A stretch of 64,000 nucleotides of DNA from Hyphomicrobiales bacterium (GCA_031393975.1 JANMWK010000098.1:38935-102934), one strand, 5' to 3'; shown: positions 1-64,000, counted from the stretch's first letter. Program-made: numbers and translations. The notes: generated by a model from the sequence alone, not told the origin.

Positions 1-246
1 AGAAAGCTTAGATATCTGTGGCACCTGCGTTGAAATCTTGTCACTAATTTCAATAGTCTCAAAAACCAATCCGTCCATATGCAAGACAATTTGGTTCTGC
101 GATTCTGCCACCATGAGATCAATTTCGACAACGCCATGAAACCTTTGACTGTCAGGATTAATGGTCAAGTCCAATGTGTAATTTATCGGAACGACAGCCG
201 AACTGAGCCTGATAATTTCAACAGCTGCAAAAGTCTTTTGATTCAT
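1..246 (-). CDS. M1 family aminopeptidase, N-terminal part (runs off window edge)
   Basis: Manual translation from ATG at 246: MNQKTFAAVEIIRLSSAVVPINYTLDLTINPDSQRFHGVVEIDL...IVLH, matching the M1 peptidase N-terminal pattern RLxxxVxPxxYxLxL..FxGxVxI..IxLH; not in the ORF track. Confidence 0.7.
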   Translation of the reverse strand, partial: MNQKTFAAVEIIRLSSAVVPINYTLDLTINPDSQRFHGVVEIDLMVAESQNQIVLHMDGLVFETIEISDKISTQVPQISKLS

Positions 247-327
247 TAAATTCAAACCCAAACATCTCAGACTGTCATGCTTAGCCATTGGTTCTGGGTG
301 ATGCAACTTGCACTCTGCGCAGTTGCC

Positions 328-1682
328 TTATCGCTTTGCCAAGAACGCAAAGACCATACACAGCAAAAACAACCCAAATGAAACGCCTCGCCAAAAACCT
401 GCCGGGTCACGCTCAATCAGTGGGCGATGGCGAGACGGGATCAACGCTGAATTCGGTTTTCGCAGATTGGTCGTTAGGGCTGAGAGCGCTTCCGTGCGCT
501 CACTTGCATCAATGCGCACGGCATCTTCAAGTGCAGCATCGAGCCAGTGTGGAATATCTGTGCGCCAGTGAGGTGCAGGTATATATTTCAACCGCCTAAT
601 CTTTGCCGCGCTTGTTATTCCAGAACCATAGGGCAATTGGCCGGTTAGCATTTCATAAGTGATCACACCCAGTGAATAAATGTCAGCAAGATTAGTTGGT
701 TGATCGCCCCTCAGATTTTCAGGTGCGGTATAATCAGCGGTGCCGGCTGGAATGTTCAAATTCAACTTCGCACTCGCGTCACTCCAACCCGCCGCTCGCG
801 AAGAGCCAAAGTCGATAATTTTAACTACACCTTGGGCGATGATCATCACATTGCCGGATTTTAAATCAAGATGAAGAATATCTTTGCGGTGCATGGCGCG
901 AAGGCCAACGGCAATTTGCTCTACAATTTGCCGCAGCGTCTCCAATTCAGGCTTTGGATTATCAAGCATCCATTGCTGAAGCGTCTTACCCTCAAAAAAT
1001 TCAGTGACATGATAGAGAAAATTGCGAGCGTTTTTAAGCTCATGAATTTTAAGCGTGTGGGGGCTCAAAACTAAACGCCCCACCCACTCTTCATGCGCAA
1101 AGGCTTCTATATAAGCGACATCATCCTCGAAGTTAGGCGATGGCGTTTTGATGGCCACGGTTTCGCCAGATAATTTCTCAGTCGCAAGATAAACTTGGCT
1201 GCGACTGCTCTCGTGAATAAGCCTCTCAATTCTAAAACCATCCAAGGTGTCGCCAAATGAACGCCGTCTGTAGTTAGAACATAAACATCACCCGTTTCCA
1301 AAATCTCTTGCCGATAATCAATCTCCAAATTTTGATTAATGCCAAAAGCGCGGGACAAATGTTCCATGCCACGTTCGCTGCATTCTTGCGCAAGGCCTTG
1401 TGTATAAAGCCATGCATTGTCTGCTTGAAGCACGGGGACCACTGAACGCTTAATCGTCCAACTTTCATGCGTGGCGTAACAATCTTCGAGGAAAGATCGC
1501 ACACAGCACTCACTGGCCTCCTTGGCGGCTTCACTGGATGACATGCCATCGGCAATCGCAATGGCAATACCTTTGGCTTCGAGAACAGGAGCCTCCGGCA
1601 CCACGATGCCATATGAATCATCATTGCGGGACTTTCGCCCCGCAATGGAAGATTGTTCGATTTCAGTTTTTAGTGAGTTCAT
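328..1682 (-). pseudogene. Bifunctional PP2C phosphatase / Ser-Thr kinase (nitrate-cluster associated), frameshifted and internally deleted
   Basis: PP2C motifs (IADG, LTTDGVH) in ORF 1107..1682 and kinase motifs (VAIK, HLDLKSGN, DFG, APE) in ORF 328..1245 lie in different frames; the central PP2C HVGDSR segment is missing. Confidence 0.8.
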
Positions 1683-2173
1683 GTCACATCAATAAGAACA
1701 ATAGTTCCATCTGGCAGTTCTTCGGCAATTTGCCCTTTGGGACCTTCGATGAAAAGCCATGTAAAGGTAAGCGCCAAGCCAGACCCGATGGCAGCAACCA
1801 GAAACAATGTTTGCGCATCTGTGCTGGCAAAAATAGTGAGAAACAACACACCCCCCACATTACTAAAAGCCCCGACCATGCCCGCAATCTGACCCGTTAA
1901 GCGGCGCTTGATCATGGGTAACATCGCATAGACGGCACCATTGCCAGCATTCACAAACAATGAGCAGATGAACGTTGCAATGACCGCGAATGCTATGCCC
2001 GTTGCTGGCCCCATGTTACTCATCAAGTAATAGCCCAGCGCAGTTCCCGCCAAACAAACAGTCAAAACTTTGCGTCGGCCAAAACGATCACTCAGATACC
2101 CGCCAATGGGGCGCGCAAAGAATGTCGTAAGGCCAAAGCTTGCGCCGAGGAAGCCTGCCACAGGCAAAGACAG
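1679..2173 (-). pseudogene. NarK/NasA-type MFS nitrate/nitrite transporter, C-terminal half only
   Basis: FARPIGGYLSDRFGRR and GQIAGMVGAFSNVGG motifs; the N-terminal half is absent and replaced by antisense nirD sequence. Confidence 0.8.
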
Positions 2174-2490
2174 AAATTGGTGGGCTGGAAGATATTCCAC
2201 GCCAAGGCTCACGCGTGGTAAAAACTGCATCAGGCGATGTGGCCATATTTCGCAGCACCGACGATCAAGTTTTTGCACTGCATGATAAATGTCCTCACAA
2301 GGGTGGCCCGCTCAGCCAAGGCATAGTGCACGGAACCTCCGTCACCTGCCCGCTCCACAATTGGGTGATAGGGCTTGATACGGGTGAAGCCAAAGGCAAT
2401 GACAAAGGATGCACCCATAGATTTGAAATTAAACTGGTGGGTGACCGCGTGTTTCTGGATGTGAAAAACACCCTCCGTGCGGTGGCGTGA
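2173..2490 (+). pseudogene. nirD: Nitrite reductase small subunit NirD (Rieske-like), 5' truncated
   Basis: EIGGLEDIP...CPHKGGPLSQGIVHG..VTCPLHNW; no native start codon or RBS, 5' end abuts the transporter fragment. Confidence 0.8.
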
Positions 2491-4539
2491 TGCAAGACAC
2501 AAAAACTACCTGTCCCTATTGCGGCGTAGGGTGTGGCGTTATTGCATCCCGCGATGACGCTGGTGAAATGTACATAGCAGGTGATCCTGATCATCCGGCA
2601 AATTTTGGCAAAGATAGCCAAAACATTTAACGACACTCTTGCAAAATTCGGCCCGGATTCTCTAGCCTTCTACGTCTCCGCTCAATTACTCACTGAAGAT
2701 TATTATGTAGCAAACAAAGTGATGAAGGGCTTCATTGGGTCCGCGAACATCGACACCAACAGTCGCCTCTGCATGGCGTCATCTGTTGCTGGTCACAAAC
2801 GCGCCTTTGGTGCCGATGTGGTGCCTTACAACTACGAAGATTTGGATTTGGCTGACTTGGTGGTGCTCACCGGCTCAAATTTCGCATGGTGCCACCCCGT
2901 ATTATTCCAGCGCCTCATGGCGGCCAAAGAAAAGCGTGGCACCAAAATCATTGTCATTGATCCCCGCAAAACTGCCACTGCTGAATGTGCCGATTTACAT
3001 CTGGCGATCAATCCGGGCAGCGACGTGGCCCTATACAACGGTCTGCTGCACTATCTCTACGTTCACGGCAAATCAGACTCGCTTTATATTTGTAGTTGCC
3101 GCCCTGAGCGCCGCAAATGATACGAACATTCCTGAGACCACGGATATTGCGCAATCGCAACTCGACGCTTTTTACGCGCTTTTCAGTAACACTGAACGCA
3201 CTGTCTCAGTCTGGTCGCAAGGTGTGAACCAATCCAGTGCTGGCACCGACAAAGTGAATGCAATCATTAATTGTCATCTCCTCACGGGCCGCATTGGCAA
3301 GCCTGCCATGGGACCATTTTCAATCACCGGTCAGCCTCATGCCATGGGTGGCCGAGAAGTCGGTGGGCTGGCCAATATGCTCGCTGCTCATACGGCAACA
3401 GAAAATCCACAACACCGCAATATCGTCCAGCGTTTCGGGGCCTCACCCACAATTGCAATGTCAGCCGGTCTGAAAGCCGTCGATATGTTTGATGCCGTAG
3501 CCGATGGTCGCATCAAAGCAATATGGATTATGGCGACCAATCCAATAGTCTCCATGCCCAATGCCGACGCCATCCGCGATGCGTTGAAAGCATGTCCCTT
3601 TTTTGTGGTAAGTGAGGCCGTGAACAATTCGGATACTGCAAAGCTCGCCCATGTTCTGCTGCCTGCTGCGGCATGGGGGAAAAGGATGGAACCGTTACTA
3701 ATTCAGAGCGCCGTATTTCCAGGCAGCGTTCCTTTTTGCCTGCACCAGAACAGGCCAAACAAGATTGAAAAATCATCTGCGATGTAGCCAAAGCCATGGG
3801 CTATGCAGGTTTTGATTTTAAATCCTCCGCCCAAATTTTCCGCGAATATGCATCCCTCACCGCATTTAAAAACGAAGGCACGCGCGCCATTAATTTAAAT
3901 GAAGTGCTCGCCATGGATTACGATAATCTAGTGCCCTTTCAGTGGGGCAAATCACGGATGTTTGCCGATGGAAAATTTTTCACAGTATCGGGTCGCGCCA
4001 ATTTCATCGCTACACCTTATCGTCCAGTCCAATCTCAAACTTCAACCGAGTTTCCTCTGGTGCTGAACACGGGCCGTATTCGCGACCAGTGGCACACCAT
4101 AACCCGCACTGGAAAATCAGCGCGACTAACAGCCCATATGGGCGAGCCCTTTGCAGAAATTCACCCAGAAGATGCTGCTGTTTTTAAGGTCAAGCCCGCG
4201 ACACTCATAACCCTCAATTCTCCACTTTGCGAAGTGATCGTGCGCGCCAATATTACTAAAAAACAGAAACCTGGTTCAATTTTTGCACTCATGCATTGGA
4301 GCGATATGAACTCAGCAAACGCGCGTTCAATTATCTGTGCCTGCAATAACGTGGGCAGAAACACAATTAGCATTGCTATTTCTCAAGGTGCTGCAACTCT
4401 AAAAGAAATCGGCGCTGCAACCAAGGCCGGCATCAGCTGCGGCTCCTGCCGCGCCGAACTCAAGCAAATGTTAAGCGCCAAACTTAAGATGATGATCTCT
4501 GCCGGAGCACCTGAATTGATCCAATATGATATCTTATAG
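2490..4539 (+). pseudogene. nasA: Assimilatory nitrate reductase catalytic subunit, disrupted
   Basis: TTCPYCGVGCG N-terminus from ATG 2490, NIDTNSRLC, LNTGRIRDQWH and a C-terminal BFD-like CAC..CGSC, spread over several frames; in-frame TGA at 3766-3768; internal deletions. Confidence 0.9.
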
Positions 4540-4616
4540 CGAAGTGCGACACTTTTTGGTTCCGAATAGTTTTGAGAGTTTGCGCCCTAATTGTTCCACC
4601 GCGAAAATGTGAGTAG

Positions 4617-5066
4617 CTAACAAAGCCAACGCTTCAAGCCGACTATCCGTGCGACAATGACCGAACTTAAAGAATAGTCGCCCGTTCGAATGATATCTGC
4701 GCAAATCTGTTGAAACTGCCGAATGGAGTTTTCATCATTCGAGGCACATTCTTGCTGATAAATCGGCCGACTGTGAACTTCCCCCTAAAACGAACACCAA
4801 CAGGCCAGACGTTCAGGAGTGCAGATCACATCATTAAAATCGGCTTGGAGCAAAGCTGCCAATTTTTCTGCCGGAACATCGCCCGCATCCAGCAAGGCGC
4901 TCGACCAATTTTGGCGATACTCATCGGCCATAAACAGCAAAGTTGCTGTCAAAAGTTTTTCCTTGGATTCAAAATGGAAGTTGACCAAGCCATTTGAAAC
5001 ACCGGCCTCAGCGACAATACTTTCGAGAGTCGTTTGTAAAAACCCTTTGCGTGCCAACACCCGCAT
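4617..5066 (-). pseudogene. TetR/BetI-like regulator, N-terminally truncated with a nonsense codon
   Basis: HTH TTLESIVAEAGVSNGLVNFHFESKE; TAG at 4785-4787 falls in F*GE (expected FWGE) and homology-like sequence continues (RPIYQQEC). Confidence 0.7.
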
Positions 5067-5522
5067 AGTGGGTCGATCAACTATTGTCGGCGATGATCGC
5101 GTGGATGAAGCCGCCTGCAACGGCATGAATGTCGGTGGTGAGTGTGCACTTTCAGCCGAACGAAAGTTGATTGTCGCTGACCGTATGGCGAAGATGGTGT
5201 CATGTGGACTGCCAATGGGGATACTGGGGACCCGTGAGGAGGGTTGGAAACGACAACCATCCCCTAATCGCGCGGCATTCCCCCAATCACTAAAACGCGG
5301 GCGCATTTGACGCCGATCAATGATGCCAATCGCCTTGAAGATCTATTCTAAGCTCATGACCAAACCATTGCTGCCATGCTGATTGAACCGATGTTCATTT
5401 GGTAACCCGTATGTTAGCAACAGGGCTAAATAATCCACGATCCGAAATTAAACAATGAATGTCATTAATTAAACTGTCAGCAGTCTCGCGTCATTTAAAA
5501 ACGAGGCAAAAGAGGGCCTATC

Positions 5523-6728
5523 ATGGCACATTCCGACAATTCACTCGATCCTCATCACATTGGAGCAGGTCCGCCAATGGGCGTTGTGGTGCCGCGGATG
5601 GAGTGGGACCGCGCTCCTTGGAACCGCTGGTCTTTCCAACATATTCGAGAAATTTTGCCAACAACGGAAGTGTGGCGGGGAGATCAACCCGTTCGTGAAT
5701 TCCAGCGACGGGACAAAGATATTGACACGCTAAAGGTACCAAACATCGCCGGGGAAATTGCCTCTCTTCTGGATATGTTGGAAGAAACTTACACCGACGG
5801 TTTTCTGGTTCTGCATCGGGGTGCGATTGTTTATGAGCGGTATTTTGGTGCCATGACGCCGCGCACCCTTCACCTTTCGCAATCCGTTTCAAAATCTATA
5901 GTTGGCATGACTGCTGGAATCTTAATTCATCGCGATTTGTTGAACCCAAAAAAACTGGTCTCTGATTATCTGCCTGAGCTTGCCGCAACCGCTTGGAAAG
6001 ACGCAACCGTGCAGCAGGTTCTCGATATGACCACAGGTGTTAAATTTAATGAAGATTATACTGATCCTCATTCCGATATAGGCCAACTGGATGTGGCCTC
6101 GAATTGGAAGCCTATCCCGGCTGGAACTGATCCTAATCTAAAATGGCCCACGCATGTTTGGGAACAAATATTAGGGTTGAAGCAACTCTCCCGGCTTCAT
6201 GGTGCCCAGTTTGAGTATCGTTCCATTGAAACAGATGTGTTGGCATTTTGTATGGAACGGGTAACTGGCAAGCGCCTCGGCCAAATCGTATCAGAAGAGA
6301 TATGGCAAAAACTGGGTGCTGAAGAGAGCGCATGCTTCACAATCGATCCGGCTGGCTATTCCATGGCTGATGGCGGCTTTAATGCAACGCTGCGCGATTA
6401 TGGGCGCTTTGGACAAATGGTGTTGGCCGATGGTAATAACATCGTTCCAAAAGCTTGGATTGACGAAACGCGCCGGGCCAACCACGCCATGTTTGCCCCG
6501 CCCTATACGATTGTCTTGCCAAACGGTGGCTATCACAATCAGTTTTGGGTCGAGGACCCGCATTCTCAAAACTTAATGTGCCGAGGTGTATTCGGGCAGC
6601 TGATCTATATTGATTTTGCTCACCAAATGGTTGTAGTGAAACTTTCAAGTTGGCCTGAATTTGTCAGCCCCAAAAAGATGCTAGCCACGCTGGCCGCAGT
6701 TCGGACAATTGCGGCAACTCTGCCATGA
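5523..6728 (+). CDS. Serine hydrolase (beta-lactamase fold, NylB/6-aminohexanoate-dimer hydrolase-like)
   Basis: SxxK (SVSK), FEYRS and RGVFGQ motifs; 401 aa. Confidence 0.88.
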   Translation: MAHSDNSLDPHHIGAGPPMGVVVPRMEWDRAPWNRWSFQHIREILPTTEVWRGDQPVREFQRRDKDIDTLKVPNIAGEIASLLDMLEETYTDGFLVLHRGAIVYERYFGAMTPRTLHLSQSVSKSIVGMTAGILIHRDLLNPKKLVSDYLPELAATAWKDATVQQVLDMTTGVKFNEDYTDPHSDIGQLDVASNWKPIPAGTDPNLKWPTHVWEQILGLKQLSRLHGAQFEYRSIETDVLAFCMERVTGKRLGQIVSEEIWQKLGAEESACFTIDPAGYSMADGGFNATLRDYGRFGQMVLADGNNIVPKAWIDETRRANHAMFAPPYTIVLPNGGYHNQFWVEDPHSQNLMCRGVFGQLIYIDFAHQMVVVKLSSWPEFVSPKKMLATLAAVRTIAATLP

Positions 6729-6745
6729 TTGCGTGGGGGTCAATC

Positions 6746-7456
6746 TCAGAACGATAGAGTAAGCCAGTCTTTCAGTGCTGCGATAACAGCAACAGGTTGT
6801 TCCATTGTTGTGATATGCCCAGCATTGTTAATTTCCCGCAACACACTGCGTGAAAGTTCCTTTGCCATTTGTTCATGATAGACTGGCGGGCATAGCGCAT
6901 CTTCTTCACCACACAGCAAAAGTGTGGGACCATGATAGTTGCGCAAAATTTCGGTGTGGTCTGCGCGATCACGCAAGGCCAGTGATTGTGCAATGAAAAT
7001 TTCATCGCCGAGATCAAGTGCCATGGCAATCAAGAGATCGAGCAGCGCCTGATTTTTCTGATTGGCTTTAGCAAGATAGATGGGCTTCATTTCACCGGTA
7101 ATGACTTGGCGCAACTTGCCCGCCCTCACATCTTCTATTTGTCGGTTGCGCAAAGCAAACCGCTCCGGCATGTCGGCTCGGTGATTGGTATCGAGCAACG
7201 CAAGCCTGCTCACGCGCTGGCGCGAAAAACCAACCATGCTCATGGCAACAATACCGCCCATCGAAAGACCCATGAGATTAAATGTCGGAGCCTTGACCTC
7301 ATTTAATATGCGCCTCGCCATTCCTTCTATGGAAGTAGGTCTATCCAGTAGCGGCACAATAATTTCGTATTCATTTTCGAAAGCCGAAATTTGCGGCGCG
7401 AACAATCGCTCATCACACATCATGCCCGGCAGCATGACTAACGTTTCTTTTGGCAT
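6746..7456 (-). CDS. Alpha/beta fold hydrolase
   Basis: LPGMMCD, GLSMGG nucleophile elbow, GEED and AGH; start taken at ATG 7456. Confidence 0.88.
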   Translation of the reverse strand: MPKETLVMLPGMMCDERLFAPQISAFENEYEIIVPLLDRPTSIEGMARRILNEVKAPTFNLMGLSMGGIVAMSMVGFSRQRVSRLALLDTNHRADMPERFALRNRQIEDVRAGKLRQVITGEMKPIYLAKANQKNQALLDLLIAMALDLGDEIFIAQSLALRDRADHTEILRNYHGPTLLLCGEEDALCPPVYHEQMAKELSRSVLREINNAGHITTMEQPVAVIAALKDWLTLSF

Positions 7457-7460
7457 CGGG

Positions 7461-8594
7461 TTAGGCGCGTTCGTTTGCCAATGCGGCACCTTCGGATAGT
7501 GTTTTCAGTTTGGCAAAACAGATTTCCGGATCAACCGCGCCAAATCCCGCAAAAGTGCCAAAGCCACAATCAGACCCCGCAATAACCCGGTCTTTGCCGA
7601 CGATAGAAATAAATCTTTCAAGTCTTTGGGCCACAAGTTCGGGATGTTCAACAAAGTTGGTTGTTGTATCAACAACACCGGGAACTAGAATTCGATCATC
7701 AGGAATATCGTCGCTGCGATCACGAAATGTCGCCCATTCATGACCATGGCGCGGGTTAGACGTTTCAAATAGCATATAACGCGCTTTGACTTTCATAAAC
7801 GTATTCAGAACCTTGGCCATGTCGATATCACAAACATGCGGACCCTCATAGTTGCCCCAGCAGATATGTACGCGCACTTTTTCTTGCGGAACATCCGCCA
7901 AGGCATGGTTCAACGCTTCAACATGAATGTCAGCGATTTTCACGAATTCTTCATCCGAAAGTTCTGTGAACAGCATATGGCGCGACAAGGCGAGGTCTGG
8001 GCAATCAACTTGCAAATCAAGGCCCGCATCGGTGATCGTTTTATATTCCTCGCGCATGGCGTCTGCGAGGGCCGTCAAATATTTTTCACGCGTAGCGTAA
8101 TGGGCGTTTTGCAAAAACAGAGAAATGACGCCAGGCGATGCGGCATTCATAAAGCCCCGCTCTGCTCCATTCTTTTTCATGGCGGCTTTGAGATTGGCAA
8201 TGTCTTTTTGCAGCTCATCTTGTCCGCGTGATTTGACCTCACTTGTGCACATCGGTCGGGCATATGTTGGTGTTCCACCGCCTTGCGAAAGCCGTTGCAT
8301 GAAGCTTGGAAATAGCTTGAGATCAGCCGGAGCATTGCGCGGGCTGTCACCGGAAAAACCCGTATAACGGTCCTTCACATAGGTGGCATATGAAATTTTC
8401 GATGTCTCGCCATCCGAGACAATAGAAACACCCGCTTCAACCTGCTTTCGAACAGTATCATCCACCGCAGCAGCCATCGCTTGATCAAAAGCCTTTTGAT
8501 CAAAAGCCTCCCCACGTTCTCTTGCAAACAGAAAATCAACTACTTCCTGCGAGCGCGGCAATGACCCTACATGGGTGACTGAAATCTTGGACAT
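7461..8594 (-). CDS. Cobalamin-independent methionine synthase II family / epoxyalkane:CoM-transferase-like Zn enzyme
   Basis: THVGSLPR, SDGE, HICWGNYEGPH (HxC Zn motif) and DCGFGT; single barrel, 377 aa. Confidence 0.9.
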   Translation of the reverse strand: MSKISVTHVGSLPRSQEVVDFLFARERGEAFDQKAFDQAMAAAVDDTVRKQVEAGVSIVSDGETSKISYATYVKDRYTGFSGDSPRNAPADLKLFPSFMQRLSQGGGTPTYARPMCTSEVKSRGQDELQKDIANLKAAMKKNGAERGFMNAASPGVISLFLQNAHYATREKYLTALADAMREEYKTITDAGLDLQVDCPDLALSRHMLFTELSDEEFVKIADIHVEALNHALADVPQEKVRVHICWGNYEGPHVCDIDMAKVLNTFMKVKARYMLFETSNPRHGHEWATFRDRSDDIPDDRILVPGVVDTTTNFVEHPELVAQRLERFISIVGKDRVIAGSDCGFGTFAGFGAVDPEICFAKLKTLSEGAALANERA

Positions 8595-8604
8595 AGGCAA
8601 TACC

Positions 8605-9573
8605 TCAATTCGGTTTCCAGGTGGGGCCGGCAGGATCATCCGTGTTACGAACGCGATAGAGCGAGGCTTCACCCGTCATGGATGGGAAAATCGCGTGGGC
8701 GAGATGAGGTGGAATGGCGCAAGTGTCGCCCGGTGCCAAAACTTTCTCATGGCCCGCCCATTGCAGCTTCCAATGGCCACGCATCACCATTAGAATCTCA
8801 TGGCGCTTCGTGGAATAGGCGGTTTCAGGAATAGATCCGCGCTGGATGAGGTCAATCTCAAAACCCGGTTTGTCGCGCAAAAGCGCATCTGGCCCGATCA
8901 CCTTGCAGGGAGCATTTGCAGCCAGCGCCATCATATCCCAATACCTCCCCACATGGCTCCGCACCATCGCCGAGACGGGAAGTTCGGGAAACGCTTTCAG
9001 TTCTTCATCGTTGAGCAATGGCATGGGTGGCACACCTTCGGGAAGCTGCTTGGCTTTCTTGGAATCGTAAAGTTTTCCATTCTTGCCAAGAATGAGACCA
9101 TAGCTCTTCGCATCCTCAATCACCTGTGGCGCCCAGATCACGCCACCGCCTGAATCATCGCCACCCAAGATGGCCATGATCATGCCATAGTCAGTACCAA
9201 TATTTTCAAAGGCGCGGAAAATTCCAGTCGGCAAATTGATAATGTCGCCTTCTTCCAAAACTACTTCACCCGCCTTGCCCCAGCGCCCCCAGAAAAACCG
9301 CCACCTGCCGCTGCGTACGAAAAATACTTCTGCGGTGCGGTGTGAGTGCAGTGAGTTGCGGCATTTGGGCGGCTGACCTGCTGCGCCAATATTGAACCCT
9401 GGCGTTTCTTGGATATGGACGTGTTGGTCTGATGCTTCAGAGACCCCTCCTCCGATGATGGTAAAGTTTTCCTTCTGGTCTGAACCGGGCGTGTGCGCAT
9501 CGATGAAGGCTGTTTTGCAAGGGCGCAGATCGCCGTAGCGAACAATGCGGGCTTCCATCTGGTCAGGTGTCAT
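8605..9573 (-). CDS. Bicupin protein
   Basis: LHSHRTAEVFFV..GRWRF cupin motif plus a second C-terminal cupin (HEILMVMRG..PPHLAH). Confidence 0.85.
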   Translation of the reverse strand: MTPDQMEARIVRYGDLRPCKTAFIDAHTPGSDQKENFTIIGGGVSEASDQHVHIQETPGFNIGAAGQPPKCRNSLHSHRTAEVFFVRSGRWRFFWGRWGKAGEVVLEEGDIINLPTGIFRAFENIGTDYGMIMAILGGDDSGGGVIWAPQVIEDAKSYGLILGKNGKLYDSKKAKQLPEGVPPMPLLNDEELKAFPELPVSAMVRSHVGRYWDMMALAANAPCKVIGPDALLRDKPGFEIDLIQRGSIPETAYSTKRHEILMVMRGHWKLQWAGHEKVLAPGDTCAIPPHLAHAIFPSMTGEASLYRVRNTDDPAGPTWKPN

Positions 9574-9589
9574 TTCTTAAGTCTCCCAT

Positions 9590-10354
9590 TCAACCGGCGG
9601 TCCAGCCGCCATCTACCATCAAAGCCGAGCCCGTGATCATCGCAGAAGCATCGCTCGCCAAAAACACAACGGCACCCATCACATCTTCCACCTCACCCAC
9701 GCGTGGCAGTTTGATTTTGGATTTAATCCAGGCCAGTCGTTGAGGGTTGGAAAAGGTGGGCTCTGTCATGGGTGTTCGGATAAAAGTTGGGCAAACAGTG
9801 TTTACGCGTATGGAATGTGGTCCCCATTCAATGGCCATGGCTTTGGTCATGCCTTCGACGGCGTGTTTAGAGGCCGCATAGACGCTGCGATCAACACCGC
9901 CCACATGGCCCATTTGCGAAGACACTGTGATGATCGAGCCGCCCTTGCCACTTTGCATCATTTTACGGGCTGCCTCGCGCGCTGAAAAATGTGCGGCCTT
10001 CCAATTGATCGCCATCACAGCATCGAAATCTGTTTCGGCTGTATCGAGTGCCGGAGAATGACGCGCAAAGCCTGCGGAGTTCACATAGATGTCAAGCGCG
10101 TCAAACGCAGAAACGGCGGTGGCAACGGATTTCACATCTGTGATATCGAGTTGAAGGGCCTGGGCCGAATGGCCTTTAGCTTTAAAGGCATCAACCACCT
10201 GTTCGAGTTTTTCTTGACCGCGCGCCGCACAAACGACATGTGCGCCCGCTTCCGCCAGAGCCATTGCACAGCCCAAACCAATCCCGGATGACGCGCCCAC
10301 AACAAGTGCGAGGCGACCATCAAGTCGGAACGAAGGTGTGTGTGGCAGTTTCAT
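9590..10354 (-). CDS. SDR family NAD(P)-dependent oxidoreductase (HpsO-like)
   Basis: GASSGIG, NSAG, YAASK and VDGGW; overlaps the stop of the upstream hisD-like gene by 4 nt. Confidence 0.92.
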
Positions 10355-11658
10355 GTTGCGGCCTCGCCATAAGGCACATTTCGCCCGCCATAACGGCGCA
10401 GGCGCACATTGGCTTGCTCGGCATGACCCACAAACCCTTCAAGCATGCAAAGCCTCGAACAATGCTCGCCAATCAGGGTTGACGCTTCATCGGTAAGCAC
10501 GCGTTGATAGCTATGGGTTTTGATAAATTTACCCACCCACAGCCCGCCTGTATATCGCCCGGCGCGCTTGGTCGGCAATGTGTGATTGGTGCCAATCACC
10601 TTGTCGCCATAGGCAACATTGGTGCGTGCCCCCAAGAACAGCGCACCATAATTTGTCATATTCTGCAAAAACCACTCATCGCGATTGGTCATCACTTGCA
10701 CATGTTCATAGGCCATGGCGTTCGCCTGTTCTAACATTTCTTCATAGCTATCGCAGAGGATCACTTCCCCATAATCAGCCCAAGAGAGCCTGGCGATGCC
10801 CGCTGTCGGCAGAATGGTGAGAAGCCTCTCAATTTCAGCCATCGTCTCACGAGCAAGTTTTTCCGAAGTGGTGATCAGTGCTGCAGGCGATGTTGGCCCA
10901 TGTTCTGCTTGCCCTAATAGATCAGTGGCGCAAATTTCGCCGTCCACGGTATCGTCGGCAATCACCATTGTTTCGGTGGGACCCGCAAATAAATCAATGC
11001 CAACACGGCCATAAAGCTGCCGCTTGGCTTCAGCGACAAATGCATTACCGGGACCGACGAGCATATCAACGGCTGCAATCTGTTCTGTGCCAAGCGCCAT
11101 TGCACCCACCGCTTGAATACCGCCCAAGCAATAAATTTCATCCGCGCCAGCCATATGCATGGCAGCAACAATTGCCGGATGGGGCTTTCCATTCATAGGT
11201 GGAGCTGAAGCAATCACCCTTTTCACACCAGCAACTTTGGCCGTGACAACACTCATATGGGCAGACGCCACCATCGGGTATTTACCGCCCGGCACATAGC
11301 ATCCAACCGAGTTTACCGGAATATTACGGTGGCCGAGGATCACACCGGGGAGCGTTTCCACTTCGATATCGCGCAGCGCTGCTTTCTGGTGTTGGGCAAA
11401 ATTTCGCACTTGAGTTTGGGCAAAGCGAATATCTTCCAAATCACGTTTCGTAACATGGGAAAGGGCAGTCTCAATTTCAGAATCGCTCAGCCTAAAGGTT
11501 GAGGGCGCATAATTGTCAAATTGCAGCGAGAGTTCACGCACCGCCGTATCGCCCCGCTTGACGATATCCGCCAGAATTGATTCAACTTTGGCTTTGACGC
11601 TTGCATCATCTTCTTCACGCTGCACCCTCGATATTGCGGTTTTTAAATAGCGGATCAT
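10351..11658 (-). CDS. hisD: Histidinol dehydrogenase family protein (HpsN/sulfopropanediol dehydrogenase-like paralog 1)
   Basis: [29 protein letters not shown] and GTNHTLPT; has YGDK instead of HisD GDY; catabolic, not his-operon, context. Confidence 0.88.
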
Positions 11659-12713
11659 GGGTCAACAATCCTTTGTCCCGATTGGCTATTGAACAAGTGG
11701 CAAATTTTGGATTTTATGCGGATCCCGATATTCTCGCCAATATTGGCCCTGAATTCTTTGGGCGCACGCACAGTTGCAAAACCGCCGCCTGCGCGAATTG
11801 TGACTGAGGTCACATCACCTAAAAGTTCGACACTGTAAGCTGGTCCTTTTATTTCGCCTGTCCCGTCTGAGGACAATTCAGCATCTTCTGCCCGATAACC
11901 CAATGTGACTGGGCCGGAAATTTTTGAAGAAAGACCTGAAATTGCAACTTGCTCGCAGCGAAATTTGTCGCCGGATATTTCACCAGACAATAAATTCATG
12001 GCCGGTGAACCGATAAAGCCTGCAACAAAAATATTCGCGGGGCGATCATAGATGTCAGACGGCGTACCCAATTGCTGAATCTCACCCTTGCTCATAACCA
12101 CAACACGATCTGCCAATGTCATCGCCTCCACTTGATCATGCGTGACGTAAATTGTCGTGGTCTTCAATTCATGATGTAGGTTTTTGAGTTGGGCTCGTGT
12201 GGAAATTCGCAATTTGGCATCAAGATTTGAAAGCGGCTCATCCATAAGAAACACCGACGGTTGCCGCACGATGGCACGGGCCAAAGCAACACGTTGACGC
12301 TGGCCACCCGAAAGTTCGCGCGGCCGCCGCTCGAGAAGATCACCCAGTTCAACCATGGCTGCTGCTTTCAGCACTTTGTTGCGTTGGTTTGGCGGATCAA
12401 TCTTACGCACGCGCAGTGGAAATCGGATGTTTTCATAAACCGAGAGGTTAGGATAAAGTCCATAATTCTGGAAAACCATGGCGATATCACGATCCTTGGG
12501 CTCCAGCCTATTTACTACCCGATCACCAATCCGAATCTCACCATCAGTCGGATCCTCAAGACCGGCGATCATGCGCATAGTGGTGGTTTTGCCGCAACCG
12601 GAGGGCCCCAGAAACACCATGAACTCATGATCGGCAATGCTCAGACTGATACTGTCGACGCCCGTGTGCTTTCCCCAGCGTTTTGAAATATTTTTAAGTT
12701 CAACTGTTGCCAT
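11655..12713 (-). CDS. Carbohydrate ABC transporter ATP-binding protein (MalK/UgpC-like)
   Basis: Walker [25 protein letters not shown] and a TOBE-like C-terminus. Confidence 0.95.
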
Positions 12714-12772
12714 GATTGCCACACCCTATTTCTGGCATCGATAAACCATTCATTATCAATTCTTGACACGTT

Positions 12773-12791
12773 TTGAATACGTATGCAAGAA
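12773..12791. promoter_or_regulatory. Putative LacI-family operator 1
   Basis: TTGAATACGTATGCAAGAA, identical to 14846-14864; CG-centred palindrome upstream of the ATPase-led operon. Confidence 0.7.
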
Positions 12792-12800
12792 AATGGTGAA

Positions 12801-13814
12801 TTAAGATTTTTCTTTTGGCAAGCGTGCTGATTGGCGAATGATAAGCTCAGCTGGCAATACGGCGGCACTCCTGATTACCGTTTCACGCTGAATTTGCTCC
12901 ATCAATATGCTGATCGTTGCATCAATCATTTGGCCAGAAGGTTGCCGAACCGTTGTTAGATTATACCCACCCCAACTCGCTTCTGGCACATCGTCGTAGC
13001 CAACGATCGAGATGTCATTCGGAATACGAAGCTTCAATTCATTGCGCAAAACATCCATCACTGAAAAGGCCATGTGATCATTCGCAACAAAAATAGCGTC
13101 GGGTCTTATTTTGGCTGCACAGAGTTGGCGCGTGGCTTCGGCAGCCCCTTCAAATGAATAATTGCCCACTGTGCGTGCCCAAACGGTGTGGCCACATTCT
13201 GCAAGGCCCCGGTAAAATCCGGCTTCGCGATCCCGATTGGTCGATGAATCTTCGCTGCCAGCAATAAATGCGATACGCTTATGCCCTCCTTCAACCAAAA
13301 AATGGGCAATCAACCGTCCACCCTCAATGTTGTCTGACGTCACACTGCTTGCTGGCGATGACGGCACATAGCGATTGAAGAGAACGACAGGAATTCCGGT
13401 TTGTGCACATTCCCGCGCCAAAGTGGATGACAATGCTGCTGAAGCCATGACAATGCCTTCAACTTGGTAGCCCATCATTTGTTGCACTACCAAGTCTTGG
13501 TTACCAGTATCAGTCATGAAAAGCAGAACATGAAAACCACGCTCTTGCAGGGCTCGTGACAACTGCTCAATCACAATGGGATAGAATTGATTATCAAGAT
13601 AGGCCACTAGAACGGCGATGAGCCGCGAGCGTCCACTAATCATGGCACGCGCAATAACGTTCGGACGATAACCCAGTTTACGCGCAGCTTTCAAAACCTT
13701 GGCGCGCGTATCGGCAGAGACACTGGCGTCTGCGCTGAAGGACCTGCTGACGGCCGATTGTGAAACTTGAGCCAATTTAGCAACGTCGCCTGATGTTACC
13801 TTAGCTCTTTTCAC
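12801..13814 (-). CDS. LacI family transcriptional regulator
   Basis: VTSGDVAKLAQVSQSAVSR HTH, LGYRPN hinge and VGYDD. Confidence 0.95.
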   Translation of the reverse strand: MKRAKVTSGDVAKLAQVSQSAVSRSFSADASVSADTRAKVLKAARKLGYRPNVIARAMISGRSRLIAVLVAYLDNQFYPIVIEQLSRALQERGFHVLLFMTDTGNQDLVVQQMMGYQVEGIVMASAALSSTLARECAQTGIPVVLFNRYVPSSPASSVTSDNIEGGRLIAHFLVEGGHKRIAFIAGSEDSSTNRDREAGFYRGLAECGHTVWARTVGNYSFEGAAEATRQLCAAKIRPDAIFVANDHMAFSVMDVLRNELKLRIPNDISIVGYDDVPEASWGGYNLTTVRQPSGQMIDATISILMEQIQRETVIRSAAVLPAELIIRQSARLPKEKS

Positions 13815-13835
13815 TTATTCTACCTCTTATGAATA

Positions 13836-14804
13836 TTAACCTGTATGTAAAGTGATCTGTTTCCAAATTGCAATCTCGTCATAGAGCACATATTCGCGGC
13901 GTAAACCCCAAGGGCCGAATTCCGCGTGGCTGATACCCATGATATGGACTTTTGCGCCGGTCGGTGCACCAAAGCTTCCCCACCCGTCATGTGTGCCCGT
14001 CAACGACCAGCGCAGGGCCGCGCGCGGTGAAAAGCCCGGGTCTTCGCGACCGATCTGGTGGTGAACTTCGAATTTTGCCGATGGGAAAGCAGCCCTGAGG
14101 CCTAGCCAGAACTGATCTGCATGAGGTCTGCCATGCGCATTAACGCCGCCCGGCAATCGCAAGTGACAGGCGCGGTCATATTCCGTCTCAACGGCCGCAA
14201 TATCGGCTGCCATAATCCTTGTCATCAGATCAACATAACGCTGCCCAATAGGGTTATCGTTACCCCGGCTTAAATATTCGCCTTTCACGTCTTGATCTGG
14301 GGTAAACGGCTTCCGACACTTTTCAGGCCCACCCTCAGCCATGATAACATCACGGGCATATTGCTTTGGATCACGACCAAGTTGGCGCACGTAGGCCGCA
14401 TTATCATGCACAACCCATTCGTCGTAAATTATATTTTCACGGCAAGCGCAATCGGCGATGCAATGCTGCCATAAGGTTTTGCCTGTTGGTTCACCAAGTG
14501 GACCTGCCTGCGAGTGCGGGAAAAAGGTGAACGACCGATGCGAAGATAAAAAGCCATCGTCCTCATTGCCCGACCAAATTACGTCTTCACCGAGGATTTG
14601 GATGCCTGGGGCTGCTGCCAATGCACCAAGAGTTTCGGCAATTACATTGCTAGCGCCCACCACGATGCCGTCGCCAGAGCGCTTAGGCATATTTTTTCCA
14701 TAATAGCCGTGGAGTGTATGAACATTGCGATCTTCCCAAATTTCTTTAGTAATACCTAGAATGTAATCTGGAAGATCCTTCCAACGTTTATCAAAACCTT
14801 TCAT
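13836..14804 (-). CDS. Double SnoaL/ester cyclase (NTF2-like) protein A
   Basis: RWSLTGTHDG..FGAPTG..VHIMGISH SnoaL-like motif; two-domain length; paralog of 18241..19398. Confidence 0.8.
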   Translation of the reverse strand: MKGFDKRWKDLPDYILGITKEIWEDRNVHTLHGYYGKNMPKRSGDGIVVGASNVIAETLGALAAAPGIQILGEDVIWSGNEDDGFLSSHRSFTFFPHSQAGPLGEPTGKTLWQHCIADCACRENIIYDEWVVHDNAAYVRQLGRDPKQYARDVIMAEGGPEKCRKPFTPDQDVKGEYLSRGNDNPIGQRYVDLMTRIMAADIAAVETEYDRACHLRLPGGVNAHGRPHADQFWLGLRAAFPSAKFEVHHQIGREDPGFSPRAALRWSLTGTHDGWGSFGAPTGAKVHIMGISHAEFGPWGLRREYVLYDEIAIWKQITLHTG

Positions 14805-14845
14805 ACCAAACCTCGTTTGTCAATTTCGCCCATTGTTGCCATGAC

Positions 14846-14864
14846 TTGAATACGTATGCAAGAA
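14846..14864. promoter_or_regulatory. Putative LacI-family operator 2
   Basis: TTGAATACGTATGCAAGAA in the divergent promoter region. Confidence 0.7.
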
Positions 14865-14908
14865 CCAACATAATAGAGGCTTGCCAACCAACTTAAATTA
14901 TGTTTAGT

Positions 14909-14930
14909 TTGTTGCATACGAATGCAACAA
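14909..14930. promoter_or_regulatory. Putative LacI-family operator 3
   Basis: TTGTTGCATACGAATGCAACAA, a near-perfect palindrome upstream of the solute-binding protein gene. Confidence 0.7.
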
Positions 14931-15013
14931 TCGCATCTAGCATTCTGGAAATTTAGACAAAAACATTCCTTAAGCATCGCTGGCGTCACAGTTATTGAAA
15001 CGGAGAAATAAAC

Positions 15014-16252
15014 ATGAAATTCACACTAAAAGCTTTACTTTTATTGGGCGCCGTGAGCCTGGCATCCACCGCAGCGCTAGCTGATTGTGGAATAGCATCT
15101 GGATCAGTGCGCATATTATCGAACGATTTTGAGGCGCTCAAAATTGTGGCAGCGGCAGCCGAAGAATGCGCCAGTGCCACAGTTAAGATCACCAAGAACC
15201 AAACGGCAGAGCATAAAAACCTTCAAGTCCCGGCGCTCACCTCTAATCCTGCAGAATACACCGTGGCAATGGTTGCCAACAATTCGGTTGTCCCCCTCCT
15301 GAGCGGCGGTCTCATTCGCCCGTTGGATGATTTGGTTGCAAAATACGGTAAAGACTTAGAGCCCAACCAGCTGATCAAGATTGATGGCAAGACTATGGCC
15401 ATTGCCTTCATGGCAAACTCACAACATCTATTCTATCGGAAAGATCTACTCGACAAGGCAGGCATTGCACCTCCGAAAAGCTATGAAGACGTGTTAGCTG
15501 CAGCCAAAACTCTCCAAGAAAAAGGAGTGATTAAATACCCTCTCGGTGCAGCCGACAAAGCAGGCTGGGACCTAGCCGCAGAATTTGTGAATATGTATCT
15601 CGGCTATGGCGGCGAATTCTTTGAACCAAGCTCAGCAAAGCTGGCCATCAACAATGAAAAGGGCAAAGCCACCCTCGCCACAATGTTAGCACTCACTAAA
15701 TTCATGAGCCCAGACTATTTGACCTATGGCGCCGATGAATTGAACAAGGACTACCAAGGCGGAAAAATAGCAATTTCCAACAATTGGGGTTCATTAGCAG
15801 GTGCAGCAGTTGATGCAAAAGTTGCAACTGCTGATGTTGTAGCCAACACCGTATTTGCAGGTGCGCCCACAGTTGGCGGCGGAACCACGCCGGCAGCGGC
15901 TCTGTGGTGGGATGGATTTAGCATCGCTAAAAATATTTCGGATGAAGATGCTGCAGCATCGTTCCAAGCCATGATGCATGGCATTGCGCCCGACATTGCA
16001 ACAAAGAACCCAAAGGCAGCAACTTGGTTGATCAAAGGCTATACGCCTGGGCCGACCGCAGTGGGCGTGATCCAGACTGCAGCCGCTGGCGCCAAGCCTT
16101 ATCCGATGGTGCCCTATATGGGACTGTTGCATACCGCGTTGAGCACTGGCCTTGCTGACTATATCAAAGGCTCACAGGATGCGGATAAGGCCATGGCAGG
16201 CGTCGAGGCCGCATATAATGCTGCTGCCAAAGAAGGTGGATTTCTGAAATAA
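15014..16252 (+). CDS. ABC transporter extracellular solute-binding protein (family 1)
   Basis: Signal peptide, LFYRKDLL motif, GGAG RBS; followed by two permeases. Confidence 0.92.
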   Translation: MKFTLKALLLLGAVSLASTAALADCGIASGSVRILSNDFEALKIVAAAAEECASATVKITKNQTAEHKNLQVPALTSNPAEYTVAMVANNSVVPLLSGGLIRPLDDLVAKYGKDLEPNQLIKIDGKTMAIAFMANSQHLFYRKDLLDKAGIAPPKSYEDVLAAAKTLQEKGVIKYPLGAADKAGWDLAAEFVNMYLGYGGEFFEPSSAKLAINNEKGKATLATMLALTKFMSPDYLTYGADELNKDYQGGKIAISNNWGSLAGAAVDAKVATADVVANTVFAGAPTVGGGTTPAAALWWDGFSIAKNISDEDAAASFQAMMHGIAPDIATKNPKAATWLIKGYTPGPTAVGVIQTAAAGAKPYPMVPYMGLLHTALSTGLADYIKGSQDADKAMAGVEAAYNAAAKEGGFLK

Positions 16253-16327
16253 GCCAGAAAGGGTCGGCGGCATTGATACGATAGCCGTCGACCGACTTTC
16301 AGGGTGCCGCAATTGGGGAAACCGCGC

Positions 16328-17359
16328 GTGCCACATCGCACTTTTTTAGCTTTTATTCTCCCATCGATCTTGGCGATGCTGCTTTTTATCGCCACACCAA
16401 TTGTGTCCTTCGCGGTGCAATCACTTTACATTGAACATGACAAGATTTTGGTGGTCAGTGAAACGTGTCAGCCCCTTGGTGGCTGCGTTAAGGAAACGCG
16501 TGTTGATTCTGAGGCCACGGCAAAACTGCGTCATGATCATCCGCTCGGCAAATTCAATGGTTTTGGCATCTATCAAGATCACAACCATTTAGCTTTCGCG
16601 GATATTGGCAATATCTTCGCAGGCAACTTCGGTTTTTATGAAACGGTGGCGCGCATTTATGATCTGCCGTTTTACCGCGCGCTTGTCTTCACGCTCACCT
16701 ATGCCCTCACTGTCACACCTCTGGCGATGTGTTTGGGGTTTGTGATAGCACTTGCGGTGAACGCAGTGCCGAAGCTGCTGAAAGGACCCGTAATTTTCTT
16801 TTCGCTGCTGCCCATGGTGGTCACCCCTTTGATCGGCTCGCTCGTTGTCTATTGGATGATCAACGCTGATGGAATTTTAGGTGCTGCCCTCCAGCACATT
16901 ACTCATAATCCAAATCTTTCTCTAAAGGCCTCGCCGACCATGACGTGGATCACGTTGATTTGTTATGGCGTTTGGATCAATGCGCCCTTTTCCTTCATCG
17001 TATTCTACTCTGGCCTGCAAACTGTGCCTTCTGATACAATGGAATCTGCAATGATTGACGGTGCCAGTCGTTTGCAACGTGTGCGCTTTGTTGTGCTGCC
17101 AACTTTAATGCCCTTGGCCGTATTTGTGACGCTGGTTCAACTGATGGATAATTTTCGAGTGCTTGAGCCAATCATCGGATTCAATGCCGCAGCCAACGCA
17201 ACATCATTGAGTTATAGTATCTATACAGCCCTTAACAACCAAAGTGCGCAGATGTTCAGTTCAGCGGCAGCCACATCTGTGCTCACCATCACCGGTGTGA
17301 TCATTTTGTTAACGCCAGTATTGATAAAAACCGCCCGCGAATTTGGATTTCGAACATGA
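16328..17359 (+). CDS. Carbohydrate ABC transporter permease
   Basis: Multiple TM segments and EAA loop ESAMIDGAS; GTG start at 16328 preferred (ORF extends to 16304). Confidence 0.92.
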   Translation: MPHRTFLAFILPSILAMLLFIATPIVSFAVQSLYIEHDKILVVSETCQPLGGCVKETRVDSEATAKLRHDHPLGKFNGFGIYQDHNHLAFADIGNIFAGNFGFYETVARIYDLPFYRALVFTLTYALTVTPLAMCLGFVIALAVNAVPKLLKGPVIFFSLLPMVVTPLIGSLVVYWMINADGILGAALQHITHNPNLSLKASPTMTWITLICYGVWINAPFSFIVFYSGLQTVPSDTMESAMIDGASRLQRVRFVVLPTLMPLAVFVTLVQLMDNFRVLEPIIGFNAAANATSLSYSIYTALNNQSAQMFSSAAATSVLTITGVIILLTPVLIKTAREFGFRT

Positions 17360-18237
17360 GCTCCGTTGCCCATCGCCGTCCCTTGTCGCTGGCCATCATG
17401 TCGACCGCTTTCGTATTGTTGTGGTTGGTGCTGGCTGCCTTCCCTTATATTTGGACGGTATGGGGTTCGTTCAAAGTTGAAGCCGATTTTTTCTCCCGCG
17501 AAACTTGGCAGAATGCGCTTTTCGGTGTCAAAACCGTGCAACAAACTGGTGTGCCATTCACGGGGGGAGGCTATTACGGGGCCTGGGTGGAAAGCCAATT
17601 CTGGCGCTCTGTAATCAACACCGCGATTGTCGCACTTTGTGTCACTACAATATCACTGACGCTTGGAACCTTGGGCGGCTATGCCCTTTCGCGCACTGTT
17701 CACCGCTATAAATTTTGGATTTTGATTGTGGCACTGGTATTTCGCGCAATGCCGGATATCACGTTGGTTTCAGGCTATTTGCTGCCGTTTTTCCAACTCA
17801 ACATCTGGGGCTATTTGCCCACCACCATCATCGTTCTGGTGGCCTTAAACCAGCCTTTCACTTTGTGGATGCTCTATTCGTTCTTTGTGAACATACCTAA
17901 AGAGCTTGATGAAAGTGCATTAGTGGATGGGTGTTCGCGCTTTCAAGCTTTTCGCCTAGCCGTCATGCCAGTGATGTGGCCAGGTGTGATTACCACAGGT
18001 CTTTTTAGTTTCCTTTTGGGTTACAATGATTTTGCGGTCACTTCCATGTTGCTCACGCAAGAAAATCAGACCATGATTCCTAAAATCTCAAGCTTCCTCT
18101 TCAAAATACAATCGGAAGGTCATGTGATGTACGCTGTTGCTGCGGTCGTGTCGGCGACGGCGCCTTTGTTTATCTTGATCATGTTCTTCCAGCGCCAATT
18201 GGTGGCAGGGCTCACGGCAGGTGCGGTGAAAGGGTGA
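17356..18237 (+). CDS. Carbohydrate ABC transporter permease
   Basis: ELDESALVDG and C-terminal GLTAGAVKG. Confidence 0.95.
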   Translation: MSSVAHRRPLSLAIMSTAFVLLWLVLAAFPYIWTVWGSFKVEADFFSRETWQNALFGVKTVQQTGVPFTGGGYYGAWVESQFWRSVINTAIVALCVTTISLTLGTLGGYALSRTVHRYKFWILIVALVFRAMPDITLVSGYLLPFFQLNIWGYLPTTIIVLVALNQPFTLWMLYSFFVNIPKELDESALVDGCSRFQAFRLAVMPVMWPGVITTGLFSFLLGYNDFAVTSMLLTQENQTMIPKISSFLFKIQSEGHVMYAVAAVVSATAPLFILIMFFQRQLVAGLTAGAVKG

Positions 18238-18240
18238 TCA

Positions 18241-19398
18241 ATGAAAGATGCTGATAACAAATCACAGGGCAATGTTTCGCGCATCGCTAGCAACAATGAA
18301 TCGGTGCTGCAGGTTGAGCGCCGCGACTATGTTAATTTGGCTCCGCAAGGTAGAGCCCGCGTTCAATCGATGGAAGGGTTTGATGATATTTACACCGATA
18401 TCGTCGACTATATCGTTCGTTGCACACACCGAATTTGGGACGAACGCAATATCGGGCTTATCTATTCGCATTATACGCACAACTGTGTTGTCTATGGCAC
18501 CATGGGCACTGTTTATAACCGCGAAGATATTGTCCATGACACGATCCAACGCATCGTCACCATGCCGGAGCGACGGGGCATGGCCACACATGTGATATGG
18601 AACGGCAATGATGTAGACGGGTTCTATACCTCACATCTGGTCACAGGCTCTGGTAGGCACAGCCAATCTGGCCAATATGGTGAAGCCACGGGGCGCAGCT
18701 TCACCACCCGAACAATTGCAGACTGCATGATTTTGAAAAACCGGATTTACCGCGAGTGGATTGTGGGTGATACGATGATCCTGTTCCAGCAACTTGGTCT
18801 TGATCCCCAAACCTATGCAGAAACAATGGCCAAGGTGCGCATCGAAAAGGGCCTCTCCACGTTCGACATCGGCGAGAACCGCAGGCTGCTCGGACAATAC
18901 CCGCCAGAGTCAGAGGCCGATGTTTCGATTGCCAACACTGAACTAGAAGCCACAACATTGCGCTGGTTACATGAAGCCTTCAACAAGCGGATGTTTGGCG
19001 TGATGAAAGATGTCTATGCACCTACCGTTCAATATCACGGAACCCTTTTACGTGAGATAACCGGGGCAGCCGGTGTGCTGCACCAATATCTGGGATTGAT
19101 CGGTTCAATTCCAGATGCTGCGTTCATGCCCCAGCATATCTGCTCGGCTGATTGCGAAGAAGGCGGCACCAAGGTTGCCGTGCGTTGGCTGATGGAGGGC
19201 CATCATCTGGGCTTCGGTATTCTAAAAAGTCTAGGCACCCCATCTGGCAAGCGCCTCCAGGTGATGGGCATTTCCCATTTCCATTACAAGAACGGCAAAA
19301 TCGCGGAAGAATGGACGCTTTATGATGAGATGTCGTTGCTCATGCAGGTGAAGCAGGCGCAGATGGAGAGTTCGAAGGCTTCAGCCAGATTGATTTAG
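18241..19398 (+). CDS. Double SnoaL/ester cyclase (NTF2-like) protein B
   Basis: VRWLMEGHHLG..PSGKRLQVMGISH..GKIAEEW; shares GFD..DYI..IW, VIW.GN..DGF..SH and IADC with protein A. Confidence 0.8.
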   Translation: MKDADNKSQGNVSRIASNNESVLQVERRDYVNLAPQGRARVQSMEGFDDIYTDIVDYIVRCTHRIWDERNIGLIYSHYTHNCVVYGTMGTVYNREDIVHDTIQRIVTMPERRGMATHVIWNGNDVDGFYTSHLVTGSGRHSQSGQYGEATGRSFTTRTIADCMILKNRIYREWIVGDTMILFQQLGLDPQTYAETMAKVRIEKGLSTFDIGENRRLLGQYPPESEADVSIANTELEATTLRWLHEAFNKRMFGVMKDVYAPTVQYHGTLLREITGAAGVLHQYLGLIGSIPDAAFMPQHICSADCEEGGTKVAVRWLMEGHHLGFGILKSLGTPSGKRLQVMGISHFHYKNGKIAEEWTLYDEMSLLMQVKQAQMESSKASARLI

Positions 19399-20687
19399 AC
19401 CGCCTGCATTCTGTCAAGCCGCAATTGTGCGGCGCGACGATGGCCTTCCAAACCTTCGCTGGCACTTTGCCGTGTGGCTGGCGGCGCCAAGGCTCTCACA
19501 CCACGTTCATCTATCCATTGATGCGTTGCGATTTTAACATAGGCCCCCACCCACAGACCGCCTGTGTATTTACCTGCCCCCATGGTGGGCAAAGTGTGGT
19601 TGGTGCCGCAGCATTTATCGGAATAAACAACGCTTGCTAGTTCGCCAATAAACAACGACCCATAATTGCGAACTTTAGCAGCCGTCGCATGGGAGTCTGC
19701 AGTGTGAATTTGCAGATGCTCTGCGGCAATGAAATCAGAATATTTGATCATTGTTGCTTCATCGGCACAAACGGTAATTTCACCATAATCTTTCCAAGCC
19801 TGAGCAGCCACATTGGCAGTGGAGAGGCTAATGAGCTGGCGGTTGATTTCAACCAAGGTCGCCTCAGCAAGTTTGGCATCTGTGGTGATTAGTCCCACGC
19901 GCGTGCGCACATCGTGTTCAGCCTGCGCCAGCAAATCCGTTGCAATCATTTCAGCATCGCCTGTGGCATCGGCCAACACGAAAATTTCTGAAGGCCCCGC
20001 CAGTTGGTCGATACCAACGGGCCCAAAGACTTGTCGCTTGGCCTCGTTGACAAAGGCATTGCCCGGGCCAACAATTTTGGTGACAGCAGGAACTGTTTCA
20101 GTTCCAAAAGCCATGGCGGCAATGGCCTGGGCACCCCCGATGCGGAATATCCGATCAGCACCAGAAAGATGACACCCCGCTATCATTGCAGGGTGGGCAT
20201 TGGGTGGCAAACACGCCACAATTTCATCAACCCCCGCAACTTTAGCCGGAACAATTGTCATCACTGGAGCGGACAATAGCGGATAGCGTCCACCGGGAAC
20301 ATAGCAACCCACCCGCTCAATCGGGATCACGCGGTGGCCCAAGTGAACACCCGGAAGTATCTCCGCCTCCAGCGGCAAAATGGTGGCAAGCTGTGCCTTG
20401 GCAAAATTGCGCACATTATCGATTGCAAATTCAGTGTCTTTGCGGGTTTGCGGGTCCAGCATGTTCAGTGCCGCCTCACGGTCTTTGGTGCTAACTTCAA
20501 ACTCAGTCAGTTCGGATTTATCAAAGCGCAACGCGTACTTTCGAATTGCAGCATCGCCCCGTTTGCGCACGTTCGCTAGAACTTCAGCAACCAGTGTGGC
20601 AACAGAAGTGTTGTCATCACTTTGATTGAACGTAGGAGCTTTTACAAAACGGACATTCGGAAAAGATGCATTTACAGATGAAACCAC
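19395..20687 (-). CDS. hisD: Histidinol dehydrogenase family protein (HpsN-like paralog 2)
   Basis: GCYVPGG, GPGNAFVNEAK, AGPSE, QAEH, EHL and [14 protein letters not shown]. Confidence 0.88.
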   Translation of the reverse strand: MVSSVNASFPNVRFVKAPTFNQSDDNTSVATLVAEVLANVRKRGDAAIRKYALRFDKSELTEFEVSTKDREAALNMLDPQTRKDTEFAIDNVRNFAKAQLATILPLEAEILPGVHLGHRVIPIERVGCYVPGGRYPLLSAPVMTIVPAKVAGVDEIVACLPPNAHPAMIAGCHLSGADRIFRIGGAQAIAAMAFGTETVPAVTKIVGPGNAFVNEAKRQVFGPVGIDQLAGPSEIFVLADATGDAEMIATDLLAQAEHDVRTRVGLITTDAKLAEATLVEINRQLISLSTANVAAQAWKDYGEITVCADEATMIKYSDFIAAEHLQIHTADSHATAAKVRNYGSLFIGELASVVYSDKCCGTNHTLPTMGAGKYTGGLWVGAYVKIATHQWIDERGVRALAPPATRQSASEGLEGHRRAAQLRLDRMQAV

Positions 20688-20824
20688 GAAAATTTTTCCT
20701 CAAAAAATATTTACAGTTTGATCACTCGAACGCCATCACTTCACAATCAGAAAGTGATTATGGTAACCACAAAACAGTTTGCGTAAAATGGTCAAGCGCA
20801 AGAATTAAGAACTTATCCTACAAA

Positions 20825-20843
20825 TTCTTGCATACGCAGTCAA
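20825..20843. promoter_or_regulatory. Putative LacI-family operator 4
   Basis: Reverse complement TTGACTGCGTATGCAAGAA matches operators 1 and 2 at 17/19; upstream of hisD-like paralog 2. Confidence 0.6.
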
Positions 20844-21116
20844 AATATTCCAGTGTTTTATATCGGCAGGCATTGTGGGTAAAATTCATTCCGGGTAAGC
20901 TTTGGTATTTAACGAGAAAAGATTAGTTCGTACTGCCCGAGCTGCTTACACGCCAACTTGAATATTTGAGTACTGCGTGTTTCACACCTTTTCCTTGTTT
21001 TCCCAATTGAGTTCTTTGTTGTTCAAAGAAAAAAATAACAATCCAATCGTTCGCGTGTTTTTCGATGATGGGATGTGAGCATCGAACGATCGACGTGAAT
21101 AGCATCATTTATAGCT

Positions 21117-21338
21117 TTGAATTTGGAGAGCTACATATTCGAAAGACAACCACTATCCATTGTTCCATGCCAAGGACTACGCAAAGCTGCAGCAACAATT
21201 GCTGCAGAAAACGAAGCTTACGATCTTCAGCTCGTTGCAATTTTTGGTAGGACACGAGCTGAAATGACGACGCTCTATACTCGGCGCTCAAACCGTCAAA
21301 AACTTTCGCAAGATGCTATGCTGTTGATGTTTCCATGA
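21117..21338 (+). pseudogene. Tyrosine recombinase/integrase C-terminal remnant
   Basis: QGLRKAAATIAAE...QLVAIFG...TLYTR resembles integrase box II (HGLRK..AT..AE.G....LMAIFGW...Y) with His and Trp degenerate; adjacent to a tRNA 3' end. Confidence 0.75.
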
Positions 21339-21353
21339 ACATAAAATGAACTG

Positions 21354-21386
21354 AAAGTGTCCCACCTTTCCCAAAAAGTGTCCCAC
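21354..21386 (+). repeat. Direct repeat AAAGTGTCCCAC x2 (candidate integrase arm-type sites)
   Basis: Exact 12-mers at 21354-21365 and 21375-21386, between the integrase remnant and the tRNA. Confidence 0.6.
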
Positions 21387-21427
21387 TTTAAAAATATGCT
21401 ACCAATTTCAATGGCTAAATTTCTGAG

Positions 21428-21502
21428 TGGTGATCCCTGCGGGAGTCGAACCCGCCTTTACAACGTGAGAGGCTGTCGTCCTAACCGATAGACGAAGGGA
21501 CC
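21428..21502 (-). tRNA. tRNA-Glu (anticodon CTC)
   Basis: GGTCCCT...AGGGATC-A-CCA acceptor stem, anticodon arm ACAGC-CTCTCAC-GTTGT and GGTTCGACTCC T-arm; 75 nt. Confidence 0.95.
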
Positions 21503-21503
21503 T

Positions 21504-21605
21504 AAACGATTTGTCTTCAAATCGTCCTCAAGCGGTTTTCCTTAAAACCGCCTCTAAACGATTTGTCTTAAAATCGTCTTTTAACGGTTTTTCTTAAAAC
21601 CGTCC
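21504..21605 (-). repeat. Tandem array of four 24-nt hairpins with 26-nt period, 5' of tRNA-Glu
   Basis: Units start at 21504, 21530, 21556 and 21582; 9-10 bp stems with AAGA/AAGG loops on the minus strand. Confidence 0.85.
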
Positions 21606-22758
21606 TATTCATGGAGGATGCTATATCGGTTTGGACTGCAATAGCAAGCTTCGGACGTGGTAAGCCGCTTACGCTTCTGTTGCGCGAGGATGACCTGCCA
21701 CCAATGAGCTACGGGCGCCATGAGCTTCCATACGGCCGGCGTCAGCGCCCAGGCAAAATAACTATCAACTGCATAGTGCCAACCCAAGTGAAAAGAACCT
21801 AGAACAATCAAAAATGCATGTGCAGACAGAAGCCAGCCACAAAAACGATTAATTCGAAAACCCATAATTGCAAATAACAACGCAGACGCATTGTGCAGCG
21901 AAGGCATAGCTGAGACCGGACTAATATAGGAGTGCTGCAGGTGGCCATCCCACAGCACATTTTGGATTGAAACCGCCCATATGGGTAGTGTTTCATTTAG
22001 TTGACGGAGATAAATCATCAGTCCCTGATAAGGGTCAGGGCTCAACCCCAAGCGACCATAATAGCAGGGTCCCGCACTGGAAAATACTGTTGCCAAGACA
22101 CTGCCGCCCACCACCCAAAGGGCTATATAGCTCAAAAAAATCGCGTCCTAAGTTCTGTATCTTGTGATGCAAAACCAAAATGCACCAGCAAAGCGATCAT
22201 TGTGAAAGACCACAAATTATAATTCACATTGATCAGAAACGTGATTGGCGCATAACCCAAGAGCGCCTGCAAAATTTCCCAAGGCTGATAACCAAAATGC
22301 AGAATGCGATCAAGATTTGCAAATGTCACATCCCAGGTGTTGGGATTAAGTGTGAGAATATGACCTTGAATATCGGTAAAAATAAAGCCAATTACTGCAA
22401 CCACAATAACAATTGGGACACCGCGAACCAAACTTCGTGGAATGTCATGGAGCAGAGCTCTGATCGGGCTTTCCGGCTGCACATATCTGGCAATGTGGTA
22501 AAAACGCATCATCACCAAAACCGGCAACAAAAATGGCAGCAAGGCTAAAAACACAACCGTAACCCCGGCGATAAAATTGGCAGGGCCAATGTCAGGGCGC
22601 AAGAGATGTAGCGCTTCGTCGGCCAAACCATAGAGAGCCACTGGCCAAAGATAAATTTTATGGGCAGACAGGCTTGCGACCAACAGCTCTAAAATGCCGT
22701 CCTCAGACGTTGAAGGTTGTTCAACTCGCATCACCATTACGAAATAAAGCGCGCCCAC
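21605..22758 (-). pseudogene. PAP2-family (AUR1-like) membrane phosphotransferase split by a frameshift
   Basis: SAGPCYY, SAMPSLH and LGWHYAVD motifs; two ORFs meet at an A7 tract (22134-22140) and one extra base restores RFFLSYIA. Confidence 0.8.
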
Positions 22759-22829
22759 ATTTTAAATTTATGCAGCAGCATAATCAGTCTTCATTCATTT
22801 AGAATATGTTAAGAACTTAGTTCTCTTCT

Positions 22830-23123
22830 TTATTTTAGCGGCAGCCGTAACAGTGCCTTACCATTGGTAATATCAATCACCACAATTTCATGTGTTGATG
22901 TAATCGCAAGATGGTTCGCATCCAGCGCCATGTGCTGCACATCAGTGCCGCTGAAATTCAGTTCAACCGGCACAGGCGGCGGTGCAGGTGGTTTTCTCAG
23001 TTTGTAAAACAGTCCAACCAGGACCCCAATAAAAAGCAACACCAAAACGCCACCCATGATATAGACCAGCTTTCGCAGCCACTTGGGCGCGTCATTTACA
23101 ATAGGTTGCTCTAAATAAGACAT
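22830..23123 (-). CDS. Small single-pass membrane hypothetical protein divergent from rluD
   Basis: One TM helix (LVYIMGGVLVLLFIGVLVGLF), Pro-rich linker and beta-rich tail. Confidence 0.7.
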   Translation of the reverse strand: MSYLEQPIVNDAPKWLRKLVYIMGGVLVLLFIGVLVGLFYKLRKPPAPPPVPVELNFSGTDVQHMALDANHLAITSTHEIVVIDITNGKALLRLPLK

Positions 23124-24098
23124 ATGACTGACACTCCAACCCTTCTCACTTCGACAACCACGATTGCCATGCGCCTTGATAAATTCTTGGCGGCAAGCTT
23201 TCCTGATTTCAGCCGGGCGCGCTTTCAAAAGCTCATCGCAGATGGTTACGTCACTGTCGAGGGCCGAGTTGTGGATGATGGTGGCGAAAAATTAAAGCCC
23301 GGCCAAACCGCCACGGTTAATATCCCCCCTGCCGCCCCCGCCATTCCGCTTGCCGAAATTATTGATCTCAATATTGTTTTTGAAGACAAGCACCTCATCG
23401 TTTTAGATAAACCTGCGGGCTTGGTCGTGCATCCCGGCGCGGGCAATGAAAACGGCACCATGGTGAATGCGCTCATTGCCCATTGCGGCGATACGCTCTC
23501 AGGCATTGGTGGTGTCAAACGCCCTGGCATTGTGCACCGCTTAGATAAAGACACCAGCGGCTTATTGGTGGTGGCCAAGAACGATAAAGCCCATCATGGC
23601 CTGTCCGAGCAATTCGTGAGCCATGGATTAGATGGTCGCTTGGAACGTGAATATTTAGCCTTCGTCTGGGGCAAACCCGAACGCCGCACCGGCATGATTA
23701 CCACCGGCATTGCGAGATCAAATGCCAACCGCCAAAAAATGGCTGTATCAAATTCTGCCGTGGCAAAAGAAGCCATCACCCATTACCAAATCGAAGAGCT
23801 CTTTGAACACGCAACTTTAGTGCGTTGCCGTTTAGAAACAGGCCGCACCCATCAAATCCGCGTGCACATGGCCCATATCGGAAATCCATTGCTGGGAGAT
23901 TTAGTCTATGGCGGCGGCTTCAAAGCCTCCATCTCAAAACTTAGCGAGCCTGCAAAACTCAGTCTGAGTTACCTGAGAGGCCAAGCCCTTCATGCGACAG
24001 TGTTAGGTTTTGATCACCCCGTGAGTGGCAAACACATGCGGTTTGAGAGCCCTCTGCCACATGCTCTTGCGAGGCTAAAGGAAGATTTAAAGGTTTGA
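23124..24098 (+). CDS. rluD: RluA-family 23S rRNA pseudouridine synthase
   Basis: S4 domain RLDKFLA, DKPAGLVVHP, HRLDKDTSG and GRTHQIRVH. Confidence 0.93.
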   Translation: MTDTPTLLTSTTTIAMRLDKFLAASFPDFSRARFQKLIADGYVTVEGRVVDDGGEKLKPGQTATVNIPPAAPAIPLAEIIDLNIVFEDKHLIVLDKPAGLVVHPGAGNENGTMVNALIAHCGDTLSGIGGVKRPGIVHRLDKDTSGLLVVAKNDKAHHGLSEQFVSHGLDGRLEREYLAFVWGKPERRTGMITTGIARSNANRQKMAVSNSAVAKEAITHYQIEELFEHATLVRCRLETGRTHQIRVHMAHIGNPLLGDLVYGGGFKASISKLSEPAKLSLSYLRGQALHATVLGFDHPVSGKHMRFESPLPHALARLKEDLKV

Positions 24099-24115
24099 GT
24101 AGCCTGCAATAAACT

Positions 24116-24955
24116 TCATTCGGTTCCCATCACCAAACCTTCTATGTCATGCTTTTGCGTAATGGGTTCCAAAGTATCCACAACACGGCAGACAAGATGG
24201 TCACGAACGATTTGTGGCAATCCTTCAAAGTAATTTTTTGTCACCATCATATCATGAAGTGCCGCATGGCCAGCCCCTGGCGCATCAACGCCAATCACAA
24301 GGACGGGCCTTGCAATAGGAGAAGCATGGCGCGTGCCGCGATGCATGGTCAAGGCGGATCTGCAGGAAATATCTCCCAGCTGTGGAAATTTTCTGGCGCC
24401 TTTATCCACAAAACTCGGCCACAAGTCTTGCGCTGGAAACATTTCATGCTTCCAGCTTCGCCCATCTTGCCACTGCGTTCCCGGCGCGATTTCAAATGGG
24501 CCCATGTCAGGCGTTACATCCACACCAGTGAGATTAAAGGCCAATGAAGTTATTTTATGATGAACATAAGTGTCTTCAGGTGAAGGAAAATCCCGGTGCC
24601 AAGGTTGGTTCATGGCACCCTGGAAAGGCACGTCAAAACCAATTTCCACAATCTGATATTTCTCACCCAGTACCGCCTTGCACATTGACGTCACCCACGG
24701 GTGACTTGTTAGCTCTGCAAAACCACCAAAGTTTTCTGGATGAATTTCAACATACCAACGGCGCGGCCCACGGCCCACCGCCCCACCGGGCCTCTGGATG
24801 GCGCTCCAAAAGGCTGTCATCATATCTTCTCGCATGGCTTCAGCAAATTCCCGCGAGAACACTGCCTTACGCCCAACAATACCGTCACGTTGAAGGGTTT
24901 CCTGATCATCACGTGTATTCACATCAGGTAATTTAGACTCTTGTATAGTATCCAT
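24116..24955 (-). CDS. Phytanoyl-CoA dioxygenase (PhyH) family protein
   Basis: WHRD (HxD) and distal HRG motifs; 279 aa. Confidence 0.8.
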   Translation of the reverse strand: MDTIQESKLPDVNTRDDQETLQRDGIVGRKAVFSREFAEAMREDMMTAFWSAIQRPGGAVGRGPRRWYVEIHPENFGGFAELTSHPWVTSMCKAVLGEKYQIVEIGFDVPFQGAMNQPWHRDFPSPEDTYVHHKITSLAFNLTGVDVTPDMGPFEIAPGTQWQDGRSWKHEMFPAQDLWPSFVDKGARKFPQLGDISCRSALTMHRGTRHASPIARPVLVIGVDAPGAGHAALHDMMVTKNYFEGLPQIVRDHLVCRVVDTLEPITQKHDIEGLVMGTE

Positions 24956-25064
24956 TTCAACTCCACTCGGTGTGATAATTCTTAAATATATGGGCCATTA
25001 GAGAGAAATCCCAAAGTTTTTACTGGTTCAATCTTGTTCATTAATGGGAACATTTGACCTCAAC

Positions 25065-25439
25065 TCATTTTTTCTTGTTCACCAGCACTGCCGCGACCAC
25101 CACCGCCTTGAATGCAGCCTCATCAATTTCATCACATTCTCGAAGATCAATTGCACGTCGCGCGTTGCCTTCCAGACTGGCGTTGAACACGCCCATTGGA
25201 TCATCTACGGCAGCACCCTTCATAAACGTCAGCTTCACCACCTGCTTATAAGTCTCGCCCGTACAAATAATTCCGCCTTTTTCCCACACCGGAACGCCGC
25301 GCCATTTCCAGGTTTCCACCACATCGGGCACCGCCTGTTTGATCAACGCGCGAACATGGGCCAGCTTAACGCCGCGCCAGTCCCCCAGTTCATTAATCCG
25401 CGCATCAATCAGCGCTGATGCAGATTCATCTTTTGCCAT
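25065..25439 (-). CDS. DUF1801 (YdhG-like) protein
   Basis: LGDWRG..KWRGVPVW..ETYK.VVKLTF.KGA pattern; GGAG RBS before ATG 25439. Confidence 0.85.
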   Translation of the reverse strand: MAKDESASALIDARINELGDWRGVKLAHVRALIKQAVPDVVETWKWRGVPVWEKGGIICTGETYKQVVKLTFMKGAAVDDPMGVFNASLEGNARRAIDLRECDEIDEAAFKAVVVAAVLVNKKK

Positions 25440-26068
25440 CGTCGTCTCCTCAACCAAAATGCCATCGCGATAAGCGGCAGCCCCCACGCAATCCATGCAT
25501 CCAAAGCATAAAATGTGTAAAAATATTTAAACCCAACAATCGCCTTCCACAGTCCCAAATAAATACGAAAGAATAATGCGCCTGATGTGACCGCCGCCAA
25601 CATTAACATGCAAGCGCGGTGGGCGTCCACGCGGCCTTGGCGAATATTCCAAATGCCAAAACCCATCAACATCAGCCAAACAATCCCCTGCGTGGCAAAT
25701 CCAGCCGCAGAAATTTTGGTCACGGGGTATAGCAGTGCAACAGGTAACGCTGTCATCCCCGCAACGAGAATATCCACCGCTGCAATACGCCCTACAAATT
25801 TATGCCAACGTGTGCGACGAAAAAAGAGAGCTGTCGGCACCAGCAGCAGCGCTAATCCCCCTGTCACCATATGCACGGGGAAAATGATCGGCATCAATTC
25901 TAACTTGATAGCGAGCGTTTCCGGGAACCCTTCATTATCCCAACTTTCGGAAATACCGCGGAGCGCAACATAGGTGACAAAAATTCCAAGTGAGGCTAAG
26001 ATGCCCCAACGCCAATTCGCCACAATTGCAGGTAACACTTGTTTTTTTCGGAGGTTCACATGTTCCAT
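25409..26068 (-). CDS. DUF2306-like membrane protein
   Basis: Several TM helices with H...HKFVGR and AHRACM motifs; start uncertain (26059/26068/26077). Confidence 0.7.
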   Translation of the reverse strand: MEHVNLRKKQVLPAIVANWRWGILASLGIFVTYVALRGISESWDNEGFPETLAIKLELMPIIFPVHMVTGGLALLLVPTALFFRRTRWHKFVGRIAAVDILVAGMTALPVALLYPVTKISAAGFATQGIVWLMLMGFGIWNIRQGRVDAHRACMLMLAAVTSGALFFRIYLGLWKAIVGFKYFYTFYALDAWIAWGLPLIAMAFWLRRRRWQKMNLHQR

Positions 26069-26524
26069 CGTGCGCATATTATCTCAACAACAGCCTTTGG
26101 CCTAGCCATCAGCTTTGGCGCAAACATGGCGCTGGCTGAATCAACCCAATATTATGGACGCTGGACCGTGAGCGACGACAAGCCTGCTTATTCGTCAAAA
26201 GGCAAAGCCTACAAATCCATTGATATTGCCCCCTGCGGTGATGATTTCTGCGGCGTGGCCGTGGATGATAACAACCGCTGCGGGCCCACCCTGTTCCGAC
26301 TGCTCACCAGCCATCCTAAGACTGACGAGATTGTCGGCCACGGCCGCTGGGGATTCGACAAGAAAAAGCTGATCATTGGTTACGCCGAACCTGCCGATCA
26401 TAAAGCCTATATGTATTTAGGTCTGGGCGCTGATGACATGGACCTAGGTGGCCGCGAAGGCAGCGATCCTACTTTTGATGCAAGATATAAAAATATCGGC
26501 AAAGCGTCCTGCACTGCAAAATAA
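26060..26524 (+). CDS. Secreted hypothetical protein
   Basis: GGAGG RBS, signal peptide ending ALA and IAPCGDDFCG motif (DUF2147-like). Confidence 0.7.
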   Translation: MFHRAHIISTTAFGLAISFGANMALAESTQYYGRWTVSDDKPAYSSKGKAYKSIDIAPCGDDFCGVAVDDNNRCGPTLFRLLTSHPKTDEIVGHGRWGFDKKKLIIGYAEPADHKAYMYLGLGADDMDLGGREGSDPTFDARYKNIGKASCTAK

Positions 26525-26660
26525 CCAAATCCGCTGGAACTTAACCCGCGTAAGACAGTTATATAAACTGTGACAACATAAGATACTTTTAATTTTAAAA
26601 ACGCTTCCCATATTATCAAGGAGCGGGGCCGCCTGAAGACGGCTCGAAAGAAGGGGAACT

Positions 26661-27578
26661 ATGGCTAAGTCTATGACTGTACCGATGATTTCGGATGCTG
26701 AAGGCAGCCTCAACAAATATTTGCAGGACATCCGCAAATTTCCAATGTTAGCGCCAGACGAAGAATTTATGCTGGGTAAGCGCTGGAAAGAGCATGGCGA
26801 CACCAAAGCGGCGCACAAGCTGATCACCAGCCACCTGCGCCTAGTGGCCAAAATTGCCATGGGTTATCGCGGTTATGGCTTGCCGATTGGCGAAGTCATT
26901 TCCGAAGGCAACATTGGCCTGATGCAGGCTGTTAAGAAATTTGAGCCCGATAAAGGCTTCAAACTGGCCACCTATGCGATGTGGTGGATCAAAGCTTCTA
27001 TTCAAGAGTATGTGCTGCGCTCATGGTCGCTAGTGAAAATTGGCACCACCGCCAGCCAGAAAAAGCTGTTCTTCAACCTGCGCAAAATCAAAGGCCGCAT
27101 TCAAGCCCTAGAAGAAGGCGACTTGAAGCCAGAGAATGTAAAATATATCGCAAAAACGCTGGGTGTGGAAGAATCGGATGTGATCTCGATGAACCGCCGC
27201 ATGAGTGGTGACTCATCTTTGAACTCACCCTTACGCGCCGACGCTGATGGCGATGGTGAATGGCAAGATTGGTTGGTCGATGACAAGGACAGCCAAGAAA
27301 GTGTGTTGGCTGAAAATCAAGAAAGCCAGATGCGCAATGGGTTGCTGGGTGATGCCCTCACCAAACTGAACGACCGTGAACGCCGCGTCATCGAAGCCCG
27401 CAAACTTCAGGATGAGCCAGCAACTTTGGATGACCTCTCAAAGGAATTCAAAGTGAGTCGTGAACGCATAAGGCAGATCGAAGTGCGCGCCTTCGAAAAG
27501 CTGCAGAAGGCTGTGAAGAATGCGGCACAGAAAGCGCTGGCGCCACGCGTAAAGCAATTGGCTGGCGCTTCGGCTTAA
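26661..27578 (+). CDS. rpoH: RNA polymerase sigma factor RpoH (sigma-32)
   Basis: RpoH box QKKLFFNLR; sigma regions 2 and 4 (VSRERIRQIE). Confidence 0.97.
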   Translation: MAKSMTVPMISDAEGSLNKYLQDIRKFPMLAPDEEFMLGKRWKEHGDTKAAHKLITSHLRLVAKIAMGYRGYGLPIGEVISEGNIGLMQAVKKFEPDKGFKLATYAMWWIKASIQEYVLRSWSLVKIGTTASQKKLFFNLRKIKGRIQALEEGDLKPENVKYIAKTLGVEESDVISMNRRMSGDSSLNSPLRADADGDGEWQDWLVDDKDSQESVLAENQESQMRNGLLGDALTKLNDRERRVIEARKLQDEPATLDDLSKEFKVSRERIRQIEVRAFEKLQKAVKNAAQKALAPRVKQLAGASA

Positions 27579-27589
27579 GACATGAATAT

Positions 27590-27614
27590 CCCTCTCCCAT
27601 TTTTTGGGAGAGGG
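27590..27614. terminator. Hairpin between convergent genes
   Basis: CCCTCTCCCA-TTTTT-TGGGAGAGGG inverted repeat. Confidence 0.6.
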
Positions 27615-27620
27615 GAACTT

Positions 27621-28019
27621 TTAAGCCATATGGCGGATGACGCCTTCGCAAATGATCATCACAACAAGGCAGGCAATCCAATAGCCCGCATCAGTGGCCC
27701 GCGCATAACTAGACTTGCCGCTGAATGAATTTCCAGAATAAGCCAAAACTGTAAACGCCACTGTGGCCAAGATCACGGTGTAAAGTGCGTTCATATTTGC
27801 AGTGACCCCCACAAACCAGCTCATCAACAAAAGCCCTAGCACCTGCGTGCCCATGGCACCCATCGGCATCTCGCCAGATGATCCCATTTTAATGCCCGAA
27901 CCTTCAGCCCATTTTGTGCCGAACAATTTTGGCCCATACCACAGCCACCCCAGCAAGAACGACAACACCGCCCCAACCAAAACCGCCAGCCAACTTACCC
28001 CACTCGTAATTTCACCCAT
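27621..28019 (-). CDS. DUF1761 membrane protein
   Basis: WLAVLVGAV..LGWLWY.PKLFG..W motif; four TM helices; GGAGG RBS. Confidence 0.8.
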   Translation of the reverse strand: MGEITSGVSWLAVLVGAVLSFLLGWLWYGPKLFGTKWAEGSGIKMGSSGEMPMGAMGTQVLGLLLMSWFVGVTANMNALYTVILATVAFTVLAYSGNSFSGKSSYARATDAGYWIACLVVMIICEGVIRHMA

Positions 28020-28288
28020 AATATCCTCCTAATAAATGTTGCCAATATTTTTTCTGAACATCTTAAGACCAATTCATGACTAAGCAAGGCAACAAGGGCG
28101 AAGCACACAACAGCGTTGGGTAACTTAGCCAGTCCGCACAACAAATTAATCTGCCCAGTCAGAGCTTCCGCAACTAAACTCCCGCAATCCGCGAGTACGG
28201 ATAGTACATATTTTTTGACGACTGCATTAACCATACAACATTATTCGGCAACGGTTTGTCGGACTAGCTTGTTGGTGGATGCGTAACT

Positions 28289-29809
28289 ATGAATTTCGAT
28301 AACAAACCCATGCGCCTTATTCGCGTTTTCATTTTTTATTTTTTGCTCCTATTTTTGGGCACAACAACGGCATCCCTCGCAGCCCCCGCAAACGATAATT
28401 TATCGTCTGCCACTCTCTTGTCCGGCAGCTTTGGCGCTTTCATCGGCACCAACACACTGTCAACCAGCGAAACCTCAGAAACGCGTGTTGCAGGTTCAGG
28501 CCCCACTCGCTCGGTGTGGTATAAGTGGGTTGCACCTGCGACGGGCACAGTTGTCATGGGAACCTGCAATCCTACGGGTAACGTCAACACCAATATGGAC
28601 ACTATGATCGGTGTGTTTACTGGCAACACCATTGCCACACTGGCTTCCGTAACCAGCAATGACGACACTACAAACTGCAACTCAACAGTCAATGTTAACT
28701 ATGCCTCCACCGTTTCCTTCAACGCCACAGTTGGAACAACCTACCATATCCAAGTTGATGGCTATAATGGAGGAACAGGCACATTCAATTTTTCGTATGG
28801 CCAGCTTGGTACCAATGCGGGGATCACTGTAACGACAACAGATAACTCCGCGACTGAAGGCGGAGACACAGCGGCCTTTACCCTAGCCTTAATAGCCGTT
28901 CCGCAGAGCACCGTCACTCTCACTCTAGCAACAAGTACATTCTGCACCTATTCGCCGACCACGTTAACATTTACCACTGCCAACTGGGCAACGCCCCAAA
29001 CCATTACGGCGACTGCAGTAGATGACGCAATTGTGCAGGGCACGCACAGCTGTGCAGCCGCTGCAATAGCCGCGAGTGGTGGAAGCTATAATACTGCAAC
29101 TGCTTCAACTCCGGTGCTGACAATTATTGACAATGACGTAGCCGCTTTCACCATCGCCAAATCCGTCAATCAAACAAATATTAGCGCGCGTGTGACCCTC
29201 AGCTATCAGATCACCGTCACAAACACCGGAACGATTGCCCTCACCTCTCCCGCCCTTACTGACACCCTGGCACAAGGATCCGCACTCACACTCACCACTG
29301 GACCCACTCTCACATCAGGTGATGTGGCGCCATTAGGGACACTTAATGTTGGGGAAGCTTGGGTTTACACGGCCACCTATACTGTCACCCAAGCCAACCT
29401 GAACAAGGGCGCATCAATTACCAACCAAGCCAGCTTTTCAACCACCCAAACACCGCTACAGAATTCGAACACTGTAATAACCTCAATCACCACCCAGCCT
29501 GTCCTCATGATTGAGAAAACGCCAAACACGTCAGGCCCTATGTCCTCCGGCGGAACGGTCACCTATACCTATAAAGTGACCAATACAGGCAATGTGTCAA
29601 TTGCTGGTATTTCCATTAATGACATCTACAATGGCAGCGGCACGTTGAATGGACCAAACACTGAAACCTTGTTCTTGGATATTGCGCCATCGGGTGATTC
29701 CACAGATGCTTCGATCAATGGCACTTGGGACATGCTGGCCCCAGGCGATGCAATAACCTTTAAATCTTCATATGTTGTTACGCAACATGATGTCGACTTC
29801 TTGCAGTAA
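28289..29809 (+). CDS. Secreted Thr-rich Ig-like repeat protein (PPC-like plus DUF11-type domains)
   Basis: Signal peptide, PANDN..SVWY..YHIQVDG module, LTFT..NW..PQT module and two Y.(I/Y).VTNTG repeats. Confidence 0.75.
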   Translation: MNFDNKPMRLIRVFIFYFLLLFLGTTTASLAAPANDNLSSATLLSGSFGAFIGTNTLSTSETSETRVAGSGPTRSVWYKWVAPATGTVVMGTCNPTGNVNTNMDTMIGVFTGNTIATLASVTSNDDTTNCNSTVNVNYASTVSFNATVGTTYHIQVDGYNGGTGTFNFSYGQLGTNAGITVTTTDNSATEGGDTAAFTLALIAVPQSTVTLTLATSTFCTYSPTTLTFTTANWATPQTITATAVDDAIVQGTHSCAAAAIAASGGSYNTATASTPVLTIIDNDVAAFTIAKSVNQTNISARVTLSYQITVTNTGTIALTSPALTDTLAQGSALTLTTGPTLTSGDVAPLGTLNVGEAWVYTATYTVTQANLNKGASITNQASFSTTQTPLQNSNTVITSITTQPVLMIEKTPNTSGPMSSGGTVTYTYKVTNTGNVSIAGISINDIYNGSGTLNGPNTETLFLDIAPSGDSTDASINGTWDMLAPGDAITFKSSYVVTQHDVDFLQ

Positions 29810-29813
29810 AGTT

Positions 29814-30434
29814 TTAGTAAAGACCCTTCGTCGCTGCTGGCACAGCGCTATTCATATTCATATTTGTCGTCAACTGCGGCCCCACGAAAATCATGTCGAT
29901 ATAAACTGCACCATTTTTTGCGACGACCCCGGTGGCTGCATGAACATAATCCAAACTGACCAGAGCTTCGCGATGCGCTGGACTTTTGATCCAAAGCTGA
30001 AACAACTTGGCAGCAACAGCGGCAGTGGCTTCACCCGCATGGTTTTGCCCCACAGCATTTTCGGCCATGCGCGGCAAAACCATAACGTCAGGTCTCAAGG
30101 CCCGCATTCTGCTTTCAAAATCATGGCCCGTGCTGGCCACATGCCCCATGAAATGATGAAGCATCATATCCATAGCGTGAGCCCGTGCAGCATTCACGTT
30201 TTCAAGATCAGGCTTCAGCATAGGCTGGCCTTGCGAAATGCGGTAGCTATTGGCCAAGCGCAAAATCTCGGCCTCCAGATCGACCCGAACATCATGCTCA
30301 CTTTGCGCTTGCGCCACCATGCGAGCCGCGAAAGCTGAATAGGTCTCGCGAGCCATGCCCGAAGTTGTAAAAAGGCAAATTACAACTGCGCACACCGCAC
30401 TATATAAAGTAAAATGTATGAGGTTGAATTTCAC
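29814..30434 (-). CDS. CAP (SCP) domain protein
   Basis: AARAHAMDM, AENA and WIKSPAHR motifs; start uncertain (GTG 30434 gives a signal-like N-terminus). Confidence 0.8.
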   Translation of the reverse strand: MKFNLIHFTLYSAVCAVVICLFTTSGMARETYSAFAARMVAQAQSEHDVRVDLEAEILRLANSYRISQGQPMLKPDLENVNAARAHAMDMMLHHFMGHVASTGHDFESRMRALRPDVMVLPRMAENAVGQNHAGEATAAVAAKLFQLWIKSPAHREALVSLDYVHAATGVVAKNGAVYIDMIFVGPQLTTNMNMNSAVPAATKGLY

Positions 30435-30494
30435 CTTTGTTAACCTTCTTGTAATCCAAACGACCCTACACAGGAATCGAATAGCGGCCATATC

Positions 30495-31946
30495 ATGGCA
30501 GCATATGGCGAATCGGCGAACGTCTTGGAAGATTTTGGAAACGAACACCTGATTGAGGTCGAACAACTGCGTAGAGACAAAGCGCAGTTGGAGGGCGATG
30601 TTGCCCATTTGCTCCGCCATGATCAGCTTACAGGCCTATTAAACCGTAGCGCCTTCGTTTCGCAAGTTGACCATATGCTAGCCACCATGGATCACAGCAC
30701 CCAAAAAGGCGCGATGATTGAAATAGGCGTGCGCGGCTTGCCGCGTATTAGCGGTTCCCTAGGCCGCCATGTGGGTGATTATGCCATTTCCGCATTAGCA
30801 GCGCGGCTCAACATGATGCGAGAAGATAGCCATCTGGTGTGCAGGCTCGACTATTGGACCTTTGCCATGTTCATGCCCAGCGTGGGAGATCCCTTAGATG
30901 TGCTCACCAAGGCTAAAACGATATTAGCCGCGTTGGCTCAGCCCGTGGATTGGATCGATCGGAAATTGAAGTTGGAAGTGGGTGCTGGTGTCGCCCTCAC
31001 TTCAGCAGCCGATTCTGAAGCGGCAACATTGTTGCAAAATGTGGGATTGGCGCTGAAGGCGGCATCCGAAAAAGGCGGCCCTAACTATGGCTTTTACAAT
31101 CCTGCTTTGGCCAAAGCCGCCAGACGCCGCGCTGATGTTTTGCAGGCCCTGAATGATGCTATTGAAAAGCAAACCGTTTCCTTGCATTTTCAACCCATCT
31201 TCCGCGCTTCCACCGGAGAGCTTGTATCGTTTGAAGCGCTCATGCGCATGTCGCACCCAGAATTGGGTGTGATTTCGCCACTAGAATTCATTCCCGTTGC
31301 TGAGGAGTCTGGCTTGATCGGGCGCTTGGGTGCCTGGGCTTTGGCCGAGGCCTGCCGCGTGGCAGCAAGCTGGCCACCGCACATTACCGTATCCGTCAAT
31401 ATTTCTCCCGATCAGTTCTATTCAGGAACCCTGCTCACCGACGTCCACAATGCCCTCGAACTGTCCAGTTTTCCAGCATACCGATTGGAAGTTGAAATCA
31501 CTGAGAGCACCATGTTGAAAGATTCCGATATTGTCTTGTCACAGCTGGGGTCTTTACGCGACATGGGCTGCGCCATTGTGCTCGATGATTTTGGCACCGG
31601 CTATTCCAGCTTGAGTTACCTGTGGAAATTCCCTTTCTCAAAATTGAAAATTGATCGCTCATTTGTCCATGCTTTGGACACTGCACCGTTGATGAAAGGC
31701 ATGTTAAAATCAATCATTGATCTCGCGCGCAATCTTGGCCTAAAAATAACTGCTGAAGGCATCGAGACTGAAATTCATGTCGCCATATTACGCGACTATA
31801 AATGTGATTTTATGCAAGGCTATCTTACCGGCAGACCGGCCCCCCAAACGGATATTTCGGCGATCATTCTCAAAAACTTCGCCGAGAGTTTGCGCCCCAA
31901 GATTGAACTCTCAAAAGTTATTGAACGCAGTGCGATGAGTGCCTAA
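30495..31946 (+). CDS. Degenerate GGDEF plus EAL c-di-GMP phosphodiesterase
   Basis: HDQLTGLLNR, GGDEF replaced by DYWTF; intact EALMR, DDFGTGYSS, EGIE and QGY. Confidence 0.92.
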   Translation: MAAYGESANVLEDFGNEHLIEVEQLRRDKAQLEGDVAHLLRHDQLTGLLNRSAFVSQVDHMLATMDHSTQKGAMIEIGVRGLPRISGSLGRHVGDYAISALAARLNMMREDSHLVCRLDYWTFAMFMPSVGDPLDVLTKAKTILAALAQPVDWIDRKLKLEVGAGVALTSAADSEAATLLQNVGLALKAASEKGGPNYGFYNPALAKAARRRADVLQALNDAIEKQTVSLHFQPIFRASTGELVSFEALMRMSHPELGVISPLEFIPVAEESGLIGRLGAWALAEACRVAASWPPHITVSVNISPDQFYSGTLLTDVHNALELSSFPAYRLEVEITESTMLKDSDIVLSQLGSLRDMGCAIVLDDFGTGYSSLSYLWKFPFSKLKIDRSFVHALDTAPLMKGMLKSIIDLARNLGLKITAEGIETEIHVAILRDYKCDFMQGYLTGRPAPQTDISAIILKNFAESLRPKIELSKVIERSAMSA

Positions 31947-32715
31947 GCTCATTCAGACCATGCCGAAACTTTCAATCCTCGCAGCTCTGAAACATATGAT
32001 TCAGCTCATCGCCAATAACTGGAAGGTGGCTGCGCGCTTCAGCCTGCCGTGGTTGGCCTTGCTGGCAGTATTGGATACGTGGCAATTCCTGTCTAATCCT
32101 AGCGCCAACATGACGCCTGGAAATATCAAATTCAATGGCTCAACACTGCTGTTAATCGCTGTCAACCTTGTGGCCTCTTCATCCATTGCAGTGTCATGGC
32201 ATCGGCACATATTGATTGATGAGCCTCAATCCAGCGTCAGGCCGTTTCGAATAGACAAGACCGTTTTGTCTTATTTACGGGCAAACTTCGTAATCATCAT
32301 AATTACTGTAGTACCCATGATTGCCGTCATCATGGCGTCAACATTTTTTCCAACAATCCTGCTCCCGTTGTGGCTTGCATTGACAATCGCCATCACATTA
32401 TTCAGCGTGCGCTTGGCACTCAGTTTGCCAGCAATAGCAATTGGCCGCACAGATTTTGGCCTGCAAGCGGCACTCGCTTCGAGTCAAAAGAATAACTTAC
32501 AAATTTTTGGTTTGCTCATTGCAACAGGCAGCATCGTTCTCGGCATTTTTGTCGTAATGCAAATTCTAATTTCACTATCGCATTCAATATCACCAACTTT
32601 GAGTTTGCCCGCATCCGTGATTCTCGGAATCCCATTCCAATTTTTGGTCCTACTTTTGACCACGGCCATGCAAACATCATTATATGGCTACTTTTGCGAA
32701 GGCCGAAAATTCTAG
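31939..32715 (+). CDS. Hypothetical multi-pass membrane protein
   Basis: About six hydrophobic segments and AVSWHRHIL motif. Confidence 0.7.
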   Translation: MPKLIQTMPKLSILAALKHMIQLIANNWKVAARFSLPWLALLAVLDTWQFLSNPSANMTPGNIKFNGSTLLLIAVNLVASSSIAVSWHRHILIDEPQSSVRPFRIDKTVLSYLRANFVIIIITVVPMIAVIMASTFFPTILLPLWLALTIAITLFSVRLALSLPAIAIGRTDFGLQAALASSQKNNLQIFGLLIATGSIVLGIFVVMQILISLSHSISPTLSLPASVILGIPFQFLVLLLTTAMQTSLYGYFCEGRKF

Positions 32716-32718
32716 GTC

Positions 32719-34011
32719 TTAATCTGCGAACGGATCGGTCATCAATATGGTATCTTCGCGCTCTGGTGATGTTGAAAGAAGGGCTACCGGACATTCGATC
32801 AACTCTTCGAGATACTTCACATATTTAACAGCCTGCGCCGGTAATGCAGACCATGATCGCGCTCCCGCAGTCGTGCCTTTCCAACCTTCAAAGCTTTCAT
32901 AAATCGGCTCCACACGGGCCTGCGCCTCTTCAGCGGCCGGAAACAAATCAATGCGCTCTCCGTCAAGCATATAGCCAGTGCTCACCTTGATTTCATCAAG
33001 CCCGTCCAACACATCAAGCTTGGTGAGCGCAATGCCAGTGATACCCGATGTCTTAATCGCTTGACGCACCAGTACGGCATCAAACCAACCCACCCGGCGC
33101 TTGCGGCCCGTTACTGTTCCAAATTCATGGCCGCGCTTGCCAATCCATTCACCCACATCATTCATTTGCTCTGTCGGGAAAGGCCCAGAACCCACACGAG
33201 TGGTGTAGGCTTTGCATATACCAAGAACATAACTGACCGCTGAAGGCCCAAGACCAGAACCTGCAGCTGCCTGACCCGCCACAGTGTTGGATGATGTCAC
33301 ATAAGGATAAGTGCCATGATCAATATCGAGCAGAATACCTTGCGCGCCTTCAAACAGAATGCGCTTGCCGTCACGGCGCATGTCATCAAGCCGTGCCCAA
33401 ACCGCATCAGAGTAGGGTAAAATCTTCGGTGCCACTTCGGCTAACTGTTTCATCACGTCAAAAGCCAAATATTCAGGCTGACTATGCCCACGCCGCAACG
33501 CATTGTGATGCGCCAACATCCGGTCAATCTTTGGTCCCAAAGTTGAGAGATCAGCCAAATCATTCACACGAATAGCGCGACGTCCAACTTTGTCTTCATA
33601 AGCAGGCCCGATGCCGCGCCCCGTGGTGCCAATTTTGCCAGCACCCGCAGCCTCCTCACGCATTCGGTCCAGCTCGCCGTGGATCGGCAAAATCAACGTA
33701 GCATTGCCCGCAATACGCAAATTATCGCGGCTGATGGCAACGCCCTGTTTGGTCAACTTTTCAATTTCAGCAATCAACGCCCAAGGATCAATCACAACAC
33801 CGTTGCCGATGACTGAAAGTTTGCCGGGCCGTAAAATGCCCGAAGGTAAAAGCGATAATTTATAGGTTACACCATTGATGACAAGCGTGTGGCCGGCATT
33901 GTGCCCGCCTTGAAATCGCACCACCACATCGGCCCGTTCTGAAAGCCAATCGACAATTTTACCCTTGCCTTCATCACCCCATTGCGCGCCGACAACTGCC
34001 ACATTGGCCAT
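32719..34011 (-). CDS. purA: Adenylosuccinate synthetase
   Basis: [17 protein letters not shown] and EGAQG. Confidence 0.98.
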
Positions 34012-34108
34012 GGTAAATCCCTCTCAGACATGACAACGGCCCCGAAGCATGATCGCTTCGGAGCCGTTGCAGGTTCATACACCAATTGGAGTGTGGCGCA
34101 ACTCCACT

Positions 34109-35776
34109 TTACTCGTTCAAGCTAATATTCACAGTTTTCGGTGAGGTCACCTTATAGCCTGTTTTGATGGCTTTTTCGGCCTTAGCGTCCAAATCAAAAC
34201 TCCACGCCAAAACCCCACGCTTTTTCTCAAAATCTTGAGTTGTGGCAGGTGTTGCGTCTGGCAAAACCTCAACGGTCACATCGCTCATAATAGAAAACGG
34301 CGCGCGGTCAATCACAGTCACCGGAATCATCACTTCATGCAGATTGGTGACCGATATATCCCAAGCCAAACTCTGAACATGGGAAGTGGTGAGCAATCCC
34401 TCGTCACCAGAATTGCGCTTCACTTCGATGCGTTTCACTTTAATCAGATCATCAGCACCAAAACCCAGTTTCGCGTCTTCACCAGCACTTAGGAGCGGCA
34501 AAGAACCTTGACCCATAAACATGCTATCACGATAAAGATTAACCACACCCGGTAACAATGGTGCATCTCCCTTCACGGTGAACGCCGCACTGAGATAGGC
34601 TGTCGCATCCAGCCGAGGCACGGTGATTGCCTGTAACTTCGCGTCAAAATCGTCAGTGCTGATCCGCACTTTCTTGGCCGTTCCCGTATTATCGACCGTC
34701 ACGCGCCCTGCAATAATATAATTTGCGTTGAAACCCGCCAATTGGACTTCAGCTTGGCGCTGCATGATAGGCGCCGACATTGGCGCATCCGCCATTTCAG
34801 ATTTGTCTTTTTTCAATTCAGTCATGGCATCTTGAGCAGGCGCAGGGGCACTGGCAGCGACACCACCGCTCACTTGGTTGAGTGCCGCTTGAAGCATATC
34901 CTCGCCCAACTCAGGCGCTGCTGTAGCCCCCATCGGACGCGCTGTTGAAAGAGTTAACGCCACGTCATCCCAGCGTTCTCCCGATGATTGTGTCACCTCG
35001 GCACGCCGCACTATATTAAGTTTCGCAGCCACACCCTTGGTAGGCAAAGTCATGCGCGCATCATAGAACGGAACCCAGCCTGCTTCCTGAACGCGGTAGC
35101 TAAGCTTGAACTTGCCTGCAGTTGCTGCCGCTGCAACGATGTGAACCAGAACTTGGACGTGAGCACGCTCATCTGGTGCTAAAGCTTGCATTTTAACTTG
35201 TAAATCTGCCACCTGCTTATCAATGTTGCGTTGGCGCAACTGGGCATCATGGATGGTTTTTGAAATTGAGGTAAGCCGCATCCCCACCAAATCAACCAAA
35301 CCACCAAGTTGCGTTGCATCCACAGCTTTCATAGTTTCAGTGCTTGAAGCAGGCACCAATTGCTTATCTGCCAGAGAGAGCAAGAGTTTCTTTTGATAGT
35401 CTGAATCTAAAATTGTCTGTTCCAGCGCCATACGTTCGTCCGTTAGTTTCTCAATATCAGCATCCAGCCCCTTGCGCTGCGCATCAACATCTACCGATGA
35501 AAGCTGCACCAGCTTCGAATCAACAGAAGTAATCTCAAGTCCCGCACCACCCTCACCTTCCACCCTAATTGATTGTGTGTCGATGGTCCCCGGCAAATCG
35601 TCCAGCACCAACGTATGTTCACCCGCCTCTAGGGCAACATCACTCACCCGCACCACATCGGCCCCTTGCGGGAAAACAGTGATCGCGTCGATGTGGGAAG
35701 CGGTTTTAATATCATCCGCAAAAGCGGGGGTAATAAAAGTAGTGCTGATAAGCACAGCAGCGAGAGCAAGTTTCAT
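34109..35776 (-). CDS. DUF4139/DUF4140 (MuiA-family) protein
   Basis: Signal peptide, ITVFPQGA, coiled coil, WVPFYD and Q..GERW..V.LTLSTARP. Confidence 0.85.
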   Translation of the reverse strand: MKLALAAVLISTTFITPAFADDIKTASHIDAITVFPQGADVVRVSDVALEAGEHTLVLDDLPGTIDTQSIRVEGEGGAGLEITSVDSKLVQLSSVDVDAQRKGLDADIEKLTDERMALEQTILDSDYQKKLLLSLADKQLVPASSTETMKAVDATQLGGLVDLVGMRLTSISKTIHDAQLRQRNIDKQVADLQVKMQALAPDERAHVQVLVHIVAAAATAGKFKLSYRVQEAGWVPFYDARMTLPTKGVAAKLNIVRRAEVTQSSGERWDDVALTLSTARPMGATAAPELGEDMLQAALNQVSGGVAASAPAPAQDAMTELKKDKSEMADAPMSAPIMQRQAEVQLAGFNANYIIAGRVTVDNTGTAKKVRISTDDFDAKLQAITVPRLDATAYLSAAFTVKGDAPLLPGVVNLYRDSMFMGQGSLPLLSAGEDAKLGFGADDLIKVKRIEVKRNSGDEGLLTTSHVQSLAWDISVTNLHEVMIPVTVIDRAPFSIMSDVTVEVLPDATPATTQDFEKKRGVLAWSFDLDAKAEKAIKTGYKVTSPKTVNISLNE

Positions 35777-35957
35777 TCCAATCCTCCATGTGGCCCCCAA
35801 GCCAATGGATTGTAAACAAACTGTGAGCAACGGGCAGATGTGGGGCCACTTCATGGCTTATTCATGCCAAGACATTGAAATGTAAAAATCATATTTGACC
35901 GCAAACCCATAAGCCGTGATAGTAGCTGCGGGAACATCATTAATTGGAGACAACGCC

Positions 35958-37418
35958 ATGAAATACCGTGCAAACCTTCTACTTTCGCTTCCACTCTTAT
36001 TTTCAGTGAGCCACGCCGCCCTCGCTGCTGCAACAGCAGACGAAGCCACTCGCCTCACCGAGGTGTTTCAATCCTATCTCGGCACGACCGAGGGTGTAGT
36101 GGCCGTGGAACCGGACGGCGACAACTATACTGTGACCATCGACATTGCTCCGTTAGTGGCTAAGGCCGCTGCAGCGGGCACTACTATTTCGCTAACACCG
36201 ATTGAGCTCACTTTGACCGATAATGGTGAAGGAAAATGGAACGTGCGCCAAGATGGGCCTGTAGAGTTGAAAATCGATTCTAAGGGTGCAGTTACTGCGG
36301 ACATTAAAGTCGAATCCTATAGCTGGGAGGGCGTGTTCGACGAACAGCTGGGAAATTTTGAATCCGCATCTGGCGAAATGAAGAACGTGGCCTTAGCCGA
36401 GACTATTACTGATCTCACCCAAGGCAAAGTCGACATCACTGCAGCGATTGCCAATGTCAAAATCGAACAGTCCGCAATTGCAAATGCCAATGGAGGCGCA
36501 GACTTGACTGCCAAGTATGAACTCCAAGGTCTTGCAGAAAACGTGAACTCCGCTGGAAATCCAGCCGAAGGTAAGCAGCCGTTAAATTTAGTCATAACTG
36601 CAGCAAGCGGCGTCTATGATACGACGGCGAAAGGCTATAAATTTAAGTCCATACTGGATTTGGTGTCTTTCTTCGTTGCACATCAAAGCAAAGACCTCAT
36701 TGTCAAGGATCAAACCGCCCTAAAATCAATGCTCGCGGCTGGATTACCATTGTTTGAAAACATCAATGGAACTGGAACGTTTAAGACTATTTCGGTTTCA
36801 ACGCCAATTGGTCCAATTGGTATGGATACAATGGCCATTGGCGCTGATGTTAATGGCATAGTAAAAGATGGAAAGTTGCGTGAAAGCATTGCGATCACCG
36901 GCCTCACTGTTCCAGCTACAGTCATACCACCTTGGGCTACGAAGCTGGTGCCGAAGGATGTTACTTTCGATTTCCAAGGTTCAGGCTTTGATTTAGCAGC
37001 ACCAGCACAAGCTGTGTTGGCCACCCTTGATCTGGCAAAAGAACCACCATTGCCTGCTGGTTTTGAAACTACTTTGCTTCCTATGCTTTTGCCTAAGGGC
37101 ACAGTTGATGTTGTTCTCAATCCGACCAGTATCAGCAACGATATTTACAGCGTTAGCGCCGAGGGCACCTTGGCTGCTGGCCCAATGAAACCAATTCCAT
37201 CGGGCAAGGGCACATTGAAAGCCAAGGGCCTCGACGAGTTAATGAAGATTATTCAAGCAGCGCCGCCTGAAGCTGGAATGCAGCAGGGTGCAGCAATCAT
37301 CATCGCCGCAAAAGGCATGGGTAAAGCCGAAGCCGATGGCTCGTTCTCTTGGGTTGTCGAAAGTACCGGTGATGGCAAAGTATTGGTCAACGGCATCGAC
37401 CCGATGTCAATCAAGTGA
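35958..37418 (+). CDS. Secreted/periplasmic hypothetical protein
   Basis: GGAG RBS, signal peptide, 486 aa beta-rich, ends VLVNGIDP. Confidence 0.75.
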   Translation: MKYRANLLLSLPLLFSVSHAALAAATADEATRLTEVFQSYLGTTEGVVAVEPDGDNYTVTIDIAPLVAKAAAAGTTISLTPIELTLTDNGEGKWNVRQDGPVELKIDSKGAVTADIKVESYSWEGVFDEQLGNFESASGEMKNVALAETITDLTQGKVDITAAIANVKIEQSAIANANGGADLTAKYELQGLAENVNSAGNPAEGKQPLNLVITAASGVYDTTAKGYKFKSILDLVSFFVAHQSKDLIVKDQTALKSMLAAGLPLFENINGTGTFKTISVSTPIGPIGMDTMAIGADVNGIVKDGKLRESIAITGLTVPATVIPPWATKLVPKDVTFDFQGSGFDLAAPAQAVLATLDLAKEPPLPAGFETTLLPMLLPKGTVDVVLNPTSISNDIYSVSAEGTLAAGPMKPIPSGKGTLKAKGLDELMKIIQAAPPEAGMQQGAAIIIAAKGMGKAEADGSFSWVVESTGDGKVLVNGIDPMSIK

Positions 37419-37452
37419 AAAAATCCCCCCGCTTGGCCGCGGGGGGCTTTTT
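37419..37452. terminator. Bidirectional intrinsic terminator
   Basis: A-run, CCCCCCGC/GCGGGGGG stem, T-run; between convergent genes. Confidence 0.8.
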
Positions 37453-39037
37453 AGAAGGCCAGTGGCTTGGCTTGGGTCACTTGCTCAATCTTCTGCACGG
37501 CCCAAAGCACAGAGTCAGGAACAGGTTCATCGATCTGCACTAAACAAATCGCTTCTTGGCCTTGCGTGTGGCGACCCAAATGCAGTGACGCGATGTTCAC
37601 GCCAGCATTGCCAAGCAACGAACCCAGTGCCCCAATGAATCCGGGCTTATCCTTATTGGTTACATAGAGCATATACTGGCCAAAATCACTTTCAAGCTCA
37701 ATGCCCTTAATTTGAATGATGCGCGGCTTGCCGTCTGAGAACACAGTGCCCGCAACAGCACGTTCATAGTTATCCGTCTTCACTGTGATGCGAATGTAAG
37801 TTTCATAAGCCCCACGCTTCGATTGCTTCACCTCGTCAACTTTGATGCCGCGTTCTCTGGCGACCACGGGGGCCGATACCATATTCACAGTGCCAAGCTG
37901 CGGCTGCAAAATTCCTGCGAGTGCCGCTGAGGTCAGCGCGCGCGTATTCATCTCGCCCACATCACCGGCATACTCAATGGAAATTCCGGTGATCAAGGAG
38001 TCCGTTAGCTGTCCCGCAAAACTACCAAGCTTTTCAGCCAAGGCCACGAAAGGCTTCAGGCGCGGCGCTTCCTCTGCAGAAATCGACGGCATATTGAGCG
38101 CATTAGACACGGCACCATTGACCAAATAGTCGGCCATCTGCTCAGCCACTTGCAAGGCTACATTTTCTTGCGCTTCACCTGTGGCAGCACCCAGATGCGG
38201 CGTGCATACAACGTTTTCGAGATTGAATAATTTATGTGTTGAAGCAGGCTCCACCTCAAATACATCCAGTGCAGCCCCCGCCACATGCTTTGAAATCAAA
38301 GCATCATAAAGTGCATCTTCATTCACCAAACCACCGCGTGCGCAATTGATAATACGTACACCTTTTTTACATTTGGCCAAAGCCGCAGCATCAATCACAT
38401 TGCGAGTCTTCTCGGTGAGTGGCGTGTGTAGCGTGATGAAATCTGAGCGCTTAAAAATTGTTTCAAGTTCAACTTTTTCAACACCAATATTCAGTGCACG
38501 TTCAGCCGACAAAAATGGATCGTAAGCAATCACTTTCATCTTCAAGCCAAGCGCACGGTCCGCCACAATGGAGCCGATATTGCCACAACCAATAATCCCC
38601 AAAGTTTTATTGAAAAGCTCAACACCCATAAAACGGTTCTTTTCCCACTTGCCGGCATGGGTGGAAGCATTGGCTTCCGGAATCTGCCGTGCCAAAGCCA
38701 TCATCATAGATAGAGCATGTTCGGCAGTGGTAATAGCATTTCCGAACGGCGTATTCATCACTACAATACCCCGCTGTGATGCAGCGGGGATATCAACATT
38801 ATCTACACCAATGCCAGCTCGGCCAATCACCTTCAAACGCGTGGCCGCTTCCAAAATCTTCGGCGTCACTTTCGTGGCCGAGCGAATTGCCAAGCCGTCA
38901 TACTCACCAATTTTGGCCAGCAATGCATCTTTGTCTTTGCCAAGATCTGGCAGGTAATCAACTTCAACTCCGCGATCGCGAAAAATTTGAACAGCGGTTT
39001 CAGACAGTTTGTCGGATACGAGAACACGTGGGGCCAT
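37451..39037 (-). CDS. serA: D-3-phosphoglycerate dehydrogenase
   Basis: GRAGIGVDN, GCGNIG, NCARGG, TPHLGA and a C-terminal ACT domain. Confidence 0.97.
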   Translation of the reverse strand: MAPRVLVSDKLSETAVQIFRDRGVEVDYLPDLGKDKDALLAKIGEYDGLAIRSATKVTPKILEAATRLKVIGRAGIGVDNVDIPAASQRGIVVMNTPFGNAITTAEHALSMMMALARQIPEANASTHAGKWEKNRFMGVELFNKTLGIIGCGNIGSIVADRALGLKMKVIAYDPFLSAERALNIGVEKVELETIFKRSDFITLHTPLTEKTRNVIDAAALAKCKKGVRIINCARGGLVNEDALYDALISKHVAGAALDVFEVEPASTHKLFNLENVVCTPHLGAATGEAQENVALQVAEQMADYLVNGAVSNALNMPSISAEEAPRLKPFVALAEKLGSFAGQLTDSLITGISIEYAGDVGEMNTRALTSAALAGILQPQLGTVNMVSAPVVARERGIKVDEVKQSKRGAYETYIRITVKTDNYERAVAGTVFSDGKPRIIQIKGIELESDFGQYMLYVTNKDKPGFIGALGSLLGNAGVNIASLHLGRHTQGQEAICLVQIDEPVPDSVLWAVQKIEQVTQAKPLAF

Positions 39038-39066
39038 GATGGCTCTCCTTTAAAATAAAAATGAAA

Positions 39067-40194
39067 TTAGGCGGCTGTTGCTTGAGCATAAGCCCAATCA
39101 AGCCATAAGGTCAGCGTTTGCACGTCAGTTGTTTCAACCGTTGCACCACACCATATGCGAAGGCCTGGAGGGGCATCACGATAAGCACCAATGTCGTAAG
39201 CCACATTTTCAGCATCGAGCAGCTTTACCATTTTTTTTGGCACTTCTTCGGAACCATCAAGCGTGAGGCACACTGAAGTGTTAGAGCGCGTGTTCGCCAT
39301 TTTTGCTAGATGATGCGCGTGAGTTGTCTTGGAAATCCAAGCGTCAATGACAGCGGCATTGGCATCAGCCCGCTTTTGTAGGCCAGCCAAACCACCAACA
39401 GTTTTGGCCCATTCCAACGCCAAAATATAATCTTCAACGCACAACATTGATGGGGTGTTGATGGTCTCACCTTCAAACATGCCTTCAATCAATTTGCCAC
39501 CAGATGTCATGCGGAAAATTTTTGGCATAGGCCAAGTCGGCACATATGTTTCCAAACGCGTGACAGCACGGGGCGACAAGATTAGAACGCCATGCGCACC
39601 CTCACCGCCCAAAACTTTTTGCCACGAGAATGTGACTACGTCTAATTTTGAAAAATCCAGGTCCTGCGCAAAAGCTGCAGACGTGGCGTCACAAATCGTC
39701 AGACCTTCGCGGTTCGCTGGAATCCAAGCTGCATTGGGAACGCGCACACCTGACGTGGTGCCATTCCATGTGAACACCACATCATTGGAAAAATTGATTT
39801 TTGATAAATCTGGAAGCTCTCCATAAGGGGCCATTATCTTGTTGGCATCTTTCAGCTTCAACTGCTTTACAACGTCGGAAACCCAGCCTTCGCCAAAACT
39901 TTCCCACGCCACCAAATCGACACCGCGTGCACCCAGCAGCGACCAGAGGGCCATTTCTACGGCGCCAGTGTCTGATGCAGGCACAATGGCAATGCGGTAA
40001 TCCGCAGGCACATTGAGCACTTCACGGGTGAGAGTGATTGCCTTCTTCAAACGCGCTTTGCCAAGGCTCGAACGATGTGAACGACCCAGAACGGCATTTT
40101 CTAATGCTTGGGGGGTCCAGCCAGGAAATTTCGCGCAGGGGCCGGAAGAAAAATTAGCGCATACAGGGCGTGTGCCCGGTTTCATATCTGTCAT
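39067..40194 (-). CDS. serC: Phosphoserine aminotransferase
   Basis: FSSGPC, FSWQK and GLRIWCG; upstream of serA; ATG at 40194. Confidence 0.95.
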
Positions 40195-40202
40195 TTTGAT
40201 CT

Positions 40203-40250
40203 CCATCCTTACAGATGGCAAGGCCTTCGGTGGGGAAAGCTCGCCCGAGG
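40203..40250 (-). ncRNA. serC leader RNA motif (alphaproteobacterial)
   Basis: CGGGCGAGCTTTCCCCACCGAAGGCCTTGCCATCTGTAAGGATGG directly 5' of serC resembles the known serC leader from recall; boundaries approximate. Confidence 0.6.
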
Positions 40251-40449
40251 TCGCTTTAGACGGAAACAACGTCGCGTCGCAACTGGAATTTTGGTCGCAT
40301 CAATTCTTGTGGTTATTAAAGTGGTAAGGTCTGCAACCGCTCCAGCCAGATTTTTTGGCGTTTTCTCAGTTCGTCTGATCGCAGAATTGTCACCATGCTC
40401 AGCCCAAACCGCCAGTAAAGACTAAAAGCGTCCAGTACCTGTCTGGAGG

Positions 40450-40976
40450 GTGAACCAAAGGCTGTTCTCTTGGGGCCTCCAGATTGTGACAGGAACACTA
40501 TCAGACGTTGCTTTGGCAGCTTGGCGATTGCCACAATCGCAGCCAATGGCGTCGACACTCACTTTTGATTGCAAGACTGAAGACGTCGTCGATCTCAACC
40601 TCAATGGCTCAAAGGCTGATATCGCCGGGCCTAGGCGCCAAAAGACGAAGGCGTTGCAAAACGTGGGCGACCCAAGCTTGGCGGTGTTGCCCGTGAAATC
40701 ACCCTATTGCCGCGCCATTGGGAGTAGCTTCGCCAGCAACCCGGTGGCGCCTCCGTTACGCTTCGCAAGCTTGTTGATGTCGCCCGAAAAGACCGAACCA
40801 CCCAAGTGGAAAATCGTGAGCGTATTGCAGCAGCATATAAATTTATGTTCATAATGGCAGGTGACTTGCCATTATTTGAAGACGCATCCCGTGCTCTCTT
40901 TGCGCAAGATTTCATCAAACTTAAAACATACACAGCCCGTTGGCCTGCCGACATTCGCAATGGACTTTTCTTGTAA
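40450..40976 (+). pseudogene. DUF2239 family pseudogene
   Basis: GRPKLGVVAREITLLPRHWE*L.QQPGGASVTLRKLV...MAGDLP.FE.ASRALFA..WPADIR with TAG at 40725-40727; the N-terminal part is in another frame. Confidence 0.75.
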
Positions 40977-41016
40977 CTACAGCAACTGTTGCCGCAAACA
41001 GAATCCTCAACAACAC

Positions 41017-41697
41017 TCAGCTGAGATAAATTTTGAAAAAACCCAACATGCGCTGCCAGCCCAGTTCTGATGCGGCACGATCATGCGCATCGCGTTGCTC
41101 ATTCATGAACGCGTGGCCCGCCTCATACATGAATGTTTCTGCATCTAACTTTGCAAGCTTCATTGCAGCCTCAAAAGCCGCAACTTCTCCAACAGTGGGA
41201 TAATCATCAGTGCTTGAATAATGCCCTTGGAACGGCGCTTTCAAATCGGCCGCTTGGAACGATCCAGCCGGAGGCATTCCATAGAACGCCACGGCAGCTT
41301 TCACTTCTGGAATACGAATCGCTCCAAGTGTCGTCACGGCACCACCCATGCAAAAGCCGGTCAGTCCCACTTTGCCACTGGCCTTACCCAAATACTGCAC
41401 AGCCCCCCGCACAACTTGGTCGGTCGCGTCCAGAAAATTAAGAGAACTCATTTCTTTGAAAGCTGCAGCCTTGTCATGATAAGGCACCACGGTTCCAGCA
41501 TAAAGATCAGGCGCAAGCGCATCATACCCTGCCAGCGCAAACCGATCACAAATCCCGCGAATCTGGTCCTGCAGCCCCCACCATTCTTGGATCACCACCA
41601 CGCCCGGCGCATGGTCGTGCCCCGCTTTGGATAAATAGCCCTCAGCCTTGTTTCCATCAACGCGGCTAAATGAAATCCGTGTCCCCATTGCTTCCAC
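41017..41697 (-). CDS. Dienelactone hydrolase family protein
   Basis: QEWWG, APDLY, GFCMGG and AGHAF. Confidence 0.92.
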   Translation of the reverse strand: MEAMGTRISFSRVDGNKAEGYLSKAGHDHAPGVVVIQEWWGLQDQIRGICDRFALAGYDALAPDLYAGTVVPYHDKAAAFKEMSSLNFLDATDQVVRGAVQYLGKASGKVGLTGFCMGGAVTTLGAIRIPEVKAAVAFYGMPPAGSFQAADLKAPFQGHYSSTDDYPTVGEVAAFEAAMKLAKLDAETFMYEAGHAFMNEQRDAHDRAASELGWQRMLGFFKIYLS

Positions 41698-41738
41698 CTA
41701 AAAATCCGACTGTCGCGCGAGACTAGTGACAAAGCAAT

Positions 41739-41773
41739 AAAAAACGCACCTTCTACAAATGTAGAAAGTGCGT
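41739..41773 (-). terminator. Intrinsic terminator of the outer-membrane protein gene
   Basis: Minus strand ACGCACTTTCTACA-TT-TGTAGAAGGTGCGT followed by a T-run. Confidence 0.75.
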
Positions 41774-41791
41774 CACATTTTCACAGAAAAA

Positions 41792-42352
41792 TTAGAACTT
41801 AAATCTCAAGCCCGCAGTCACTTGGTGCTCCATGGTATCTGGCCCAGAAATTCCAATGTCGCGGAACCTGTAACCCACATCCAGAGCAAGATTAGACATC
41901 ATGTCAACACTCACACCGGCAGCAAGTCCAAGCGCCAGTCCCTTGTCGTCTTTGAAACCGGGGCCTTTGACCCAACCATAGCCAATGCCGCCACCAACGT
42001 ATGGTGTGAATGCTGTATCATTCTTCCAGTCTAAATAGACATTACCCATCACAGCAGTAGTATCAATCTTGGCCCCTGGTGCAATGCTATACTGGCCTGT
42101 GTGATCAACAGTCATATCCATACGCAAGAAATCATTAAATTGGTAACCAACGCCGCCGCCTGCAACCCAAGCCGTGTCGTTATTGCCGCCACTCCATGTC
42201 AGAAATGACGCGCCCAAATCACCGCGCAAATAAAAACCAGACATAGTCGAAAGTTCCGAAGGCACCACCGGATTATTATCGGCCGCCTGAGCTGCAAATG
42301 ACATTGGCAGCGCAACAACTCCCGCCAACACAACTGATCTTAAAATATTCAT
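41792..42352 (-). CDS. Outer membrane beta-barrel protein (RopB/opacity-like)
   Basis: Signal peptide, GFYLRGD, FTPYVGGGIG and terminal Phe. Confidence 0.88.
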   Translation of the reverse strand: MNILRSVVLAGVVALPMSFAAQAADNNPVVPSELSTMSGFYLRGDLGASFLTWSGGNNDTAWVAGGGVGYQFNDFLRMDMTVDHTGQYSIAPGAKIDTTAVMGNVYLDWKNDTAFTPYVGGGIGYGWVKGPGFKDDKGLALGLAAGVSVDMMSNLALDVGYRFRDIGISGPDTMEHQVTAGLRFKF

Positions 42353-42528
42353 GAACTCACCTCGTTACACAAACCATCCCGTTTGATGATCATAATATGA
42401 TCAGGCGATGTGGTGCGAAACAGGCGAGAAAATGGCGAAAAAGTGACGGTTTGAAACTGTTGCAAGAGTACAACAAGTTTTGTGTCGAAATGAAACAGCG
42501 CATTGAACACGCGCTGACCATAAGCGTG

Positions 42529-43878
42529 CTAAGCTGCCGATTTAGAAATTACACTGCAAAGGTCATCGACAATTTTGTGCACCAAGCCTTCGTCTTGGCC
42601 TTCGGCCATCACCCGGATCAAAGGCTCAGTGCCCGAAGGGCGAATGACCAACCGTCCCGAGTTTCCTAACATCACTTCAGCATCTTTGATTGATGAAATA
42701 ACCTGCGTATTTTCAAGTGGCTTGCTCTTGCCGGTAAATTTCACATTCTTCAGCACTTGCGGGAATGGTGTGAACATCTTGCAAACTTCGCTGACAGGTT
42801 TGCCCTGACGTACCACTTCAGCCAGTACTTGCAACGCTGCCAACAGTCCATCGCCAGTCGTCGCAAAATCAGACATCACGATATGACCCGATTGCTCACC
42901 GCCCACGTTAAATCCATGCTCGCGCATGTGTTCAACCACGTAGCGATCACCCACTTTGGTGCGGGCCAAAGTTAGTTTTTGCGATTCCATAAAGCGCTCA
43001 AGTCCAAGGTTAGACATGATCGTCGCCACCAAGCCGCCACCTTTTAACTGCCCGCGCTTGGCCCATGACGTGGCGATCAACGCCATAATCTGGTCGCCAT
43101 CAATCACATTTCCATTCTCATCGCAAATGATCACACGGTCTGCATCACCATCCAAAGCAATACCAATATCGGCGCGGGTTTCACGCACTTTCTTGCACAT
43201 TGTCTCAGGATAAGTAGAACCACATTTATCATTGATGTTGATGCCGTTGGGATTGGTACCAATTTCAATAATCTCAGCGCCCAACTCCCACAGCACTGGC
43301 GGAGCGGTGCGATAAGAAGCGCCATTGGCGGTATCAATCACAATGCGCAATCCATCCAAGCCTGACTCGCCCACATAGGTGCGCTTGGCAAATTCCGTAT
43401 ATCGTGCACCGGCGTCTTCAATCCGTTTGGCGCGGCCAATGTGATCAGAGCCAGCAAGTGTAATCTTGCTGGGGTTATCAACCAACGATTCAATTTCTAA
43501 TTCCTTCTCATCTGATAATTTATAACCATCAGGACCAAAGAACTTAATGCCATTGTCAAAATAAGGATTATGCGACGCCGAAATCATCACACCTAAATCA
43601 GCGCGCATCGAACGCGTGAGCATGGCCACTGCGGGCGTGGGTGCTGGACCAAACAAGAAGACATCCATGCCAGCAGAAAGAAGCCCTGCCGTTAACGCTT
43701 GCTCAATCATATATCCAGAAAGACGTGTATCCTTACCAATGACCACGCGGTGACGGTGCCCGCCTCGGCGGTGCAATTGACCAGCCGCCATCCCAATTTT
43801 CATGACAATATCAGGGGCCATTGCGCCTGTATTGGCGCGGCCGCGAACCCCATCAGTTCCAAAATACTTACGTGACAT
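42529..43878 (-). CDS. glmM: Phosphoglucosamine mutase
   Basis: FGTDG, SASHNP, DGDADR and GEQSGH. Confidence 0.97.
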
Positions 43879-43924
43879 CTCAGCGCCTTCCCCTAAATCC
43901 CTTGGTCGAGGATAACATTAAACT

Positions 43925-44974
43925 TTAAAGACTGACTAAATCGGGCGCTAAAGCAGCATTAAAAACTGTCAATGCCTCGACCGTTTCCTTAACATCATGA
44001 ACACGGAGTATATGAGTTCCCATCATGGCTACCTGCAAAGCACCGCCCACTGATCCAGAAACCCGTTTGGCCGCCGTCTTTTCACCCGTCAGCACACCCA
44101 CCATGTTCTTGCGTGAGAGGCCAACCAAAAGCGTCACACCTAAACTGTGGAATATTGTGAGCTGGCGCAATAGTTCAAGGTTGTGGTGAATTGTTTTTCC
44201 GAAGCCAATGCCGGGGTCCACTGCTATGCATGATTTCGGAATGCCTGCAGCAATGGCCGCTTCGACCCGCTCCGCCAGCCAATCATAAACATCCAAAGCC
44301 ACATCCTGATATTTTGGTGCCAGCTGCATGGTGCGGGGCTCGCCCTGCGCGTGCATGAGCACGACTGGCAATCCCGTTTCAACAATTGCCGATGCACTTG
44401 CAGGATCAAAATTCAAAGCTGAGACATCATTAATAACTTTGGCACCGGCCGCGGCAGCTTCGCGCATCAATGAACTTTTACGCGTATCTACCGAAATCAC
44501 TTGGTCTTTAGCCAGAGCCGCGATCACAGGCATGATCCGGGCGCGTTCTTCATCGAGCGAAACTTCGTTGGAACCGGGTCGTGTGGACTCGCCGCCCACA
44601 TCTAGAATGTCGGCCCCCTGCTCGGCAAGTATTAAGCCATGGGTAATTGCCGAGGAGGATTCAACGTGTTGTCCACCATCAGAAAAACTATCTGGCGTCA
44701 CATTGACAATGCCCATGATCTTAGTGTGATCGAGAGTGAAACCTGCAAAACCACCGCGGGGCTTTGCAATTTCATCCGTCAACTGATGATTTTTGACTTC
44801 TGCAAAAGAGTGAATGCTGCGCGAAATATTTTTTCCCTCACGGATAATTTTTTCGGCGTGAGTGAACGCTATATGAGGCATTCCACCCAGAGCACCGGCA
44901 GTGCCACTGGCTATCATCCCTTTTGCATCAGAACCAAAGACGAGGGACAGGGGACGGAGATATGTTTGGGACAT
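43925..44974 (-). CDS. folP: Dihydropteroate synthase
   Basis: NVTPDSFSDGG, GESTRPG, DPGIGFGK, SRK and RVHDV. Confidence 0.96.
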   Translation of the reverse strand: MSQTYLRPLSLVFGSDAKGMIASGTAGALGGMPHIAFTHAEKIIREGKNISRSIHSFAEVKNHQLTDEIAKPRGGFAGFTLDHTKIMGIVNVTPDSFSDGGQHVESSSAITHGLILAEQGADILDVGGESTRPGSNEVSLDEERARIMPVIAALAKDQVISVDTRKSSLMREAAAAGAKVINDVSALNFDPASASAIVETGLPVVLMHAQGEPRTMQLAPKYQDVALDVYDWLAERVEAAIAAGIPKSCIAVDPGIGFGKTIHHNLELLRQLTIFHSLGVTLLVGLSRKNMVGVLTGEKTAAKRVSGSVGGALQVAMMGTHILRVHDVKETVEALTVFNAALAPDLVSL

Positions 44975-44994
44975 TTTTATAAATCTCAAAAGAG

Positions 44995-45112
44995 CCGTCA
45001 TCCGCCCTTCGGGCACCTTCTCGCATCGTAAGAAGAAGGGGAGAAGGGTAAACTATCGCCCTTCGCCCGTGCGTCATCGCAGGGGAGAAGGTGCCCGAAG
45101 AGCGGATGAGGG
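44995..45112. repeat. Alphaproteobacterial palindromic intergenic element (RIME/CIR-like)
   Basis: Terminal inverted arms TCATCCGCCCTTCGGGCACCTTCTC...GAGAAGGTGCCCGAAGAGCGGATGA enclosing two internal hairpins. Confidence 0.75.
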
Positions 45113-45120
45113 CCGCTCTT

Positions 45121-47046
45121 TTACCCTTGTGTTTGTGGTTCCAAACCACCGGAGCGTTTGCCACTGCGCGGCACTGCTGGTGTGTTATCAACCGTCGTCC
45201 GGCTCTTGGGCTTATCGTCACGGATCAATTTCTTACCTGACAAAATCAACTTCACATCCTCACCAGACAAAGTTTCAAATTCCAACAAAGCCGCCGCCAC
45301 ATCATGCAGACCTTTGCGTTGCTTGGCCAAAATTTTCTTGGCTTTCGCTTCACCAGCTTGAATGAGCGAACGAGTTTCTTCGTCGATCAATTTTGCAGTT
45401 TCTTCGGAAAGATTTTTGCTCTGGGTCACACTGTGACCCAAGAATACTTCTTGCTCATTTGCTCCATAACGAACGCGGCCCAAACGATCTGACATGCCCC
45501 ATTCCATCACCATGGCTCGAGCTAATCCAGTCGCCATTTGAATGTCGCCAACAGCACCGTTGGTCACATTCTTTTCGCCACCCAAAATAAGCTCGGCTTC
45601 ACGACCACCGAACAACACAGCAAGGCGTGATTCACAAAACTCCTTGGAATAAGAATGGCGATCACCATCGGGCAAATTCATTGTCACCCCCAAAGCCCGA
45701 CCACGCGGTATAATTGTCACTTTATGCAATGGGTCATAGGGCACAACCAAACCAACCACGGCGTGACCAGCTTCATGGTAAGCGGTGTTCTTCAACTCAG
45801 CAGGGCTCATCACCAGCGAGCGGCGCTCCGCACCCATCATCACTTTATCTTTAGCATCTTCAAATTCAGATTGTGTGACCATGCGCTTGTTACGACGTGC
45901 AGCAAGAAGAGCGGCTTCATTCACAAGATTGGCCAAATCAGCACCGGAAAATCCGGGTGTACCGCGTGCCAAAACCTTGGCGTCGATATCTGGAGCCAAT
46001 GGCACATTCTTCATATGCACGAGCAAAATTTGCTCACGGCCTTTCACGTCAGGATTTCCAACCGTAATCTGACGATCAAACCGACCGGGACGCAGCAAAG
46101 CAGGATCAAGCACATCAGGGCGGTTGGTAGCCGCAACAATGATCACACCTTCATTGGCTTCAAAGCCATCCATTTCCACCAACAACTGGTTGAGCGTTTG
46201 TTCACGCTCATCATTGCCACCGCCAAGGCCTGCACCACGGTGACGACCGACAGCATCAATTTCGTCGATGAAGATAATGCAAGGCGCATTCTTCTTGGCC
46301 TGTTCAAACATGTCGCGCACACGACTTGCGCCAACGCCGACGAACATTTCTACAAAGTCGGAACCCGAGATAGTAAAAAATGGCACTCCTGCTTCGCCAG
46401 CAATGGCGCGGGCGAGCAAAGTTTTACCTGTGCCGGGAGGACCAACAAGCAATGCACCACGCGGAATTTTGCCGCCCAAGCGTTGGAATTTTTGTGGATC
46501 CTTCAGGAACTCAACAATTTCCTGCAAATCATCCTTCGCTTCATCAACGCCAGCGACATCGTCGAAGGTCACTCGGCCATGCTTTTCGGTGAGAAGTTTC
46601 GCCTTCGATTTGCCAAAGCCCATGGCTTTGCCAGAGCCCGATTGCATCTGGCGCATAAAGAAGAACCAGACACCACCCAGCAAAATCATCGGCAACCAAG
46701 AAATCAGGAAACTGCTCCAAAGGCCTTCACCTTGTGGCGCACGGAAGGTCAAATCAACCTTTTGGTCACGCAACAATTTCAAGTCGGTATCACCCAAGCC
46801 AAACACAGGGCCTGTGGTAGCAATAGTCTTACCATCGGTCTGGGTCGCAGTAATTGACCCGCTACTCGAATATATGACGTTTTTAACACCGCCTGAGGAA
46901 ACCTTGTTCAGGAACTCAGAATAGCTCACCTCGGATGAACCACCGCGCAAAGCTTGGCTTTGGAACAAACTGAACAGGGCAATCAATAAAAGCCCAATAA
47001 CAATCCAAACAGCAAAATTACGAAAATTGTTCACGTCTACCCTCAT
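45121..47046 (-). CDS. ftsH: ATP-dependent zinc metalloprotease FtsH
   Basis: Two TM helices, GPPGTGKT and HEAGH. Confidence 0.98.
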
Positions 47047-47140
47047 TTCACCAACGGGTCCAAAATCAAGGCCGACGGCATTTATTTAGTTACAACCTAC
47101 ATAAGCCTTGCATCATACAATTCCAAGACTGACACAATGA

Positions 47141-48316
47141 TTAATGGCGTAAAAATTCATATTTCACCCCTTGGTTCAGAATGAGCCCATTCAACATAAC
47201 AGTCGGCAAACCCGCCTGAATAAAGGCCGGAATGTCTTTTTGCCGTGGTTTTTGGGGTCGTGGCGTTACAATAGCACCAATCGGACCAGTAACGCGAAAC
47301 CGCCCATCCCAGATCACTTCACCAGACGTTGGAATTGAGACTGCATTTTGCGACAGGCGCCCCGGTTCCCGGCCAACAATAATTTCCAAGCGCCGTTTGG
47401 CAAAAACCGCACCTCCCAGCGAACGGCGAGTGCCAGCCTCTTGATTGAGCCACTCTAAGAGTTTTAACCTCCCAGCAAGCTCAACCGAATTCCGCATCCC
47501 ACAAATATTGAGAATACGCTGGACTACGTGGCCTTGAACACCATTGTTCAACGGTTCAAAATCTACACGGCGAAACTGAGTAAAGCCAAGTTCATGAATG
47601 TGCAAATGATGGGTGCACCATGTTTCGGCAAGTCTTTGATCATGGCGAATTTCAGCTTGAGCCGATTGTGCGTGATCCGCAAAACCACCTAAAGCACCCT
47701 TTAACGTCTGCCGTACCCGAACCCGTTCAAACCGAACATCGTTATTGCTCGGATCATCAATCCAGTTTTGGTGGTGCAATCTTAAATAGGAACGCAAATC
47801 TTCACGGCGCAAATTGAGCAACGGCCTGACAACGCGAATTTCATTCCAATCTCGTTCCGGCCAAATGCCAGCGAGGCTCGCAGCAGTTGAAGTGCGCGAA
47901 CTCCGCATCTTCACCGTTTCGGCTTGATCATCGGCTGTGTGTCCTGTCATCAGAACCGGGACGTTATGGACATCACACCAAGCCGTCATAAGATCATATC
48001 GTGCTTTGCGGGCTTTGGCTTGAATGCCCGATTGGGGATGGTCATGGTTCCACTTCAAAATCTCATGAGGCACTCCCAGAGCCGCACACCAAACGCCCAC
48101 CTGCATGGCCTCGTTTACTGATGCATCACGCAAACTATGATCAACAGTAAGAGCAAAGATGTGGGGAGGATTTGAAAGTACCTTTAGCCCATCCAACACC
48201 AACCGTAACAGGGCCATGGAATCAGAACCACCGGACACAGCAAGAGCGACGCGCGATGCGCCGTTCAATATTGCAAAAATACCTAGAGAGCTGAAGTCAG
48301 GCTCAGCACGAAGCAC
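47141..48316 (-). CDS. tilS: tRNA(Ile)-lysidine synthetase
   Basis: SGGSDS PP-loop, HTADDQAET and DDPSN; start uncertain (ORF extends to 48358). Confidence 0.93.
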   Translation of the reverse strand: MLRAEPDFSSLGIFAILNGASRVALAVSGGSDSMALLRLVLDGLKVLSNPPHIFALTVDHSLRDASVNEAMQVGVWCAALGVPHEILKWNHDHPQSGIQAKARKARYDLMTAWCDVHNVPVLMTGHTADDQAETVKMRSSRTSTAASLAGIWPERDWNEIRVVRPLLNLRREDLRSYLRLHHQNWIDDPSNNDVRFERVRVRQTLKGALGGFADHAQSAQAEIRHDQRLAETWCTHHLHIHELGFTQFRRVDFEPLNNGVQGHVVQRILNICGMRNSVELAGRLKLLEWLNQEAGTRRSLGGAVFAKRRLEIIVGREPGRLSQNAVSIPTSGEVIWDGRFRVTGPIGAIVTPRPQKPRQKDIPAFIQAGLPTVMLNGLILNQGVKYEFLRH

Positions 48317-49202
48317 GCTTAAATTCCGCTTGGGCGCGCTTCTTTGCTTCAACAGCATTGGGGAATTCTGTGCTCACCGAGCTCAAAGCCGCACATCCCT
48401 GATCTTTTTGGCCCAGTTTATTCAATGAAAGTCCAAGCTTCATCAAGCTATCAGGAGCCCGACGGCTCTTTGGAAATTGCTTATATCCGGTCAAATAATT
48501 TTTGGCCGCATCGGTGTAGTTCTGTTGGGCATAGAAGGTTTCACCCAATTTGAATTGAGCGCTTCCTGCCAAATTATGATCAGGATATTTCGTCAAAAAT
48601 TCTTTGAAACCGGATTCTGCATTTGCATATTGCAACTGCAAGAGTGACTTTTCAGAACGCAGGAAAAGATCATCAGGCGTTTCAGGCTGCAATGAAACAG
48701 GCTCAACGCCATCAGCAGGTGCAGCAGCTTGATCGCCGCCCGGTGCAACCAACACCTGACCTTGGAAGCCACCGTCTTGAGGTTGCGCTGCTGTTGTATT
48801 GAGGTCACCTAACATCTTCAGTGCAGGTGCAGCACCCGCGACCTGTTCAGTTCCGCCATAGAGTGTGCCTTGCTGGGCAGGTTGGCTTGCATCCTGCTGC
48901 AAGGGGGTTTCGTCAATTGTTTCAATACCAGCAGTGGCTTGAACGGGCGCATCTAAAATCAATTTTTTCTTGAGTGGCAAGACAAGAGGCGCAACCGGAT
49001 CAGCAGCGGTCATTTTTTTAGGCTGTGCAGCAATCTGGTTTTGCAACTGCTTAACGGTGTTATTCAGCTCTTCAATCTGCCCCACCAATTGGTGAACTTG
49101 TTGTTCGAGGGAATCAACTCGGTTGCTAACGTCATCAGCAAAGGCCGGAACGCTCGACACACTCATGAGCAAGGCAACTACAAAAAGACTACGCTTCAAC
49201 AT
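48303..49202 (-). CDS. cpoB: Tol-Pal system protein CpoB/YbgF
   Basis: Signal peptide, coiled coil and C-terminal TPRs (APDSLMKLG); downstream of pal. Confidence 0.92.
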   Translation of the reverse strand: MLKRSLFVVALLMSVSSVPAFADDVSNRVDSLEQQVHQLVGQIEELNNTVKQLQNQIAAQPKKMTAADPVAPLVLPLKKKLILDAPVQATAGIETIDETPLQQDASQPAQQGTLYGGTEQVAGAAPALKMLGDLNTTAAQPQDGGFQGQVLVAPGGDQAAAPADGVEPVSLQPETPDDLFLRSEKSLLQLQYANAESGFKEFLTKYPDHNLAGSAQFKLGETFYAQQNYTDAAKNYLTGYKQFPKSRRAPDSLMKLGLSLNKLGQKDQGCAALSSVSTEFPNAVEAKKRAQAEFKRASC

Positions 49203-49294
49203 GGAATCTCATCCGAACAATTTTCATATGGTCTCTCTCCTGAAACCAAAACACGGACAAATTGAGGCTGGTCTATGTCCATAATAAAATCCAA

Positions 49295-49322
49295 ATGGCT
49301 GTTGCAGCAAAGCAACAGCCAT
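49295..49322. terminator. Hairpin downstream of pal
   Basis: ATGGCTGTTGC-AGCAAA-GCAACAGCCAT. Confidence 0.6.
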
Positions 49323-49328
49323 CTATAT

Positions 49329-49841
49329 TTACTTTGCACCACCGGTGATAACAGTCACTGCGCGGCGGTTTTGACTCCAGCATTGCTCGGCATCACACAA
49401 GGCAACTGGGCGCTCCTTGCCATAAGCAATTGAAGAAATACGGTTGCCCGGCACGCCATGGCTGATTAGGAAACCGCGAACCGTTGTGGCACGGCGGGCT
49501 GAAAGTGAGATGTTATATTCGCGGGTGCCACGTTCATCAGCGTGACCTTCAACCTGCACGGAAACACCTGCATATTGTTTCAACCAATCCGCTTGCTTGG
49601 CCAAAGTGTCCGCAGCTTCTGGCGTCAAAGACGTTTGATCATTCAAGAAAAACACACGGTCACCGACGTTTTTATCAAAATCACCCTTGGAACCTGGAGC
49701 TTGGCTGCTCACATCAACACCGTTGCCAACGCCATTTACGCCAGCGTCCAAATCGGGTTGATTTTTCTTGGAGCAAGCTGCCAAGGCCAAAAAGCAACAG
49801 CAGATTGCTGCCATTTTGAAACCAGCTACGCGCGTCATCAT
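49329..49841 (-). CDS. pal: Peptidoglycan-associated lipoprotein
   Basis: Lipobox LAAC, EGHADERGTREYN and NRR. Confidence 0.96.
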   Translation of the reverse strand: MMTRVAGFKMAAICCCFLALAACSKKNQPDLDAGVNGVGNGVDVSSQAPGSKGDFDKNVGDRVFFLNDQTSLTPEAADTLAKQADWLKQYAGVSVQVEGHADERGTREYNISLSARRATTVRGFLISHGVPGNRISSIAYGKERPVALCDAEQCWSQNRRAVTVITGGAK

Positions 49842-49982
49842 AATAAACTACTCCTCAAAGTCCGCCCAATCAGGCTAGAAACAAAACATCCAAATTCAAT
49901 AGTGCCGCAATAACGGGAACAGCGAGGCGAATTTGTGGCCAATTTTATATAAATTGTCATTATTCTAACCTATTGCCGCGTC

Positions 49983-51299
49983 TTAGTTAAGAAGTGGTGA
50001 CCAAGCCGGGTCAGAAGAAAACTCCGGCGTAGGCACTTCTTGTTCATTGTAACCTGAAATATCCACAGAGTAGAGCTGTGGACCGCCAGTTTCGCCCGGT
50101 GTGTCACGGAAGAACATCACCACGCGAGAGTTGGGCGACCAAGTTGGCCCTTCATTATGGAAACCTTCGGTGAGAATGCGCTCGCCGGAGCCATCAGGAT
50201 TCATCACACCAATGGCGAATTTAGAATCGCCTTGCTTGGTAAAAGCAATCCACTTGCCATCTGGCGACCATACGGGCGTAGAATAGCGTCCCTTGCCAAA
50301 GCTAATGCGGTTTTGATTGGAGCCATCTACTCCCATTACATAAACCTGCTGTGTGCCACCGCGATCAGACTCAAACGTAATGCGCGAACCATCCGGCGAA
50401 TAACTCGGCGCAGTGTTAATGGCATCCACCTTGGTAATCTGCCGCATTTTCTTTGAACGCAGATCCATTTCGAAAATATTGGAGTTGCGCCCATCGTCGC
50501 TTTGCAAGCTCATCAAAACTTTTTGTCCATCTGGAGAAAAGCGCGGTGCAAAACTCATGTTGGGAAAGTCCCCAACAATTTCCTTTTGACCGGTGTCAAT
50601 ATTATAAAGATAAACGCGCGAAGCCTCAGTGCCAATGGCAGCATAGGTAATCTCTTGGCTGTTTGGCGAAAAGCGCGGAGTCATCAATATCTCGTTGCCC
50701 TTGGTCAATGTCCGCGCACCAAATCCATCTTGATCCATAATGCCTAGGCGTTTGATACGTTTATCTTTAGGGCCTGATTCATCGACAAAAACCACGCGAG
50801 TATCAAAATAACCCGGATAACCCGTAATCGACTTATAAATAAGATCGGCAATCTTGTGCGCAATGCGCCGCGCCACTTTGGGTGTGGCTGTAAAGCTGGT
50901 GCCTGATATCAATTGTCCGGTGTTCACTTCATAAAGTTTGAATGCCACCGACATTTTACCGCCCACCATCAAAACCTGGCCCGTCACCAAATCCTTGGCC
51001 TGCACTTGCTTCCAACTGGAAAATTGCGGAACGGCATCAAAACTTCCAATCTGTTCGATGAAAGATTCTGGCGGCAGCGGTTTAAAATAACCTGAATGCG
51101 CGAGGTCATTGGCAATCACACCCGCAATCGTGGCAGCCGTGTCGCCTGCACCATCACCTGAAATGAAAGGAGCAATAGCTATGGGCAATGGATCAATCTG
51201 CCCACCGGAGACTGTACCATTCACCGCATAAGCCGAAGGCGCCGCAAAGCCAACCAACACCAAAATTGCAAAAACCAATGTGCGCATTTTAAGTTCCAT
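49983..51299 (-). CDS. tolB: Tol-Pal beta-propeller protein TolB
   Basis: PD40 repeats (PRFSPD, PSYSPD, PVWSPD). Confidence 0.96.
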   Translation of the reverse strand: MELKMRTLVFAILVLVGFAAPSAYAVNGTVSGGQIDPLPIAIAPFISGDGAGDTAATIAGVIANDLAHSGYFKPLPPESFIEQIGSFDAVPQFSSWKQVQAKDLVTGQVLMVGGKMSVAFKLYEVNTGQLISGTSFTATPKVARRIAHKIADLIYKSITGYPGYFDTRVVFVDESGPKDKRIKRLGIMDQDGFGARTLTKGNEILMTPRFSPNSQEITYAAIGTEASRVYLYNIDTGQKEIVGDFPNMSFAPRFSPDGQKVLMSLQSDDGRNSNIFEMDLRSKKMRQITKVDAINTAPSYSPDGSRITFESDRGGTQQVYVMGVDGSNQNRISFGKGRYSTPVWSPDGKWIAFTKQGDSKFAIGVMNPDGSGERILTEGFHNEGPTWSPNSRVVMFFRDTPGETGGPQLYSVDISGYNEQEVPTPEFSSDPAWSPLLN

Positions 51300-52247
51300 C
51301 TAAGTGCCAAACAGCAAGTTCGGATTAAAGTCTAATGTGTTATCTTTCCAGAGCTCATATTGATCTGGCGGCAACTCGTAATTCTGACATTCGAGAATTG
51401 CGGAAACAGCAGCCCGTGCCGTTGCATCAAAAATCGGGTCAGAATTGACGCTGGCCACCTCAGGCTGGCCATTGACAGATCCATCTTGATTCAACAAAAA
51501 ATGAATGCGCACGGAAATGTTAGCGTCCCGCGCGGCGGGTGGAACATTGAAACATCCCTTCACTTTGCTCGTCAACGCATTTATCAATGTCGCAGTTACC
51601 ACTTGATCATTGCCTTGTGCATCATTGGCAGCCAGTTTCGGAGAACCAGTCTCTTTGCTGGGCTTGGCAGGCGCGGTCTTTTCGCCCTTTTGCTTGTCCA
51701 AAAATGCTGAAATATCTTCAAGTTTCAAATCTGGCTTCTTCTTATCAGGCTTCTTTGCTTCCGCTGTTTTAGCAGGAGCTGGCTTTTCCACAGGCTTAAG
51801 ATCAGGCTTTTTCTCAGGTGGAGGCTCATCCACTTGTTTGAGTAAATTCTTCAACGGATTAGAATTAAGAGGGGTTGGCTCCACTGGCTTGGGCGGCTCA
51901 GGCTTGGGCTTTGGTGGCTCAGGTTTCGGCTTGGGAGGCTCTGGCTTTGCAGGCTCCGGTGGGGGGGCAGTCGGTTCATTGGCAGCTGTTTTAACTTCAT
52001 CAGCAACCTTTGGTGCTGGTGGCACATCTTTTACAATCTTTGTCTCTTTTGGCGCAGGCTTATCTGGCTTAGGTGTCGCATCTTTAGCCGTTGCCATTTT
52101 TTGCGTCTTGTCGGTAATCTGGCTAATATCCACCTGCACAACTTCAACAGGCTTCACTTCAAAAGGTTTTGGCGCCGGCAAAATCACCAGCGTGGCCAGC
52201 AATATTGCGGCGTGAAATCCAATTGATATAACAACCGGTTTGCGCAT
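51300..52247 (-). CDS. tolA: Cell envelope integrity protein TolA
   Basis: N-terminal TM with Ser/His, Pro/Lys-rich linker and TolA-like C-domain; between tolR and tolB. Confidence 0.85.
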   Translation of the reverse strand: MRKPVVISIGFHAAILLATLVILPAPKPFEVKPVEVVQVDISQITDKTQKMATAKDATPKPDKPAPKETKIVKDVPPAPKVADEVKTAANEPTAPPPEPAKPEPPKPKPEPPKPKPEPPKPVEPTPLNSNPLKNLLKQVDEPPPEKKPDLKPVEKPAPAKTAEAKKPDKKKPDLKLEDISAFLDKQKGEKTAPAKPSKETGSPKLAANDAQGNDQVVTATLINALTSKVKGCFNVPPAARDANISVRIHFLLNQDGSVNGQPEVASVNSDPIFDATARAAVSAILECQNYELPPDQYELWKDNTLDFNPNLLFGT

Positions 52248-52711
52248 CAGTTTGCCGGGACCACTTTATCAGCGGGAGTGGTGACCAAACTAATCTTGAT
52301 GAAGCCGGCCGAGTTTAGAACACCCATCACCTCCATAATGGCGCCATAAGGCACATTGGTGTCACCGCGCACCATTAACTGTTCTTCAGTGCCATTTTTA
52401 GCGAGAGCCTGAAGTTTCGCAGGCAGATCAATCAAAGAAATTTCTGCCTTATCAATAAACACCTTTCGGTCAGCCTGTACTGAAATCGTCAAAGGCTCAG
52501 ACGGTGTGGCCAACTGCTTGGCTTGAGTTTTGGGCAATTCAATCGGCACGCCGGTTGTCATCAAAGGGGCCGCCACCATAAACACAATCAACAAAACCAA
52601 CATCACGTCCACCAAAGGTGTCACGTTGATATCGCTCATCGTTCCGGTATTAGAGCGGCGACGCGAATTGCGCCTTTGATAACCACCCACTTTTGAACCA
52701 CCTGCACCCAT
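52247..52711 (-). CDS. tolR: TolR
   Basis: INVTPLVDVMLVLLIVFMV. Confidence 0.95.
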   Translation of the reverse strand: MGAGGSKVGGYQRRNSRRRSNTGTMSDINVTPLVDVMLVLLIVFMVAAPLMTTGVPIELPKTQAKQLATPSEPLTISVQADRKVFIDKAEISLIDLPAKLQALAKNGTEEQLMVRGDTNVPYGAIMEVMGVLNSAGFIKISLVTTPADKVVPAN

Positions 52712-52713
52712 AA

Positions 52714-53427
52714 TTATACGCGCTCATCCAACTGCCGCGAAATGATGGCGGAGAATTCATCAGCGAAATTCTCTAATCGCATTCCAATTTTTCCGGCATC
52801 AGCAGAATACATGTTATAAAAAATTGTCGCTGGTATGGCGGCAACAAGGCCAATGGCCGTGGCAAACAAAGCTTCGGCAATACCGGGAGCCACGACAGCC
52901 AAATTCGTATTCTGCGAATTCGCTATGCCTTGGAACGCGGTCATAATGCCCCACACAGTTCCAAACAGCCCCACAAATGGGCCGGCCGAACCTACTGTAG
53001 CCAGAAACAACAGCCGCGATTCCAGCCCCCCCATTTCTTTTTGAATTGCCACATCCATCACTTTTTCGATGCGCTTTTGAACACCTGCAAAGCCCGCCCG
53101 CAAGGCGGCACCTTGGCTGCGCTTCCATTCCTGCATGGCCGCTACAAATATAGTCGAAAGGCCCGCAGTCGGGCGAGTGCCCATGGTGTTGTATAAATCT
53201 TCCAGTGATTGCCCCGACCAGAACGTGGTTTCAAACCGATCATTGGCGGCATTCATCTGCCGGACGGCATAGAATTTTTCAAAAATAATCGCCCAGCACC
53301 ACACGGAAGCCAGCGCCAAGCCAATCATCACTATGAAAACCGGCCAACTTGCTTGAAATAAAAGATGCCACAGCGAAATCTGTGGCGCACCACTGCCCAC
53401 AACGGGTGCAATTTGAATTGGATCCAT
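52714..53427 (-). CDS. tolQ: TolQ
   Basis: GPFVGLFGTVWGIM and APGIAEALFATA. Confidence 0.96.
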   Translation of the reverse strand: MDPIQIAPVVGSGAPQISLWHLLFQASWPVFIVMIGLALASVWCWAIIFEKFYAVRQMNAANDRFETTFWSGQSLEDLYNTMGTRPTAGLSTIFVAAMQEWKRSQGAALRAGFAGVQKRIEKVMDVAIQKEMGGLESRLLFLATVGSAGPFVGLFGTVWGIMTAFQGIANSQNTNLAVVAPGIAEALFATAIGLVAAIPATIFYNMYSADAGKIGMRLENFADEFSAIISRQLDERV

Positions 53428-53575
53428 AAGTCGAATGCGTCCCTCTAGGCCAAGAGGCCAACGCCTCCTACACAGCCAAAATCTGTCAAAACTACGGCAA
53501 TTCAAGCCGCTCTCGAATCACCATTGCGCCGGAACCTTATAGCCCAGCGTTAGTGCGTTGATGAATCGGTTATGG

Positions 53576-53590
53576 TTAAGAAGGGGTTAG
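53576..53590. promoter_or_regulatory. CtrA-like box upstream of tolQ
   Basis: TTAA-N7-TTAG, one mismatch from TTAA-N7-TTAA. Confidence 0.45.
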
Positions 53591-53973
53591 CGCGAAAACT
53601 TATTGGCAAGTGCAGCGGGTATTCGTTGTGGCCGCCCACCTTTGCCAACAATCGCCACTGTTACAGAAGCAGAAAACATCACGTCTTCCCCACGTCTAAC
53701 GACTTGAGCCAAGTCAAACCGCGCACCCGACATTTCCGTGAGTCGCGTTTCCACATTCAGTTCATCATCAAATTTCGCAGGCCGAATAAATTCGCAGTTC
53801 ATCCGGCGCACCACAAAGGCAGAACCCTCAGCGAACATCGCAATCTGGTCCACACCCACATCACGCAAATAGTTTGATCTGGCCCGCTCACAATATTTCA
53901 AATAATTTGCGTGATAAACATGGCCGGAAAAATCCGTGTCTTCATAATAGACCCGCACCGGAAAATTAGACAT
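53587..53973 (-). CDS. ybgC: Tol-Pal associated acyl-CoA thioesterase
   Basis: [18 protein letters not shown]. Confidence 0.93.
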
Positions 53974-54994
53974 CAAGAATCCCTTGCGTAATGTCATCGC
54001 GCTGCGGCACCGCCAAACCCAAATGTTTGAACGCATGGTGGGTCAGCAAGCGCCCACGCGGTGTGCGATTCAAAAATCCGAGCTGCAGCAAATAGGGCTC
54101 CACAACATCTTCAATCGCATCGCGCCCTTCAGAGAGTGACGCCGCAATCGTATCAATGCCTACTGGACCGCCGCTAAAATTCAATGCAATGCATTTGAGA
54201 TAGCGATGATCCAGAGCATCAAGTCCAGCATGGTCCACATCCATGGCTCGAAGCGCTTTATCAGCCGCTTTGGCATCAACAGTTGCCACACCATCCACCG
54301 AAGCAAAATCGCGCACCCGGCGCAGCAAGCGACCAGCAATGCGTGGCGTTCCTCGCGAACGCTTGGCAATTTCTCGCGCACCATCTTCAGTAATCGGCAT
54401 ATTCATAATGCGAGACCCACGATGCACAATTTGCAATAGCTCATCTTCATTGTAAAAATCCAACCGTACCGGAATGCCAAAACGATCACGCAGCGGCGTG
54501 GTGAGAAGCCCCGTGCGGGTTGTGGCACCAATCAAGGTGAAGCGCGCCAAATCAATCCGCACAGATCTGGCCGCTGGCCCTTCACCAATAATCAGATCAA
54601 GCTGAAAATCTTCCATCGCCGGATAGAGCACCTCTTCGACAATAGGTGACAGGCGGTGGATTTCATCAATGAACAACACGTCACGGTCTTCAAGATTAGT
54701 GAGAAGCGCTGCAAGATCGCCAGCCTTGGCAATCACCGGACCAGATGTCGCACGAAAATTAACGCCCATCTCACGCGCCATAATCTGCGCCAACGTGGTC
54801 TTGCCCAGTCCTGGCGGCCCGGCAAACAACACGTGATCCAGCGCCTCATGGCGAGACTTAGCGGCTTCAATAAAAATCGAAAGGTTGAGTTTGTTTTTGG
54901 TTTGCCCCACGAATTCCGAAAGCCGCTGGGGCCGCAGATGCGTGTCGAGTGCATCTTCTGGTTTGGGGGCGGGGGTGAGAATGGGGCGGGTCAT
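53966..54994 (-). CDS. ruvB: Holliday junction helicase RuvB
   Basis: [15 protein letters not shown] and RGTPR. Confidence 0.98.
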
Positions 54995-55608
54995 CCCAGC
55001 GCCAATTCCTTCAGCGCGGCTCTGATCAACTTCTCCGTCGGCAAAGCATCGCTGCTCTTCCTGATCGCCGCACTCACCGCCTGCGCCGCTTGAGATGGCC
55101 CATAACCCAAATTCACCAACGCCGACACAGCATCAGTTGCCGCCGTTGGTCGCGCGGCCGAAAGCTCCGCAGCCACTTGGCCCAAGCCCACATCAGCGCC
55201 TGAAAAGTCTGGCACCTTGTCCTTCAATTCCAATACAATACGCTCGGCCAGTTTTTTGCCCACCCCGTTGGCCCGCCCGATCATGGCCTTATCTTGTAGT
55301 GCAATTGCGGAAGCCAGTTCATGCGGCGACAACACAGACAAAATCGCCAACGCCACTCGCGCGCCCACACCCTGGACCGTTTGCAAAAGCTTGAACCATT
55401 CTTTTTCGAGTGTACCCGAAAAACCGACGAGCCGAATGTTATCCAACGAAACCAACATCTCTGTATAAATTTCCGCAAATTCCCCAATCGGCGGCAGCGC
55501 CGATAATGTGCGGCCTGAGCAAGATGCAAAATAAACCACGCCGCCCACATCCACCATCAGCCAATCTGCGCCAACAGAATCAATCCGCCCTTTGAGTTTT
55601 CCAATCAT
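54991..55608 (-). CDS. ruvA: Holliday junction branch migration protein RuvA
   Basis: MIGKLKG start, HhH motifs and ALVNLGY. Confidence 0.96.
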
Positions 55609-55652
55609 GGCCTGTCCTTAACAGTTACTGGTAAACAGAGCGTTAGAACAAG

Positions 55653-56162
55653 TCAAGAACGATCCAATATCTCTTGCAGTTTCCGGCTGCCGCGATATTG
55701 CGCATGACAGATGGCGATAGCCAGCGCATCAACTGAATCTGCCGTTTTCAATTCAGCGCGGGGCAGTAAAATTTTGACCATGTGCTTCACTTGGTCCTTC
55801 TCGGCATGGCCATTGCCCACCACAGTTTTCTTGATCACGTTGGGTGCATATTCCGAAACGCCAATTTTCCGCAGCACAGGAGCCAACATCACCACACCGC
55901 GCGCCTGCCCCAATTTTAATGTGGCTCGCGCATCCTTGTTCACAAAGGTTTCTTCAATCGCCGCTTCATGGGGTTTAAACTCGTCCAGCACAGCCAAAAT
56001 CTGCTGATGAATTTGCAGCAGCCGCACCGCCAGATCATCTTCATTCACCGAATGCACGGCCCCATCAGCGACATAGGAAAGCCTTGAACCTTCCGCCTCA
56101 ATAATGCCCCAGCCGGTGTGTCGAAGCCCAGGGTCAATACCAATAATGCGGACAATGCTCAT
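55653..56162 (-). CDS. ruvC: Crossover junction endodeoxyribonuclease RuvC
   Basis: GIDPG, IEETF and DALAIA. Confidence 0.97.
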
Positions 56163-56911
56163 TCTTCCGGATAGAGCTTAGCCATCACATCATCAGGAAT
56201 ATCCACATTGCTGAACACCACCTGCACGTCATCATCCTCATCCAACAATTCCACAAGCTTGATCAGCGTTTCAGCTTTTTCAAAATCAACTGGTGCCATC
56301 ACGTTGGGCTTCCAGATCATTTTCACACTTTGCGCTTCACCGAACTTTGCAGCCAATGCAGCGGCAACATCATTCAGATTTTCAAAGGCACAGATGATTG
56401 CGTGTAGCGTCTCGTCGGAGGTGGCATCATCGGCACCCGCTTCAATCGCGGCATCCATCATGGCGTCCGCTGAAGCCTTGGCAAGAGGATAAGTCACTTC
56501 ACCGACATGGCTGAACATGAATGACACTGAGTTGGTTTCGCCCAAATGCCCGCCCATTTTGGTGAAGGATGAACGCACATTGGAAGCGGTGCGATTGCGA
56601 TTATCAGTGAGCGCTTCAACAATGATTGCCACACCACCAGGGCCATAGCCTTCATAGCGCACATTATCAAAGTTGCTTTCATCCGCACCTGCGGCTTTTT
56701 TGATCGCCCGTTCTATATTATCTTTTGGCAGGTTTTCCGCTCGGGCATTTTGAATGGCCAAGCGCAACCTCGCATTGGCCGCAGGATCAGGCACGCCAGC
56801 TTTGGCAGCCACGGTAATTTCGCGCGCTAACTTGGAAAAGATTTTTGACCGAAGTTTGTCCTGCTTGCCTTTGCGGAACATGATGTTTTTATATTGTGAA
56901 TGGCCAGCCAT
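56159..56911 (-). CDS. yebC: YebC/PmpR family protein
   Basis: [13 protein letters not shown] and TDNRNRT. Confidence 0.96.
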
Positions 56912-56989
56912 GGAAACTCCAAAGTCATATTAGCGTCATTGATGGCTTGCATATAGCCAAGTTGATAAGCCCCGCACAAGCGCCGACCT

Positions 56990-57005
56990 TTAACCTCGTT
57001 TTAAC
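56990..57005 (+). promoter_or_regulatory. Consensus CtrA binding box
   Basis: TTAA-CCTCGTT-TTAAC, about 50 nt upstream of the ORF at 57056. Confidence 0.6.
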
Positions 57006-57055
57006 GTTAACCCACCAAAACTAACAGCATCAAGGTTTGTGTGTGGAGTAAAACT

Positions 57056-57328
57056 ATGAGTATCAAGATGGCAGCAGTAGAATCATTCTCGTTTGACGGT
57101 GAGAGCTTCGGTGCAAGCGGCGCCAATGCTTTACGAAAGGTTAAATCCTTGGCAGACTCCGCACCCACTGGCCGACTATTCGCATCAATCGCAACTCTCA
57201 CAGAAATGAGCAGTGCCGTATCTGCCGCAATTGAAACGGATCAACTCCAAAAAGCCACCACCCTCGCTCAAAAGCTGGCTTTGGCTGGCGAGGCTAAACT
57301 TCCAAGTTTCTTCCGTAGGAAAGCTTAA
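57056..57328 (+). CDS. Small hypothetical protein
   Basis: GGAG RBS before ATG 57056; 90 aa; fills the gap between yebC and the Sel1 gene. Confidence 0.55.
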   Translation: MSIKMAAVESFSFDGESFGASGANALRKVKSLADSAPTGRLFASIATLTEMSSAVSAAIETDQLQKATTLAQKLALAGEAKLPSFFRRKA

Positions 57329-58227
57329 GGCGAACTCATCGGCCTAAACGCTGCAGCGCGATCTTGGGCTTGCTTCAAATCTTCTGGCTTCATCTTGGCC
57401 ATAACATCATCCAAAGCAGCATCGGCGCGGCCACCGGCTTTCGCCAAGATGTTCCACTTCGCACCTTCAATGCTATCGGCTTCTACGCCGAGGCCTGTTG
57501 CATACAGTTTTGAAACACGATTCATCGCAACGGCATTGCCATGATTAGCGGCGACTAACAGCCATTTGGCGCCCAACTTTTCGTCTTTTTGAACACCTTC
57601 ACCACGAAACACCAACACGCCATATTCAAGCGCTGCATCTGGCATTCCTTGCACGGCTGCTTTCGAGAACCACGTCGCAGCGTCCACGGCATTCTTTTCC
57701 ACGCCACGCCCATCCATATAGAGAAGCGCCAAATTATATTGTGCATCTCCAGAACCCTGAGCAGCGGCTTTCTTGAACCATTCAGCAGCCGACGGCCAAG
57801 CAGGCGGGTTATTATAAATGCCGCTGTAAAACAGGCCCAAATTATATTGCGCCTGAGCATTACCGGCAGTGGCGGCGCGTTCCAACATCGGCGCACCTTC
57901 ACCAAGATTAACTGAACCTAATGAGCCATCAAGCAGCAACATGCCGAGTGCAAATTGCGCATCCACATTGCCCTTGTCTGCAGCTTTACTAAACCAAAAT
58001 TGCGCCTGCTTTGGATCAGCATCAACACCCAAACCCCTCTGAAACATACTGCCCAGCATGATCATGGCGCGTTGATCGTCTTTGCTCGCAAAATCTTGTG
58101 CAATAGGCAAGGCTTCAACATAATTGCCATCATCAAAAAGCGCCATGGCTTCATCAAATGTTGCATCGGCCCAGGCAGGAGCCACGAGAGAGCCGAGCAA
58201 AATTGCAATGGCGAAAAATTTCTTCAT
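57325..58227 (-). CDS. Sel1-like repeat (TPR) exported protein
   Basis: Signal peptide and repeated AQYNL...G.GV..A..WF.KAA.QG units. Confidence 0.92.
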   Translation of the reverse strand: MKKFFAIAILLGSLVAPAWADATFDEAMALFDDGNYVEALPIAQDFASKDDQRAMIMLGSMFQRGLGVDADPKQAQFWFSKAADKGNVDAQFALGMLLLDGSLGSVNLGEGAPMLERAATAGNAQAQYNLGLFYSGIYNNPPAWPSAAEWFKKAAAQGSGDAQYNLALLYMDGRGVEKNAVDAATWFSKAAVQGMPDAALEYGVLVFRGEGVQKDEKLGAKWLLVAANHGNAVAMNRVSKLYATGLGVEADSIEGAKWNILAKAGGRADAALDDVMAKMKPEDLKQAQDRAAAFRPMSSP

Positions 58228-58790
58228 ATGAACTTGGCCGAAAGTTCCTTGATCACGCGTGTAGCCTCTGCGGGGCTTGCCCACATCGCATCTGTTGGTC
58301 GGATAAAGTCAGGCTTCTGCGGCAATAATACGGCAAGCTCATCAGCACTTACCGCATCAAACGGCACACAAGGGACTTCAGCAATGTCATTCCACCATTT
58401 TATCAATGGCTCTCCACCAGTCTGCTTTTTTTGCGTGAAGGCAATATAATCAGCCCCCTGCTCTGAGGCTTCCATGGCAGAATGGCGAGAAACCCCGCAG
58501 CCAACCCCAACCATAGCATCGCGCGGCAATGACATGCGCAAATCCACAATCGCATGTTCCATCGAATTGATATGTAAACCATCGGCGCGAAGGCGGCTGA
58601 CAATGCGCGTCTCCACATCTTGCAAAAACACCGCAAGGCCGAGCGCCTGAAGCGCCGTCACATCTTCGGTCTTAACAGTTTCAGGCACGATAATGCTGGA
58701 GCATTCTCCGGCAGCACATGCAGCAGTGGCACAGGCAACGATATCAGATGCGGCAAGTTCATTTGGGGCAACGAGATAAAACTGCGTCAT
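58224..58790 (-). CDS. Thiamine-phosphate-synthase-like (ThiE-fold) protein
   Basis: ADGLHI, SRHSAMEASEQGADYIAF and WW....EVPCV; usual position downstream of pgk/fba. Confidence 0.8.
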   Translation of the reverse strand: MTQFYLVAPNELAASDIVACATAACAAGECSSIIVPETVKTEDVTALQALGLAVFLQDVETRIVSRLRADGLHINSMEHAIVDLRMSLPRDAMVGVGCGVSRHSAMEASEQGADYIAFTQKKQTGGEPLIKWWNDIAEVPCVPFDAVSADELAVLLPQKPDFIRPTDAMWASPAEATRVIKELSAKFI

Positions 58791-58792
58791 GG

Positions 58793-59980
58793 TCACTTCA
58801 CAGTCAACGCGGCAACACCCGGAAGTTCCTTGCCTTCCAGCCATTCAAGAAACGCTCCCCCAGCCGTAGAGATGTATGTAAAATCAACAGCAACACCTGC
58901 ATGATTGAGGGCCGACACTGTGTCGCCACCGCCAGCCACTGTCACCAGCTTGCCCGCCTTGGTGAGAGCCGCTGCATGTTGGGCCGTGGCCACTGTAGCT
59001 TTATCAAAAGGCTGAATTTCAAACGCGCCAAAAGGTCCGTTCCAGACCACAGTTTTTGCGGCATCAAAAGCTTTGTTCACAGCAGCTATGGAAGCGGGGC
59101 CAACATCAAGCATCATCTCATCGACAGCGATATCGTTGACAGACACAACGCGGTTTGCAGCCCCTGCTTTAAATTCTTTTGATACCACAACGTCAGTTGG
59201 CAACAGCAAAGTGCAGTTACTGGCTTTGGCGCGAGCCATAATTTCGATTGCAGTGGGAATCAAATCTTTTTCGCAAAGTGATTTTCCCACATCAACACCT
59301 TGTGCCGCCAGGAATGTATTGGCCATGCCACCACCAATCACAATAGTGTTGGCAATGCCCGTAAGATTGCCAAGCAAATCCAACTTGGTCGAAACTTTCG
59401 CTCCACCAACCACAGCAACCAGCGGACGCTCTGGCTTTTCAAGCGCTGCTTGCAAGGCTTTGAGTTCTGCTTCCATAGCGCGGCCCGCATAAGCCGGAAT
59501 TAAATGCGCAATGCCCTCAGTCGATGAATGCGCACGGTGCGCTGCCGAGAAGGCATCGTTCACAAATATATCACCAAGCCCCGCCAGCATTTTGGCAAAG
59601 CCCGCATCATTTTTTTCTTCACCGGCATGATAGCGGGTGTTTTCCATCAGAATCACATCGCCAGCCTTGGCATCCACATGGGGCGCGGTCTGCCAATCAG
59701 TGAACACAAATTTCACAGGCTGACCCAGGGCTTTTTCCAAAGCCGATGCCACTGGCTTTAAAGACATCTCCGGCACAACCTTGCCCTTGGGCCTGTCAAA
59801 ATGCGCAAGGATGATGACGGCGGCACCCTTCTTAAAAAGTTCATTGAGTGTAGGCACCACGCGGTCGATGCGGGTTGTATCGGTCACAACACCATCCGCA
59901 ATCGGCACATTGAGATCAAGGCGGATCACTACACGTTTGCTAGAAACATTGACGTCATCGAGGGTTCTGAAAGCTAGCAT
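58793..59980 (-). CDS. pgk: Phosphoglycerate kinase
   Basis: DLNVP, GGAKV, WNGPFG and STAGGAFLE. Confidence 0.98.
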
Positions 59981-60099
59981 GAAAAGCTCCTGATTTGAAT
60001 TTGCCGGGTGCGTACATCAAGCCGACCATTTGGGCAAGTACAGTGAGCTTAGATTGAGTGGGAAAGACCCAGATTACGCTAACTGTGATTTCTGGAAGT

Positions 60100-60590
60100 C
60101 ATACCACAAGATAAATTTATCGCTTATAATTTTTTGCATCTGCCCTCATTTTGATTGCAGCATCATATGAGCGATGCCGTTCAAGATGAAACGCTTCCCG
60201 TTCATAGCGGTTTTTAGTAATTCCCGCCAAGGGTCTAAATCGTGATCTCTCTTAGCCGGCCCTCGTCCTTTGCCTGCTGCATAGTCGTCAAAGTGTTCGA
60301 TCATGTTTCGCAGCGCTTTAAGTCCATTTTGACCATTGTTAAGAAACAAATTATCAAATGAATCGATTACGGCCGTTGCATCGACTTTCACTATATCAAG
60401 TTTGGTCAACGTATTTACAGTTGTCCGATAAAGCCAAAGCCGTATTATGAAATTTTCCCAAAGATAATCTGAATTAAATGTAACGTCATTTTCATCTTGA
60501 TCGTTAAATAACTTAAGCTCTCGCCAAGAAACAACTAGCATGTTCTAAGTGTGCATTTGTCTAGGCTTGTAATAATCTCAAATTATAGAT
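60100..60590 (-). pseudogene. AT-rich hypothetical gene remnant with HEPN-like RxxxxH motif
   Basis: Core ORF 60146..60541 contains ALRNMIEHFDDY; appears broken at both ends; boundaries approximate. Confidence 0.45.
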
Positions 60591-60606
60591 TGTTCCTCGG
60601 CAGTCT

Positions 60607-60993
60607 TCACCACCGCTCCGCAGCCTGAACCAAAAATTTGGAACGTGACATGCCTTTTGCAGCAGCCTTGCGGTCAATCTGGGCCAGCGATTTTTCCGGC
60701 ACTGTGATGTTCACACGCACAGAGGCTCCGTCCGATTCAGAGGCTTTCACCACCATCACGGCTACAGCATCCGCGTAACCTTCAGCCTTCAAAATATCAT
60801 CGAGCGCACTGGGTTCAGGCACAGCTTCGCAATCTTCAATCATGCCTTCAATATGGAAGCCGAGAGCTTCCTCAATCATGGGACGCAAATCTTCCAGTGT
60901 TTCTGCAACGGAAATGCAGCCGGGTAAATCCGGAAAGCTTGCGCCAAAACCCGATCCAGAATCTTTGTGAATCAGTGCAATGTATTCAGACAT
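60607..60993 (-). CDS. hicB: Type II toxin-antitoxin HicB antitoxin
   Basis: YIALIHKD..FPDLPGC and C-terminal RHH (RVNIT...SRSKFL). Confidence 0.93.
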   Translation of the reverse strand: MSEYIALIHKDSGSGFGASFPDLPGCISVAETLEDLRPMIEEALGFHIEGMIEDCEAVPEPSALDDILKAEGYADAVAVMVVKASESDGASVRVNITVPEKSLAQIDRKAAAKGMSRSKFLVQAAERW

Positions 60994-60995
60994 GG

Positions 60996-61184
60996 CTACC
61001 TCAACTTCATCTGTGACTGTTTCTCAATGGACCGCAGCGTACCAATTGGCACCTCCTGCTTTGGATGAGGCACAGTCACCCGCCCCGGCAAATCAGAATG
61101 TTTGAGCTGCATATGGCTTCCCTTTTGTGCAACCTGCACCCAACCAGCTGCATTTAAAAGCCGTAAAACTTCACGACTATTCAT
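60996..61184 (-). CDS. hicA: Type II toxin-antitoxin HicA toxin
   Basis: GW...QKGSH..VTVPHP..GTLRSI; 62 aa. Confidence 0.93.
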   Translation of the reverse strand: MNSREVLRLLNAAGWVQVAQKGSHMQLKHSDLPGRVTVPHPKQEVPIGTLRSIEKQSQMKLR

Positions 61185-61227
61185 AGTGTGTATTTATACA
61201 CACTGCGAGGAAATGTCAAGATGCGTT

Positions 61228-63204
61228 CTACTTCATCGCAGCTTTTACCACCGCCGTCGCAGTAATGCCAAACTTCTCATACAGCACTTCAGCGGGCGCA
61301 CTTGCCCCAAAACCTGTCATCCCGATAAAGTGGCCATCAACACCGATAAATTTATCCCAGCCCGTGCGAACGCCTGCTTCCACAGCGATGCGGATTTTTT
61401 CGGTGCCCATTACTGCTGCTTTATAAACCTTGCTCTGGCGTTCAAATAACTCCATCGAAGGAACGGATACCACGCGTGTAAGAATCCCTTTCTTGTCGAG
61501 CGTGGCTTTGGCGGCAATTGCAATTTCAACTTCAGAGCCTGAGGCAAAAATCACGGCCTTGGCTTTCTTGGGCGAAGATGCAATTTCATAGGCACCCTGC
61601 GCACAAAGATTCTTTGCAGAATATGTGAGGCGGCTGGCCTTGGTTTTCTGGCGGGTGAGCACCAGGATGCTCGGCGTCTTCACTGATTCCAAAGCGATCT
61701 GCCAGCATTCTGCGGTTTCAACGGCATCACACGGGCGCAAAACCAAAAGGTTGGGCATAACCCGCAGCGAAGCCAGATGTTCAATGGGTTGATGCGTGGG
61801 ACCATCAGCACCCAAGCCAATTGAATCATGCGTCATTACAAAAATCGAACGAATGCCCATCAGTGCTGCCAGACGGATGGAGGGGCGGCAATAATCGGTG
61901 AAGCAGAAGAACGTGCCACCATAAGGGATAACACCCCCATGCAGCGCCATGCCGTTGATGGCCGCTGCCATACCATGTTCACGAATGCCAAAATGAATAT
62001 AGCGCTCGCCATAATTGGCTGCATCGAAAATCTTCATGTCTTTTGAATTGGTATTGTTGGAACCAGTCAAATCCGCCGAGCCGCCAATGGTCTCAATCAC
62101 CAAGGGGTTGATGATGTTCAAAGCATCTTGCGAGGAATTGCGGGTGGCCACTTCTGGCGGCTTAGCAGCAAGGGCTTTCTTGTAAGCAGCAATCGTAGCA
62201 TCAAAATTCTTTGGTAATTCGCCAGCCATCACGCGCTTGAATTCGGTCTTCATCGGCGAGGCCGCAAGACGCGCCTCCCAAGCTTCACGCGCGGCCTTGC
62301 CACGCCCACCTGCATCACGCCATTTCGCCAGAATCTCAGTTGGCACAACAAAAGGTGGATACTCCCAGTCCAACACTTTGCGAGCCACAGCAATCTCTTC
62401 AGCTCCCAACGGTGAACCGTGAACACCCTTAGTGCCTTGCTTGTTGGTGGCACCAAAGCCAATAATGGTGCGGCAGGCAATCATGCTCGGGCGATCCGCA
62501 TGTTGGGCGGTATTCAAAGCTTGGTAAACCGCATTTTGGTCCATGCCATCCACACGCACTACATTCCAGCCTGAAGCGGCAAAGCGCTGAAGCTGGTCAG
62601 TAGAGTCAGCGAGGCCCACCTTGCCGTCAATGGTGATGCCATTGTCATCCCACATCACGATCAGATTTTTCAAACGCAAATGCGCAGCCAGCGACAAGGC
62701 TTCTTGTGAGATACCTTCCATCAAACAGCCATCGCCACACAGCACATAAGTTTTATGGTTGACCAGATCATCGCCAAAACGCGCGTTTAAATGGCGCTCG
62801 GCAATGGCAAAGCCCACAGCATTGGCAATGCCCTGGCCCAGTGGCCCAGTCGTGGTTTCAATTCCAGTGGCGTGGCCATATTCGGGGTGGCCAGCAGTAA
62901 TTGAACCCCATTCACGGAAATTCTTAATCTGCTCAATGGTCATGTCTTTATAACCCGTCAGATGCAGCAACGAATAAAGGAGCATGGAGCCATGGCCCGC
63001 AGAAAGAATGAACCGATCACGATCGGGCCAATGCGGGGCGGCCGAATCAAACTTCAATATTTGGGTAAACAGGGCGGTTGCCACATCCGCTGCCCCCATG
63101 GGCAGGCCTGGATGGCCATTATTGGCTTTTTGCACAGCATCCATGGAAAGGGCGCGAATGGCATTGGCCATTATGCGAGGAGAAACGGCGGCGGCATCGG
63201 TCAT
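61228..63204 (-). CDS. tkt: Transketolase
   Basis: GHPGLPMG, GDGCLMEG, GIREHGM and THDSIG; ATG at 63204. Confidence 0.98.
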   Translation of the reverse strand: MTDAAAVSPRIMANAIRALSMDAVQKANNGHPGLPMGAADVATALFTQILKFDSAAPHWPDRDRFILSAGHGSMLLYSLLHLTGYKDMTIEQIKNFREWGSITAGHPEYGHATGIETTTGPLGQGIANAVGFAIAERHLNARFGDDLVNHKTYVLCGDGCLMEGISQEALSLAAHLRLKNLIVMWDDNGITIDGKVGLADSTDQLQRFAASGWNVVRVDGMDQNAVYQALNTAQHADRPSMIACRTIIGFGATNKQGTKGVHGSPLGAEEIAVARKVLDWEYPPFVVPTEILAKWRDAGGRGKAAREAWEARLAASPMKTEFKRVMAGELPKNFDATIAAYKKALAAKPPEVATRNSSQDALNIINPLVIETIGGSADLTGSNNTNSKDMKIFDAANYGERYIHFGIREHGMAAAINGMALHGGVIPYGGTFFCFTDYCRPSIRLAALMGIRSIFVMTHDSIGLGADGPTHQPIEHLASLRVMPNLLVLRPCDAVETAECWQIALESVKTPSILVLTRQKTKASRLTYSAKNLCAQGAYEIASSPKKAKAVIFASGSEVEIAIAAKATLDKKGILTRVVSVPSMELFERQSKVYKAAVMGTEKIRIAVEAGVRTGWDKFIGVDGHFIGMTGFGASAPAEVLYEKFGITATAVVKAAMK

Positions 63205-63391
63205 ATTAAATCCTTTGGCTGCAAGATTTTGGAACTCTGGCTTCTGATAACACCACACACGGCCCTGTCAATCCGGCCCTTTTTATGAAACTTATACAAT
63301 TTTGCGCAACCAAAGAATCAGTTATGCCGTGCAACGAGTTGTGCTAGAAGGATATTTGACAGAGGCACGGCACTAATGTCATGGGGCGAAG

Positions 63392-63676
63392 ATGGCAGAA
63401 GCAAACAAGTTAGATGCGGCATTTGCAAAGTTCGAACTGGCCTTGGGCAAGTTCGAAAAAGCAATGACCAATAATATCGATGAAACCCGTCGTTTAAAGG
63501 CTGTGGCTGATGATGCTGCCGTCATGAAGCGCGATCAGTTGCGTTTGAATAGAGAGCTCGACCAAGTGCGTGTCAAAGCCGCTGAACTGGTGGATACCAG
63601 CAAGCAAGCCGCTGGCAAAATTGACACAGCCGTGGGTCGCATCCGCTCCGTTCTCCACTCAAACAGCGGAGCATAG
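63392..63676 (+). CDS. DUF4164-like coiled-coil protein upstream of zapA
   Basis: 94-aa coiled coil at the conserved position between tkt and zapA. Confidence 0.75.
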   Translation: MAEANKLDAAFAKFELALGKFEKAMTNNIDETRRLKAVADDAAVMKRDQLRLNRELDQVRVKAAELVDTSKQAAGKIDTAVGRIRSVLHSNSGA

Positions 63677-63679
63677 AGC

Positions 63680-64000
63680 ATGGCTAATGTTGTCGTCACT
63701 GTCGCAGACCGCCCCTACACCATGCAATGCCCCGATGGCGAGGAAGAACACCTGCGCGAACTGGCGCGTCTGCTTGACACCGAAGTCACCCGCATCAAGT
63801 CCAGCGTCGGCTCCATTGGCGATATTCGCCTGCTGGTGATGAGTGGCTTGATGGTGGCAGATCGTCTGAGCGAAGCCATCCACAAAATTGAAGCGCTTGA
63901 AGATCAGGTCAACGGCCTGCGCGAAAGCCGCAACGCCGCACAAACGCAAATTAAAACGCTGGAAACGAATTTGAGCCATCAGCTTGAATTGGCTGCGGGA
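63680..64000 (+). CDS. zapA: Cell division protein ZapA (runs off window edge)
   Basis: Manual translation MANVVVTVADRPYTMQCPDGEEEHLRELARLLD...GDIRLLVMSGLMVAD. Confidence 0.92.
   Translation, partial: MANVVVTVADRPYTMQCPDGEEEHLRELARLLDTEVTRIKSSVGSIGDIRLLVMSGLMVADRLSEAIHKIEALEDQVNGLRESRNAAQTQIKTLETNLSHQLELAAG

What the first reader, a model, noticed from the sequence alone, without database searches (positions are those of the whole stretch)
6746..20687. Intact 12-gene catabolic system of unknown substrate built around two HisD/HpsN-like dehydrogenases
Seen: a complete sugar-type ABC importer, LacI, two HisD-fold paralogs, an SDR, a bicupin, a MetE-like Zn enzyme, an alpha/beta hydrolase and two double-SnoaL proteins, all uninterrupted although the neighbouring DNA is decayed. 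Both dehydrogenases carry DK..GTNH rather than HisD GDY..G.NH, and no his genes are nearby. Established: HpsN, a HisD homologue, oxidises dihydroxypropanesulfonate (DHPS) with the SDR HpsO under a LacI regulator. As I recall, characterised HpsN has RYxHIASA/GLSVHK where these have YP(M/L)/GLWVG, and known hps clusters lack the SnoaL, cupin and MetE-like genes. Inference: an undescribed pathway for a polyol, cyclic or organosulfur solute, with two four-electron alcohol-to-acid oxidations.
Basis: partly seen in the sequence, partly recalled or inferred. Interest (0 to 1): 0.8.

Follow-up and report, generated by a model that had tools for sequence, protein, structure and literature searches.

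The report
Predicted mycosporine sunscreen breakdown gene cluster
This freshwater bacterium carries 13 intact uptake and breakdown genes that share one repeated DNA motif (likely a repressor site) and recur across several bacterial phyla; they likely let it eat mycosporines, the UV sunscreens of fungi, lichens and algae, with one histidinol-dehydrogenase-like enzyme predicted to turn the ring fragment into malate and the other predicted to turn the amino-alcohol side chain into glutamate, a route for which I found no genes in print.

Summary
Real: 13 intact genes (not 12), with four copies of a 16-bp palindrome before each transcription unit, one before the second dehydrogenase. The cluster recurs in Alpha- and Gammaproteobacteria, Deinococcus and Priestia. 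Both dehydrogenases lack HpsN's sulfonate-binding His126 and form two separate clades outside HpsN and HisD. They are not a fixed pair. HisD1 with the SDR is core (20 of 29 regions from a 400-genome draw). HisD2 is accessory (1 of 29) and travels with one SnoaL paralog (10 of 10 cluster genomes tested) and an amidase. Best reading (about 0.55; chemistry inferred, nothing assayed): catabolism of mycosporines. SnoaL proteins release the amine; cupin, esterase or MetE-like enzyme and an aldolase open 4-deoxygadusol; SDR plus HisD1 convert 4-hydroxy-3-oxobutanoate via 3,4-dihydroxybutanoate to malate; HisD2 oxidises glutamicol/glutaminol of fungal mycosporines to glutamate/glutamine. Against: this copy lacks the usual aldolase and amidase, and no expression or growth data exist. 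Ten literature searches found no description. The scan met this cluster before in other genomes with the same substrate guess; the HisD2 sub-module is not in the notes I saw.

The parts
6746..7489 (-). Alpha/beta hydrolase with Ser76-Asp197-His225 triad; predicted methyl esterase
   Evidence: Pfam; best PDB hit an esterase, 4uhh, E 1e-22; Ser 63/63, Asp 60/63, His 62/63; ortholog in a 645-716 aa open frame in 5 of 5 Devosia tested, read as a fusion to SnoaL 2
7461..8672 (-). Core (folate-domain-less) methionine-synthase-like Zn thiol methyltransferase; predicted to move a substrate methyl group to homocysteine
   Evidence: PF01717; below all NCBIfam cut-offs; Zn ligands H269, C271, E303, C369 and positions I assign by motif to homocysteine binding (S37, E89, D223) each 56/56 (residue roles from PMC7857596 passages)
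8605..9573 (-). Bicupin with H76-H78-E82 metal site in the first barrel and Arg120 in place of the usual last His; predicted ring-cleaving enzyme
   Evidence: each 96/97; model pLDDT 83.6; best folds salicylate/gentisate and quercetin dioxygenases Z 17-18.5, vicilins close behind at 16.6
9590..10354 (-). Classical SDR (Y159, K163; Arg45 suggests NADP(H)); predicted 4-hydroxy-3-oxobutanoate reductase
   Evidence: 35% identical to two HpsO-type SDRs
10351..11658 (-). HisD-like 1 (core clade); predicted 3,4-dihydroxybutanoate to malate dehydrogenase
   Evidence: best PDB hit HpsN 8v35; own clade 99.4/100; motifs
11655..12722 (-). CUT1-type ABC ATPase
   Evidence: UgpC subfamily model above cut-off
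12773..12788 (.). Palindromic operator-like site before the ATPase-to-hydrolase unit
12801..13814 (-). LacI-family repressor
13836..14804 (-). Tandem SnoaL/NTF2-like protein 1; predicted C-N (enaminone/imine) hydrolase
   Evidence: 30% identical to SnoaL 2 over 335 columns
14846..14861 (.). Operator-like site in the divergent promoter
14912..14927 (.). Second operator-like site in the divergent promoter
15014..16252 (+). Family-1 solute-binding protein with no close solved relative
   Evidence: best PDB hit SmoF at only E 8e-11 over residues 120-312
16304..17359 (+). ABC permease 1
17356..18237 (+). ABC permease 2
18241..19398 (+). Tandem SnoaL/NTF2-like protein 2, tied to HisD-like 2; predicted to release glutamicol/glutaminol
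   Evidence: model pLDDT 93.2 with two NTF2 domains; no standout fold match, best Z 14.5; conserved polar residues S131, H132, E172, D177, R315, H346, E357, D362
19395..20687 (-). HisD-like 2 (accessory clade); predicted L-2-amino-alcohol (glutamicol/glutaminol) dehydrogenase
   Evidence: best PDB hit HpsN 8wwe; own clade 98.3/100; 45% identical to HisD-like 1
20828..20843 (.). Weaker operator-like site 141 bp before HisD-like 2
   Evidence: fourth-best matrix score in the genome, 15.2 against 14.7 for the best site outside the cluster

Best explanation
These 13 intact, motif-linked genes likely form a LacI-repressed uptake and breakdown pathway for mycosporines (UV sunscreens built on 4-deoxygadusol), in a version likely tuned to the fungal and lichen forms mycosporine-glutamicol and -glutaminol. 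Shown: gene content, shared operator-like motif, clade membership, co-occurrence. Inferred steps: (1) the ABC system imports the mycosporine; (2) SnoaL proteins hydrolyse the ring C-N bond, giving 4-deoxygadusol and the amine, one paralog per kind of substituent; (3) HisD2 oxidises the freed L-amino alcohol to glutamate or glutamine, as HisD does for histidinol, with the amidase found in relatives opening the amide or lactam; (4) the cupin cleaves the C2=C3 enol bond with O2, giving the methyl ester of 4-hydroxy-4-(hydroxymethyl)-2-oxoadipate; (5) the hydrolase frees methanol, or the MetE-like enzyme passes the methyl to homocysteine; (6) a class II pyruvate aldolase (RraA or HpcH type in relatives; here perhaps the unlinked HpcH on contig C75) gives pyruvate and 4-hydroxy-3-oxobutanoate; (7) the SDR reduces this to 3,4-dihydroxybutanoate, the carboxylate twin of DHPS, and HisD1 oxidises it to malate, the twin of sulfolactate. 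My odds: mycosporine-family substrate 0.6; step 7 given that, 0.65; step 3 given that, 0.65; dioxygenase role of the cupin 0.6.
For: One regulon: 4 sites in the window against 0.21 matches expected, the four best matrix sites of the genome; motif in 65 of 72 cluster-type loci, 0 of 8 other HisD2 loci and 0 of 13 non-cluster HisD-family plasmid loci; also present in Deinococcus and Priestia. Variable head, constant tail: 23 of 29 regions hold 1-5 SnoaL paralogs, while aldolase (22 of 29), hydrolase or MetE-like (23 of 29) and HisD1 (20 of 29) recur around the cupin, which fits a family of compounds with one core and changing N-substituents. Two unrelated aldolase folds fill one slot. A Vibrio pelagius locus has only the transporter and four SnoaL-family genes; a review passage says Vibrio harveyi was suggested to hydrolyse amino-acid substituents off shinorine and porphyra-334 (PMC3083659). 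HisD2 sub-module: SnoaL 2 ortholog (63-70%) in 10 of 10 cluster-type HisD2 genomes and 0 of 5 other HisD2 genomes; amidase in 47 of 48 loci that hold HisD2, HisD1 and cupin; outside the cluster HisD2 sits by a caprolactamase-like lactam hydrolase, peptidases or aminotransferases. Mycosporine-glutaminol hydrolyses to 4-deoxygadusol, glutaminol and glutamicol, and glutamicol forms occur as cyclic amides (PMC4665425 passages); an HpsN ortholog oxidises the amino alcohol L-cysteinolate (PMC12814064 passages). HisD1 outside the cluster sits with the SDR beside an HpcH aldolase, an FAH-family hydrolase or an acetoacetate-CoA ligase, or without the SDR beside a ThDP enzyme. Both paralogs keep Lys353 and the Zn and catalytic residues but lack His126 (roles from PMC11382572 passages). 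Five distant loci carry a creatininase-family protein whose best model is a diketo-inositol ring hydrolase (172 bits, cut-off 245).
Against: No step is assayed and no induction or growth data were found. This copy has no aldolase or amidase, and the 89%-complete genome holds no close ortholog: no RraA hit, HpcH 35-37%, amidases 28-46%. Seven of 29 regions lack an aldolase; a cluster-type RraA was found elsewhere in the genome in 1 of 5 tested, and RraA-family hits in 2 of 5 others. Priestia has the SDR but only a HisD2-clade enzyme within 15 kb. The cupin lacks the usual last metal His, and its fold matches do not separate dioxygenases from non-enzymes. No SnoaL fold match points to C-N hydrolysis. 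No glycosidase recurs near the clusters although fungal mycosporines are often glucosides. HisD2 does not follow habitat cleanly: seven Roseibium/Labrenzia plasmid records carry it, several from marine samples. N-methyltryptophan/sarcosine-oxidase-like genes inside five distant loci and in Roseomonas are not needed by this scheme. The SDR is only 35% identical to HpsO-type enzymes and its conserved Gln aligns one position off theirs.
Confidence: 0.55

Rival explanations
1. Same mycosporine substrates, different ring route: HisD1 oxidises the ring CH2OH before C-C cleavage (giving 4-carboxy-4-hydroxy-2-oxoadipate, then pyruvate and oxaloacetate, or citrate if C2 is lost), or SnoaL proteins dehydrate the ring to a methylgallyl-type aromatic that enters a gallate-like pathway.
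For: RraA-type aldolases of the HMG/CHA kind act on that tertiary alcohol (recalled); cluster RraA keeps WG-E and RD motifs 54/54; amidohydrolase-family genes lie in 8 of 29 regions; aldolase-less copies such as this one keep HisD1; NTF2 folds include dehydratases.
Against: Leaves the SDR without a job although it is adjacent to HisD1 in most clusters and in unrelated contexts; no hydratase, tautomerase or LigAB/GalA-type dioxygenase in minimal clusters.
Confidence: 0.1
2. The substrates are another family of N-substituted cyclitols or sugar-amino-acid conjugates (aminocyclitols of the valienamine kind, Amadori or opine-like compounds) that also end in pyruvate plus a small dihydroxy acid.
For: Sugar-type binding protein with weak hits to acarbose-, sorbitol- and sulfoquinovosyl-binding proteins; monomeric amine-oxidase-like and IolN-like genes in distant clusters; presence in rhizobia and leaf bacteria.
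Against: A methyl-handling enzyme in 23 of 29 regions and 16 of 28 genomes of one family carrying the cupin call for an abundant methylated compound; known Amadori and opine genes (recalled) were not seen in the annotated clusters.
Confidence: 0.2
3. One small heterocycle or polyol with two primary alcohols is oxidised twice, once by each paralog.
For: Both paralogs are together in 54 of 80 HisD2-anchored loci and share the operator motif.
Against: HisD2 in 1 of 29 regions of the unbiased draw; separate clades and separate outside contexts; a choline-dehydrogenase-like GMC gene follows SnoaL 2 in a same-genus cluster where no HisD2 was seen in 40 kb.
Confidence: 0.07
4. An organosulfonate pathway related to DHPS, cysteinolate or sulfoquinovose catabolism.
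For: HpsN is the closest solved relative of both paralogs; SmoF is the best, weak, hit of the binding protein.
Against: His126 motif absent in every HisD1 and HisD2 row, present in 3 of 3 HpsN-type references; separate clades; no hpsP, suyAB, cuyA or xsc in the annotated clusters.
Confidence: 0.04

Closest known systems
HpsN, (R)-DHPS 3-dehydrogenase, with HpsO/HpsP and LacI-type regulator (PDB 8v35, 8wwe; PMC11382572, PMC11131964)
   Same: HisD fold; Gln/His/Asp/His zinc ligands, Glu-His catalytic pair and Lys353 kept; SDR gene directly after the dehydrogenase; LacI control. 42-47% identity to three HpsN-type proteins.
   Different: No His126; separate clades; no HpsP or sulfolyase; SDR 35% identical; SnoaL, cupin, MetE-like, hydrolase and CUT1 genes are not in the three hps-type loci fetched.
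L-histidinol dehydrogenase HisD
   Same: Both score above the TIGR00069 cut-off, which is why databases label them hisD; amino-alcohol oxidation is the chemistry proposed for HisD2.
   Different: 33-40% identity, DK instead of DY, no his genes nearby, canonical-type hisD elsewhere in the genome.
Bilophila HpsN acting on L-cysteinolate (PMC12814064)
   Same: HisD-family enzyme recruited to oxidise a non-histidine 2-amino alcohol in catabolism.
   Different: Sulfonate-binding residues identical to HpsN there; partners are cuyABC.
Gallate and protocatechuate 4,5-cleavage lower pathway (HMG/CHA aldolase LigK/GalC; recalled)
   Same: RraA-fold or other class II aldolase releasing pyruvate from a 4-hydroxy-2-oxo acid after ring cleavage and methyl-ester handling.
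   Different: Cluster RraA only distantly matches solved RraA proteins (best E 6e-8); no LigAB/GalA, LigJ/GalB or LigU/GalD in minimal clusters; aldolase absent from this window.
Core methionine synthases MesA-MesD (PMC7857596)
   Same: Catalytic domain only; zinc ligands and likely homocysteine-binding positions conserved.
   Different: Weak match to MesD structure 3rpd (E 3e-5); below family cut-offs; no MesX or corrinoid partner in the cluster; sits inside a catabolic operon.

Membership tests
HpsN (DHPS 3-dehydrogenase) | G-R-Y-A/S-H motif with His126 | tested here: not met
   GKYPM and GRYPL; definition in PMC11382572 passages
HpsN (DHPS 3-dehydrogenase) | Falls inside the HpsN clade | tested here: not met
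   Three HpsN-type references, assigned by gene context and motif, form their own clade 100/100; neither paralog inside. The two characterised HpsN sequences themselves were not in the tree.
HpsN (DHPS 3-dehydrogenase) | Zn ligands Gln248, His251, Asp352, His411*, catalytic Glu318-His319, Lys353 | tested here: met
   QAEH, EH, DK and C-terminal His present in both
HpsN (DHPS 3-dehydrogenase) | Neighbouring hpsO and hpsP, or sulfolyase genes | tested here: not met
   An SDR is adjacent but 35% identical to HpsO-type; no hpsP-like or sulfolyase gene among the 13
HpsN (DHPS 3-dehydrogenase) | Oxidises R-DHPS with NAD+ | not testable with these tools
   needs enzyme assay
HisD (biosynthetic histidinol dehydrogenase) | TIGR00069 above cut-off | tested here: met
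   442 and 447 bits against 243.8; the model was not tested on HpsN
HisD (biosynthetic histidinol dehydrogenase) | Falls inside the HisD clade; D-Y after the metal Asp | tested here: not met
   Canonical clade 99.9/100 excludes both; DK in both
HisD (biosynthetic histidinol dehydrogenase) | his-operon context or sole hisD of the genome | tested here: not met
   third, canonical-type copy on C127
Core methionine synthase (MesA-D) | Zn ligands H, C, E, C and homocysteine-binding S, E, D | tested here: met
   56/56 at all seven positions; S, E, D positions assigned by motif, not by a structure
Core methionine synthase (MesA-D) | Sequence membership of a described family; MesX or corrinoid partner | tested here: not met
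   best NCBIfam 87.5 bits against 406; no partner among the 13 genes
Cupin ring-cleaving dioxygenase (gentisate/salicylate, quercetinase) | Bicupin fold | tested here: met
   Z 18.5, rmsd 3.2, 233 aligned to 2phd
Cupin ring-cleaving dioxygenase (gentisate/salicylate, quercetinase) | 3-His or 3-His-1-Glu metal site | tested here: inconclusive
   H76, H78, E82 conserved, motif-2 His replaced by Arg120; H53 conserved 88/97 may substitute; coordinates could not be inspected
SnoaL-like polyketide cyclase / NTF2 hydrolase | NTF2 fold | tested here: met
SnoaL-like polyketide cyclase / NTF2 hydrolase | Activity of any described member (aldol cyclase, epoxide hydrolase, dehydratase) | tested here: inconclusive
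   top matches at Z 12-14.5 with at most about 22% identity, no standout

The most novel reading that the evidence does not exclude
This is the missing microbial sink for mycosporine sunscreens: a modular pathway, common in one large alphaproteobacterial family and reaching Deinococcus and Bacillota, in which tandem-NTF2 proteins are a new class of enaminone/imine C-N hydrolases, an Arg-substituted cupin opens the gadusol ring, a MetE-like enzyme makes methionine straight from a substrate methyl ester without folate or B12, and two mis-annotated 'hisD' clades are the carboxylate counterparts of HpsN (3,4-dihydroxybutanoate to malate) and a glutamicol/glutaminol dehydrogenase that extends the pathway to fungal and lichen sunscreens.
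Probability: 0.4. Interest if true: 0.88.

Novelty: new variant of a known kind. Interest (0 to 1): 0.72.

Why it matters
Mycosporines are made by algae, cyanobacteria, fungi and lichens, and I found no genes in print for their breakdown. A cluster present in 26 of 400 genomes drawn from the phylum, and in 16 of 28 of one family, would supply marker genes and purifiable enzymes for that flux. Independently of the substrate, two widespread 'hisD' clades (127 and 36 of 389 plasmid records at 60% or more) are probably mis-annotated, and simple NAD+ assays can name them. The MetE-like enzyme would give a direct methyl donor for a core methionine synthase, a question PMC7857596 leaves open for such enzymes.

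Tried and rejected
Literature: ten searches. None listed a paper on this cluster or on mycosporine-catabolic genes; three returned zero papers (hisD + ester cyclase + cupin; hisD + SnoaL + catabolism; dihydroxybutanoate + malate + hisD). The library lacks most subscription papers and I read no supplements, where transcriptome or fitness tables could name an inducer. PMC13759103 and PMC6165330 passages added nothing on the cluster. The beta-lactamase-family hydrolase at 5523-6728 as a stand-in amidase: rejected; no operator-like site near it, not next to the cluster in the same-genus genome G031, one 28% hit among the 85 loci. An HpsO-like Gln in the SDR: looked shared by numbering but aligns one position off. 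Glucosidase partners: none recurrent. Expression: no RNA holder listed. Atlas: the SnoaL sequences were not held; the cupin homolog returned only unnamed cupin clusters. Promoter and terminator scans were at chance level (20 against 16 +/- 4.4), so the overlap of two operator sites with -35-like hexamers is not used as evidence. No attachment-site repeat of the nearby tRNA-Glu on the contig. The 66-row careful tree did not finish; the quick tree and a 30-row LG+G4 tree (supports read from the raw Newick) agree on four clades but differ on the order among them, so I claim no order of origin. No complex prediction was run.

Full report
Observation. The region 6746-20687 holds 13 uninterrupted ORFs. 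Layout: SnoaL 1, LacI, ATPase, HisD1, SDR, cupin, MetE-like and hydrolase read leftward; binding protein, two permeases and SnoaL 2 read rightward from a divergent promoter; HisD2 reads leftward and meets SnoaL 2 tail to tail. GC is 50.5% against 50.3% for the genome. The closest relatives by HisD2 are MAGs labelled Hyphomicrobiales and Aestuariivirga; the DNA is held by six freshwater-sediment, sediment or unspecified metagenome runs of two studies, two runs possibly its source. The left flank holds fragmented nitrate-assimilation genes, with no indel there in four runs.

One regulon. A 16-bp palindrome (consensus TTGCATACGTATGCAA, derived from the window) occurs at 12773, 14846, 14912 and 20828; shuffles give 0.21 matches on average and at most 2. 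With a matrix built from 140 sites of other loci these four are the best in the 3.1-Mb genome, the fourth only narrowly. The motif is in 65 of 72 loci where HisD2 lies with a cupin or SnoaL gene and in 0 of 8 where it does not, in 0 of 13 plasmid loci with HisD-family genes in other contexts, and in the Deinococcus and Priestia clusters; 17 of 42 longer metagenome loci have it. That LacI binds it is inferred.

The two dehydrogenases. Both match HpsN structures best and are 45% identical to each other. PMC11382572 (abstract and passages) defines HpsN by G-R-Y-A/S-H, His126 binding the sulfonate together with Lys353. Both paralogs lack the His, keep the Lys and keep the zinc and catalytic residues. 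A 30-row tree gives four clades: canonical HisD 99.9/100, HpsN-type 100/100, HisD1 99.4/100, HisD2 with Priestia 98.3/100; one Deinococcus protein is unplaced (36 of the 66 rows were left out for run time). The retained Lys suggests an anionic group where HpsN has sulfonate, most simply a carboxylate (inference).

Distribution. The cupin matches 54 and SnoaL 2 55 of 72,556 plasmid records. Annotated examples with the same core come from Roseibium, Novosphingobium, Pantoea, Deinococcus, Priestia and Ruegeria, with ABC, MFS, TRAP or TonB-dependent transport. A cupin profile hit 26 of 400 genomes drawn from the phylum, 16 of 28 in one family. Only 3 of 36 same-genus genomes have a close MetE-like ortholog, so the cluster is patchy near this organism. 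I fetched 29 regions around those cupin hits, some cut by contig ends: HisD1 in 20, HisD2 in 1, an aldolase in 22, hydrolase or MetE-like in 23, one to five SnoaL genes in 23. Kin are not independent, so these are descriptive counts.

HisD2 is a sub-module. Among 80 loci anchored on HisD2, 48 also show HisD1 and the cupin; 47 of these have an amidase, 44 an aldolase, 26 the MetE-like gene. Ten cluster-type genomes whose fetched locus did not show SnoaL 2 all have a 63-70% ortholog; five genomes with HisD2 in other contexts have none. The three other contexts I opened place HisD2 by peptidases, by a caprolactamase-like ATP-dependent lactam hydrolase with an amino-acid transporter, and by class III aminotransferases. 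A same-genus cluster has a choline-dehydrogenase-like GMC gene after amidase and SnoaL 2. All point to an amino alcohol with an amide or lactam. HisD1 in six other contexts sits with the SDR in four, beside an HpcH aldolase and TRAP carrier, an acetoacetate-CoA ligase, an FAH-family hydrolase, or LacI alone; without it in two, beside a ThDP enzyme or transhydrogenase and acetate-CoA ligase. That is the pattern of a small shared intermediate.

Other enzymes. The cupin model (pLDDT 83.6) is nearest to salicylate, gentisate and quercetin dioxygenases, barely above storage proteins. The SnoaL 2 model (93.2) is a tandem NTF2 with no standout match; the family has 569 representatives at E 1e-10 or better. 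The hydrolase has a full triad and the MetE-like protein all zinc and likely homocysteine positions (roles from PMC7857596 passages). The binding protein has no close solved relative.

Mechanism. A family of substrates with one methylated, hydroxylated core, changing N-substituents, and presence in sea, soil, leaves and streams fits mycosporines. Their core 4-deoxygadusol (structure recalled) carries a 2-methoxy-1,3-dione and a tertiary alcohol with CH2OH. Cleaving C2=C3 with O2 gives a 2-oxo acid methyl ester; removing the methyl and a retro-aldol step give pyruvate and 4-hydroxy-3-oxobutanoate; reduction gives 3,4-dihydroxybutanoate, which is DHPS with carboxylate for sulfonate; HpsN-type oxidation gives malate, likely L. 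This assigns every core gene a job and mirrors HpsO/HpsN (PMC11131964 passages). For HisD2, mycosporine-glutaminol hydrolyses to deoxygadusol, glutaminol and glutamicol (PMC4665425 passages), and both mycosporines are the ones measured in the lichen Dermatocarpon luridum (PMC6471344 passages); they were first described in terrestrial fungi (PMC3083659 passages). Bacterial removal of substituents is known to me only through that review's sentence on Dunlap and Shick. All enzyme assignments are inference.

Results against. This copy, like several Aestuariivirga relatives, has no aldolase and it also lacks the amidase; it may rely on housekeeping enzymes, stop at a secreted ring-opened acid, or use another order. 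Four of five other aldolase-less genomes had no cluster-type RraA anywhere. Priestia pairs the SDR with a HisD2-clade enzyme only. One locus has HisD1, HisD2, SDR, HpcH and amidase with no SnoaL or cupin in view (L016). No glucosidase recurs. Amine-oxidase-like genes in some clusters are unexplained. Marine Roseibium carry HisD2.

Novelty. Ten searches found no description (see Tried and rejected). The design, a LacI-ABC catabolic operon using HpsN-like chemistry, is of a known kind; the enzyme set and both dehydrogenase clades are undescribed as far as I could search. Earlier notes of this scan report the cluster in other genomes and mostly guess mycosporines; they are not independent evidence. 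I had entered the mycosporine guess at 40% before seeing them and the malate route in my notebook before reading the note that predicts malate; the idea of methyl transfer to homocysteine came from e1-1371092. The split of labour between the paralogs and the HisD2-SnoaL 2-amidase sub-module do not appear in the few lines of those notes that I saw.

Noticed in passing
window 21428-21502 (-); L108 276-350; L008 1650-1724: tRNA-Glu(CTC) points towards the cluster; in two other loci of 10 scanned, cluster genes also lie next to this tRNA in different gene orders, which suggests repeated insertion at one site. No attachment repeat found.
   Followed up: partly
window 328-4539: Fragmented nitrate-assimilation region: kinase and phosphatase-like pieces, partial NarK, NirD, three nasA/nasC-like fragments; no indels in four public runs.
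   Followed up: partly
window 4785-6728: Truncated-looking BetI-like TetR divergent from an intact beta-lactamase-family (6-aminohexanoate-dimer hydrolase-like, label recalled) gene; not conserved beside the cluster.
   Followed up: partly
L012, L013, L028, L057, L082 (Devosia): The hydrolase ortholog lies in a 645-716 aa open frame, read as a hydrolase-SnoaL 2 fusion; representative P0122 (634 aa) carries SnoaL 2 in its C-terminal part. A Zn alcohol dehydrogenase lies beside it in three loci.
   Followed up: partly
L113 (Vibrio pelagius plasmid) 3541-20143: Transporter plus four SnoaL-family genes next to a sarcosine oxidase operon and purU, with no dehydrogenase or cupin in 37 kb.
   Followed up: no
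L216 7094-16095 (Paracoccus methylovorus): ThDP enzyme, HisD1, sugar ABC importer and GMC oxidase without SDR; could cleave a deoxy-diketo sugar to 3,4-dihydroxybutanoate (speculation).
   Followed up: no
L209 1-10299 (Rhizobium leguminosarum pPR4): HisD2 with a caprolactamase-like two-subunit lactam hydrolase and amino-acid ABC carrier; candidate pyroglutaminol catabolism.
   Followed up: no
G244a, G331, G311a, G426, G455 regions: Short clusters of cupin, aldolase and often hydrolase with a different ABC or a TRAP carrier and no or one SnoaL gene; would fit uptake of the amine-free core (gadusol or deoxygadusol).
   Followed up: no
L219, L236, L246, L264, L280, L291: Distant clusters add an Ldh_2-family dehydrogenase (best model L-sulfolactate dehydrogenase, below cut-off), an IolN-like ring hydrolase and an SMP-30 lactonase.
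   Followed up: partly
window about 21510-21600: Two imperfect direct copies of a hairpin-like unit just upstream of the tRNA gene, seen in the sequence printed.
   Followed up: no
window 28289-29809 (+): 506-aa Thr-rich, probably secreted repeat protein.
   Followed up: no
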